In this document: positions 1 to 64,000 of the stretch, piece after piece
Numbering within the stretch: position 1 is the first letter of the stretch
Layout: each line of letters starts with the position of its first letter
Source of the DNA: Lepidodermella squamata
Taxonomy: Eukaryota > Animalia > Gastrotricha
Assembly: GCA_047495785.1 (NCBI GenBank)
Contig: JBLDXI010000074.1
Coordinates: 620,001 to 684,000 of the forward strand
DNA: 64,000 bases
Direction of reading: 5' to 3'
The notes under the pieces: generated by a model
Databases searched by the model: none
Told to the model about the DNA's origin: nothing
What the model saw: the letters and a program-made list of their open reading frames with translations, nothing else
Made by a program: the position numbers and the translations under genes

Positions 1-3000
1 GCTGGGTTGAGTTCAACAAATGCGGCATAGCCAGCGAAATTCCGACGCAGTATAGCAAAATATTGACGAGTCGCGTGTTCGCTAGAACTTCGGTGATAAA
101 CTCCGCGAACCCGGCAACAGGTGGTTGGGGCAGGCGGAGTAACCGGGTGATATTACTCACGATAGCTGCTAGAAGATGAGCAGCCGCGATTTGCACCTCA
201 GTATTAGCTAAATGGTCAACATCTGCCGTGCCCTCCTTCACAGGATGAACTGATCGTAAATAGTGGAGTAGGGTATGCAACGCCAGTTCTAAATACGACA
301 AATTCCGGTAGGCTGACGATAGCTGCTCGGTGGTATCTGAGTAGAAATTGCGGCCTAGTAGCGAACACCTGTGTTTCGCGAGTAGCATCCGCAGCTGCCG
401 GGACTGCGTCGAACAATTCCCGCCATCGCCGTACGAAGCAGCGGTTGATGCCGCGTCCTCCCCGGCTGATAGCTGCGTAGTAGCCATGGCTATGCACAAC
501 GACTGCGGGCTGGACATGATCAAATTCGACATCAGCTTAATCGCGTGATGCACCCTAGTTGTGTCAAACGTCTCGTAGTACACGAGCAAATGACTCGCCA
601 GCGGGTGGACAGCCATTTGCGATAGACTCGGCACTTCAGCCGCGAATAAATTCGCGCAATATAGCTCTAACGCTCCGCCATTTGTCGGCGAGATCTGCGC
701 ACGGCTTTCGTCAGGTTCCGGCTCAGGGTCTTCGCCGGTCACGACGAGGAAAACCTGGCGGAATAACGAATCGACGAAGCCCTCCGCGAACTCCTCCGCG
801 GCTGCGTTTGACGTGGCTGAACCGCTTCGTTCCACGATTTGCCCGTCAACTAACCGCTTGGCTTTACGAAACGTTTCAGATATCGATTTCTCATCGCTCA
901 CCAACACATCATCCTCCGTGAAATCATCTCCCATCGCCTCTTCGAAGGGGTTAGTCACTAGACTGAACATTGAATGTTGCCCGGATTCACTCAGTGACAT
1001 CTCCTTTTTCACGCCAGGCTTTGTCGAGACGACATTTTTGCCGTCTTTCAACTGAATCACAGCGGTTTGAGATGAAGAGTTTGATTTGAATGAGTTCGAC
1101 AGCGGCAGTTGAGTCGGGGCGGTCATGAATCGGACCTGGCCGTTTTCACTCGCCACCGCCACGATTCGCTTCTCGTAATCGTCCTCAGTCGACGTGGCGT
1201 CCGATGCAGACTCGCGTTGCGAATTGTTATTCGAATTCTCATTATTCGTCACAACAACCAATTTTTCGATATAAATCCTAGCCGTGTCTGGGTGGAGGAG
1301 GAGCAGGAACAGCGGGTCGAGAACGGAGTGAAGGTCGTTATCGCGAATGACTTGCTCCACCCAGCCGATGACGATCGGGTAGACTTGGTCGTTATTGCGG
1401 CTCAGAGATTCGAGGAAAACGAGCAGGCATCGGTTGAAAGTCCGCAGGCGACGAATCCGCCGCCGGTCTATACCGCGGCTGATATGCCAAAATCGGGCGA
1501 ATCGCTTGAAAGCTTCATGCCTCACATTCTGAAATTGGAAATTCGAATGTATTTCAATTTGAAAATTGACAAAAACATATCAGGGTCCTTTAGTTCTAAA
1601 ATGTGAGTACAGCAATGAAAAATCACACTGCTAAGGAAAAGGTTCGCTAACGATTCAATTCCCAATTGGAGATTAAACGCCCTGACAGCAGGAATTTCTA
1701 GCCCACAGATAAATCAAATTTTTCTATGAAAATCGATAACAAAATTTGCTTTAGCTGCCGCCTTCATTTAATGGCCAAAGTAGCCTTACACTCATGTTGA
1801 TTCTATTGCAAAATGTATTGCAAGCTGGCGTTATGTTCATAACATCTGCTTCTAATGGGCTGGAGATTGATAAAGTAGGCTAACATTTATAACGTGCTTT
1901 CATAAGGATAAGCTACTCTTGAGCCATTTCGAATCATTTTACTAAAATTACTCAAGTTCATAAAAAAATATTGCAAAAAATGTAATAAAATTTGAAAAGT
2001 TCAGTTCATGAAATGTTACTTGGCAGTCCTCTAGTACAGGCTGCATTCAATCGCTAGAACGCAGCGTTTTCATCATTTTTAATTCGAATAATGTTATCGA
2101 TTATTTAAAAAAAATTGAGAAAATTCTTACCGGTTCTTGGCTGACCAGTTGCCGGCAAATCACGTCTTCGCAAAGGGTTGGCCGAGGCGAAATTTGATGT
2201 AGGACAAACAGCAGTTCAGCCGCTTGTTCGTGGCAGCCGGGCCGTTTGCTCGCAATGCCAGACCAAAGAATCAAGGTCAGCGCCTCGTAAAGACACGTTT
2301 CCTTTTCCAAAAACGCCAAATACTGATTCAGAAATGGTTTGATCACATTCAACGAATGACAAGCACCAAGCGGGAATGTTTCGTTATCGGAATCGAATGA
2401 TTTTGATTCAGAAATTCGTGGTGATTGATTATCGCCCGATTGTTGATAGGCCAATGCTAGTAGATCGACTAAACCATTTATTGCCACGAGTTGTATGCTG
2501 TAGGAATGGCGACTAGCAATAGCTGCGAGATTAGCGTAGAGAAACGGCGAAAATTGCAACGAATCGCCCCACTCCTCGGAATTTTTCACCTCCAATGTCC
2601 GACCGAGTTCAGCTGAAAGCGCGGAAGGCAGAGGAATCGAATGTAATTCCAACAATAAATTGAACGCGCTGACCAGAAGAACGATAAAAGGCGATGTGTC
2701 TTCATTATCAGCAAATTTGTGGATGCTAGTCTCTTTACTTAGCCGTAACACCGCAACTGGGGTGATGATAAAATCTTCAACCGCCTTCTTACAAGTTTGA
2801 ATCGATCCAGCGAAAACGCGGCTGATAATCAAATTGGTCAACAAGCCTTGAAGGTAACTTATCGATTCAGCGACCAACTTCCCGATGGCGGCTTGTTCTG
2901 ATTCGTCATCGACCACTGTTAAGCTGGATTTCTGCATTATCGCGATGATTTCAGTGCATAATCGGCAGCAAGTGCCCAAATGCTCGTAGGAAATCAGTGA

Positions 3001-4660
3001 ATACGACTGCTTCATCTGCTGAAGAACGCCGTGGAGTAAAATCGGAAATTGCCGGCGTTGAGATGCTGAAAACGACTGGGCGGAAATGCCATTCAGAAGA
3101 TACATAACAATGCGGCACCACTCATCGACAGATTTTATCCTGCTAACTGATGCGCTGAAATGGCTAGCCGGGGCGTTTTTCTTGTCACAGAGTAGCGCGA
3201 AACCTGCAGTCATCGCCTGCCAAATGTATTGAGAGCCGAAATTCGAAAATAACAAATCGCAATGCTTGAATCCAGCCGTTGCATCCGCGACAGATCGGCA
3301 GTACATAAAATGAATATAGGCTAAAATAACTCGGTCAGATAACTCTTCGCCAATCGGCCGTTTCTCAACAAAGGTGACTAAAATTCTGAAAAGTTGCGGG
3401 AAGGTCATAGAAGACGACTCGGAAGACATGTTAGAGTCAAGCAGGTTGAACACAGCGTTCATAAGTAGATCTTTCACTTCGTCAGAACACGTGTATTCGA
3501 CATCAGCGTTAGCAGCCATGTCGATAAGATTATGCGATGACCCTTTCAGTTTTGAATTCGAGGAGCTACTTTGAGCAGATGAGCTCGGTGTCATGAGCAT
3601 CCAAGCGAAAACACGGCGGCTCAAACTCATGTCTCGCTTAGATAGAGTCACTAGGGCCGCTGAAAGTAGTTTGAGCTTGTCGTCAGGTAACAACACAGCA
3701 GTTGCTGCGCTCTCACGATGCAGGGGCAAAGCCTGGCAGATAAAATCCAAAGCGTTGCGCTGAACCAACATATTTTCATCCGTCAGACAGCAGCATACAC
3801 CAGAAACCTACGATCAGTGAATTAAGCATGATATACCTTTCAATAATTCAGGAACTCATACCATGAAGCTGACATGCTTAACAGGAACGATACTTTCAAC
3901 TGGCACGATATTTTTCGGAATGACATGGATGTTTAGATATAGCAACGCATTAAGGCGCAGTTGCGATGACAAGCAAATGCTTTCCCAGAAGTTGACATAG
4001 AAACATTCTGGCGATACCGAAGCGCATATGTCATCCAATAAAACTGACGTGCTAAAAATTGATAAATCGTGAGCACAATATATCAATAACATAGAACGCT
4101 TACCGATCGAAAGATTCTGTACCCTCTTCAACGCCAGGAAGAAGCGCTAGGATGAACCCGGAGAGTGATTGGGCCAATTTGGGCCCCAAAGGTAAAAAAT
4201 GGGTTTCATATAATGATAAAAGCAGCGATTTGACGCTCATTGTTGCAAATCCCAATAAAGGATAGAGCCTGAAAAAGATAATACGGAACATAGATACACG
4301 TGAGATATATAAATCGAAACAAACTTACCCCAAAGAATAAATAAACAAGTCATTAGCCAATTTATCAGACCCAATAATTTCGAAGATCATCTTATAGGTC
4401 TCCAAGGCTTTCGCATGTACACCGGATGGAAGCGCCGGATGCAGACATTGTGCAAGTCTCTTCGCAACAAGTGCTTTTTTCGGCACGAATGCGAACTTTC
4501 CATAACTTTGGAAGACTTTGTTCAACTTTCCAAGCGCAGCTATAAGATCAGCCCATTCTGTTGAGCTTTCAAATGATTTCAAAGCTTTTTCCAATTGTAA
4601 CGCGTATGCCTTATGCTTCGGGTCAGTTATCGAAACATCCGGATCATCAGATGTGATCAT
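1..4660 (-). CDS. DOP1: Protein Dopey (DOP1), 5' part; multi-exon, continues beyond the left edge
   Basis: Dopey_N signature (LEKALKSFESSTEWADLI...KRLAQCLHPALPSGVHAKALETY), VQRNALDF, and an unlisted exon at 1528..1 encoding RFARFWHISR, VLDPLFLLLLHPDTAR and HPLASHLLVY. GT-AG boundaries preserve frame (e.g. intron 1529-2130). Confidence 0.93.
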
Positions 4661-4755
4661 TTCAAGAGATCTAGTAAAACAAACAGAATCACATATATCA
4701 ACTCAACCCATTCAAATTGTTGCAGTCCGGAGGCAAAAAGACATTAATTTCGATG

Positions 4756-4801
4756 TTAGATGTGTTAATTGAAAAATATTAGATGTGTTAATTGAAAAAT
4801 A
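4756..4801. repeat. Perfect 23-bp tandem duplication (TTAGATGTGTTAATTGAAAAATA x2)
   Basis: Read directly upstream of the DOP1 start. Confidence 0.9.
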
Positions 4802-5453
4802 TAACAACGCGACAATTCAAAAACAGCGCGCAATATAAGACTAACGACGGATGTACAATTAGCAGATCTCAGACTGATTCATTGGTTATGCCTATTTTGC
4901 CTCTCCGTCTCCCGCTCTCCGAATTGGCAGAAGGCAGCAGATGAAATCCGCGGGTTTGCGTTGGCAGTTTGTGTTCAAACTGAAACATCGAAACATCGGT
5001 GAAAAACGCAGTTTTTATTTTATGTGATATCCGCTTTTAATATAGTATTTGCTATTCTTTTCAACATTTCTTTCTGAATATTGCTCAAGTATTTGTCGCA
5101 TGTGACTCCTAAAAAATTGCTCGGTTTTCCACGCAATGTTGGGCATTCTGCATCTCCCATTAAATTAGTGGTGACTTTTAACGGTTAATTTGAAATAAGC
5201 CCTGATAATGGCTAGATCAAAGCGATCGACATGGTTTGAGAACATAATTATTGGGAGCGTTTATTCGGGTGTTCGCAAAGGGAAATCGATTTTCAGACAT
5301 CTGCAGCCTGCAGCATATTGGACCAGCGCGTAGGCCGTTAAATTCTCAATGAAACGAGGTTATCTTAGGTCTAAAACCTAGCGGGCTAGCAGCTCGGATT
5401 GGGAAAGCGATACAAAAAACAAAGGACGAATTCGGTGACCTAAAAACATCCGA

Positions 5454-8400
5454 ATATCGATGGTTTTACGCTATAACAGACCGATCGCATACACGCTCAA
5501 AAAACTCTGCAGCTTACATAAAAGTATGCAGGGCTACTAGCGCGTATTCGGAGTACTGCGCACTATAAAAAGTACTACGCGCGCGCATAATACTATGAAA
5601 TATACTTGGCCCGCAATTTTGTGGTAAAAAATGAATGCACTGGACAATTGACCGACAAATATACTGAGCTTTTTGTGGATGTTTCCATGAAATTTTCGGA
5701 TTACCTGGTGGAGAACAGTCGAGCGTATCCAGAAATTGATAAAAATGCATGTGTAACCGTGGGTTTTCTGCCGTTAGGCGACCTGATAGCGACCTGAAAG
5801 CGCAAAAACCTTGAAAAAATGCACCCACTGGCGTTTTTGGCGGCGCTTCTTCAAGGAGCATGATGGGTTCAACCACAAGTTTGTCACATTCCCTAGTAGA
5901 GCACATAAAAGGCTTTGTGGGGAACCAAGAAATAGCTAGTTAATATGGTGGTTATCCACGGCTTTTCAGTCGCTTCCCTCCCGGCTTGCAAATCAGTGAG
6001 AAAATGAAAATTTGGTGTTTTCAGTCGCTCTTATCTCGAAAAAACCCATGGTTGCACCATAGCTTTTTGTTGTCAAATTGGAGACGGCGCTGGGAGGAAG
6101 GTTTTGACAGGAAAAGCAGCAAGGATCCCCACAGCCTATCCACGACTTTTTCGTCGTGATTAGCACTCACTTCGTCCGACCCAACACCTCGAAAAGGCAT
6201 GACCTTGCGTCTTTTGGAGCACTGCTGCAGAAACGGAATGGGTTCAACCATAGTTTTGTCAAATTCCCTAGTAGAGCACAACAAGATCTAACTTGGGAAG
6301 AAAGAAGTCCCAGTAAATGTAGTGTTTATCCACTGCTTTTCAGTCTTTTCCCTCCACTTCCGAATCAAGTCCGAATCGAAGGAAAAGTGAGCATTTAGGA
6401 TCTTTCATCGCACTCATCTCGAAAAAAACCATGGCAGCACCGTAATTTTTCGTAGTCAAATGGGGGAGGCAATTGAGAAGAAGGTTTTAAAAGGGAAAAA
6501 AGCAAAAACCACCACAACTTATCCACGACTTTTTCGTAATGCTTAGCAATGACATTTCAAGCACAAAATCGAGATTCGGAGCCGTTCTATTCTGAAACCG
6601 CACAACGCGGAGACTTTATTCCAAGTCTCACAAGTTGATAAAAGTGCCTTCTTCTATAAGGATAACTAATATGCCGGTGATACCATGAATTGGGGTATGC
6701 ATTCCGGCCTGAACCGTTGCCCTGACCGCGGCAACAAGACGCTCGAGATGCGGACCCATACCATTTAAATCCCTGGTATCTGTGGACTGACGTAGTACAC
6801 AGATAGGTTTCCGATTATCCTTCTTGACTCTCATGCTCGCTTGCATCAACTTAAAGAAAATACGGTGGTAAAACCAGTAGATTTTGCTAATTACTCCTGC
6901 GGAATGCTCTTTGTGAGATGTAAGTAAGTTGGTTTCCCTTTGATTTAGTAGGAGTGGTAAAGGTACCATTTTGGCACTATGGTAGTCTTCACTTTGTATC
7001 AAGAACGCGGACAAGATTTACTAAAATGCCCACAATGGCAGTTTGATTCATTGTTGCGGCCGCGGTTGGCCCTTGGTCTTGGCCTTGATCTTGCAACAGC
7101 ATGAGTGCCTACAACATGCGCCACCGCACCACCGACAACTGGCCTCTTTGTCGAGTTGCGCTGCTGGACTGCCTAGGGATCGGGATAACTTTTCCCGTTG
7201 GCGCTAAAACGTGATAGAGTGCCATCTAATATGGCTAAAATCCTTGCTTTTGAGTCATTTCACTCAACGGTGTACTTTCCAAACCGCGGAAAAACCTTGA
7301 TCCGTCATTTTTCAACTGCGTCAATCGCGTTCTATTGTTGGCGCCGCCCACCGTCAAATTTTTAGCTTCATGTTCAAAGAGCAAAGTAGCTTGCGTGTGC
7401 CTTTAGAATGGGAAGCATAATCTGGGGGCAGCTGGTTGTATGTAAGTTGGGTAGGTTGCTTTTGGTTAGGACTTAGGACCAGAGGGGAGACTCCCGTAGC
7501 CCGATACCTCCACATCCATCTCCTTGTAGTTCGATGTTGTGAACATGTAAAGCACTGGGGCCCCGCCAAGGCAGGAGATGACGGTCACTCGTCACTTTTA
7601 AACCAAGACCAAGTCTCCCAATTTGCTGGTAGCTAGCTAGCTAACGCGTGGAGGCTTTCCTAGACGATCGTTTTTCACTCGCCGAGAGTCCACTTTCAAC
7701 GACAGCAGGGCGTACGCGACCCGACCCAACATTTGCCGTGAATTACGTTGCCCGCTACCGCCACGGGGAGACTGCCGTTGTCGCTTGAACAGTAGTAAGG
7801 TCTACCATCAAAAGACTCATTTGGGTAATTTAGTTAAGCTCGGTGGATGGAAGGTTTTAGAGAACTAAATCGTTCAGCCAAACCATGGCTGCAACTCGAA
7901 AGCGAGAAAAGTTGCCAGTGGTTATTAGTACGGCCGAGCATGCCCGCTGCAGGATCCAGCCCAAGGGCCAACCGAGGCCGCTACAATGAATCAGAGGGCC
8001 ATTGTAGGCCACTACAGTGATACTTTTCCGACTAACGGTTTTACCACCAAAATGTCTTGGATACGATGCAAGTTAAAACGGGTGTGGATAACTATGATGG
8101 GGAACGCATCTTTACCAAGCAGCTAAACGGAAACGAGCAACTGAAATCGGACTAAAATCGGATGACTCCTTACCTCAACCATCTTGTTACCGCAGTCTGG
8201 GACCGAATGGATAGCAAATCGTGGTAGCACCCGCATATTTGCTATTTTATAAGAAGTATGCGCTTCCTTCAACTTGTTACAAGTGAAAAAGGGCTCTGCT
8301 GTATAAGGTCTCGGAACAGCCCAATTTTGAAACTCGATTTTGAGCTTAAAATGTGATTGCCCATCAGGGCGAAAAAGTCGTGGATAAGTTGACGTGGTTC

Positions 8401-9409
8401 TTGCTGTTTTCTCTTTTAAAACCTTCTTCTCAATCTCCTCTCCTTTTGTTTGAATACAAAAACTTATGGTGCAGCCATGGGTTTTTTCAAGATAAGTGCC
8501 ATGAAAGATGAAAATGCTCACTTTCTCTTCGATTCGAACTTGAATCGGATATGGAGGGAAAAGGCTTTTAAACTGTGGATAAAAACCGCATTTACTGGAA
8601 ATTTCTTACTTCCTTAGTAAGATCTTGTTGTGCTCTACTAGAGAACGCGAAATAACTGTGGTTGAAACCAATCTGTTTCTTGCAGCAATGCCCCAAAAGA
8701 CGCCATGTCATGCAGTTTCGAGGTGTTGGGTCTGACGTAGTGAGTGCTAATCGGGACAAAAAAGTCTTGGACAAGTTGGGGTGGTTCTTGCTGCTTTCCC
8801 TGTCAAAACCTTCCTCCCAGTGCCTTCTCCTATTTGACTACAAAAAGCTACGGTGCAACCATGGGTTTTTTCGAGATAAGACAGGTTATAACACACCATT
8901 TTCACTTTTTCCTCGTTTTGCAAGCCGGGAAGGAAAAGACTTCAAAGCCGTGGATGACAACCATATTAACTGGCTATTTCTTACTTCGCTGATAGGCTCT
9001 CCATGTGCTCTGCTAGGGAATGTGAAAAAACTGTGGTTGAACCCATTTTGTTCCTCGCAGAAACGCCGCTAAAGGCGCCAGTATTTGCATTTTTCCAAGG
9101 TTTTTGCGCTTTCGGATCGCTATCAGGTCGCCTAACGGCAGAAAACCCACGGTTACACATGCATTTTTATCAATTTCTGGATACGCTCGACTGTTCTCCA
9201 CCAGGTAATCCGAAAATTTCATGGAAACATCCACAAAAGCGCATTATATTTGTTGGTCATTTGTCCAGTGCATTCATTATTTTTCACACAGAATGCGGGC
9301 TATAAGTATATCTTATAATATTATGCGCGCGTAGTACTGTTTATAGTGCGCAGTACTCTGTGTAGAGGTTTTTTCTCGCTGGTCGCCTTTAGCGCAAAAT
9401 CATCGATAT
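5454..9409. mobile_element. Non-coding foldback-like element / giant diverged palindrome (arms ~5454-7165 and ~7885-9409, ~700-bp spacer)
   Basis: Arms align as reverse complements along their length (5551 GAGTACTGCGCACTATAAA vs ~9340-9358; ~7030-7075 vs ~7960-8005). Mirror ORFs 5514..5906(-) and 9003..9305(+) share peptide. ~375-bp sub-repeats in each arm. No transposase ORF recognised. Confidence 0.8.
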
Positions 9410-9823
9410 CGCCGTCCCATCCGACATCCGAATATCGATGGGTAGGCATTATCCCATTCATCTGATTGTTTGAAGATCAAAAGATCGATGAGACAGGAAA
9501 ACAGGAGCAGCTTTGACCCAGCTTTCACAGAAAATTTGCAATCAGCTTCAATAGCAGCTGAAATGTTTGGACAGGAACTGTTCGCGCTCTCCCAAGTTAA
9601 CGCGTAGTGCCGCACGAGTTGTGCGAGCGAAGCTAAACTGAAATAGGAGATTGAAAGACACTCGATAAATAACGCGGAGAAAAATCACTGCTTGCAAATC
9701 CGTATTTTATTGTGCTTAAACAAAAACAATGGTCAATTTATTGTCCGTGCAAAACAAAGAAAGCTGAATATTAAAAATTGAGTACAAATTATTTCACGAT
9801 TAGAAAGGCAGCGTATGGTCACT

Positions 9824-12282
9824 TCATAACTTTCGCACACGATCTTCCATGTGATAAACTTTCGTTTTCAAGCCTCTGATTTCACCGAGCATTTTCTTTG
9901 AATTGGTCGTCGTTTTTCGAATTGCACGAAGAAGCCGCACATCAGTGCCATCATCGCCGCCAGTTTTCGAGCCACCTAATGGCAGTGGGAACGAATCGGT
10001 TTCTTCTGAAAGACCTAAAGTGAGCTGATACAATTGCTGCTCCATCGACTTGAGCCGGCTTCGAAGTTGACGAACGTCATTGTTGAAGCCCTCAACTTCC
10101 AAGTTGCGCCGACGTTCCAAGTCGCGATACCGAGACTGCATCATTTCAACACGACGCAACAATTTGGCTTCGTGATCCTGAGAAACAAACTTGCAACTGT
10201 GAAATTTTGAAAATTACTGAAAAATACCTTGAAAAGTTGCTTTTCCATCTCGAGTTGCTCGCGAAGACGGCCGTTCTCATCTTCCAGGTTAACAACTTGC
10301 TCGCGGTAGACATCAGCCATATCTTGAGCTTGGCGCAATTCCGTTTGCAAATTCTAAAACGAAAGAAATTATTTTCACGTCGCCAATAAAATTCAGTTAG
10401 CCAACCTCAATTTCATGGCTGTGCTTTTTACGATTTTGACGCAGAATCGACTCGGCCAGGTCAATGCCAGCTGTCATGTCGACGAGTACGCTTTGCTGCC
10501 CAACATCGCGCATGCTATTGCCAACTGCCGCAGCATCTGCCGTGATTTTCGCCCGCTCCAACTCAGCAGCCAGCTGCTCCTTCTCGGCCATAAATCGCCG
10601 CTCGTCTTTACGCTGCTTGGACTGCAATTCAAGATACGCTTGCGTGCTGTCGTACAGCAGCTCCTGCGTCTTTTTCAACCTAGAATACAATCAGGAATAA
10701 ATTAAATATATAAGACATTTTTAGAAATTACGAACTTATCGGCCAATTGCTGATTTTTCTCCGCATCGCGGTCATGGCGCAGTTCGAGTTCTCGAATTCG
10801 CATTTCGCACTCTTCGGTCATACTGCTGAGACGTTCACGGTACAGCCTTTCCTGCTCTTCCAACTCAGCCTCGAGAGCTTCGATTTGCAGCTGGGCAATG
10901 TCCGAATCTGGGTCATTTGGTGGAATACCGGAGAGGATTGACGCGTTCGACCCTGTCAAAGCCTTTCCCCGCTCTGAAACACGAGAAAAAAATAATATCG
11001 AATAAATTTTCGCGCAATTCCATCCAAATTTCAGGCGAAAAATTGAGGTGATCACAGTGATTAGAATAATTCGAAAGACTATAAATATTGTCAGTAGGTA
11101 TAAAATGAAACTAACTTTTCGCAGCGGCAAGATTCGATCCCTTCGATTTTCCTGAAATCGAATGTTTCGGTTCTCCAGCTATTGCCGCATCGATCCTCCT
11201 CACTACCGGTTTATTCGGAGGTTCTTTGAGAAAATATGTCACCTCGCCATCAGCTGTTGCTGGTTCGCCCAGCGCCAGTAATTGTTGAATTTTCTTGCGA
11301 TCGGCCACCTCTTGAATTTTCAACTTATCATTTTCCGCCTGTAACCTCAGGGCAGCTTCTTTCTCGCGGTAAACTGCAACTTGCATGTCTGACAGCGCCT
11401 TTTGAAGGTCGAGAATTTTCTGTTCTTTACCAGCGATATCACATCGAAGAGTGTGCTGAAACAATGATTTGATAGTGAAATATAGCTTTTCACGAGGAGC
11501 AAACAAATCACCTGTTCTTCAAACACGTTTTTAAATTGACCCAGCTGTTTGATCATTTCGCTATGAATTTCATCGTATTCGTCGATTTTCTGGCGATAAT
11601 ACTCGAGCAATTCTCTTGAAGGTCTGAGTTGAGCTAAAAAAATATCAATTGGAACGAATTAGGTATTTCTGAAAATATTTTCCAAATGGAAAGAGGAAAA
11701 AAGATAAGTTTCAATCGTAAGATATTTTTGAAATATGACCCTCATTTTCAATTATTTCAATTTTTTGAGATTTGAGAAGCGGTCAGAGCCGAAATTTTTG
11801 AAATTTCAAAGAAATTTTAAAGCATTGGGTTCCAGCTTACAGTAAAAATTACACAATGAGGTTACAAGGTAGCTAGCACAAAAAATCACAGGATCATAGC
11901 ATCGATAAGGATCAAGAAATAAAATTCGCAAAAAACTTTCAAGAAACCAGGTGCTAGAATACCTAAATTTTAGCCAACAAATTCAATTTTTAATGACCGG
12001 ATCCAATTTAGGATGAAAATGCTTACACATAATATCTTTCAGCGACGGCAATCGATCAGACCGTTTCTCTGAATCATCCTCCAAATCAGCCTGCTGTTTA
12101 CTTTCGTAATTTCTCGACAACCGACCGCCACCGCGCGAACTTTGTGGCGAAATGTGGTCTTTCTCATCGAGGTCCCTCTCATTGAAATGAACGAAACTGA
12201 ATTCATCGACCTGCGCCTTACGATTCGACCGATTTAATCGCCGACCAGGTGATTTCCTAGCCGTACTGGTTCTTACATCCAT
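9824..12282 (-). CDS. CCDC77: Coiled-coil domain-containing protein 77, multi-exon
   Basis: LRPSRELLEYYRQKI, LQKALSDMQVAVYREKEAALRLQAENDKLKIQEVADRKKIQQLLAL, LERRRNLEVEGFNND; GT-AG introns. Confidence 0.88.
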
Positions 12283-12509
12283 TTTTTCTAAAAATCTAGA
12301 AAAACGAGGAAAAATTTGAATGGCGCAAACAACTGGAGATTTTTTTATCACTGTTGTTGAACAACTCAGCTGTAAAAATTGAAATAACACAAGCTAGGTT
12401 GGCTGTTTTAAGGCTAAGAGCAAGTGTGTAGGCATTAATTGTAACGTAAAAAGCGACTGCTACAACGGCAAGCTAAAAACATGCAGAAAGTCCGGCGCAA
12501 TAATGAAAT

Positions 12510-15500
12510 CTACTGGTCAACAACGTAGGTGTCACGCGAGTCGTTCAAATCGAAGCCGCCATCGACTTCCTCGAGCTGCTCGAGGTGGGCCTGGAACGCC
12601 TGCGCAGCGGCGCGCTGTTGAGCCCGCGTTTTCGTGGCGAACAACGGCGATTCGGGCACGGTTGGCGGAATGCGGTGGTGCTCGATTATCGTCGGCTTGT
12701 AGTGGCGAATCGGCTGAGCGTGATGAACCATACTCTTTCGCAATTTAGCCGCTTCTCTCTGAAAAGTTGAAATATAGGATATGTTATGATAGGTTATGAA
12801 AAAAAAATTATTTGTGAATTTTTGATATTTTCGCCAAATTTCTATTATTTGATGACATCAAATAAGTTTTCAAATTGCCTATGTATTTTTGACACAATTC
12901 TAAGCCCATATTAAAATAATACAAAGAATAATTCCCATGATCAAATTTTAACCCAGTTTTGATCCTGATTTGATATCACTGAAAACGTTGAAAAATTCTG
13001 AAAAAATCTCCAAAATTTTGAGTTGCCTATGTTCAGAATTTTTTTACTATTTTTCAGATAAGACACTATAACTAAATGCGTAGCTGTCCACAATGCGAAG
13101 ATCAGCCGACAAGCCAGCCCCAAATACTTTTCAAATTTTGAATGCTGGTAAACGTTTCACCGCCAGGATTTTCCTATTTTCTACTTTTTCTATTTTTCGG
13201 CGGATTTCAAGAAATATTCTAAAAAGCATACCCTCTCCTCCTCTTCGCGTTGTAGCTCAAGTTGGCGCTTAGCTTCTTCGATTTCTTCCTCGCGAGCCTT
13301 CAAATGCTCGTCGAAAGGCTTGCGATCTTCCGCCCTAACTGCGGTATGAAGCATGATAGGCAGCGGTTCTGTCAAAAACACGAAAAATGAATAGCTAAAC
13401 TCAGAATTAACACCATTTAATAATCAATAGTCACGGAATTTCATGAGAATAATTTCATTTTTTCAATTTTTCGATTGCAGTTTCAAAGTTCATGTCGAAA
13501 GTTATGAGGAGAATAGATGACAATAACTTACCAGTGGGCTCTCTGTGAGACTTCTCAGGAATAAATGGCACACTCAAATCAGGCATCGGTCTAGCTCTGA
13601 AGACGAACTGCTCCTCCGTCTCAAGCTGCATAATTTTCAACAACAGAATTAATCCAAGAAAACATAAAATCTCGCTGTTTTACTGTTAAGGAATCGGCAG
13701 TGGTACTCCAAGTGGTATGGGCAGCCAAGTTGCGATCCTCAGTCGCTAGATTGAAAGGCTCAGGTCTCGTTACAGGTTTCGGTTCAACATGAGGCAACCC
13801 TGTCACCGCATGAAGGTTCGGCAATGGTTTGGCTTTGAACTCTCGCATCTACAATAATATTTGAAATATAATAATATTGGTAGCTCGGGAAAATATTTCG
13901 CTACTTACGCGCTTTTCCTCATCGTAAACTTCTTGAATTTTGCGTTCTTTCATCGCTTTTCGCTGCTTGTCGTGTTCGTCGAAGGAAAATGGAGCTGGTT
14001 TAGTAACCTTATCGACAGGGCCCGATGTAGGGGCTACCGTCTTCTTAGGAGCCAGGCCAACAGTGCCTTTAAGTGCAGCCTTGCGCAATTTTTCACGTTT
14101 AGCTTTTTCCTCCTATCGTTATAAAAATTAATCATATAAGCGGAAACAAAAATAAACAATCTTAAAAACCTCTTCTCGAGCTGCTTGTCTAGCTTTCTCT
14201 GCTTCCTCCTGAAGCCGCTTCAAATCATTTTTCTGCCGAATGCGATCGCTCAGTTTGAAAGTCGGCGTTCTAGATTCCGTTGATCGCTTTTTCTTCACCC
14301 CACCGCCGCCGATTATCTCAGGTTTCTTCACTGGGATTTTAGGCTTTTCCTCCACTTTTGGCAGAGATTTCGCCTTGGTAATTGCAGGAACTGGGGCTGA
14401 TGAAGATTTTGCAGGCAACGCGTGTTTTGCGGCAGGTTTGACCTGTTTTGGCGCCTCGGGCTTTGAAGCAGGGACGGAAACGGTAGCTGCAGGCTTCAAA
14501 ACGTTTTTCGGCGCTGGGTGGGCTTTAAACCGATACCTAAACAAAAAATCACAATCAAATCGTAAAATTCATAGTATTAATCAAACTTTTTCATTTCTTC
14601 GGCAACTTTCTTTTGCTGCTCTTCGTAAGGTTCGTAATCAATAGGTTTCGTCGGAATTCGATGGGCGGCGAATTTCGGCGAAGTCGGAATCGTCAATTTA
14701 GGCTTTGGCGGCATTTTCGGCGATGATGTCAACCCAATAAGCGGCTTTTGCTTCTGCTGAATTTTCGCGATAGGGCTGGCGGCAGACGGTGCGGCGACCG
14801 GTTTTCGCTGAAAAGCAGCGACAGAAGCAGCAATGTTAGATCTGACTGCAGGTTTAGCTGCCGATTTCTTTGCACTGGCCGGTTGTTTCACCTCCGGGGC
14901 CGTCACTTTTTCTATGCAAATCGTGTCATTTGCAGAACCATTTTCTCCGTCCTTTTGATTGTTGGGTCTAAATAAGAAAACCTATTATGAATTATCTATT
15001 GCAGGATAGTTCATCCAACTTTTTAGCTGATGAAGCATTCGTATCACTTTTTGATTTGCTTCGAAGAGCCGGAGGCATTGTTTCAATAGGTGAAAGATTT
15101 AAAAGCATTTGCTTACGAGCAGGTTCGCTGACAAGAAAAATATTCTGTAACAAAATTAATCAAAAGATTATCAAAATACCTCTCAGCTAATTTCCGTTTA
15201 GCAGCAAAGTCATTAGTTGGTGTAGATTCAAGCATTTTCAAGCTTTCATCGTGGCTGCCTTCCGAGGATTGCCTATTCGATGAAGACGTCACACTATTTC
15301 GGCAAAGTTAAAGTTGCTGAACAAACTTGATATGTTGCTCTTCAGCTGCTACAACGCCAGGGGCACTTTTCCGCCTTTTGCTGCTACGAGTCTTTTTGTT
15401 TGAACGAGGAGCGACCCGTGGTCCAGGTGTTTTCGCAAGATTGATAACTGATTTACTCTCCAAACGGCTCCTGGGACATAACGTTACATACCACATGACG

Positions 15501-15978
15501 GTCACATCAAATTCTACTATACCTCTTCGTGGCTGACCTCAGAGACCTACTTAAAGGCGCTATATGCCAAAACAAAATAGCATAAGATATAAAAGAAGCA
15601 ATATAATGGCTATTACCATTAGAGACACTGGACAACGGAGCGGTTTCAACTTCAACAAACGTATCTTCATTTCCTTTTACAGGCGTATTCTGAACGGTGA
15701 AATCGGCATCTAAAAACAGCAGCAACGAGTTGGACTTGAAAACATTATTCAATTAAAGCAAACCTGCTGTGAATGTGGCCTCGGCAGACATGAATGTTTG
15801 TTGCGCACTTTTCGCTGTCATGAACGAATCATTTTCTGATTCTGACACATAGCTTACCTCCGAAGGCTCAGGTCGCGGCTAAAAAGCGAGTGAATTTCAT
15901 TTATGACATTGAAAAGATATACATCAAGATACATACATTAATTGATGCGCGGCTCGGCCGCCCTCGAACTTTCACCAT
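12510..15978 (-). CDS. TPX2: TPX2-like spindle assembly factor, multi-exon (start codon inferred: MVKVRGRPSRASIN)
   Basis: Repeated FKA-P motifs (FKAHP, FKAKPLP, FRARPMP), LTIPTSPKF, and C-terminal TPX2 domain (LHTAVRAEDRKPFD...LRKSMVHHAQPIRHYKP). Confidence 0.85.
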
Positions 15979-16926
15979 CCGTCTTGCGATTAAACAAAGC
16001 AAGTAATGCTAAAATAAGCAGTTGGAGATGAATCAGTAACAGGTAACAGTAGACAACGGGTTATTCGTTTTCAATAAGCAATAAGTAGTCAAAATAACCT
16101 TCCGTTTCAGGTTTCCACTTTCTAATATTCAATCGCGCATCAAAACCTACGAGTACGAGTCGGGATAAGACAGTGGTGAACTATACTGATATCAGCTCTC
16201 GGCTTTCGGCGAAGTAAAAATAACGGATGTGACATCGCTTCCGAAGTCGCGGTGAGTACAGACAGAAATAGCAAACCGAGGCATCAGACAAATGAGTAGT
16301 TACCTAAAGTATAAATCTTCGTTTCCCGTTTTCCGTTTTCCGCTCCCCATTCCTGTGCTGTTAGCAAGGTGCCGGAGGACATCAATCAATCAAAGGACGC
16401 CGCGCCCGCGGAGGTTAATCGGCTTCCGATTTTCGAAAATCGCGCCATCTTTTTAGTTTTGTTCAAAATATAGTATTTGGTCACAGTTAAAGTATTCCTA
16501 TCAATTTTAATAAAAACATGCCAATACCAATTTTGAACTGGCGTCATAACGCGCCAAACGGCGGTATTGGTTCGCTTTTGTTTTGGCTGTTTGAGTTTTA
16601 CATTTACACTGAGTCGCATCTGAATGCTGAGGTTGAGTGCAGAAGCAATGCATACTATTTAATATTCTGTAGCTGGTTTTCTATAGCCAACTTTTGGCGA
16701 TCGGATCGTGGATCTTTTATCAGCAATAACCATATAATGGCAGACATTTTTGTTAATCCTGTTATCGAATTGAGTCGTATCGTACCTACGAAACTTTGAT
16801 CACGAAACCCTCTGCTGGAAATTTTATCGTCTAAAGTCTAAATTGTGCATAACTTGAGCGATAAGGGTTCTTGATGGGTTAAAGTCATTCAGGAGCAAAA
16901 TAAGGGCATAGGAAGCAGGAAGCAAT

Positions 16927-16965
16927 GGTATAGTATAGTATAGTAGTATGGTATGGTATAGGAAT
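16927..16965. repeat. Degenerate (GTATA/GTATG)n microsatellite
   Basis: ggtatagtatagtatagtagtatggtatggtatagg. Confidence 0.7.
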
Positions 16966-17264
16966 GGTGGTCTGTTGAAATAAGTAACTGCTTTGAGCTT
17001 TGAAGTGTTGCTATGTACTCTTATTTATATACTTATCTCATTTACAGTTATTAGTCATTTGTAATTGCTTAATGAGCTGAAATAGGGATTGAATGTTTGA
17101 TCTGTAGGCCAAGCATAGGCCTTGGATCTACTGGTCTTGCTTATTTGCCAGGAGCCCATTTTGAATGAGTGTCATCTTGGAACTTGTTCGCTGTTCAATT
17201 TCTTATTTACCCAATGAAATCCTAAACTTATATTCCTCTCAGTTGAATATAGGCATTTTCAGCG

Positions 17265-18596
17265 ATGGTTAAAAATATCCGCGTTGTTCTTGTCGGCATG
17301 AAAGGCTGCGGGAAAAGCACTATCATCGGTCGCTTGTTATACCCTGATCGGCCTCAAATATTTGTCTCGTCAGATGAGGACATTCATGTTGCTGTAATAG
17401 AGACAGATCGTGGTACCAAAGAAAGGGTGAGACTGTTGGAAGTAAACATCGACGTGAGTCATGCGCATTCCTCGTTCTCGACTATTATTTGAATCATTCC
17501 TTGAAACAAATATATTGCAGCCAACGTCATCTATAGATATCCGTCAACAATTGGAAATGCTAAAACACTATTGGACTTGTGAAGCTTTCGTGTTAGTGAT
17601 CGATGTTACGAACGAAGAGAGTCTTCGCCTTGTCGAAAGCATTAAACAAGCCATCGAGAAAGCTAAAGAGAAGAAAGAAGTAAGACCTTTGTCATTACTT
17701 TGCCTCAATTATTATAACGGCGGTTTTTAGGCTGTTTTTATTCTAGTTGCCAATAAAACTGATCTAACCGGTGAACGAAAGTTAGACAGCGCAGACCTTC
17801 AAAAATGGGCTACTAAAGAAAAAGGTTTCTATTGAATTGATGTTAAAATTTTGCTCATATAATCATTAATTATTCTAGCTAAATTGGTCGAGACGTCCGC
17901 TTTCGATCGAGACTCTCTAGTCCCTCATTTTTGTGGGCTTATCTCGAAACTGGTTCAACCTCAAAGTAAGGTTTCAGCCGTATTTTTCATTTATTACCGA
18001 ATGTTTTGCTTGCCTAGAGATAGTAGTAATGTTTGGCGTGAATATAGCAGAATGTTGATTAACTCCTTGTTATTATAATCTTACACTGTGAATAGTCTCT
18101 GCTGTCAGTGGAGTTTACCCGCAAGCTTCATCGGCAGCGGGCACTTTCAGGCGTTCCTTTTCTTTCATTTCCGACCTATTGCCGTTTCAACGTCGTCGTC
18201 AACTCACGACGATGAGTAGTACGGCGCCTGTAGTCGGAGGTTTGTTTGAAGTGGCTGCTTTTTGGAAGCAGGAGGCTTTAATCGAGGCTTGCTAAAAATA
18301 TTAAAAATTCAACTCGAACCGCTAGACATTAATAATATCTGAGGTGATAGGGTCAATATCTCACATTATCATATCCATATCATTTTAACATAATATACCG
18401 CCAGCTTGCGAATCATAACTTGATTTAGTTAGAAGCATGTTTCTATAATTTTCCTGGTTAAGGGAAAATGTAACTTCATCTCACTTTGTTCATCGACTTT
18501 AATGCTTTGACTCCAATGTGTATTTATTTTCTAGAAAAAACCTGGATCGGCAAATCTGGCAAGTCGCAACAGGAAAGCAATCTCCCTTCAAAATGA
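17265..18596 (+). CDS. NKIRAS: NF-kappaB inhibitor-interacting Ras-like protein (kappaB-Ras); last exon uncertain
   Basis: P-loop GMKGCGKS, family-typical EDIHVAVIETDRGTKE, NKTD (G4), ETSA (G5), SKLVQPQ; no CAAX. Confidence 0.82.
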
Positions 18597-18750
18597 ATCA
18601 CGCCGTCTTTTCGAAAAATTATAATTTATATTATTTTCGTTTTATTGGCTATTTTGAAATAAAAATGATGTTGATTATTGGTTGTTATAATATTTTATCG
18701 CATCTTTGAGTGCCGTGTTCTATGCTAACGTAAAACTGAGTAAATCAAGT

Positions 18751-20170
18751 TCATCCAGAAACTGTTGATAGATCCGAAGCTGTGTAAGGGTATGCGAAAG
18801 GATGCCTGCCATTTGTGGCCAGATTCCCACTCGGTGCATAGTTACACACGTAGAAGACCGCGTTCGGATTTTTGCATACAGCCGCAGCACAGCCGACAAC
18901 TTGCGTCTTGGCCCAGATTATTTGCGTGTAACGACCCACGCGCGAATAAGTCAAGCCAGTATCGCCTGATTAATGCAAACAAGTAAGATATGTACTAGAT
19001 ATTCGCCTATTGGCTAACCGTAAGTGAAAGGTCCGGTTGTTTTTTCGTTCGACCATTGCGTGAAAGCTGTTTGAAAATTGACTGAATTTGTTCCGAGAGC
19101 GACATAAACGTTTTGCCCGACGTAATCGTAGAGTCCTATTATTGAGGCAATAAAAATTGATAAAATAGAATATGCTCTGTAGAGCTTGCCCTATCAGTAA
19201 AAAATATAGAGGTTGGGCGAGATTCTGATGCTACCTATTCTATCTATGAGCAGGAAATGGATCGTTAACAATCAAAGTGAAGTTCTCAACCTTTAGTTGT
19301 GAAGTCATAGTTCTCAAGCATAAAAACTAATTTCGAAAAATGTACGCTAAATATCCTGATTTTTGCGTCAGCTAACACGTCTATCTATATATTTACGTAA
19401 TATTCTTACTCCATCCATATCTGAGTTACTCAGAGGTGTAAGTATTTCCGTGCTAATTTTCCACAAATTGAGTTGATTCGAAAATACCTGGGGCTGTGAA
19501 ACTATTTTGCTAGTATCAGCTGCTCTTAAATTTACGCGAGCTAATCATTTTCTATTAATTTAAGCATTCAGATTATATTAAAATTAAATCGGTGAAATCA
19601 CCAGGAACTGATCGATAAGTGACTCGCTCGCTGAAGTTTCCGCATTGTGAAGCCCATCGTTGCGCCAAGTATGTCATCAGATAGTTCCAGCTCTGTGGAT
19701 GAAATTTTGTGGCAACGGTGTTAATTTCCACGCATTAACAGCAATCATACCAATAATCCCATGTCCTTTGCCCTTGGAACGACCGCAGCTCGTTGAACAT
19801 TATGCAAATTGACGATCGATGTTGAATCAAGAGCTTTGTATAAATTGTGATTAATTTGTTTCCCCCGCGAAAATAATTTGCAAAATTACTTCCAAATGAG
19901 ACAAAATTGTTATTGTTGTTAAGACACGACGTGTGAGGTGGGCCAACTCCGCCGAAACAATTTCCGCCCGTTCCTGTGGCTATGATCGGAGAGGCGGTAG
20001 TATAAACGACGAGCGTTCCTAAAATTCGGGAGAAAATAATGATGTGACCCAGCCAACTTTCGTCAATTTCTACCTGTCTGAGCAGCGCATCCTGCGACAT
20101 AGTCAACAAAGAAAACGTAAGCAAACCCAAGAACAAGGCCAATTAATAGGTAAATATCCTGGCCGAACAT
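18751..20170 (-). CDS. Secreted CAP/SCP (CRISP/Antigen5/PR-1) family protein, multi-exon
   Basis: Hydrophobic N-terminus ([21 protein letters not shown]), [61 protein letters not shown]. Confidence 0.88.
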
Positions 20171-20516
20171 CTTAAACTTGATAACTTGCACAACTTCTTA
20201 AAGGAAAATATTTTCTATTCAGCTGGTGGGGTGAATAACTTCTCGCCGCTCTAGACGTTGCCAGGTGAAAAATAATTATTAAATTAATGTTGTAATAAAC
20301 ACTATTAAAGCGACCTTCCCTCGACCAAAATTACTATCCCTTTGTAAACACCGCGCTATTCATGAAACGTCTCTGACATTTTGATTTTAAAATAAGAAAA
20401 AATAGCAACGTGATAGTTTTATTCACGCAACTGGTCTTTAAAATCACGGTAAGTCTTTTTTGCACATTGGGTGTCATCAATGTTTATACTGAATAAGCGC
20501 AACAAGACAGGAGATT

Positions 20517-22205
20517 TCAACGCAGGTTCTGATTCGATTTGAAAAGCAGGGAATTGGAGACGGACAGTGGCTGGTGCGAAGACGACATTTGGTGTGAAAA
20601 AGTGCGAACGGACGATGTGTAGGGATTCGACGCCTGATTCTGACTTCGCGGAGGAAGAGATGGACTTGCTGCAACGACAGACCTGAAATTTGCTCTTAAT
20701 AAGAAATCGAACATTTAAACTAATTCTTGATTGTTTACCCAGTTCTCCGACCATTACCGCTTAGAGGGCTGTCGAAAGATCCGACTGAGCAGTTGTCAGA
20801 TAAACCGGGGGTCATCAGTAACAATTCATTTCTCGTTTTTCCTTGAAACGCGGCAACAGAGATCCGTCCACTGAAAAGAATCGTCAGTCAAAACCAAATA
20901 GAACCGAATAGACTCGTGAAAATTACTTGGCAGAAATCGCAGGAGAGCTTGGAATGTTTGGATTTGGGTGTTTTAGTGACATTCGAGCGTCCGGCGTTCT
21001 CTTCGTGAAAGAAGGCTGTAAAGCGAATAAAATTAGCACATAATAATTTCCAAATTAATCTCAACCGAATTGCTTGTGGTGTGTGAAATATCCCGCCCGA
21101 AAGATGACGCAAATTGGCGCGAATTAGAGGCTGCAGGCATAAAAAGGTTATCAAGGAGGCTTCCTTCAACTTAAATCTCACCAGTCATCTCACGAATCGC
21201 ATCCAGAGCTTTATGGGATCCAATTGACTGAGTTGGTGAAGGTGAAGGAGATGGCATGAAGCTAGTATTCTGAATGTTCGAGCGGATAGGATTGACATTC
21301 GGAATACTAAACGTAGGAGTCGGTGATGCGAAGGAATTTGGAGGAAAATCAAAGGAAGCAGCTGACAAAGACTTTGACATATGACCATCATTAGCCGTTG
21401 CACGTGAAAACATGTTGGTCACAGATTGCGGACGTTTGTAGCTGTCAAGCTCGGTCTGTAGGCGCTTCAAGCTTTCTTCAAGCTCGCGAATTTTCGAATC
21501 CTTTGTTCTGTCAAGTCATAGAAATCAGTATCCATTAATTTTGAAGTATGGCCAATCACTTTTCGTTCAGTTGCATTTGTTCAATACGTTTCGTCATTTC
21601 GATGTACTGTCAAAATATAACATGTGTATTGATAATAAAGGCAAGCAAGACGCTGACCTCTTGTCGCAAGAATGTAATTAGCCTAGACTCATTCGATCTT
21701 TGAAACTCGGTGATCTAGAGAAAAAGCAATGCTTGATTAATAGTTCTCCATAAAATAGTTAGCCGAGTCTACTTTTGTGCACTCGCTGATTCGAGTTATA
21801 CACTCACGAATCGTTTCCATGTGCTTTTTCACTTCATCAGTGCAGTACGTGTACTGCTGGTGAACCTTCTCTCCGGGAACAAAAAACAAACGCACGTTCT
21901 CTTGCAGCTGAAAAATCGTTAGTTATTAGTATTTAGGTAAAAATGCCCCACAAATGACAAACCTCAGTAGAACAGATATCAACGGTAGCCACATTTTGAG
22001 TCTTGCATACTGAGCAAACTGAGCTTTTCAGCGCTAAGCAAAGCAGCTGTTAAAATAAATACATTTAAGGCAAATCAGAATAATAACCTTTAGCGTTGCA
22101 CGAAGCGCACATAATATGACCACAGCGCGAGAGAAAGAAAGTCCCAGATGCAGGAAACTTGCTCCAGAAATTGTGGCAAACATTACAGTGAATCCAGTGC
22201 GCCAT
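20517..22205 (-). CDS. RNF212: RNF212/RNF212B (Zip3/ZHP-3)-like meiotic RING E3 ligase, multi-exon
   Basis: Exons missed by the ORF track give MAHWIHCNVC...LSRCGHIMCASC...CSVCK RING, then LFF and a coiled coil (ITEFQ, LQTELDSYK) and an S/P-rich tail. Confidence 0.8.
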
Positions 22206-22979
22206 TGTCAACAAAATCGAACCAGAGATGAGATGCCAAAGCTACAGATACAACAGATACACGGAAGCCGCAAATCTTGTGCTGGTTTCCGGGGGTCCCA
22301 GTCTTCGCTTTCTTGGCATCTTGCCACGTGACTTTTAAATTTCGCGGTCCGAGGAATTGTTTCACACCTCTTTTTAATTTTTCTTTTATGGATTTTTAAT
22401 TGCGCTAAAAACAATGATTTATACCAGTCTATAATTAGCTTTAAAAAAATCGGCTTTGAATGTTGGGTTAGTAGCGGGTACCTTTTTAGGGTCAGTTGGG
22501 GGCCTTCGTGTGTCATCACGCGCCGGTTATCTGGAGTTTTATCTTCAGAAATGGCGTAGTGTGGAATCCAGATCCAGAAATCATACAAAAAACCATACCA
22601 ACTACCTCGGACACCTTACCGCAAGTATGAAGTATATGTTTACCTTTTACGCCTGATATGAGGACGAAATTATCAACTTATTAGTTGGGCGTCTTTTAAC
22701 AGTTGGACTTTGACCTTTGTACTTGCCTCACCTGATAACAAGGTCTTTCTATCATACTTGAAGTAATTTGTTTTCTACAGAGATAACTTCTATTCGTGCC
22801 CCACCAGCTGTTTTCAATGCATCATTCGATGATCACGTCACACATCTGGTGTTCGAATTGAAAACACCTATATTTTGACGATTACTTACTTCGTAACGAA
22901 CTGTCCACTGTCATTCTCTTTTCGCATAATATTCTCAATTTTATTCGCAATAATGGATTTCTTTACTTGAACGTTCCAA

Positions 22980-24003
22980 ATGTTAGGGCGTAATTTGAAG
23001 ATGGGTGCTGACGATCATCCTGCGAGCTCTGCATCTGAGCCAGCAAAGCCTGATGAAGCTGAAACTGTCGAATCTGATGTCACTGAAAAGAAGCCCAATC
23101 TCGCTGGACGCAATGCCGTAGCGGCCAAAATTCTTGCTAGTCAGTATAGCAGAGGTTTGAACATCATTATTTGTCAAATTTGTCCTATGTTTTGGTATGG
23201 CTTGTTTTAGAGAAACGATTACAAGAGACAATTTGCGTTTACGTGTCCATTGCTCTCATGATATATAATTTCGGATGCTTGATTTGGTATTTCGACAGTT
23301 CTCAGGCTTACATCATTCTTCCATGTGCTTGTAAGTTGAAAATTGATGAAATCGACTCCATAATTATCGCAATAATTTAGTGGCTGGCATTATTTCGGCC
23401 GATTTCGCCAGTGGCGTTGTGCATTGGGCTGCTGATTCTTGGGGTTCGGTTGATCTGCCAATTCTTGGCAAAAGTCTGCTGCGACCTTTCCGCGAGCATC
23501 ACGTCGATCCAACTTCAATTTGCCGTCACGATTTTATCGAGACCAACGGCGACGTATTCGCTGCTATTTTGCTTCCCCTCTCAATAATGACATGGCGCTT
23601 TCTGTTCTGGTCGGATGAAGAGATCATCGGTGTTTACAACCTTCACTGCTACTTATTTCTGCTGTCAGTCTTCGTTAGTATGACTAATCAGGTAAGAATG
23701 TTGTTGATAGATTTATGCTATAATTGAATTGTTCGTGTTTAGATTCATAAGTGGTCGCACACCTATTTCGGCCTGCCGTGGTACATCGAAGCGCTGCAGA
23801 AAATGCACATCATTTTGCCTAAGAAGCATCACCGCATTCATCACGTGTTTCCCCATGAAACCTACTTTTGCATCACCACTGGATGGCTGAATTACCCATT
23901 TGAAAGGATCGGCTTTTGGGACAAACTAGAGCATGGCATCACTTATCTTACCGGTGCGCAACCTCGATCCGATGATTTGCGTTGGTGTAAGAAGACGATG
24001 TGA
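22980..24003 (+). CDS. PEDS1: Plasmanylethanolamine desaturase (TMEM189/Kua), 4 exons; start may be 23001
   Basis: ADFASGVVHWAADSWG, RPFREHHVDPTSICRHDFIETNGD, HKWSH, HHRIHH, YFCITTGWLN. Confidence 0.95.
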
Positions 24004-25143
24004 AGCACTAACTGGTAAATAGTCAAAAGGGTATTTCAAAACAACTTCAACCTGATAGCCTGCTCTCTGTTAATCCCCATTGCAAGATCTACAAATCTTC
24101 CTTAGAAAGATGTTTTTTCGTTACTTGTTGATGATGATATTATCATGTCTAAAAAAGCTAGCTGTTACAACCCTGTTTTAGTGATACGCTTGTACTAGCA
24201 GAATTTTCATGCCTGCGCCTGACTCAATAACTGCTGTTACGCGAATTTATTTATTTTATTGCTTATTTCTCGGTGTCGCTCCTTGTCGGCCTTACAATTA
24301 GGACTTTGCCAGCTTGTCTCGGTGACACATTACTAAACAGCACCTGTCAAACTGAAATCGGAACCTATTCAAAAACGCTTAAAATCTACGTCGTTTTTGT
24401 TTGATTGTATCGAGTTTTTCATTCCACCGATAACTTGCTGATAGTTACATTATGCCTCGACCATGACTACAATGGGTGTAATGCTTTTGCCATGTACAAA
24501 ATGCTAAACTTTTATCGTATTGCTAATATTAGCTGCTGAATGGAAAAAACTGGTTAATTTTTGAGATTGTTTAGCCCTGAGAAATCAACTGCTGTCTGTT
24601 TTTAGTTCATTGTGATACACACGGTTTTGTTTGAGGCGAAAAATGGAACAAAAACAGAACAACTGATGATTTTAAATTTCTCTGTCGCCTTCTTTTACGC
24701 ACTATTCTACTTTCTTCTTCAAATTTTAAACAGCACTGGCCAATAATATTATAGTAAACGTCGTTTTTGAAGTCGCCATATCGTTTATTTCTCGCGTTTT
24801 TATTTGAGCCATGATTGTCTGGACCCTGGATTCGAGGCAAAATGACCGGCTTGTGTGCAAAGAAATCGGCTTGGACTGGTTTTTATGAAAGAAAAAGACA
24901 TGAAAAAGTATATTTCCTGTTTTACGCACAGCGTGATGATCTATAAAACTATCAAATTAGCTTCTATGCATATCGAATTCATAGGAACAAATATTTAACG
25001 AACTATATGCTGCTTAGATATTATTATTACTCTAACGACTAAACATTTGTTATATTTTCTGGAGAATAAACCGCTTAATCACGCTGGAGTAGTTGTTAGT
25101 TTTAATCAAGCTACAAATTTTAATTTATTTCTAGGGCTGATTA

Positions 25144-27408
25144 ATGGATGATGGGGAAGATTTGCCACGTGAGGCTAAGCCGCTGCGATTATTGTCTTTC
25201 CAGGACTTAAAATACTCGAAATCGATCGAAAATTCCGACATTGAAAAGGCAAGTTAATTCACGCTAAATAGAGTGGCGAGTAAGACTGGCTTTTTCCAAT
25301 AGTTCACGCGATGCAGACCGGTCAGCCAGTTTGAGAAGCTGAATTTGATTGGCGAGGGAACGTACGGCGTAGTTTGTTCGTTGAATTTCCTGATACAAAT
25401 GACCTTCATCGTGCAAAACTGTGGTTTTATTAGATCGAGCTCGAGATACCGTCTCGAATGAAGTGGTTGCGTTGAAGTCGGTTCGTATGGACCACCAGAC
25501 TGAGGAGGGCAGTTTTCCGGTCAGCTCGCTGCGTGAAATCAACATCTTGATGAACCTGCGCCATAGAAATGTTGTTCGCTTGAAGGAAGTCGTAACTGGC
25601 CGCAAGATAAACAGGTAATAAAATGGAGAAATAAAAGTATAGGTATATTGTTAAATCCATGGCAAACTAAAGATATCAAGAGTTTTTATAGCACTGCCTT
25701 ATAATTTTATCAATCAAGGCCGAACTCCTGCCTTATAAATCGAGACCTGTCCTTTATTTTGGCCCTACTTTGATGTAGGCTTTGATTTGACGATTTAGCT
25801 GTGGTTAAACAGCCTTACTTGTTTTTCACGCCAGTTTCATCATTTATCCTCAAGAAAATTAGGACTTGACAACCTCCCTTGTATTTTGAATAGCTACCCA
25901 AGGCCCTTCCCTATTAACGAGACTGACCTCTATTCAAGTTCTGGCTTTTAATTCGGATTATACGGTAAATCATACAAATTCTAGAAAATTTGAAATAATC
26001 TTGCAGTTGAAGAATATTTTCGATATTTATTTTTCTTATCATGCCCTGGTTGTAATTGGCAAATATCAGGAATTTTTCTAACGTCATGTTGAATAGGGTC
26101 ATAAAAATGAGTTTATCAACAATTCAATCCCGAAAGAAATCCCTAGTTTCATTCGTACCTTGGGTTTTGCAACATTTATCAGCTACATTCTTTTCTATTT
26201 AGGAAATTTTTGTGAATTTCTATCAAATTTGGTAGCGAAGGTGATTCCAAGTTCAGAAAGCTGGAAATAATTGCTTACATTTTTTTTAAATTTTGTTATT
26301 CTCATCTTTTATTTTTTGCTCATCGTTAAAAAGGAAGCATCCAGCGTCCAGGTTTCGGGTGATAAAATCAGAAATGTTCCATTTTTTATGCGTACATGGC
26401 GGGTCTTTGATGACAATTTTTCTGACTCCAAACCGACAGTCAGGTTTTTGAATCATCCCTCCGAAATTGAGCTCTAAAACTTCCTTGATCAGACAAGAGC
26501 TAAAGCGATAATCTGAACGTATTAGGACCTATTTTGATGTGTTTTCGATTTCAAACATCTGATGTTGTTCGTTTATACCTTGTTTTATCTCAGCGCGATA
26601 AAGTTTGAGCGCAGCTATGAATAATTAATGCAAACTATCACTTATCTCTATTGTTTGCTTTTCACGCAGCATATTTCTCGTCATGGAATACTGCGAACAA
26701 GACCTGGCCAACCTAATCGATAACATGCCGGTGCCGTTCTCTGAATCACAAGTGAAGTGCATCATGCTCCAGTTATTCGACGGCCTCGCCTACCTCCACA
26801 AATCCTTCGTGATACACCGCGATCTCAAGGTGTCGAATCTTCTCATGACAGACAAGGGCGTGGTAAAAATCGCCGATTTTGGCCTCGCGCGTAAAATTGG
26901 CGAACCTTTCAGCGGCGCGTTGACCCCAGTTGTTGTCACCCTGTGGTACCGCGCGCCTGAGCTGCTGTTCGCATCGAAGCAGCAAACTGCCGCTGTTGAT
27001 ATGTGGGCAGCTGGGTGTATTTTGGGTGAATTACTGCTCAATAAGCCGCTGCTGGCCGGCAGGTCAGAGATTCAGCAAATCGATCTGATTGTTGAAATGA
27101 TTGGCTCGCCTAACGACGACATTTGGCCTGGTTTCACGCAGTTGCCATCGATGGCGAATGTGACGATTCGCAGCCAGCCGTACAACAACATTCGGGCGTA
27201 TTTTCCTGGCCTGTGCGAGTCGGGTATTAAACTGTTGAATTCGTTGTTTATGTACGACCCTAAACGGCGTGCGTCCGCCATTGATTGCCAGAATCATGCG
27301 TATTTCACGGAATCGCCCACGCCGTGCCCGCCTGATATGATGCCATCGTTTCCACAACACCGTTTGAAACGGCCGTCTGGTAAAGGCGGTCGGGCTTTGC
27401 CGCAATAA
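25144..27408 (+). CDS. CDK10: Cyclin-dependent kinase 10, 4 exons
   Basis: [72 protein letters not shown]. Confidence 0.93.
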
Positions 27409-28729
27409 AACGAGCTTATTTGTATATTGTAAATCAATCGTGCCTCTAATCTGAACAAGTTAACGTGGAAAATCAAAAGTTTGATAGTACCTTGATTGGG
27501 TTTCATCGAATTTTCCCGTGGAATTCTTTAATACTTAGGGAGAAGTTTTTCATGAATTCCCGACTACTAATTCGTCTACACCCGGTAGGATAGTCGGATA
27601 TGCAAAGCTCTTCTGATCTTCGAACCGAGCCCAATTAAATAAAAGGGTCATCCTTTTACCGACCTAGTTTACTGTAGCGGAACCAAATTTTTGAATATTT
27701 ATTGGGCTCGAAACCAACTCAGACTTCCAAAAATGTTATTAAAGACCATCATAGTTATAAATAAATTATGTTTATAACTTGGCGTAAATTCTGTGCAAGA
27801 CATTACGTTCGCTTTAGAAATCACACGTTGCCTCGAATTCTCAGAATTATTCGATGATCAAAATTTGGTAGTTGGGTTCTGCAAGATGCAAATATGGTTC
27901 TGCAACAGAAAATTAGGCTTTGCCGATATTTTTTGCCGCTAAAACGCCTTTTGATCTTTTTGGTAGGACAAACCGATCGGACAGCAAAGCTCTTCAAATA
28001 CAGTGGGCCGCTCGAATAGCTTCAATGGGCAAATTCTAGTTTCGCGTCCAAAATAAATAGAGCGTTCGTGTTTTCTTAGAGTAAATAGTTATACCTTGTC
28101 CTTTGTTTAAATTTTATCTGTGTAATTCAGAATTGGGTATTTTTCGAGTGCAACTTCGAACCGCTCTGGGGTTAAGTAAATAATTCAGCTGTGTAAATTT
28201 CCCTATTTAAAAAATCAAACTTACCAGACTTATTTACCTAACTTCTTTTAAGATCGAATTGAACTCCTTCATTTTTTAAGTAGAACTTGAAGTAGAAAAT
28301 CTTTGAATTCTTCATAGTTAATTGAGGCGCGCCACAAGAAAGAGGGTTTCATAGTTTCTCATGCGGCACACGTTTGGGTTGGCTACGCACTAATAAATGC
28401 AATAAGACAATAGGCTTTCGAGGCCAAATTCAATTAGAGCGTGAAAAGGGCCTTTTATCCAGGTCAAATTGTTGCCCTCATATAAACGCCCTCCATGCTT
28501 TAACGTGATATATGTTTGAAACCTTGAAGTATTTATACATTTTCATTGACTAAGTTTGTCTTTCAGAAAACGAGAATAGTTATCGGTGATATATTATAGA
28601 GTCCCTCAGTTTTCACAGAAATCTAGAGCTCCCTTTTATCCCACTTAGCTTCAATTAGGGTCATTTTCCCGTGGACTGTACTATTTAGAGCCATTTTGTG
28701 TAATTTTTGATAGGTTTATTATTTCAAAA

Positions 28730-30785
28730 ATGATTTCTAAGCTTCATCATATTGAAATTGGCGTTCGGCGTCCTGATTTGCTGATAACAAAGCTAACGAC
28801 CCAATATGGCTTCGCACCGTACGCGCACCGAGTCGCGGCCGGTCTCAACCAAATGGTACTAACCGCCGCCGGCCAAATGTTCATCATAGTCACCGAATTA
28901 TCCGACGATAAATTGGACCAGTTTTCTCGCAGTGAACTGCCCCACTTCGCGCCGGGTAGAAACGTCGATGAATTGAGGACTCGAATCAATTCAGTGTATA
29001 ATGTCGCGTTTTTGGTTGACGATATTTCCGAAGTCGCCACCCGGCTAGAGGCTGAAAAAGTTGAATTCATCCAATCGAATGTGCTAAACGATGATTTCGG
29101 TTGTGTTCGTTATTTGACGATTAAATCATGCGTAGGCGATTTGGTTCATACGCTGATTGATAGAAGCGCGTATAAGGGTCCATTTTTGCCGACTTTTTCC
29201 CTCCTTGATCTGCCGCCGTCTGCCTACCCACCCGCTAGCTTGACTGATTTGTATAGCCACATCGACCATGTTGCATTTGGGTTGGCTGAAAATCAGTCCA
29301 ACGACGTTTTGAAGTGGTACGATCGCGTTTTGGGCTTCAAGCGTATGATGACGAATTCGCAGGAGAGTAAGAAGGAGGGATATGTTGTTATGGCCGGCAA
29401 CACTGGTCTGCGGCTGAGGGCACTCGTCGCGCCCGACTGCAATCCTGGCTTTTCCATTGTCCTGGCTGAACCCGTGTTAGTTAAAGGTAATTCATATATT
29501 TTCTTACAATTTTTTAATTTAAATTTTATTGAATTTTTTGCTTGAAATGAACATTTGAATTTTGCAATTTCAATCTAGTTTTTATTAATGATATCTAATA
29601 TTGAAAGATGCAAGCTAACGCTAGATAATTTTTATTAAATTTTGCACGAAATTAATATTTTTAAATTAAACCTACTGGGAGATTCTCCCAATAAACCGAA
29701 GAAATTGCAAATTAACCGAAGAAAAAACGGAAAAAATCCGTGGTAACTGGGGTTTGTATGTTTGGTATTTTACCCGGTTGGGCCAAACTCCACATTTTTT
29801 AATTCCGTTGCCAAGTGGCATAAGTCCTTGATAACCATTTACAAGGCATTTTGAGATTTTCTAGCATTTTACCGGCCATTATTTTCCAAACTGGTTTCCA
29901 TAGATTTCCTTATGTTAATCGAAAGTTTCGGTGCTTACCAAATCTAAGGTCTAAAGGTGGCAATTTTAACAATATTTTGATGAAAGAATTTTCTGTTTAA
30001 TAATTCAAAGGTCTATTTTTAAACAAACTTTGTTTACTTTGGAATTACCTGGGGTCGCTAATAAAGCGTGTTATTATTCTTACGTAGACGAAATTTGGCT
30101 GTAAACATTGTTTACTTCAAGTTTTTTTCGTCGAGGTTTTACGTGCTGTTACTTACGTGACTTAGTCCTCTAATGAAATTTTGGCGGGCATCGATGTAGA
30201 GCAAAAAGAAAACAGTCAAAATTGTTCCCCAAAAATGTTTTATTTATTTTAATGTTTTATCAATTTCTATTAACAGGTTCCAGCGGTGCCAATAACCAAA
30301 AGCTGTTTCTTGAACATCATGGCGGCCCAGGGGTCCACCACGTTGCCCTCAATGCGACCGATATCGTGCGAACAATATCCCGTCTCGAAGAATCTGGCGT
30401 AGTTTTCGTTCCTAATCCGCCCGAAACTTATTACGAGGCCGTTCAAAGCGTCTTCGCCAACTTCAACACCCCGGTTTTCGTGCCCGAGCTGAGAGAACAC
30501 GGCATTTTGGTCGACGTCGAAAAAACTGGCCCAGCTAATCTCGCCGACTGGATGAAAATCCCGCTTTTGAGCCAACAGGAAAAATTCATCCTTCAAAAAT
30601 TCTGCCGGCCTTTGGTCGACGGATCGGGCGAAACGGTGTTTTTCGAAATTATCGAACGTAGAAACGGGGCTCAGGCGTTTGGAGCTGGCAATGTGACGGC
30701 GTTGTGGAAGGCCCTCGTGAAACAACTCGAAAAAGACCAGGAGAAACAGGAGCAACAGCAAAAAGTTGTAGCGCCGGCAAATTAA
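28730..30785 (+). CDS. HPDL: 4-hydroxyphenylpyruvate dioxygenase-like protein, 2 exons
   Basis: Fe ligands intact (IDHV, GPGVHHVAL, FEIIER). The FGAGNVTALW ending resembles HPDL more than HPD. Intron ~29488-30277. Confidence 0.78.
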
Positions 30786-31727
30786 AAAAATCGCTAAAAA
30801 ATTGTTTTAGGTTTTAAACGGTTGTGTTGATTTTCCCGTGTAAAAAATGCTGTTTTTTTCTACTGCTGGCCTGGCTCAGGAGCTGATATTCATATTATAT
30901 TGTGTAATGTAGAATTATTTAGAAATTTTTCTGGCTATTATTTCACCCAGATTTTGTGCCTTTCAACATCGCGATATTTCTCCTTCCGTCTTTGCTCACA
31001 CAAATCCTTACCAGGTACCGAATGCCGTTGCTCTTCCTGATATATATTTCGGTCTTACGTACAGGTAAATAAAACGATAGAATCTTGCAGCGAGATTATA
31101 AAAAACCGGCGAATTTGTTTGTGCATAATAATAATGTTAACAGCATTAATGTTTTTCTTGTCGATATTTCATTTTTTCGAGAAAATACCTGTAATGTACG
31201 ATCTATGAGCTTCCTTTTGCTTACACCCTCGTCTCGTTGTGCATTTTTGCAATTCTGGCGGAATAAAATGAAAAAAATTTGATGTTTGCTCTGGGGCAGC
31301 CTGTCACTGCGCGTAAAAAGAATAATTTATTAAGGAGGAAATTTTTATGCCTGGATCAATATGAACAGAATCCAGGCACGGCAACAACATTGTGTTGAAA
31401 ATGCGGTCGATATTGCCTGGTAGAATCGATCATTGGCAGCATGATTTCCAGGTCAAACGACAACAAGTCACATGCGATGATGAGTAAGAGTTTTATCGCA
31501 GGGGAATACAATGAATGGATGCAAGTCACAGTTGATAAGCGAGATCATTGGTTCGCTAGATAACACGCAGTTTAGACTTGTGCATAATAAAAACAAGAAA
31601 CCTGCTAAACAGCCTTCAAAAAAGTTCCTAAAGTCGCTCTTCAAAAGTATCAAGACGCCGATTACCAAGCGGTCTACTTTGTCTGCGATTCAATCGAAGA
31701 AATGAAAAAAGGTTTTGCTGATAACGT

Positions 31728-31900
31728 TAACTGGGGTGACTTTGACGTACCAAAAATCAAAGATTGCAAGGCAAATACCCCGCGAGTGGGGTATCGTTGG
31801 ATAGCCCAAGGAAAGGTCAGCTTAAATGTGTAAAATGCACATCAATGCAACCCATCTAAGGACATATAATCGCTGGGGAAGTTTTTGGGAAAATTTCGAA
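31728..31900. mobile_element. DNA-transposon/MITE remnant
   Basis: Pogo/Tc1-like end (CTGGGGTGACTTTGAC) and a GGGTATCGTTGGATAGC motif shared with ~42015. Confidence 0.4.
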
Positions 31901-32271
31901 ACATTTATTTTTTTATTTAAACTTTGGTGACTGCCCAACTGAAGCCGTCTGTTCAGAATTGAAATCTTATTCCATTTTCAGACTGGGACGAGACGGTTTC
32001 CCAGAGCTCGGAGGCGAGGAGCGAACAGAATGTGGAAGAACCGGCAGCAACGAACTATCGTTTCAAAGGCTGTTTAACCGGGATTCATTTAAAGCTACAA
32101 GTTACAGATTTGACCAAATTTTCATTTTTTATTGATAAATGCAGCGAATTCTTGACTGCTTCTCATCTTTATCTCTACTTTAGTAGACGAAGTAACCCTA
32201 ATGAAAATCAAGCGTACAATTCCCTTGCAGATGTGGTGAAGATTCGAAAATCGAATAAATCATATCATGAT

Positions 32272-35200
32272 TCACAAATCAGTTTCGCGGCTTGAAGCCA
32301 ACGGCGCCTTTGAATCGGCCTGAAATCGCTGCGTTTGCTCGGCAATAGTCGGCACGCGAGGTACAAAATTGGGCGGAGTCGAAAAGCTCGAACTTCTCGG
32401 ACCGCTCTGAACAAGATCCGGATCCCAGGAAACGTGCTCCTGAGCCGAAATTCGCCTAGTCTGAGCCGCCGCAGCGCCTTCCATCAGCCTTCTCGCCAAA
32501 ATTTGATGAGCCGGTTTGGCGATCGGTTTCTCCAGGCCTGGTTTAGGCAAGGCTCTCGGCGGTCTTTCTGAGCTTGAGCCCGTCGAATTCGATGAGCTAC
32601 CTCGTCTTGAACTTGGTTCAACCTCATCTTTATCCTTTTGAGCTTGCATTACAACCGCGGTTAAATCAACCGAATCCGACGTGGTTGAATGCTTCGACAC
32701 AGCGAAAGAGCCCACAGTTATCGGAATATCAGTGTAAAAACTCGGCTGGACGGATAATTGATGAATCAATTCAGCATTGCTCATGTCACCCTGGAATGTG
32801 GTTATGTGGTAGTTTTCCAGTGATTCCTGAAGTGACGTTTTTCTCGACGGTCCATGATCGGGTGACATGAACTTCGCAACCGCATCTTCGACCGTTGTAG
32901 CTAATCGGAAGGCATCACCAACGCCCATTTTTTCCATTTTAGCCGCTAGAGTCTCGCTCACATTTGCGAACATGACGTGTTTGTTGAGTTGAATAGCGGC
33001 TAGGAGAAGTCCACGAAAAGCTTGCAGGCCAGTGAAATCGATCCCAGTGACGAATTGGCAATCGATTAGGATGTATTTTTCTTTCACTTCTTCCAAAATT
33101 GTCGTTATTCGATCCGAAAATTTATCAGCACTTGGGTACCTGAACGAAGTTTTTCAAATTTCAAATTGAATTTCAAAATAGTTCAAAGATTCAAAAAATT
33201 CCCAGGTTTTCTATAAATATTTGGATTTGATTTTTTGAAAACTAACTTCATTCCATAAGGCAGGCGAACCACGGCCACTTGTCTTTTTTCTTCACTTCCT
33301 GGTAAGTGAATCGGCTTGACTTCGACAAGCATCCTCATTTTCACAATAGGTCTCAAAAAGGTTCTGCAAAATCGAATACATTTGATTGGGAAGTTTTAAA
33401 AATTCCCATGACTTACATCATGTTGACAAGTAGGCAAATGATGATCCCATAGGCTGGAAAATAACTCTAAAAATTATTGGCCTAGAACTATTGAAATCCT
33501 CACCGATGTCGTAAAATAGGCAGAGCAAGAAAGTGGCGACAAAAATGATGAAATCCTGTTTATGAGTCACCCATAGGTGCTTCAAAATAAGGAATTCGAT
33601 GAGGTTCAGAGCGGCGCATATGATGATCGCCGATAGAGCAGCTTTCGGCACGTATTGAACGATTTCTAAAAAATGTTTGTAAATATTAGACTTCGAAATG
33701 CCTACACTGTTCCGATTTGAATGAGATGATTGAAGAAAAAAATCTATTAATACTCTTGAAAATGCACAAAACTGCATACCTGTTCCCACTCCGATTACTA
33801 CCATAACAACAGTTGCGGTAATTATACTCGCCAACATTGTACGAACCCGGCAGAGGTCATTCAGCGCACTTCGAGTCACAGCGGCAGTTACCGGCACCCC
33901 TGAAATTATTTGAAAATTCAGCTCTAAAACTTGGCATCAATATTCAAATTAACCTGGCAAGAATCCTTGGAGAAAATTGGCCAGACCGATGCAGAGCAGT
34001 TCTTGAGAGGCATTAACGCGGTAACCGTTTTTCCGACCCAACGCTTTTTCAATGGCGAAAAGTTCCAAGCTGGTCATCAAGGTTATGATAACGATTCCTG
34101 GAGCCAACGCTTCAAGTAGACTGAAATACAAATTTTAGCAATGACTGAATTAACCTGAACTAAAATACTTGATATATTTTAGAGATCTAATGCCTTCGGA
34201 AAATAAATATAAATCGTAAAGATCTAAATTTTCCACGACTAAAATCTGCAAGGTTCCAATTTTCCAATTTTCCGATTTTCCGAGTTATATAGACTTCTTC
34301 CTGTGATTTGAAACTCATAATTCACAATTTCATGTATCCAATGTTGGAGCCTCAAATTCAACGCTGAACCCTACATTTCCACTTACATAAATCTGTATTT
34401 TTTTGAAAAATAAAAAATTAAATGCGTATTCCTCAAATCCCAAATTAATTAAAAATAGTTAACGAAATTCAAGAATAACTCGATTGCTGGTTTTAAAATT
34501 GCAGGTTCAGCTTTTGAATAGATGTAAGGTGCTCCATAAGGGCTCCTAAAAATAGTCGATCCCGATGAATTCGTCAAATACAGCTTTGGAATTTCCATAG
34601 GCGGAAAGCCAGCCGGTATAGCGCCAACCAGTGTGATTTTTATGTCCGGCGATGAGTCTTTGAGGAAATACGCCAGTGGAATGGCAACCGCGAATAGTAT
34701 CACATTCCGAGCGGCTGATACCATGAGGATGAACTCCATAAAAATCGAAATAGCAAGTTTCGAATTCTCCGTCATTTTCTTATCTTTCATCGACCTTTCG
34801 ACAACCAAATGTAGAACTTTCGGCAAAAACTATCAGAAGAAAATAATTAAACAATAAAAAAAATGTTTTTCTTACCTGCATAAAGAAGAGGAAAAGAATA
34901 GCGACACATCCTATTATTGCATCGTATTTCCTGGAAAATTTAAAATTTGCGAAAAATTCAGAAACAGCAAATTACAACTAACTTGATGTTATCTAAATTT
35001 TCGAAGACGAATTTTAGTTGGCGAACAATGACGCCGGGCGGTCTGTAATAGACACCTTTCAAGCCGACCAAAGTCTGAAATTCAAAAGATAATTTTTCGA
35101 ATATTATTTTCAGCAATTTGTACCGCCAATTGACTTGCTGCAATAGCGAATCCCGAGGCAGAGGTGAATCCTGATACAACAGGGACGGAAAATAGCGAGA

Positions 35201-35880
35201 CAAGAAAGCCGAGCCTTAGCGTGCCCATTATAATGAGTAGAACGCCGGCGAAAAGAGCCAAAATTGTTGAGCAAGTCGCATCGCCGGCTTCGATTAAATA
35301 ATTGGGCATAACTGAGGCAGTTAGCTGGCCAGTGAGCATAGAGGCCAACGCTGACGGTCCGATTGAAGCGTCTAATCAATCCATAAAAATTAGGGAAACA
35401 TCAGAAAAATTGCTTTCCAACCTTTTGCGGTTCCCATAACTAGAAAAAATGAAAGAACTCAGTTTTAAAATTGACGTGAAATTTATATGAAATTTACAAA
35501 AATATATAATCATTCCCATGAAGCAGCTATAAAGGCCATATTGAGGCGCTACATTGGCCAATTGAGCATAGGCGAGACTTTGAGGTACAGCTGTGAGACC
35601 AACCTAAAATTGGAAATCATAATCAAGGATTTTCTGAAAATTATCGGATTTTTTACGGTTAATCCTGCGATGATATCGTATTTAAGATCGCGTTTAACGT
35701 CGTATTTAGGCAGCCATGTGATGACTGGAAACAGCCTGAGGAATACATTTTTCCACCTGATTGAGCTGAATTTCGACTTGATGCCTCTGTTTAGTAATGA
35801 TGGAACAGAAATTGATAGGAAATTCGAAAATTAACAAGAATGCAAGCCGAAATAACTTACCCACAGCATCCATCAGCCAT
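32272..35880 (-). CDS. SLC26A11-like anion transporter with STAS domain, copy A
   Basis: DIIAGLTVGLTAVPQSLAYAQLA, PQYGLYSCF, PVVSGFTSA, SQELLCIG, STAS IDFTGLQ; C-terminus SSRETDL. Confidence 0.9.
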
Positions 35881-36938
35881 GATGTAGGACTACGGCTCTT
35901 TTCTAATGATAAAGGTAGGGCTGTATGATTATTTTGCTAGAATTCAAAATTAGGGTGGTTTCAGCGCAAGAAAATATAGAAATTGCTTGGAAATCTCAAC
36001 TAAAATTCCGAAATAGTATCATATCTAACGTCCCATCGACCTCTTATCACCTTAAATCCCTTCCTAATATTTTAAAGGGTACCTATTCGAAAAATTGAAT
36101 AAATTGAATATCGCATTGGCAATTCGATGGGAAATAATAGTGGAGGCTAGAAATAATTCTCCTGCCTTCCCAGCTAACAACATCTATTGAACTAGTTATA
36201 TTACTACAACAGGACGACAATAACAAAGGACTCAGAAAAATTGGCTAACGAATACTGGGATAATGCTTCATTTTCCGTGGAAAATAATATCCTGCGAAAG
36301 TAATTACGTTTATTTTTCGTGGTGTGATCTCGGCTCTGGAACCTGCTGTATTATGGTGTTGAGGTGTACGCCGGTTATAGTTGAGGCGAGGCAGGTTTAA
36401 CTGCCCTGTGTCGCACGCCTCCTTGTAAATAATACCGCTCTCGTGCAAAACCCGCCTGTTGGCATGAAATATACCAATGCCGCGGTTATAAAGTTGTTAC
36501 AACACACAACAAAGCGGGCGAGATATATATATATAAGGTATCTGCGCCGTCGTCGTATACGCTAAAAAAAGTGTAGCGCACCGCCGGCGCGCGTGTACCC
36601 GAGCGCACTGGTAAATTTGTCAACACCACATAGCGTAAAACTGGTAAATGGCCTTAAAAAAATTTGGTAATAACGACACTATATAAATAATATTTAGTTT
36701 CCGTTTTCCTAGAATCTTAATCGATTTAGAAAAATTATTCTTTTTTCGCTCTCATTACAGATTAATTTCAATCAGCGAAAATTTGAAGGTTGGCTGATAA
36801 TTTATTAAAATTAAACTGTATTCTAATATTAAATCGAACTAGCACTTGCACTTACATAACAATTAAAATAAATACTGTAGCCTTTTTCGAATTTTTCCAA
36901 ATTTTTATGCATTCAAATTCGGTTTGAAGTTGACTCTA

Positions 36939-37118
36939 CAGGGTGGCCAATAAATTCCTCAGAGCGGGAATTCGCTGCGCATCATTTTAATGAGGAGTTT
37001 TAAGAAATTGAGGAGTTCCATTGGCAAAAGAATGCTTGAAATTCTTCAACTTCTTAAAACTCCTCATTAAATTGATGCGCAGCGAATTCCCGCTCTGCGG
37101 AATTTATTGGCCACCCTG
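36939..37118. mobile_element. 180-bp Tc1/mariner-type MITE, near-complete palindrome with TA target-site duplication
   Basis: TA|CAGGGTGGCCAATAAATTCC...GGAATTTATTGGCCACCCTG|TA; ~75-bp arms with few mismatches. Confidence 0.92.
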
Positions 37119-37643
37119 TATTGCAAAAATTAAAAGTTCACTGATATCTGGTATAAGAACTATTTTCCTCTAGCAGCGTTCCAAACAATTCCCGGGAAGT
37201 ATAGCTTTGACAATCTCTCGACCTTCGGCATTTGGAAAAAAGCAGTAAAATACCCAGTAATTCAAATGAATTTATTGATCAAATAAAAGAAGACACGTCA
37301 TTAAATTTCTCTCATTTTTTGATTCTAGAAATCGACGAGGCAAAAATAGTTATGTAATTTCATCTGATTGCTAAAAGCCATGCTTAAAACCATCAAAACA
37401 CAAGAGTGAAATTCGAACGATAATGAGCTTCATAATTCACACAATAAGGCCGATTTTACCGGCCAACTACATAGCCTAAAATAGAAACATAAACGATTCG
37501 ATACATTATATTTAAAATAAATTTAGAATTTATGAAATACGAGCAATTGTACAAAAAATAGCTTCTGTGCATTTGATGTTGAAAGTGGGCAGATTTTGAA
37601 AATCGATCTAAAAAGTGAGGTAAAATTGTAAACAGAAAATTTC

Positions 37644-40600
37644 TCACAAGTCAGTTTCACGGCTTGAAGCCAACGGAGCCCTGGGCCCCGGTGAGTCGGT
37701 TTTAAACCTTTGAACTTGTTCAGAAATCGTCGGCACACTAGGCACGTAAGACGTGGCTGAGGGCGCCGAAAAGCTCGAACTCCTCTGGCCAGGCAAAATG
37801 GCGCCTAATAAAGGGTCAACATTAATAACAGGAGCCTGCTCAGAAACCCGTCTGGCTGGGTACTGGCCCGAAGTTCCAATCAACTTCTTCGCAACCGATT
37901 GATGCGATGGCAGCGGAATTTTCGACGATAATAGCGACGAATTTGTTGAGATTAAAGAAGATTTTCGGTCGCTTGAAGATTTGCTACTCCGGCGAGATTC
38001 AGCCGTGTTTTCCTTCTCGGCCTGAGCTTGCATAACAACTGAGGTTAGGTCGACATTTTCCGGCTTTGTAAATTGCTTCGAAACGCCCATCGAGCCAACT
38101 GATAGCGGGATGTCAGCGTAAAAACTCGGTTGAACCGATAATTGATGAATTAATTCGGCGTTTGTTTTGTCACCCTGGAATGCGGTGATCGGGTAATTTT
38201 CTTCCGAACCATCCGGGCTTGGCTTTTTCGACGTATTCCCGCCGGCTTCGGGCGATATGTACTTAGCAACCGCGTCTTCAACTGTTGCAGCGAGGCGAAA
38301 CACATCTCCAACGCCCATTTTAGCCATTTTAGCGGCTAGAGTCTCGCTAACATTCGCGAACATGACGTGTTTGTTGAGTTGGATTGCGGCTAGGAGGAGG
38401 CCACGAAAAGCTTGCAGGCCGGTAAAATCGATTCCAGTGACGAATTGGCAATCGATAAGAATGTATTTTTCCTTCACTTCCTCCAATATGGCCATTATCC
38501 GATCCAGAAATTTATCGGCACTTGGGTATCTGCAAAATGAATTTTGAAATTTTTTAAAACTCCATTTTCCTATTTAAATTTGGAATAATTTTTGCTCGCT
38601 GAAATTTCATTTTCATACGATCTTCAATCGATGAGAATTCAATAAAATTCACCAACAAATTTTACGACATAAAAAATGACAAGAATTTCTAAAAATCATT
38701 ACTTCATTCCATATGGAAGTCGAACCATCGCTACTTGCGCCTCAGTGGATCCTCCAGGAAGATTAATCGTTTTCGCTTCGACCAACATTCGCATTTTAAC
38801 AACAGGCCGAAGAAAGGTTCTGAGAATAGTCAAAATTATGGAAAAATTCAGAAGAAAACAAAACTCTTACAGCATGTTAACGAGAAGGCAAATGATAATT
38901 CCATAGGCTGAAAGAAAAAGATGTTCACCAAAAACATAATAGATGGTGTCAAATTCATACCAATGTCGTAGAATAGACAGATAAGGAAAGTAGCGATGAA
39001 AATCGCGAAATCTTGCCGATGGGTCGTCCAAAGGTGTTTCAATATTACAAATTCGATGAGATTCAAGGCCGCGCATATAATAATGGCTGATAAGGCAGCT
39101 TTTGGCACGTATTGTACAATTTCTGCGTCAAAAGAGCAATACATTTTAAGATATTAAAAAATATCAAAATGAAAAATTATGCGAGAATTTCAAAATTTCG
39201 AAAATTAACCTGTGGCTGCTCCGATAACTATCATCACAACAGTGGCTGTAATTAGACTGGCTAACATGGTTCGAACTCGGCATAAATCATTCAAGGCGCT
39301 TCGAGTAACCGCAGCCGTTACAGGGACACCTAAAATTTGAATGAATTGATAAATGCTATTTTTTTACAATTCTACCCTACCTGGCAGAAAGCCCTGGAGA
39401 AAATTTGCGATTCCAATGCAGAGCAGTTCTTGCGATGGTTTGATCCGATAGCCATTTTTACGTCCGAGAGCTTTCTCGATGGCAAAGAGTTCCAAACTGG
39501 CCATTAGGGTTATAATAACAAAACCAGGGGCCAACTCTTCCAATAACCTAAAAAATAGAAATAAAACAATATTTATAAAATATTTTCAATTTTTGGAGTA
39601 TATAAATTTTCTTAGTAATGGAATGAAAAAATAAATAAAAAATTGAATACTATTCTGAAAAATGCTGACTTACTCAATTGCTGGTTTCAAAACAGCTGGC
39701 TCCGTATCGCGGTAGAAGTACTTATCGCCAAACGGACTCAATCGATAGGCAGAACCACTCGCATTCGTCAGGTACAATTTAGGCAGCTTCATCGGCGGAA
39801 ATCCGGGTGGTATTTGCCCGACTAGGGTGATTTTAATTTCGGGCGATGTCATTCTGAGGTAGTAAGACATTGGAATCGCAACGCCGAAGAGCATCACGTT
39901 CCTCGCTGCCGAAGCCATGTGGAGAAATTCCGTTAATATTGTAATTGATAACTTCGTTTTTTCGGACAGTTTTTTCTCTTTCGTATTTTTATCAATCACC
40001 CATATCAAAACTTTCGGCATAAACTGAAAATAAAAATGATAGGAAAATGATGAAATTTTAGAGAAACAATTCACCTGCATGAAAAATAGAAATGCGATCG
40101 CTGAGCAGCCAATCAAAGCATCGTATTTACTAAAAAATTTCAAAAATGTTACAAATTAAAATTTTGAAAAATTGAAAAATTACTTCATATTATCAAAATT
40201 TTCGAAGAAAAACCTCAGCTGTCGAACAAAAACGCCAGGCGGTCGATAATATTTCCCTTTCAAGCCGACCAGAGTCTTCAGAAATTCAGAATTCGAAGGT
40301 CAGATCAACAACAAATTTCGAAAAAAATTAATCAATTTTTTGTACCGCAATTTGACTTGCTGCAATGGCAAATCCCGAAGCTGAAGTAAACCCGGCCACA
40401 ACAGGTACTGAAAATAAAGAGACCAAAAAGCCAAGCCGTAAAACGCCCATGATAATGAGTAGAACTCCAGTGAAAAGAGCTAAAATAGTCGAACACGTCG
40501 GATCGCCGGCTTCAACTAGATAATTAGGCATAACTGATGCGGTCAATTGGCCGCTGAGCATCGATAATAAGGCTGATGGTCCTATAGAAGCGTCTACAAA

Positions 40601-41078
40601 ATTTCAAACGTTATATCCACTGATTTTTCGAAAAAACAACTCAACCTTTCGCAGTTCCCATAACTACGGAATTAACAGGAAAAAATTACGAAAAATCACA
40701 GAAAATGGAAAATAATTACAAAAATAAATAATCATCCCCATAAAGCAGCTGTAGAGGCCATATTGAGGGGCAACATTTCCCAACTGAGCATAGGCTAAGC
40801 TTTGAGGCACAGCCGTGAGCCCAACCTAAAAACGAGAAAATGTAAGAAAAATCATGAAGAAATCATAAAAATGTACCGTTAGTCCAGCTATTATGTCGTA
40901 TTTGAGATCGCGCTTTACGTCATATTTAGGCAGCCATGTTATGACGGGGAAAAGTTGGAGGAAAGTCTTCTTCCAATCGATTGATCGAAATTTATCGCGA
41001 ACCCCTCTGAATAAAATGTATAAAGTGATTTTTCGTGAGGGATTTTTTGTGAGCTCACCCGCAGCAGCCATCAGCCAT
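37644..41078 (-). CDS. SLC26A11-like anion transporter with STAS domain, copy B (tandem paralog)
   Basis: Same motifs and intron positions as copy A; shared MADGCC start and APLASSRETDL end. Confidence 0.9.
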
Positions 41079-41879
41079 GGCCTGATAGCTGAAAGCTGAT
41101 TTTCAAATCTCAATATAATTTGTGCTGAAAGCTGAATTCAGTTATAAATCGGTTTTAGGTGTAGATAAGTATTAGCCACTATGAGATAAAACTGGCTCGA
41201 TGTGTGGCAAATAAATAACGAAGCCACGCCGCTTGCTTGATGTGAAAACACGCACCGCACGCTGTGATGGCATTTGCTAGTTGTATTGCGGATTTTTTTT
41301 CAGATGGAAATCGTTAAGATGGACTCTACTAGCTTTTATTAGCGCGAGTACCTTTCCTTATTTGTGACCAGTTCAGCCCATCATTAATGGAAGTATACAT
41401 GCACGCGACATGTCCTGATTATATGTGTATATATCGCCTTGTTAAAAGTGTCCCGTAAAAAAACTGGGCCGCATAACGCGCGCGCGCGCATTATAATGCA
41501 CACCTGAATGAATGTATGCGCGCACTGGGAATATTGTTATTTTTCGCGCGCGCGTACAACTTTTTACGCTATCGGTAGTTTTAGCCGCGAGTGCGTATCA
41601 CGTGAATGGCCGAGTGCGGCGAACGTGCGCAAAGTCCTCAGATGCGCGACAAACATCCGGGCGTGTCGCGTGAAATCTGGGCCAAGTATAGCCGGTGGGT
41701 CTTAATTTGAAAATATCAGATGTTGCTAATTGGTTCGATTACAGGAAATACAGACGCTACAACAGAATAAGAGATGTCTCTCGCCTCAATTCAAATCAGA
41801 AAGGTAGATCAGCAGGACTATAAAATTAATATTAATACTGAAAATTAATATCGTGAGAAAGGTGACTTCAAAGGAAATA

Positions 41880-42100
41880 GGGTACCGTCGACGAGATTGG
41901 TACCGTCAAACGGGGCACTTACACTTACACTTACACTTTGCCATTCAAAAATTGGGCGACTAAGGCGACTAAGGCACTAAGAATTTAAACGATGGCTCGG
42001 CAAAGACCTATTGAGTTGGGTATCGTTGGATAGCCTGTATAAACGGCTGTCTGAAAATGACGATTGTACCTGTTCAACTGCAATTATTCAAGCCGAAGTT
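41880..42100. mobile_element. DNA-transposon remnant related to 31728-31900
   Basis: TACCGTCAAACGGGG terminus-like sequence and the GGGTATCGTTGGATAGC motif. Confidence 0.35.
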
Positions 42101-44115
42101 GCCCAATTTTTCATGCTAAACTATAAAAGTCTGACCCAACCGAACCGAAAAGCTGCATACAAAATACCTAGTATAAGTAGAACGTTTAAAGAATTTTGGA
42201 AAATTTATGCTTTTGGCGCAATTTTGCAAACAACTGCTAAACGAAACTCGAAACAGAGATCAAAATGGTAATCGTAGGTATGCAGTTTTGGATGGCCAAA
42301 ACCAGGAAAATTAGCAAGTTATGTTATAAAGTAGCACTTCAATAAACACCCATCCTCTGAGATAAAATTAAAAGATTGGACCTAGGCTAAGTGCCTTAGA
42401 TTTATGGATACTTATGCACTTAGTTAGAATTCGAACACCGAATAGGATTGTCAACGTAAAATTAGGCGTTATCAGTAACATTTCTCATCAGGAACAAATG
42501 TACCCAAAAGGTGCCTATTTATTACTTTATGAGCCGTTTTTAGAAAAAGGAAATATCAACAGCAAACAGGGAATTAATTAATTTAGGTTGGATCAAACTG
42601 CAAGTTTACAATATACTGAACGATAATGAAAGGGCTAGTTCAAATCTTGTCCAAAACTGAAGATGTTAGGCTGGGAGATTATTTGAAATTTGTTATTGAG
42701 TATCATATCACAGTGATACGGACAGTGAAGTGAACTGGGTGAACCAGGCGTTTTATTGCACATGAGCGATACCGAAGAATATGCGCGTTTTATTCGCGCC
42801 TTTAGTTGTTTTTTCTCCTCGGGTACAGCACACTTGTTTGGTCAGCCTTCCGCTGACTCTTAATTAAATTCCCGTATTGAGATGCCAAACAGTCATTATC
42901 AACATGCTTATATCAAGGAATTAGATGTTATTACAAAACTGGGATCAACAAAAGCGTTGCCCCAGTATTCAAGTTTTTTATTCTCATACCTAACAAGCTA
43001 GTATAAGCTAGCCATTCATGCTCATGCTACGAATTAAAACATTAAACGAATTAAAAAATAGGATTGTCAAGTGGATTTGCTTCATCTTTATACCAAAAAT
43101 TAAAAATTAACACAATTATTTTTGAAATTGTAATTTTTTGGAAAAAATTAGTACAATATCATTTTTCAGGGAATTTATAATCATCAATATTTATTTTAGT
43201 CATTATCAACTTCCTGTTGTTTTCACAAGAACTACTATCAAAATGAAACTTCATTATCATTACTGCAACTGCATTATTTGGATCTCAGCCATTTTTTTCT
43301 TGATCCTGTAATGCAATATTCCGCAAATAGAAAGCAACTTTTATATAAGAAATGTATTACGCATTTTATCTTGCTATTATGTAAATTGCGCAATCGCTTA
43401 CAATGGCATATACTACGTCACTGGCTTGCCTCGAGATACACGTATTACAAGCCTTTTCATCTCATAATAGCACTCACGCTCAATTTTTGTGTCGTCATTT
43501 CACATAGGCTCACACTGTAATAACCTCGAAGTTTACATGCTTCGAGTACACGCCTCTTTTTTGCCCCGTGAAAAACACCTATGCATATAACACAACACAA
43601 GTTGGCTCGAAAAATCCTGATGCATTGTAGAACACACCGCCAAAAACGGGAAAAATTTACATTTTTTCACGAAAAAAACACGCAGCCAAACCACTAGTTT
43701 TATTTTTGACTCTATCGAGTAACCTGAGAGAATAATCTTTAAGCCTGCTAGAATTTATCCAATAATTATTATAATAGGCTATAAATATTCTATAGCCTAC
43801 AAAATAATCGTGCGTATTACGCAGTATTTACAATTTTTGAGCCAAAAAAAGCGCTCGCATCGATTGATAGAACGGCTAGAGGGAGTGGATGCGAATAATA
43901 CTAACACTATAGAAAAGTCTGCGTATTTTACGGCGCATATAGCCACTCTCAATATAAAAAATACCGACCGTTGATTATAGGCGCATAAGTTCATTCAGGC
44001 GTGAATTCATGCTATACAAAGCGCCAGATTTTTGTATCGCTACACTCACTTCGCTTTTTTCGTGACCCTTAAAAATTGTGTTTTACTTATTATAGAATTT
44101 TTTATACAATATAAA

Positions 44116-44319
44116 ATGGACAAGAAGCAGGAGTCAGCCTCGAAATCTCAAGAATCAACAGCATCGAACCAGCAAAATGCAACCTCAAACTCCGGCGAAA
44201 GTCACACTGAAGTCATTGATCGCGCCTTGGCGAGCTATTTCGAAAACCAGAAACAGTCACACCGCGAAAAACTGGCTCATTACGACAACGACAGCTCGAA
44301 TACGGTGAAAGCACACTGA
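44116..44319 (+). CDS. Candidate 67-aa orphan protein (S/Q/N-rich N-half, helical C-half)
   Basis: AAAATGG start context, upstream acceptor TTATTATAG, GC-richer than flanks, AATAAA at ~44572; no family recognised. Confidence 0.5.
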   Translation: MDKKQESASKSQESTASNQQNATSNSGESHTEVIDRALASYFENQKQSHREKLAHYDNDSSNTVKAH

Positions 44320-44933
44320 ACAATCGTTGTCAAAAATTTATATTTTATACCGCCGCGAAACGCAAAAATGCAAACTTTTATTAACTGATTATATGGATAC
44401 CGCCACACTCCTTGTTTCTTTCTGAAGTGGACTATGAATCAGTTTTTACTGCATCAGTTTTGCTTCTACCGTAACTTTTTAGAAATTTTTATGGTAGATG
44501 AAGCTCTCTTAGTCCCGGTTCGCATTTTCTCGTGTTTTTTCGTGTCAGCGATATTATATCGTTTTGTTTTTAATAAAATCAAATAAATTTTTGCAAAACA
44601 AAGACCCTTTTGCTTCGAAAATTGAATCACGAATTCAATTGAGTAATTAAATAATTTTATCATTTCACGGATGGGAGGTCAAGACGTATCATCTGAAAAA
44701 TAATTCGAAATGGGAAAAATCCTCGGATTAAACAAAACCGAGCAAGCCAAGGCCTACTTCAATTTCCTTTTCAATATTTTCGATATTGTAAAATTTCAGA
44801 GGCAGAGAAAAACCCTTTACTTCCACCAAAAATAGGACTCAAAAATTAACAAAAATTGCTACGCTTAGAAATATCACCAATTTTATTATAAATCCCGATA
44901 ATTCAGATAAAAAACGAGTTCTAGTTGAAAGAA

Positions 44934-47900
44934 TTAGACGTAACTTTGCCAGCCACTGTACGCCAAAGCCAATAACGATCGATTAGCAGCCATTTGGATA
45001 AGCTCAGCAACCAGATTTTCAGGCATTGTCACCTGATTCAGAGCTAAATTGTTTGTTTTAATTTCCGAGCTCGATCCATCATCCTCATTGGATAACGCAG
45101 TATCCACCGGCAATGTTGCAAAAGCCGTGCTGGGCATAAAACTCTGCAGAGTTTGCGGCTCCATTTTCACGTCAGAAGGTCCAATATTCCCGAAACTATC
45201 ACCAGATTGACTAGATACTGGTCTTTCAGCACCATTTTCTGAACTTTTACCCACCATGCAGGCTAGCAAAAATCGCTGCCAGATCGCATTTCCAGATAAT
45301 TTAACCTGGGCTCCATTCATTTCGACAGGAATCGAAACCACCGATAATTTGTTATTACATGCCAATAAATGATTGAAAATCGAAATCGGAGACGAACGAA
45401 GTCGTGAATTTATTCCGATTTCAACCGAATTTTCACGCCTATTTTGACGTTGATGGAGAGAAATCGCCGCATCTAAACTGCTGCTACCCGTTGAAACGAA
45501 GTTTTTGACCACTCGAGTCATTTGTCTAGCGAAACGACCCTGTTCGCATGGCCAAATCAGAGTTCTGAGACTGGAAGTTAGTCGGAATGGGACCAGCTCA
45601 GGTACGGCTAGCTGGCTAGTCGCTGATCCGTAGGCATAACCGAAGTCAACTCCGACGAAAATGGGCGATTTCGAAGCTCGAGGCGGGACAATTAAAACAT
45701 TTTTAAGGTGGCGATCGCCGATTCCAAGTAAATAGTGGCAAATCGAGGACACAGCGTAGGAATCGACTAGCTGAAGCCTGTTCTTATGCGACTCATTAGC
45801 ATCAGCTGAAAAGTTCAAAAGCGACTTCCTCAAGCAATCTACATCGATTTGCTCACGTGTAACTTGCATTGTCGCTAATTGATCAGGACTAGCTAGCGCA
45901 GCTAAATTCGTATAATCCGACAAATTCAAGGGTTGATTTTGGCCAGACTTCGAATTTCCAGTCAATTTATACAGTAGCTCGACCGCTAAACGATCGGCCC
46001 GACCTCGAAACTTTAATTTTTGGGATTCAGTCATAGAACTCGGGTAGACGAAATCGCTAATTGGCTGAGATCCATCGATCCACTCCAAAATTCCCAATTC
46101 ATGCGTCAAAGGGCAGACTGAAAACGAGGACATGGCAAGTAAACAGCCCAATTGATGGCAATTTTGGTCGACTGATTTAGTCAATAAAGCCGCCATGGTT
46201 CGCAACATCAGCTCAATATGCTGGTCTTGACCCAAGTTATCGCCGCTTTTGCATAACAACCGAGCCAATTTTCCGTTGCTCAACCTCAATTCGATGCGAA
46301 CTGGCCTTCGCAGTGATTGGAGGACTACAGCTTCATTCGAAAAACCAACGACAGTGACGTCACAAGGCAACCACGGCAAATTGAACGAATCGTTTGTGAA
46401 TTTCGAAAACCAATCAAGCGAATCCAACTTGAAATTACCGGGTGTAAAAGTCGAATTAGATAACGAGGATAAGCCATTTTCAATAAAATCACAGGTCGAT
46501 TTAGCTCCATTATTTTTCAAATCAGACCAAAGTTCACGAGCAAAAATCGATTCGGGGTTAGAATGATTGAAATTATGAATGGAATATGCCGCTTGATTTG
46601 GAAATATTTCGCAATATTTGCGTATTGCGAGCGACAAAACCTCCGAAAAATGCGAATTTTCGGACGCAGAAGCCAGCGACAGCATTAAAGGCAACCATGG
46701 ACCGACTATATCAGGCTGTTTTCGGGTCGATTCGACAAAATTTACAAAAGCTGAGCAGAAATTGTCGAAAGAATCGGGCGATTCGAGCTTATTCAAGGCA
46801 TCGAAAAGTGGAGGCAAATATAGGCAGGTGTTGTCAAGGCCTAATTTCCGAACCTGGTTAGTCAAAGCCCTCAAATACAGCAAAATCACTCTTTCAAACT
46901 CAATTTCGTTGAAATCGTGTTTCACAGCGAAATTAAGGAGTAAACTAGCCGAATTTAGCTCGGACTCACCTTCACTGGTCAGAAGGCAATTTTCCAGGAA
47001 ATCGAACGAATTTTCCGAATTAGTCACGGCTGAAATGGAATTCAAAGCCTTCTCGCGATCATTTTCGTCGCTTATCAATTCAGCGCATTCGAAGCATCGG
47101 GCTATCAACCGGAAATAATCACTTTTCAACGAACTTCTGGCTTGATCGAGGGCTATACGTCTCTTCGCGAGTTCTCCAGCAACTTTCGGCAATAATTCGG
47201 CTAATTTTGACGGGGTTGCTAACAATGATTCGACTCGAAGAGGGGCCAAATGAGTTTCAGCGTAAGCCAAGGTAAATTTCAGCCCAGACAATGGGTCCTG
47301 TTTGAAAGTTCGACCGAATTTCCGATAGCAATTTTCTAGACTCGAAAGAGCGGAGCTAAAAGCATTCTGACTGGTCAACGCTCGAATTCGTGTAATTTTC
47401 ACTTGAAATAAATCTTCGTTCAAATCGGATGAAAATGCCTCTTGAAAACAATCAAGCAAATTCCATGAGGTTAGGTCAGCATTTTGACTCAATTTCAAAA
47501 CTTTCCGCTGCGAGTTGATGAAACAAATTAACTTCATTTGATCGATAGTCGAATTATTCGATGTTAAATCGCTACCGAGCAGCAAATATTTTGATGCACT
47601 TGATAGCAACGACGAAGCTCGATTTTTAAGATGAATCAACTGGTAACAAGCCGCGAGTGGAATCGCGCATTTCGCGACATCAACACCGCCGCTTTGTTTG
47701 AACAACGTGAACAATTCGTCGAGATTTTTCGATGAAGCTTCGTCCTCTGATTCGACGCCTTCGAGAAGAACTAAGCATTTTGCGAGGACTAGTTGGGAAA
47801 TTGCCTCGCTTCGAAGGCTTGATGACGTCGAGAGCTGAAACTGTTGACCTGCCGTTGCGCTGGTCGAGTTCATAGTCTGCGCTTGATGATACGAATAGGA

Positions 47901-50900
47901 ATTGGCCAATTCTTCGGCGACCGTAGCCAACTGCTTCCAACTACCAAGGCGGGCCTAAAAAATAACAAAATATTTTTCCAATTTCATGTCATCAAATTTG
48001 GAAAAATTTGAAATAAAATTGAATTAATTTTGAATTAATTTGAATTCAATTTTTTAACTGTTGAAATATTGGACTAGTGTGAGGATTGATTGAAATGTCG
48101 TGTCAACGGAGATGTGGCCCTTTCCTTGCCCCGGCGAAGATTTAGAGCTAGTTCGCGCCTTTTTTCCGAAATCGCGCAAATCCCGAGCTCAGCAACCCGT
48201 TTACTTTGAATTCCGATCAGCAAAATATTGATACTGCGGCGTGTTCGGATATGGAGGTCACTGTTAATGCTACCTCGGAGTAACTCGGTCGAGCTTAAAA
48301 TCGCCGAGGTGCTCGGATTCGTTCTTTCATCAACAGGTTTCAAGCAATGCCTGGTCCGAGATTTCGACTTCGTTCAGAATGTCAACGTTTTCACCAAATT
48401 CACCAAGGTTCACCAAATGTCTGAGTCTGACTACGTAGGTCTAAACATTTCGAAAACAACGAAGTCGGTTCTTTCCGATCCATTATCTCGGCACCTGCTT
48501 CGAACCTACTCACTGCGGTCTTTCTCATCGCGACTTGACAGTTACCATGTTATTCTCATAGATTGGCAGCGATATTTCAGAGCCGTTCAATGCGACAGCT
48601 GGCGTGAAGAAAGGTGATCCTCTGTCACCTTAGCTATTCTGCATTTTTATTGACAATTTGGAAGACGACCAGAACATCACGACTGAAATCAATAAGTACC
48701 GAGGGCATGAGTCAGCCCTAAAATTTTTGTTCCATGAAGGTCCCCGAGCTCTAATCTTAAAAATGGCAGCAAGCAATTGCTGTCCCCTAAACTTGTCGCG
48801 GGTCTTGCTAAAAAATTTCAACATGGCTTATAATTTCATTTCTTGTTTGAATAGGTTGCCTTTACGGCTGCTGCGCCCGGCGCCTATCACTTGATACCGC
48901 AATATCGCGATCGCCGGGGAAAGCGACGTAGAACTTGGACGACTCATGAACAGTACTGCCGACCCCCGTCGACAACCTAACGCCCATTATCGTGCGTTTT
49001 CCAACTCGCACGAAGCTGCCCGAAGCTGCCGATGGCCCGGCGTACCACACGCGGGGGGCGGCTAGACGCCTCTAACGAATTGAGAATTGAGAATTGAGAA
49101 TTGATATCTTCTAATTGTTCTCCCGTAGCGAAGAAGCTACTGCCTAAACACCTGACGAGGTGGAGACCTCAGGCGCGAATGGCAAACGGAGCCATCATCA
49201 TTGAACTAATCGAGGACGCTCGAAGATCAAAGGAGAGAATCCTGACCGAGACCAAGTACTGGAAAGCGGATCTGAGAGCAAGTCCCGTCAAGACTGGGCG
49301 CATGCGAGATGTGGCAGACATCCTCGCGGAAGAGAAGAGAACGCTTGAAGTACAGGGCCTTCTTCTGAAGAAGCTAAATAAAACTATTTTAAAACCACAT
49401 TGCGAATCAATTGTTGAGAGTATTAAGTCCTCTCACGACAGGCGGTTAACGTCGCGACTGTCTCTTGCGAGACGTTCCTTCACACAGATACTCCGGCAAA
49501 TTTCTAGAGGCTGCCTTTCAACACCATTTCAAGGGCGGAAGGTTGAACTTTCATTCGAAATCAGATGAAAAGCGTCTTTTTTAGAAAACTTTTCACAATG
49601 AAACCGCCTCGTTGAAGAGCAAATATTTTCAGTTGGTTTCTTCTATTCAAGTTTCGAAGCCTATTGAGGTCATTTCCGCTTGTCATATTAAATCACCGCA
49701 TTTTACAGAGCGTTTAAGGACCAACCCATGATAGCGCATCTTAGCGCGAAAATTAATGCGATATTCGAAATCTACGCATCATGTTAGCTTATAATTTGAA
49801 GTTATTTGAAGTTATTTGAAGTTTATTTAAGTTTATTTAAGTTTATTTATTTATATATTTATTGAAGTTTCAAGCTAGCCGATATTTTTCCAAGTTTCCA
49901 GACGAAGTTTCGGTATTACTTCATACATACCCTGTACTGTTCCCTATATTAATATTATCTCACTAATAAACTAATAATAGGTCAAGTACTGTAAAAATAC
50001 GTCAACTTTTTGCAACTAACCTTATTTTCGATTTGTGTCCAATGCCCAAGAACAATCGGCCCCTTATCGGCCATGTTAAACCAGGCACAAAATGGGGTGT
50101 GCCTTTAGGCGAAACCGATAAATAACTCGACATAAATATAGCCAATTATGACAAGAAAGACAATAATGAAAAGTTTCCGAGCTCTTCAGTCAGCGAATTT
50201 TGAAACGCGGAAACCTGCCAATATTACGCTGAAGGCACAAAACGTTCCGGCCCTGCCCACGCAATCAGGGTTCAGTTGAGGTTCAGTGCCCTCGATCTGC
50301 CTACATGCATTACTCGCTTGCTCTGTCGATAATACTACACAAATAACGAAATCAACTCACCAGGCAGGACATTTGGCCAGATAGCAGCAGTTCACTCTGC
50401 CATGCGCTGCCTAGGTCTTCTTGATCAGAGAATAGCGTTGAGGCTGCGGCTGAAAACGGCGAGTCTGATCGACCAGCCGGGGCTAGGCCACTGGCAGCTG
50501 ATTCGTAAGACGCGCAGGCTAACAGCCACGAATTCGCCGCTTCTTCTTGCAGCGCTTTCAGTAGTATTTCAGAAGAGTCGGAGTGAAGTGACCACGATTC
50601 GATTACAAACTTGGCCAGACCTAAAGACAGGTAAAATTATGTATTACAGATCACAGATAAAACTGAACTAATTACTATCCCGTTACCAAATATTCACGAA
50701 GTATAGTGTCTACTATACAAGCACTATACAGCGACAAGCAAATTTTCGGGTTTCAACCAGATCGAAAATTCAAGACAGGTCACGAAAAATCGGAACAGAC
50801 TCCAGCGATTAGCAAAATAATATAACTCCCCGTCTCTGAAGAGGGCTTACTACAAATCCCGCGACCAAGTGACAAAAGAGACGAATCGGTGGGTATGCAA

Positions 50901-53900
50901 AAAGCAAATAAGCGCGCATGGTCACTTCGGAACGGCCCCGCAAATGTTTTGGAGAACTATGAACTCGGCCATGAAGAAAAATGCGTCTACAGCTACTTAC
51001 GTTATGAAAGACTTGCTTATCGACAGGCGCTCATAACCTCTGATGCAGGGAAAGTTGAGGCGATGGGGATATTCCTCGAAAATACGTTCTCTGAATGCAA
51101 GGATTTACAATTAACCGCAGAAGACCGGCTATAAACCGCCAAAACCGCCGCCACCTTACCTTGCTTCGAAATTGGAATCATGGATGTAGAAGCGAAAAGT
51201 ATTTTAAATACAGAAATGATAAGAAGCCGCATTCGCGATCTCAAAATGAAAGCTCCGGGCCACGACAACATTCATAACACTCTGCTAAAAAGCATCCGAC
51301 AAGATGATTCAAATTTTGCTCTTTTTATATACAAGCATTTCGATATTCGGCTTTGTACCGTCAGCGTGAAAAGTAGCTGTGATTATTTTATTACCCAAGC
51401 CAGGCAAAGATCACCAATCACCGAAAGGCCACAGACCCATATCTCTCCTGCCAGCTATAGGCAAACTATTCGACAAAATCATGAACCGAATTTGCCTATA
51501 TGCAGGTTACGTTCTGACGCAATCGAAACCCTCTGAGGAATATGAAACTGCCTTTGAGTTCTAAAGCAAATGGTTGGTTCCATTGATAGGTTGCACGCAA
51601 TCACGAACTATTTTGAACCTGATGTGCTCCTTGTATTGAGGTGTTTGTTCCCGGGCGTGGAAATAAAAGGATGCCTGTTTCATTACTGCAAGTGCCTTCT
51701 GATATGAATTAAAGAAAATGGAAGAAATGGCGAAGAAATGATGGGGCTGAGATCGGGCCTAAAACGATCAACTTCCTTGATACTGCCGTGTATATTGATA
51801 ATGGCTGTCTTTCGTGCAAATCTCATCGTAAACCTATGGCGTCAAAACATATTCTGCTGGCCAATCCGTTCCACCCCAGTGTGGTAAAACGCAACGCTTT
51901 GTACAGATAGCTAACCGCATGGTCAAGTACACGCACTCATCGCTAGCCAAGGACAGCGGCTACGATGTTGACCTCATCGAAAGAGCCATTCACTGGTACT
52001 TTCACTAAAACAGCCCAAGCCAAAAAAGCTAAACATAGCCAGGCTGTCACTGCCATATATTGGAGATAATGTAGCCAACAGGCTGAAAGATTCAGTAAAA
52101 AAGCTAACGGCATTCTTTCAACGGGACATCCAGATTTGTTGGAAATCAACCACCTTGAAGTTAACAGTCACGACACGGTTCGCTGATTACAAACATACCA
52201 ACTACAAATGTTGGGGCTGTCTATGTGGCCTGACTAGAAAGTTTCTAGTCTGATGATGGCTCGCGAGAAGGCTGAAACGTCACTCTAAACGTTCTTTGCC
52301 GATACATTTTCTCTTCAAACTATACCCTACACGGGTGTTTATATCTAGTCAACAACCAATATAGCAATAATAGAAATGTTATCCTATGCTAAATTAATCA
52401 ATTCACAACTCTCAGCGTTATTATACTTTTATCGATAACAATAAAATGGCAAACATACCGTAAGCAGAATCGAAATCGCCACAAGCTCGATACAGCCGAA
52501 TGAGACACCCAAGTCGCGAGGACTCAACCGCTTCGGAGTAATCCACGCGCCGCTTTTTCGCCCCTGAACCTTCATCGCAGTCGAGATGTTCGTCTTTCAC
52601 GCCGAATTTATTAACAAAATCAGGCAGTTGAGATGCCTTGGTGGGGCATAGAGTCGACTCGAGTAGTGCGATAGCCCCCTTGGTGTGTTGCCCGCTTGCT
52701 ATTCCAGCACTCGTTATCAAATGGCGATCGACAACAGGAATTGAAACTAGAAAAACATTTAATCGAAAAGCTCAAATTATCAATATTTATATGCCCAATC
52801 AAATAAATGGTTCGGCTATTACCGATCCAGTTGGTCGAATTTTTCCGGATTTTTTCATTTTTATTAATTCACTCTCTATTTCAATTTTCAATTTTTTCCA
52901 GCCTTGAAGATTATTTCTAGTCGCGTTATTTTGCGCGATTTCGTAGAGATGAAAAGTTGAAAAGGGCATTTCAAGTGAAAAAAAACATTTGGAATTGTGA
53001 AAATACCAGAAAATAATTAGAGTCAAGAACTTACAGGAATGCATTGTGGAGAAAATGAAACCGACCAAAGCTTGCGATTTTCGTCTGTCTTTGACTTGCC
53101 TCAGCAGTGTATCAAAACTCTCCGATAGACAAGTTTTCAACGCCAAAGCAATTGCTTCGCTGTTTTTCACTTCCATTTGAATCAAATTTGCAAGAAATCT
53201 CCCGGCTACGGCTCCACTTTGCTTAAGCATAGCTCTTAAATTCGAGTTCAATTCCGATTGATTCGATTCAATGCCGGTTAAGATCGAACTTTTACGCCAT
53301 CTCTTCATCGTCTGCGTTTGAGCAGCTGCAGAACTGACTTGTTCAAAGTGCCTCAGCGTCAATTTTTGAACTAAATCTCTTCGATCGAATCTCTCGAAAT
53401 TTTGCGAATTGCTCATCAAAGCGTCGAAACATGAAACAGCCAATGAGGATAACACCCAAAATGGGTATCTCGACAGCTCGTTTTGGCAAACAACGAAGTC
53501 GAGAAACGAAAGCAATCGGACAATTGGTTTCGAAAATTTCGGCGAGACAATTGCGCACTTGTCTTCCGCTAATTCAGACCAAAATGCGAGATTTTCGTCG
53601 AAAGTAGCCTCGTTCGAATCCCCGAATGCCTTGAAAGCCATTTGAAATAGCGAGTTTTTCGAATTTTCAGTTAAATTATTGATTTGAATCGCGATTTGCC
53701 GCAAAACCTGATAGGCCAAAACACGAATTTCCCACGCATTCGAAGAAATCGCAATCTTCAACGCATAATCCGAATTCAGGAGCAAATTTTGACAATCGTC
53801 ACTCAAATTTGAGTTCTTAATTGCGAGAAGACACGCTGATAGTAAATGACCCCAAACTGGAAGCAAAGAACCGTCTTTAGACAAAATACTCGGCGGGGCG

Positions 53901-56900
53901 AGTTTCCGCATAATTTCACAAGCCCTGGGAATTACTTCAGTCGACATTGCTCCAACTGAAGCGGCGAATTCCAAGACACAAGATTGAGCTTGGGTAGAAG
54001 TGAAAGCTGCCAGTGACAAAGCTGATGGCAAATATTCATTAGACAGCAATTCAGCAAAGCCAGGTAATTTATTTCGGTCCTCAGATGTCGTAAAATCTGC
54101 CACAAATAGCACCAATTCAGCCCAAAAATCGGCTTTGCTCGTCAACCAGGAATTCAACCCATCTTTCAACGCATTTTTCGCTTCAAATTCGTCGAACTCC
54201 AATCGATTTTGCGGTAGAAGACCCCTCATAAATATGTGATAAGGCAGTGAGAGAGCCGCAAAACCAAATATTGGCCTCTCATTTTGAGCCAATAAATTCA
54301 TCCGAAGGCCGTATGGCGATAAAAGAGGTAAAATCAACCCGAAATTTTCAGATTTCAACGAATAACCAGCATCTAACATCGCGATTATGACTCTCAAAGC
54401 AATGAAACAGTCTTGAGGTGTGGAAAATGTTGAAATCATGCCAATCATTTCTCGAGGGATCGGTCGTCCTGCTTCAGGGATCCACTTTTTCAAACCTTCC
54501 ATCAAAATATCGACAGTCTGAAGGCAAAATTGACGAATTTTTGAAACATTCGAATTTTCAAGTTGACTCGACAAAGTTTGAGCGATTTTCGTCGTTGTTG
54601 AAGCAATAACTTGATCAATTAAAAACCAATCGATTGAGATACCAGAATTCAAGTCGAAATTTCGGACCAGAACTTCGAGCAAATCATTAACGAAATAATT
54701 CAACGGAAATTGTGAGCAGATCAATTTTTGGCTATTAATCAAAACTTTAGCCAAGGTTTCAAACATCAGCGATTCGAAGCCGATTTGAAATTCAACTGAA
54801 TCGATAAGGAGCCGGAGTAAAAATTGAGCGACATTAATCCCGTCGAAACCACTTGTTGAATTCGCAATTTTATTCACAATTTCCGACAGCCATTTTTGGC
54901 TATTTTGCGATTTCGGAACCAATTTTACAGCTCTCAAAAATGAGGAATAGACCCCGTGGTTACGAATCGGGTCAGATTCTTCCGGCTCCAAACCGTAATT
55001 TCCAATCGTAACGCCTCCAAACAATATTTGCCAGAAATGTTCGGGCTTCTCAGTCAATAGAATCGGCTCGATCGCTGCTGGTCGTTTCGAGCAAACGATA
55101 GCCGAAACCAAAGCGAAAACTCTTTGCTGCAGATATCGATATAGCTCGAAAATAGGATCACCCGGAACATTTGTAACCGAACTGCACTTGCATTTTGATC
55201 GAAAATCGTAACATAATGCTGCCAGACCTTTGTGGCAATGATCGGGAATTTTATCGACGATTTTCTCAGAATCGATGACTGAAATCAAAACAGCCATAGA
55301 CATAAGGCTTTTGTTCACCAGATCGCAACGATGCGTGAAATCAGTCGCATCGATTGTGCCAACCAAGTTCGATATTGATTGATTCAATTCAACCCCGAAT
55401 TCGTCCAAATATTTCAACAAGGCCGGGATTAATTCCGGAAAATCGCTCAATAATTTTGAAATTAAAAACGAAGCCTGATCATACGTTGACTGCCATAATT
55501 TCGTCGATGAGCTGACTGGTTTCGATTGAGCAATTTTATTCAGCGTTTCTTTCAAGCAAAAAGTCTGGAGATCGAGGCTCGGCAGCCTTTTCAGAAATTT
55601 CAACGATTTTTCAAGGAACGGCTCAGAAATTATCTGGCAATTTTGAACCAGTAACAACGTTACATCCTGAAGAAACCAGTTCGAATAACATTTTTCCATT
55701 GAAGTCAAAATTTGACACATAGCGAGGCAAAACGCAATTTGTTCCGAATTTCCAACAGCCGAAGTGGTTAATCTCAGATTATTTTTGTCCAAAAATAGGC
55801 CAAGCGCTACTCGCAACGGACCTGTATCCATGGAGGCAAGTTTTGAACTGAATAGTGGTAAAGTCTTCAAAAAAGTCATCGCGGTCGTCTCTCGAATGTA
55901 AGTTGAATTCGTTGAAACTTCGCGTAGAAAAGTCGAGATGAAAAATGTGATTTTCGCCAAATCTCCAAAATTCAGATTATCAGGTGTTATTTGAAAATTC
56001 GCTTTTGAAATCGACGATAACAGAGTCAAAAACAACTCTTTATCGGTTATTCGACTGCTTAACTCTGCAAGTAAACTCAGCCAGGTTGGAGGTAGCTTTT
56101 CTTCGCTTGAATCGGCAAAAGAATCGAAAAGCTTGATGAGAAATTGAACGACTCTGCATGGGCTGAATTTCGAATTTTCAACGTTTTTCCGAAGAAATTC
56201 GCACAAATCAGAGCAACGATTTACCAAGAGAATTCGAGAAACAGATCGTAATGCAACGAGCGGTTCAGCTTGCAAGAAGATCTCATCCACAGCCGTGCCA
56301 AAATCTTCGACGGTCAAGTTTTCCAGAATCATTTCAAGTACAACCGATTCCTTTGAATACGGAAAATGGACATCGCTCAATCCGATGACTGATTTGCTAG
56401 ATTCCCAGTCTACTTTTCTGCAATTATTAGAGAATTTGTGGCTGATCAACAGGTTGAGACCATCGGAATTCAAGTCGAAAAACGAATCTCGGAGATACTC
56501 AGCAACATTCTCACATCGCTTAGATAGTTTACTCAAGGCAATGCATAGCTCATATTTTAAATAGGACGGGATATTCAAATCGATTTTGAAAACGTCGGCA
56601 CCAATTTTAGCGATTTTGAGAGCTATTTCAGAATCTGTTTCTTTCAAATTACACATCAGCAAACAGAAGTTTGACACACACTTCGGGTATAATTCAGGTG
56701 GATCGAAGGCCAACATTTCGATTTGAGAGAAGATTTCGGCGAGTTTAAACGATGACGGGTCGACATTTGACCGGGATGAAATTTCCAGCCATTCAACGTA
56801 AGCTAATAAAACCTCAGGACCATTTGAAAATTCTGACTCATCCGGAGAAATCGGAAGTTGCAAGCTCGAACTCACGGCCAAATGCATTTTCCGAGAAATT

Positions 56901-59900
56901 CTCGACATTTTACGAGGATTCAACATGCAAGCCTTGATCGAGCTGAAAAATTCGGGCGAATTCGCCGCGTTATCACATTTAATATTTCGAGCTATATTAG
57001 AAACAGCTGAAAGTCGAATTTTCCCATGAATAGAAAATGGGTCGTCATCGAGTTTTTCCATTGAATTCATCGTATCCAAAACAAACTTAGAATCAGGTAT
57101 TTTTGAGCTTGAACGAAAACTTTCGCCCAAAATCCAAAGCGCCTTAGTAAAAATGGCTTGATCGTCGGAATTCGCAACTGTTCGAAGCAAATAATCACTG
57201 ACCGGTGAATTTTCGCATTTATTAGCGATTTCGAGTAAAAACGGGTCCGAGATCGGGCAGCTTTTTAATAGCGACCTTAGACATGCTTGAATGACTTCGC
57301 CAAGGTCATTTTCATCATTTGAAGCCAATAAGGCAAACAAAATTTCCGATTGAAATTCGGTCAACTCAGAATTTGGGTTCAACTCAAGGTACTTGAAGAG
57401 CTCTTTCAGCTCTGGTTTTCGACAAAAATTCTTCAAATTTGGCAAAAGAGCCTTTTGCAGGAATCTGATTTGATTAACAAAGCTGCCAGCAACTTCTAAT
57501 CGAAGCCCTGAAGTTTCAGGGATCGCATTAAATAAATCCTGCAACACTTTGTTAAACTTTTCTTCGTTTACTAACCCAACTTCTTTAGCCTCGAAACTTG
57601 AGCTTGATGAAAATTGAGCCGTCAATTCGACTAATTTCGCCTCTCCGTTGCTGTTTGAGAATAGTAAAGACACCAAAGACCGATTTTCAAGAAGTTGTCG
57701 AACAAAACCACTCGCAATGTCTTTTTCAAACGGCATCGCTTCATCGGGAGATGTGTTTTCATTAAATTCGTCCATCCAATTTGTTAGAGATTCCATAATT
57801 TCGAATAAAATGTCGACTTTTGAATAATTTTCAATTTTGAATGAGCCAACAATTCCGAGAATTTCTCGAATATTTCGTGAAATTATGCCAAAATCGTCTT
57901 TTCGCTGAGCCAGCCTGGGATAAGGAATCCACAGGAAACATTGCAAAATCGATAGCAAGGACTCAGAATTCTCAATAAAATGCCAGTTATTCAAGCGATA
58001 TAAAACATGGCTGATGAGATCGCCGAGCAATGCATCATTACTCGGATCCAACTTGAAAATCACAGATAGCATCGTGTATAAACTCGAAATCGATCTAATT
58101 TGCAAGAATCTTTCCGATAACAGCAAATATTGAATAGGAATCAGAATTAACGGACTTCGAAAATCTTGAAAGTCCCGAATTAAGGGTGCAACCTCTTGAC
58201 ATATCTTGGCAATGTTCGGCAAATTCGTCGAATCCAAGTCTTGAATAGAGTCATCATCGCAAAAATTTACAATCAATCGATAAGACTCTCTGAGACCAAT
58301 TGATAGAATTCGCCTATTGAAATCAACCGATTGATATTCTTTCACAATTTGGCCGAAACTGGGCGATAACTTCGGGAAATTTGAAACGAGTTTCGTGAGC
58401 AAATAGTCAGCTTCACATGTCATTTTTTGCGAATCTAGCATCGTTAAGGTGGATTTTAACATTTTCGCGAATCTCACCGCATCTTCGGTGCCTTTTACGA
58501 AAGATATCAACCCAACCTCGCGCAGAAATAACTCTGAAAACGTGTTGAACATCAAGGAATCGAGAACTTTCGGCACATTGCTTATTAATGTGATCAACGT
58601 TGATAACCGAGATAGTGCTTGATGACTCGGATCATCGTCTTCGAACTCTGAAATTTCTTCAGTAGACGCCAAGGAAATTTTCAATAATTTTGACATTAGA
58701 GAGTTGATCAGCTCAACATGAGTGACCCGACCTTGAGAACCGTCCATAGACAAGCTGCTCGATTCTTCGGATGATAACCAAGCCGGGGCTAGGTATGAGT
58801 AGCATAGGAAAGCCTGGGAATGGTGGTGAGATCTCGCTCGTTTGTCCGATAAAATCGCGGCTAGACACGACAGATGACGATTTAAAACCTGTTTATTCGA
58901 ATCAGAGCTAAGCAGCTTTCCAGCGTTCAGGCAAAGCGCTTCAATTAAACGACCACTTGCGGAATTCAAATCGCGAGATTTGGCCCAGATTCCGTTCGAA
59001 GCGCAGTCCAAAATCACGGGAGCAATCTGGTCCGAGACTAAATTGTTCGCGAATAATTTAGAACCGAATTCGGCCAGAAAATCGAAAAGTGGCACCAGAA
59101 CTGCTGACACTGAGTTTAGTTGACGATAGTTTGGCCTCTTCAGCTTCATTTTCTGCTTTTGGCCACGAAATATCCGCCTTTGAGCTAGATATTTTTGCTG
59201 ACTCTCAGCTGTCATAAATACGTTAGTCTTCTTCGACTTTTTCAGAATTTCGACTAGTTGATTGAGCAAATCGTGCTGTGAGAGATTGCTTTTGAAAAAG
59301 TCGACAAAATTGGGCGATTGGCGGAAATAAGTCAAAATCGCCCTGATCGAAGCAGCGCAAATCAGCCACTCCGTTTTCTCCCCACGAACTTGCTGCTTCA
59401 ACATGGCGACGAAATAACGAAAGTATTGCTGTGGTCCACTGTCGGTCAAATCGTTGAGTAAAGAAGCATCCACCATCGTTTCGATGAGGTCAATCAAAGC
59501 AATATTAACCGAGTTCTTTAATACTTTCGTTTGTCCAATAGTTGACGTGAGCATTTTCTGAATTCCAACTGAATCGATACGATTTTTCCAGGAATACAAT
59601 TTTGATTCTAATTGACTGGCTTGCTCATCCGGGTTCGCGTTTTCATCGTTCTGGTCGTTGGTGAAATCGTCAGTAGACGCGATCTTCAATCGATTAATCA
59701 TTTCTGTTATGGCATTTAATGCAGAGGCCTGAACAGAATTGCAATCACTAGCTCGAAAAACTCGTAAGCCTAGGACCTGGAAAACTATAATTTAAAACTC
59801 AGGTCAAATCAAGTTCCCAATCTTGATACCTTAACTTCGGTAATATATCGCGACGATAAATCGGCTATTTCGACTTGTTTAACGAAATAGTACAACGATT

Positions 59901-60262
59901 TTGCAAAATTCAGTTGGGTCTCTTTCGACATGACAGAAACTGATGCAACCAAAGACTGAAGCTGGCAGAATTTATCCGACAAATCGAAATTGTTGGACTC
60001 ACTTCTACCTCCTTGAGATAAAGAGCCTGTAAATTTGTATTGGCAAATGACATAAAAAATATGCAAAGAAGGATAGTCTGCACTCACTTTGATTGCTGCT
60101 TTCATCGGTAAACAAGCTGTCATTTTCACCAGAAGTCACACTGGATTGTGGGAGCTCGGTGACGATGTTTTGCGTGCTCTTCTCGTAAACATACGGAGCT
60201 TCCAAAGCTCTACGCAATATTTCGCATTGAGCATCAACTTCGTCCAGTTTTACGCCGCTCAT
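44934..60262 (-). CDS. PRKDC: DNA-dependent protein kinase catalytic subunit, divergent, ~3560 aa; exons 60262-60088, 60026-59830, 59776-53035, 52746-52459, 50620-50361, 47954-44934
   Basis: PIKK motifs of DNA-PK type: SLRRPVRI, LLCKSGDNLGQDQ, LGIGDRHLKN, DFGYAYGSATSQLAVPELVPFRLT, FATC end YSGWQSYV, and LYRACGDFD. Exon phases are all compatible (10683 nt, a multiple of 3). Confidence 0.88.
48090..48700 (+). mobile_element. Degenerate non-LTR retrotransposon RT fragment in a PRKDC intron
   Basis: From 48601 translates GVKKGDPLSP*LFCIFIDNL, a decayed GVxQGDPLSPLLF RT motif. Confidence 0.65.
49081..49104. repeat. (TGAGAAT)x3 short tandem repeat
   Basis: tgagaattgagaattgagaattga. Confidence 0.7.
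49794..49870. repeat. AT-rich ~10-bp minisatellite (ATTTGAAGTT / ATTTAAGTTT)
   Basis: Read directly. Confidence 0.75.
50860..51490 (+). mobile_element. Frameshifted LINE (Jockey/I-like) ORF2 remnant
   Basis: KAPGHDNIHN..LK and IILLPKPGKDHQSPKGHRPISLLPAIGKLFDKI, the pre-RT/RT-start motifs. Confidence 0.85.
51491..52160 (+). mobile_element. Degenerate MULE (Mutator) transposase remnant
   Basis: YVLTQSKPSEEYETAF, LFPGVEIKGCLFHYCK (FP..GCxFH motif), GHPDLLEI; stops and frameshifts. Confidence 0.7.
52247..52284 (+). ncRNA. Minimal type I hammerhead ribozyme motif (Penelope-like), probably degenerate
   Basis: AGT-CTGATGA-TGGCTC(GCGA)GAAGGCT-GAAAC-GTC-ACT. Confidence 0.55.
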
Positions 60263-61220
60263 TAGTGCGAATTACAGTTCAAAATTAAACATCTATAAGT
60301 GATTAACAATTTATGAAAGTGTAGCTCGGGGATTCACGGCTGATAAGCAATCGATTCTGCAAAATATAAATGGACGTTTGCAACCTCACATCTGCGAAGA
60401 GCCACGAATAAGTATGCATGTTCGCAGGTGACCTGTACTGAGGATCAATGCAAACCAACCCTCTCTAAATGTGAAACGCATTGTAAAGATTTTTTCGCGT
60501 CCGAATACTTCGGCGACTAGGCAATTAAAATGATACCCTATCTCTCATTTTATCATTTAGTCGGAGAAATGCTTATCAAAAAGCAGCTAAGTTCCAGATA
60601 GCGCACGATTGCGCAACTTTGACGCGCTAACTAGACCCATACCCTACTTTCAGATCAGCGTTGGCCTGGCCTTGCTAAAACCGAAACGCTTGCTTTCGCA
60701 GAAAAGGAACTTCTTTATGATCCAAACTTGACGTTAACTCGAGTTTAACAGTTGACAGTTATGCTTCGACATCGCCGGATGTGCACCTTGATAAGATGCG
60801 TGCACCTTGGACACATTAGAAGTTGAGAATTTCATTGCTAGCAGACAGCGGAGTGCCCACATAAGCGACGGCCAACGGTTTAGGCCCACGGCGAAGGAAT
60901 TGTGCAACATCTGTCTGCGAGAGAAGCTTGACCAATTGCTGACCGCTGGCTAACTGGCTGTTAAATTTCCACACCCACCTAAGTATTCTTTATCATTCCT
61001 TCAATGTTGTTCCTACTTTATCCTTCTACGTACGCTTTAGCAATGGATTCACCTTCGAGCTTCGAAACTTCGAAAACCTTGAAAATACTTCCGAAAACGT
61101 TTTTGAAAATGATCGACTTTCCCGCGTGGCTTCAAACGGTCTTCGCATATTTTAAGTATATTTTATTAATTTATATTTAAAAACTCATTAATGTGAGGAT
61201 GTCATTAAACTATTATTTTC

Positions 61221-61233
61221 GTCGCCTGGCAAC
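61221..61233 (+). promoter_or_regulatory. RFX X-box upstream of TSNAXIP1
   Basis: GTCGCC-T-GGCAAC matches GTNRCC(N0-3)RGYAAC, ~110 nt before the ATG of a motile-cilia/sperm gene. Confidence 0.65.
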
Positions 61234-61344
61234 TGGAAAACAAGCTTCCGAGGTAAATGACAAGCCCATATGGCGTAACCTCCGTCAACGATAATCTGTC
61301 AGAGCGAAACTTCTGCGGTTTTAGAATCAAACTTGCCCAGCACC

Positions 61345-63912
61345 ATGGAGCTGCCTTCTATCCGTCAAAGTGATCGGTAAGTAGATGATTGTACTTATTT
61401 GAATTGTTAAGAATATCTTTATTGTTTCAAGAAATATTTTTGTATCTACCGAGGCTGGGGCTTTGCAGCCATTCGTGGAGAAGCGCATTGAACGGGTATT
61501 AAGTTTTTCCTATATTTTGTCTTAAAATTGCTGATTCTTATTTTATCTGCAATGTAGCCTGTTGCATTCGATAATAAGCCTATTGTCGATCTGTGGCCAG
61601 CGTATGCCTCGGGCAACATAATTGGACCAGAGCATGCCGCTCTCGCAAAAGGAGTCACGCCTCCGAAGCTTATTACTGTTGAGGCTACTCGAAATCAGAT
61701 AGAAAGCCGTAGGAAGCCGAAATTTCTGCAAGAGCTGGAAAACTTTGTTGCTAGAGAAATGAAAACTATTGCGAACGTGAAAGACGATCGTCAACGAGAA
61801 CTAAGACTTCAGGTAATACTGTTACCAGTTTTTTGCAGTCTAAAAGCTCTAATTCATTTTTCAGGTGTATCGAGAAGTCTTCGAAGTATTAATTGAAGAT
61901 TTCCGAGCTTATCGGGGACTACTGGCTTCCATTAAAAACGAGTACGAGCTAATGATTGCATTTCTTCGTCAAAGGATACGAGATTTAGAACCTTTGCAAC
62001 AACTCATGACAACACAGGCTGCACAATGCGAACAAAAGATTCTTCAGATGGAGCAAGAAGAGAACGAAGGTAAGAAAGTGAAGAAACTTGAACAAACTTT
62101 TAAACTGATGTCGATATTCATAGAAATTGAGCATTTGAAGGCTGAAAATCGGAAGCTCCGCCAACGAATAGCGAATTTTAAGCAGGATGAACTTGCATGG
62201 CAAGAACAGATCAGAAAAATGCAGGAGGACTTGGCTGCCGAATATCAGCGTTATCGTGATGAGTGTGATGCTAGAAAGTTGCTTATTGCGGATATCAACG
62301 ATTTGAGGTAGATAACTTACCTTGCCGGGATAGGCTTATGGTTATAATTTTGTTGAATTCAGGTATCAACAAGAGGAAGCCCAACAAGCCGCTCTATTGG
62401 CCACGAAAAACAAAGGAGAAGGTGCAGAAGCTGATACCGAGCTGATGAAAATCGCTCTCAAGGAGGTGATTTTTCATTCACTTCAACCTCAAACATTGCT
62501 AAAGAATTGTTATTTGTTAGGCGAAAAAAGCCGAGGCTGAAGCTACCAGGAAACTCGACAAGATGGTGGCTGATTACGCCGATGTTGTACCCCGCCGAGA
62601 TTTCGAGAAAATAGACAAAGAATATGAAATTGCTAAAACTCAATTGGAAGCTACTGGAAAAGATTTTGCCACTCTTCACAGCGATCATAAGCAATTGCTA
62701 GAGGTAATATTTTTCCAATTAACTTGATGGATTTAATAAACTGTTCTTGTTTCAGACTTACAAAGAGCTGAAAGCTGAGGCTAAAACCCTTGCAAAAGAA
62801 TTTGAAGAACACAAAGGAGTATCAACCCCACGACCAAAATGGGTTAAAGTCGCTGGAGTTATCCACGGTGGGGCCGCTAAGTGGCAGAAACTCAGCGAAG
62901 GCAAAACTAGCGATCAATTGGTTGATGTTCTCGTCGACGAGCTCAAAAAATCAGGCGGTGTATCTGAAGATACAGCTCCTCTGTTTTTCAATGCGTTGGG
63001 TACTGATCATAATGTCCCAATTTATTTACGCTGCACTGGCAAGGTGAGAAATCGCCGATTAAGCAGGCGCGATTGTGCCTTCGAAATCAACTCGATCTGG
63101 GGAGCACGTATGGAAGCTGGTCCTGAGTCGCGGAGTTCGCAATCACTAGCCGAATTCTTCTACGAATACCTTCGAAAGCGTAACATGTCAGACATTATGG
63201 TTTACGAATGGGGCTATAACATTCACATGGCGTGTCAACGGCATCACGATGACGAGCGAATCCGACTTTTCTTCAACGTTCTAACCGGCCAAGCTGACGA
63301 AGAGCTGTACCACTATCAAACCTCTTTGTTTCAAAAAATTTTCGGAAAATTTGCCGCGGCTGATTCTGGCGCAGAAGGCTCGTTGACTATTGATACTATG
63401 CGATGGTCCTTGGCTGATATGTTTCCGGATAAAACTGACCAGAGGCTGGATGCTCTTATTCGTGCTGCTAAATTGCAGAATGATTGGCAGGAGGGTGAGA
63501 CACTTGATTATCGCCAGCTTTTCAACACGGACGATGAGGGGAATCTGGGCATTTTCTTGGAAGAGGTCAAAGACCAAATTGCGATCGAACGACAAGAATA
63601 CGTCGATGCTATCATTCAAAATCTGGGCGGGAGATCGTAAGTTGATCGAATATACTACAACTTCAGAATCGTAAAATTTAAATTTTTTCTACTTTTTTCA
63701 CCAGACTTGTCGAGCCCTCGCATTTGTTTGAAGCGATTCGAAGCGTTGACAACCAGATTACAGAAGGTCACCTCAAGCGATACGTTTGCTGGGCCTTCTC
63801 AGCGACACCATCCGAGCTGAATAACAGCCCTGCGTTGCCAACAAGTGACATACGAGATCGTCTTATCAATGGATGCGTATTCAAAGTTGGAAGATCTATT
63901 TCTAACCTATAG
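61345..63912 (+). CDS. TSNAXIP1: Translin-associated factor X-interacting protein 1, multi-exon
   Basis: KPKFLQELENF, ELRLQVYREVFEVLIEDFRAYRGLLASIKNEYE, DVVPRRDF, STPRPKW, VPIYLR, EWGYNI. Confidence 0.88.
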
Positions 63913-64000
63913 CCTAAAAATACTCTAATATTTTCACCCGAGAGCTATCACTCATTTATTTTGCCTTAATCCCTTGGTTTTTCAGCTACTTTCATGTTGG

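Follow-up and report, generated by a model that had tools for sequence, protein, structure and literature searches.

The question raised by this locus of the gastrotrich Lepidodermella squamata is whether a DNA-PKcs can lose its ABCDE autophosphorylation cluster, and what is lost along with it. ABCDE autophosphorylation is a supposedly conserved and essential switch of DNA-PK, with T2609, T2638 and T2647 reported to be conserved across most eukaryotes. A preliminary description of the window (the whole stretch of 64,000 nucleotides analysed) had proposed a catalytically intact DNA-PKcs from which a discrete deletion had taken both the cluster and the adjacent DNA-end-blocking (DEB) region. We predicted a gene of five exons and about 3,484 codons on the minus strand, with the following structure:

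60088..60262, minus strand: predicted exon 1, with the ATG at 60262 (MSGVKLDEV...) and donor A/GTGAGT, from splice signals and reading frame only
59830..60026, minus strand: predicted exon 2, with acceptor TTTACAG/, donor AAG/GTATCA and consistent phases
53035..59776, minus strand: exon 3 (exon A), 6,742 nt, N-HEAT and M-HEAT, with donor T/GTAAGT at 53034
52427..52746, minus strand: predicted exon 4 (exon B), start of the FAT region, ITSAGIASGQHTKGAIALLES...LIRLYRACGDFDSAYGMF, from the DNA-PKcs profile and splice phases
47955..52426, minus strand: intron 4, 4.5 kb
44937..47954, minus strand: predicted exon 5 (exon C), FAT, kinase and FATC, with the stop codon TAA at 44934-44936

Exon A lies within one open frame of 2,300 codons and its HEAT product is 2,223 aa long; all sequence searches were made exon by exon. 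Intron 4 also holds debris of a non-LTR reverse transcriptase on the plus strand at about 51.2-51.6 kb, recognised from translations of open reading frames.

The identification as DNA-PKcs was borne out by several lines of evidence. With phmmer against the PDB, the kinase matched human DNA-PKcs best (5e-33), followed by ATR (7e-14), ATM (1e-12), SMG1 (2e-9) and mTOR (2e-7), and the top matches among 1.84 billion representatives were named DNA-PKcs (e.g. from Nilaparvata, Antedon, Lymnaea and Branchiostoma). Exon C scored 241 bits against the DNA-PKcs profile, exon B aligned to profile HMM positions 2675-2745, which correspond to the beginning of the FAT region, and the HEAT exon gave collinear hhalign matches that are described below. 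In a phylogenetic tree the gene product paired with a metagenomic relative, locus L019, on the DNA-PKcs side (support 100/99, with a long-branch caveat), apart from the mTOR, SMG1, ATM and ATR-like loci of the same genome. The other PIKK loci checked there were mTOR (8e-146), SMG1 (9e-143) and ATM (8e-122); against the DNA-PKcs profile, all further PI3K/PI4K-kinase loci gave lower scores. A NUC194 search of the genome gave 0 matches anywhere. As judged from these comparisons, the gene in the window is the sole DNA-PKcs-type PIKK of the genome, with an intact predicted reading frame and unusual divergence.

The C-terminal part of the protein is the best conserved, with Pfam matches in exon C to PI3_PI4_kinase (1.1e-25) and to FATC (3.7e-4, although its 20.6 bits are under the cut-off of 25.3):

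45501..46376, minus strand: kinase domain, from alignment to human DNA-PKcs and the DNA-PKcs profile
46221-46259, minus strand: catalytic Lys in LLCKSGDNLGQDQ (the K of LLCKSG)
45699-45719, minus strand: DRHLKN (GDRHLKN)
45612-45650, minus strand: DFG (VDFG) and activation loop, VDFGYAYGSATSQ
44937..45035, minus strand: FATC, ending ...AYSGWQSYV with the conserved Trp, from Pfam and the profile

At the sequence level the enzyme thus appears catalytically intact, as had been proposed, with the Lys, DRHLKN, DFG and FATC Trp all in place; in the activation loop, the T3950-equivalent Thr is kept and is followed by SQ. By our reading of the alignment against the published residues, the equivalent of G3935, invariant in 85 species (PMC8021618), is not obviously retained, and F3946 is a Tyr here.

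The HEAT regions, by comparison, were placed by profile-profile alignment. Against 57 DNA-PKcs sequences, hhalign found three collinear matches in exon A, with probabilities of 92.9%, 81% and 37%, of which the two best are:

58775..59770, minus strand: N-HEAT homology block, hhalign probability 81%, P 1.2e-5
53573..54979, minus strand: NUC194/CC3-to-'FW' homology block of the M-HEAT, hhalign probability 92.9%, P 3.8e-7, 418 columns

Within the second block, the NUC194 region gave an HMM core match of 13.6 bits (E 7e-7), under the Pfam PF08163 threshold. A Pfam search of exon A returned no family; phmmer against the PDB, even at E 10, returned no match for exon A, its last 600 aa or exon B; and exon-A residues 1500-2223 likewise had no match in a word-index protein search. 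The forehead domain (human 893-1200) is reported to be the most conserved DNA-PKcs-specific region. No hhalign alignment fell in template columns 448-1693 and no Pfam match was found there, so that the forehead is undetected, which is a weaker statement than absent. Spacing alone suggests a FAT region shorter by about 230 aa, and a Foldseek search with a 664-residue AF2 model retrieved generic ARM/HEAT solenoids, with DNA-PK at rank 15 (TMq 0.33). Such divergence is, by sequence score, specific to the DNA-PKcs gene: the genome's mTOR, SMG1 and ATM have stayed well conserved, scoring 411-489 bits against their human counterparts, versus 117 bits for this gene. The notion of a discrete deletion form of an otherwise canonical enzyme therefore does not describe this protein, the whole of which has diverged.

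At the ABCDE loop position, the following segments were delimited:

53396..53566, minus strand: final pair of HEAT helices ahead of the loop position, exon-A residues 2046-2102, ending ...CFDALMSNSQNF
53390..53395, minus strand: junction E2103-R2104 at the ABCDE loop position, with a left boundary uncertain by a few residues

The disordered loop (human ~2577-2735) is reduced here to about 2 residues. From the last pre-loop helix to the next anchor there are about 2 aa, versus 42-323 (median 139, with a median of 4 S/T-Q) in the 57 orthologs, and the FW and LRAML/LQALA anchors are 115 aa apart, versus 137-426 (median 238) in these full-length sequences. The helix pair was positioned by its location and length from the FW anchor, with a residue alignment by eye; it forms two helices in a low-confidence AF2 model (two-sequence alignment, pLDDT 49), to be read as a secondary-structure tendency only. 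An ungapped profile scan for this helix pair landed off the expected position, so the left boundary of the deletion follows from length logic and the by-eye alignment.

The minus strand of 53180-53371 translates to VQKLTLRHFEQVSSAAAQTQTMKRWRKSSILTGIESNQSELNSNLRAMLKQSGAVAGRFLANLI, confirming the peptide given in the preliminary description as part of one continuous exon, and contains a single TQ, at 53312-53317. Throughout exon A, 16 S/T-Q were observed versus 13.9 expected, and no significant S/T-Q cluster was found outside the loop position in the three main exons 3-5. We considered a relocated cluster of 4 SQ in 66 aa (exon-A residues 1598-1663) and rejected it, because shuffling reproduces it in 9% of cases and the segment is part of a confidently folded region. 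The ABCDE S/T-Q loop is thus absent from the predicted gene product, leaving one TQ as first described, and the deleted stretch maps to about 53390-53395, upstream of the DEB/YRPD block described below.

A collapsed assembly, a pseudogene, or the splicing-in of a loop from another exon could each mimic this result, and for splicing there is some room, in that a search of sequencing runs matched only the probable source DNA run and no RNA run with this stretch. We nevertheless regard an artefact of any of these kinds as highly improbable. An independent Logan contig of the source run, at about 100x depth, is identical over 52400-54400 (0 differences, 0 gaps); the junction falls within continuous codons of the 2,300-codon open frame, and no exon could therefore be inserted there; neither a YRPD-like motif nor a significant S/T-Q cluster occurs elsewhere in exons 3-5; and the relative L019 has the same short architecture.

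Immediately downstream of the junction, we located three further elements:

53306..53389, minus strand: DEB-helix-like segment, FDRRDLVQKLTLRHFEQVSSAAAQTQTM, with FDRR at the [F/Y]ARK position; ungapped profile rank 1/2,194, z 4.1
53264..53305, minus strand: degenerate YRPD position, KRWRKSSILTGIES; profile rank 8/2,207
53177..53239, minus strand: helix LRAMLKQSGAVAGRFLANLIQ, corresponding to PLQALAxxDxxIAxxLFxxL after YRPD; hhalign, and profile rank 2/2,201

The DEB-like segment was also placed by MAFFT and is a helix in the AF2 model (pLDDT 56-77), although its profile score partly reflects composition, this being a charged helix, and AF2 confidence is low in the region. Taken together, the DEB helix, YRPD position and following helix match as one ungapped block of 70 residues (rank 1/2,154, z 4.3), and three sub-windows of the block each land independently on the same residue, plus or minus one. 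MAFFT, hhalign and the ungapped profiles agree in assigning KRWRKSSILTGIES to the (YR)xYRxGDLPDIQI position and the preceding 28 residues to that of the DEB helix. KRWRKSSILTGIES has R, S, T and G where YRxGxxPD has Y, G, P and D, and K in place of the motif's R; the flanking R, L and I are retained, and hhalign aligns IES with IQI. Searches of exons 3-5, with relaxed patterns included, found no match to YRxGxxPD, a motif that is present in its strict form in 46 of the 57 representatives. Since 53180-53370 matches as one ungapped block, the DEB and YRPD region is, on this alignment evidence, degenerate rather than deleted, and the block keeps its usual length.

These assignments bear directly on the original proposal of a DNA-PKcs recognisable apart from a single clean deletion of about 170 aa after WRxxSxxLT, which took the ABCDE cluster, the DEB helix and YRPD together. 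Its size estimate was sound, the FW-to-LRAML/LQALA interval being about 165 aa below that of deuterostome-type sequences (115 versus approximately 280 aa), and its right-hand anchor, the helix after YRPD, was correct. The left anchor fared less well: WRKSSILT has W, R, S, L and T in common with the ortholog consensus SWRSRSSSMTPLF, but its equation with WRFRSTVLT ranks 378/2,209 (z 1.0) against the ortholog profile, no better than chance, while the competing 70-residue register ranks first and is chosen by MAFFT, hhalign and the profiles alike. The missing stretch is accordingly not placed after WRKSSILT and did not remove the DEB/YRPD block; what was described as lacking is present in degenerate form. 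Of an equivalent of ABCDE or YRxGDLPD elsewhere in the frame, only the YRPD position was recovered, as KRWRKSSILTGIES, with no motif or cluster in exons 3-5. With the remainder of the protein also not canonical, we consider a clean deletion improbable.

For the NHEJ partners named in the preliminary description, Ku70 (with its SAP domain), Ku80, Artemis (1.3e-23) and LIG4 (4.7e-49) were found in the genome, while XRCC4 and XLF were unmatched by Pfam. Ku80 carries a Ku_PK_bind domain (E 1.1e-11, on contig C20), and its open frame ends in ...DERDLLADL, which we take to be the equivalent of the human DNA-PKcs-binding motif; both the Ku_PK_bind domain and the acidic D-L-L tail of Ku80 are tied to DNA-PKcs recruitment. 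XRCC4, XLF and the LIG4 linker motif all went unmatched by Pfam in this genome, but these negatives are weak and no evidence of absence, because control genomes were unmatched as well.

We therefore weighed two accounts of what the protein does. In the one that we favor, with a probability of roughly 0.6, the gene is a single-copy, fast-evolving DNA-PKcs ortholog that has lost the loop and probably is still recruited by Ku to DNA ends, where it would act as a kinase lacking the ABCDE switch. Phosphorylation of ABCDE could then not be used to change from end protection to end processing and release, and access to DNA ends would be constitutive or otherwise controlled; the retained activation-loop Thr with its following SQ is a candidate for such alternative control. 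The other account holds that this is a DNA-PKcs-derived PIKK outside canonical NHEJ, under relaxed constraint or with a new function, in which the loss of the loop is a symptom of general decay. The divergence of HEAT regions and the undetected forehead may indeed mean that canonical DNA-PK work is no longer done, and the gene-specific divergence (117 bits versus 411-489), the degenerate YRPD, the DLS in place of DFG in the relative L019, and a set of losses equal to that published for Lepidoptera (PMC8021618) all point the same way. Yet the frame of about 3,484 codons is intact, and large open frames are also found in that relative, which is only about 25% identical, which implies that purifying selection has long acted on the frame; the catalytic motifs are in place; and Artemis, LIG4 and a Ku80 with its Ku_PK_bind domain and acidic D-L-L tail are retained. 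On balance, departure from NHEJ seems to us unlikely, if well short of negligible.

Returning to the favored reading of a Ku-recruited ortholog, its most specific form would be a naturally loop-less working DNA-PK, with a DEB-like helix set on the HEAT scaffold, a degenerate YRPD hinge, and Ku80, Artemis and LIG4 as partners, which we advance only tentatively. If the kinase does partner with these proteins without a phospho-switch, then some other mechanism must govern end protection and processing. A loop-less DNA-PKcs beside the Ku80 tail, Artemis and LIG4 would suggest that the switch can be lost in nature, and a working one would put the current autophosphorylation model of NHEJ to a natural test. 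At about 3,484 aa, the protein also offers a compact natural variant that biochemistry and cryo-EM could compare with ABCDE>Ala and DEB mutants. Its value is limited by high divergence, by a function that is inferred only, and by the similar losses known in Lepidoptera and Cimex. A literature search on gastrotrich DNA repair returned nothing relevant.

Among known systems, human and vertebrate DNA-PKcs (PRKDC; e.g. PDB 5LUQ, 7K0Y and 7NFC) gave the kinase its best match in the structural database (5e-33) and has in common with the predicted protein the catalytic Lys, DRHxxN, DFG, the FATC Trp, collinear N-HEAT and NUC194-to-FW regions and the post-YRPD helix; as in human, the genome encodes Ku70/80, Artemis and LIG4 partners. 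Unlike the human enzyme, the gastrotrich protein has no ABCDE loop or S/T-Q cluster, its YRxGxxPD residues are replaced, its forehead is undetectable, and it spans about 3,484 aa versus 4,128, with a HEAT exon of 2,223 aa that has no sequence-level match. Lees-Miller et al. 2021 (PMC8021618) reported the YRPD motif, (YR)xYRxGxxPD, in all 33 of their metazoans.

The preliminary description had left room for the same loss being common among invertebrates; among the sequences compared it is rare (1 of 57 representatives) yet not unique, with published precedent in Lepidoptera (PMC8021618) and a further case in Cimex. Lepidopteran DNA-PKcs-like PIKKs, whose orthology was left open, are without forehead, autophosphorylation loop and YRPD, and show weak kinase conservation with essential catalytic residues kept and NUC194 conserved (PMC8021618). 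The same losses are seen here with catalytic residues kept, a likeness drawn from the published description only, but in another phylum and so presumably by independent loss. In contrast to Lepidoptera, NUC194 is here under the Pfam threshold, the kinase is clearly nearer to DNA-PKcs than to TOR, and statistics still locate a degenerate block at the DEB and YRPD positions. The DNA-PKcs-like protein of Cimex lectularius (cluster of P0023; XP_014249436.2 and isoforms) is the only other collapsed loop among the 57 representatives, with 42 aa between anchors and no S/T-Q; it retains, unlike the gene here, a recognisable YRYYHGDYP motif, and it has no specific HEAT similarity to this gene, some members of its cluster being named with a CC3 (NUC194) domain.

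The only relative of the same clade that we found is the metagenomic P0001, locus L019 (a scaffold of ENA ERZ23486764), which aligns with exon A (E 6e-22) and exon C (E 4e-58) at 23-26% identity; a scan of metagenome contigs with an alignment of the gene product and L019 gave no further relative. Like the gene here, L019 has a short linker (about 50 aa), no S/T-Q and no YRPD; it differs in having DLS for DFG, a linker shorter by about 15 aa, and no detectable DEB/YRPD-position block. Engineered human ABCDE>Ala and DEB YARK>AAAA mutants, for which altered end release and end processing are predicted (PMC10760257; PMC8021618), pose the same functional question of a DNA-PK with no phosphorylatable ABCDE or with a perturbed DEB helix, and these two papers report no experiment on a loop-less, DEB-joined configuration. 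Those proteins are point mutants with a full-length loop, whereas in the predicted Lepidodermella protein the loop itself is gone and the DEB-like helix nearly abuts the HEAT scaffold.

The peptide on which the preliminary description was built, VQKLTLRHFEQVSSAAAQTQTMKRWRKSSILTGIESNQSELNSNLRAMLKQSGAVAGRFLANLI, is the exact translation of 53180-53371 on the minus strand and lies, as stated there, in one continuous exon, within a 2,300-codon open frame (52799-59701, minus strand). Over 52400-54400 there are 0 differences and 0 gaps relative to a Logan contig, independently assembled from the probable source run, at approximately 100x depth; an accident of assembly is thus ruled out, and against this identity an artefact is hardly credible. 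From splice signals and reading phases, a five-exon DNA-PKcs-like gene is predicted on the minus strand, totaling 10,452 nt (3,484 codons); a search of sequencing runs turned up no RNA run.

Predicted exons of the DNA-PKcs-like gene, from splice signals and reading phases
60262-60088, minus strand, predicted exon 1
60026-59830, minus strand, predicted exon 2
59776-53035, minus strand, predicted exon A (third exon, the giant exon; HEAT)
52746-52427, minus strand, predicted exon B (fourth exon; FAT start)
47954-44937, minus strand, predicted exon C (fifth exon; FAT-kinase-FATC), stop codon at 44936-44934

Exon-A residues are numbered with the Met at 59701 as residue 1 (full-length numbers are about 149 higher), and all searches of the protein were run per exon, with exons unjoined. 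Intron 4 spans 4.5 kb, the remaining introns being ~60-290 nt, and its plus strand (48000-52400) carries non-LTR retrotransposon reverse transcriptase fragments, such as 51379-51564 (ILLPKPGKDHQSPKGHRPISLLPAIGKLFDKIMNRI). Elsewhere on the minus strand of the window, a 556-aa open frame at 2101-3771, starting with the end of the Dopey N-terminal domain (PF04118, 3.7e-12), is by this match a large Dopey-family exon, and two adjacent sulfate-permease/STAS (SLC26-like) gene tails at 32272-33897 and 37644-39144 are apparently a tandem duplication.

Exon C matches the Pfam families PI3_PI4_kinase (1.1e-25) and FATC, and among solved structures it matches human DNA-PKcs best (5e-33), well ahead of ATR (7e-14), ATM (1e-12), SMG1 (2e-9) and mTOR (2e-7). 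In a search of 1.84 billion representative proteins, the top matches over full length were proteins that carry the name DNA-PKcs, from Nilaparvata, Antedon, Naegleria, Lymnaea and Branchiostoma. Exon A had no Pfam family, no match to PDB chains by phmmer even at E 10, and no homolog by word-index protein search; its homology emerged only with profiles built from 57 full-length DNA-PKcs orthologs. These recovered a NUC194-to-'FW' anchor block (probability 92.9%, P 3.8e-7, 418 columns), an N-HEAT block (81%) and a middle block (37%), and detected no equivalent of the forehead region in exon A. In a maximum-likelihood tree of kinase domains, the protein and its one relative were paired (support 100/99) on the DNA-PKcs side, apart from the same-genome mTOR, SMG1, ATM and ATR-like loci, the exact position of the pair being unsafe owing to long branches. 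No second DNA-PKcs candidate was found among the loci checked in the 121-Mb genome. The other PIKK loci are led by mTOR (L007, C29:2.279 Mb; 8e-146), SMG1 (L009, C32:3.513 Mb; 9e-143) and ATM (L010, C15:4.528 Mb; 8e-122), and the remaining PI3K/PI4K-kinase loci scored lower against the DNA-PKcs profile. These three reach 411-489 bits against their human counterparts, compared with only 117 for the DNA-PKcs kinase (44937-47954), and the divergence is therefore specific to this gene rather than genome-wide.

Judged by alignment to orthologs, the ABCDE loop, the S/T-Q autophosphorylation loop of human DNA-PKcs, is missing from this protein. With both hhalign and MAFFT, the left anchor ...AFWSE matches the ortholog consensus ...FWSxExRLP and the right anchor LRAMLKQSGAVAGRFLANL matches PLQALAxxDxxIAxxLFxxL; aligned separately, the two halves (P 4.2e-4 and 0.011) each landed where collinearity predicts in a template of 885 columns. 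Between the anchors lie 115 residues, versus 137-426 (median 238) in the 57 orthologs and approximately 280 in those of echinoderms, amphioxus and molluscs. A narrower interval, from where the last pre-loop helix ends (consensus SKSPDY; here SNSQNF) to the [F/Y]ARK position (here FDRR), is ~2 residues long versus 42-323 (median 139) in orthologs, where it holds a median of 4 S/T-Q. The S/T-Q count of exon A is near expectation (16 observed, 13.9 expected), and the claim that the cluster is absent holds. We rejected a relocated cluster: the tightest grouping, four SQ within 66 aa (exon-A residues 1598-1663), arises in 9% of shuffles and falls where the predicted model is confidently folded. Nor does a YRxGxxPD-like motif, which follows the loop in orthologs, occur in exons A, B or C, relaxed patterns included.

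The site of the deletion differs from that first proposed, in which WRKSSILT was equated with human WRFRSTVLT and ~170 aa, including the ABCDE loop and the adjacent DNA-end-blocking (DEB) region, were taken as possibly lost. When ungapped position-specific ortholog profiles were scanned along the whole of exon A, that register (W2135 on the Trp of SWRSRSSSMTPLF) ranked only 378 of 2,209 (z 1.0), near chance, whereas a 70-residue block anchored on the YRxGxxPD (YRPD) motif (-36 to +33), with the Tyr position on R2136, ranked 1 of 2,154 (z 4.3); we consider the original reading in its exact form very unlikely. By parts, the DEB helix ranked 1 of 2,194, one residue off and with composition contributing in part to the signal, YRPD ranked 8 of 2,207, and the helix after it 2 of 2,201. 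With MAFFT and hhalign, too, TMKRWRKSSILTGIES aligns to TMYRQYRKGDLPDIQI in this register; 53180-53370 therefore codes for three elements, the positions of the DEB helix and of YRPD followed by the next helix. FDRR lies at -31, the ortholog [F/Y]ARK, the motif mutated in the YARK>AAAA DEB mutant (PMC10760257), at about -32; at the YRPD position Tyr, Gly, Pro and Asp have become R, S, T and G, and Arg has become Lys. Thus the loop stretch is gone as claimed, but the DEB and YRPD positions are kept in degenerate form. The missing piece sits just upstream, at about 53390-53395, and corresponds to human ~2577-2735 (conserved PLSECxF and SWRxR segments, TQ sites and a basic patch), its left boundary being set by length logic and by-eye alignment. 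AF2 predicts a helix at residues 2105-2127 (pLDDT 56-77) with low-confidence flanks, and a shallow-alignment model, at a pLDDT of only 49, is all-helical at the deletion region and leaves no room for a disordered loop.

P0001, the top-ranking protein of the large-scale search, comes from a metagenome scaffold of 13 kb (ENA ERZ23486764, locus L019), and the upstream frames of this locus show homology with exon A (23% identity, E 6e-22) and exon C (26%, E 4e-58). Its linker from the pre-loop helix to the ...VVASRFL helix has ~50 residues, no S/T-Q and no YRPD; therefore the loop-less architecture is old and two highly divergent lineages have kept it in an open frame, which argues against a pseudogene. 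No DEB/YRPD block was detectable in L019, a caveat to the placement of that block in exon A. In P0001, DLS replaces DFG (L019:10300-10500, ~residues 880-900) and the motif after the catalytic Lys has diverged; this kinase may be impaired, either a pseudokinase or weakly active.

The Lepidodermella protein has the catalytic Lys (LLCKSG), DRHLKN, DFG and the FATC Trp, and retains the T3950-equivalent Thr, followed by SQ; on alignment to human DNA-PKcs against the published invariant-residue list (PMC8021618), conservation of G3935 is not obvious and Tyr stands in place of F3946. Four of the end-joining partners named for a search are present in the genome: Ku70 with a SAP domain, Ku80 (C20:1.7236-1.7247 Mb, L003, L004; Ku_PK_bind 1.1e-11), Artemis (1.3e-23 versus 9e-11 for Apollo) and DNA ligase 4 (4.7e-49). 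The Ku80 open frame ends in ...SDERDLLADL, which we take to resemble the acidic D-L-L tail that recruits vertebrate DNA-PKcs. XRCC4, XLF and the LIG4 linker motif had no Pfam match in this genome, a result of little weight since control genomes equally lacked one.

Phosphorylation of the ABCDE sites in human DNA-PKcs displaces the neighboring DEB helix and opens the DNA cradle to Artemis (PMC10760257); ABCDE>Ala mutants are held at DNA ends and very radiosensitive (PMC8021618). The Lepidodermella protein has no phosphorylatable loop, with almost nothing between its DEB-like helix and the HEAT scaffold. We favor, with a probability of roughly 0.6, a functional kinase that depends on Ku but lacks the ABCDE switch. 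The helix might no longer be end-blocking, giving constitutive access, or the block might be relieved otherwise, for example through the activation-loop Thr/SQ, ATM or partner binding. That the protein has instead drifted from canonical NHEJ, or acquired a new function, is possible but doubtful.

Loop loss is rare but has precedent. Lees-Miller et al. (PMC8021618) describe Lepidopteran DNA-PKcs-like sequences that lack the forehead, the autophosphorylation loop and YRPD yet retain the essential catalytic residues. In the 57-ortholog panel, the Cimex lectularius representative likewise has a short loop (42 aa) without S/T-Q; unlike the Lepidodermella protein, it keeps a YRPD-like motif. The strict pattern [YF]RxGxxPD is missing in 11 of the 57, Cimex and ten others (including P0002, P0019, P0050, P0055, P0075, P0085, P0120, P0125 and P0137, and with Nilaparvata and Anopheles christyi represented), several of which retain partial forms such as GDLPD, and YRPD erosion seems, from these sequences, commoner than loop loss in arthropods. 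Overall, the preliminary observation was real in substance and its interpretation partly supported, with the alignment detail wrong. The Lepidodermella protein is a further degenerate, loop-less DNA-PKcs of a kind already known; what is new is another lineage and a particular architecture, in which the loop is gone while the DEB and YRPD positions remain.
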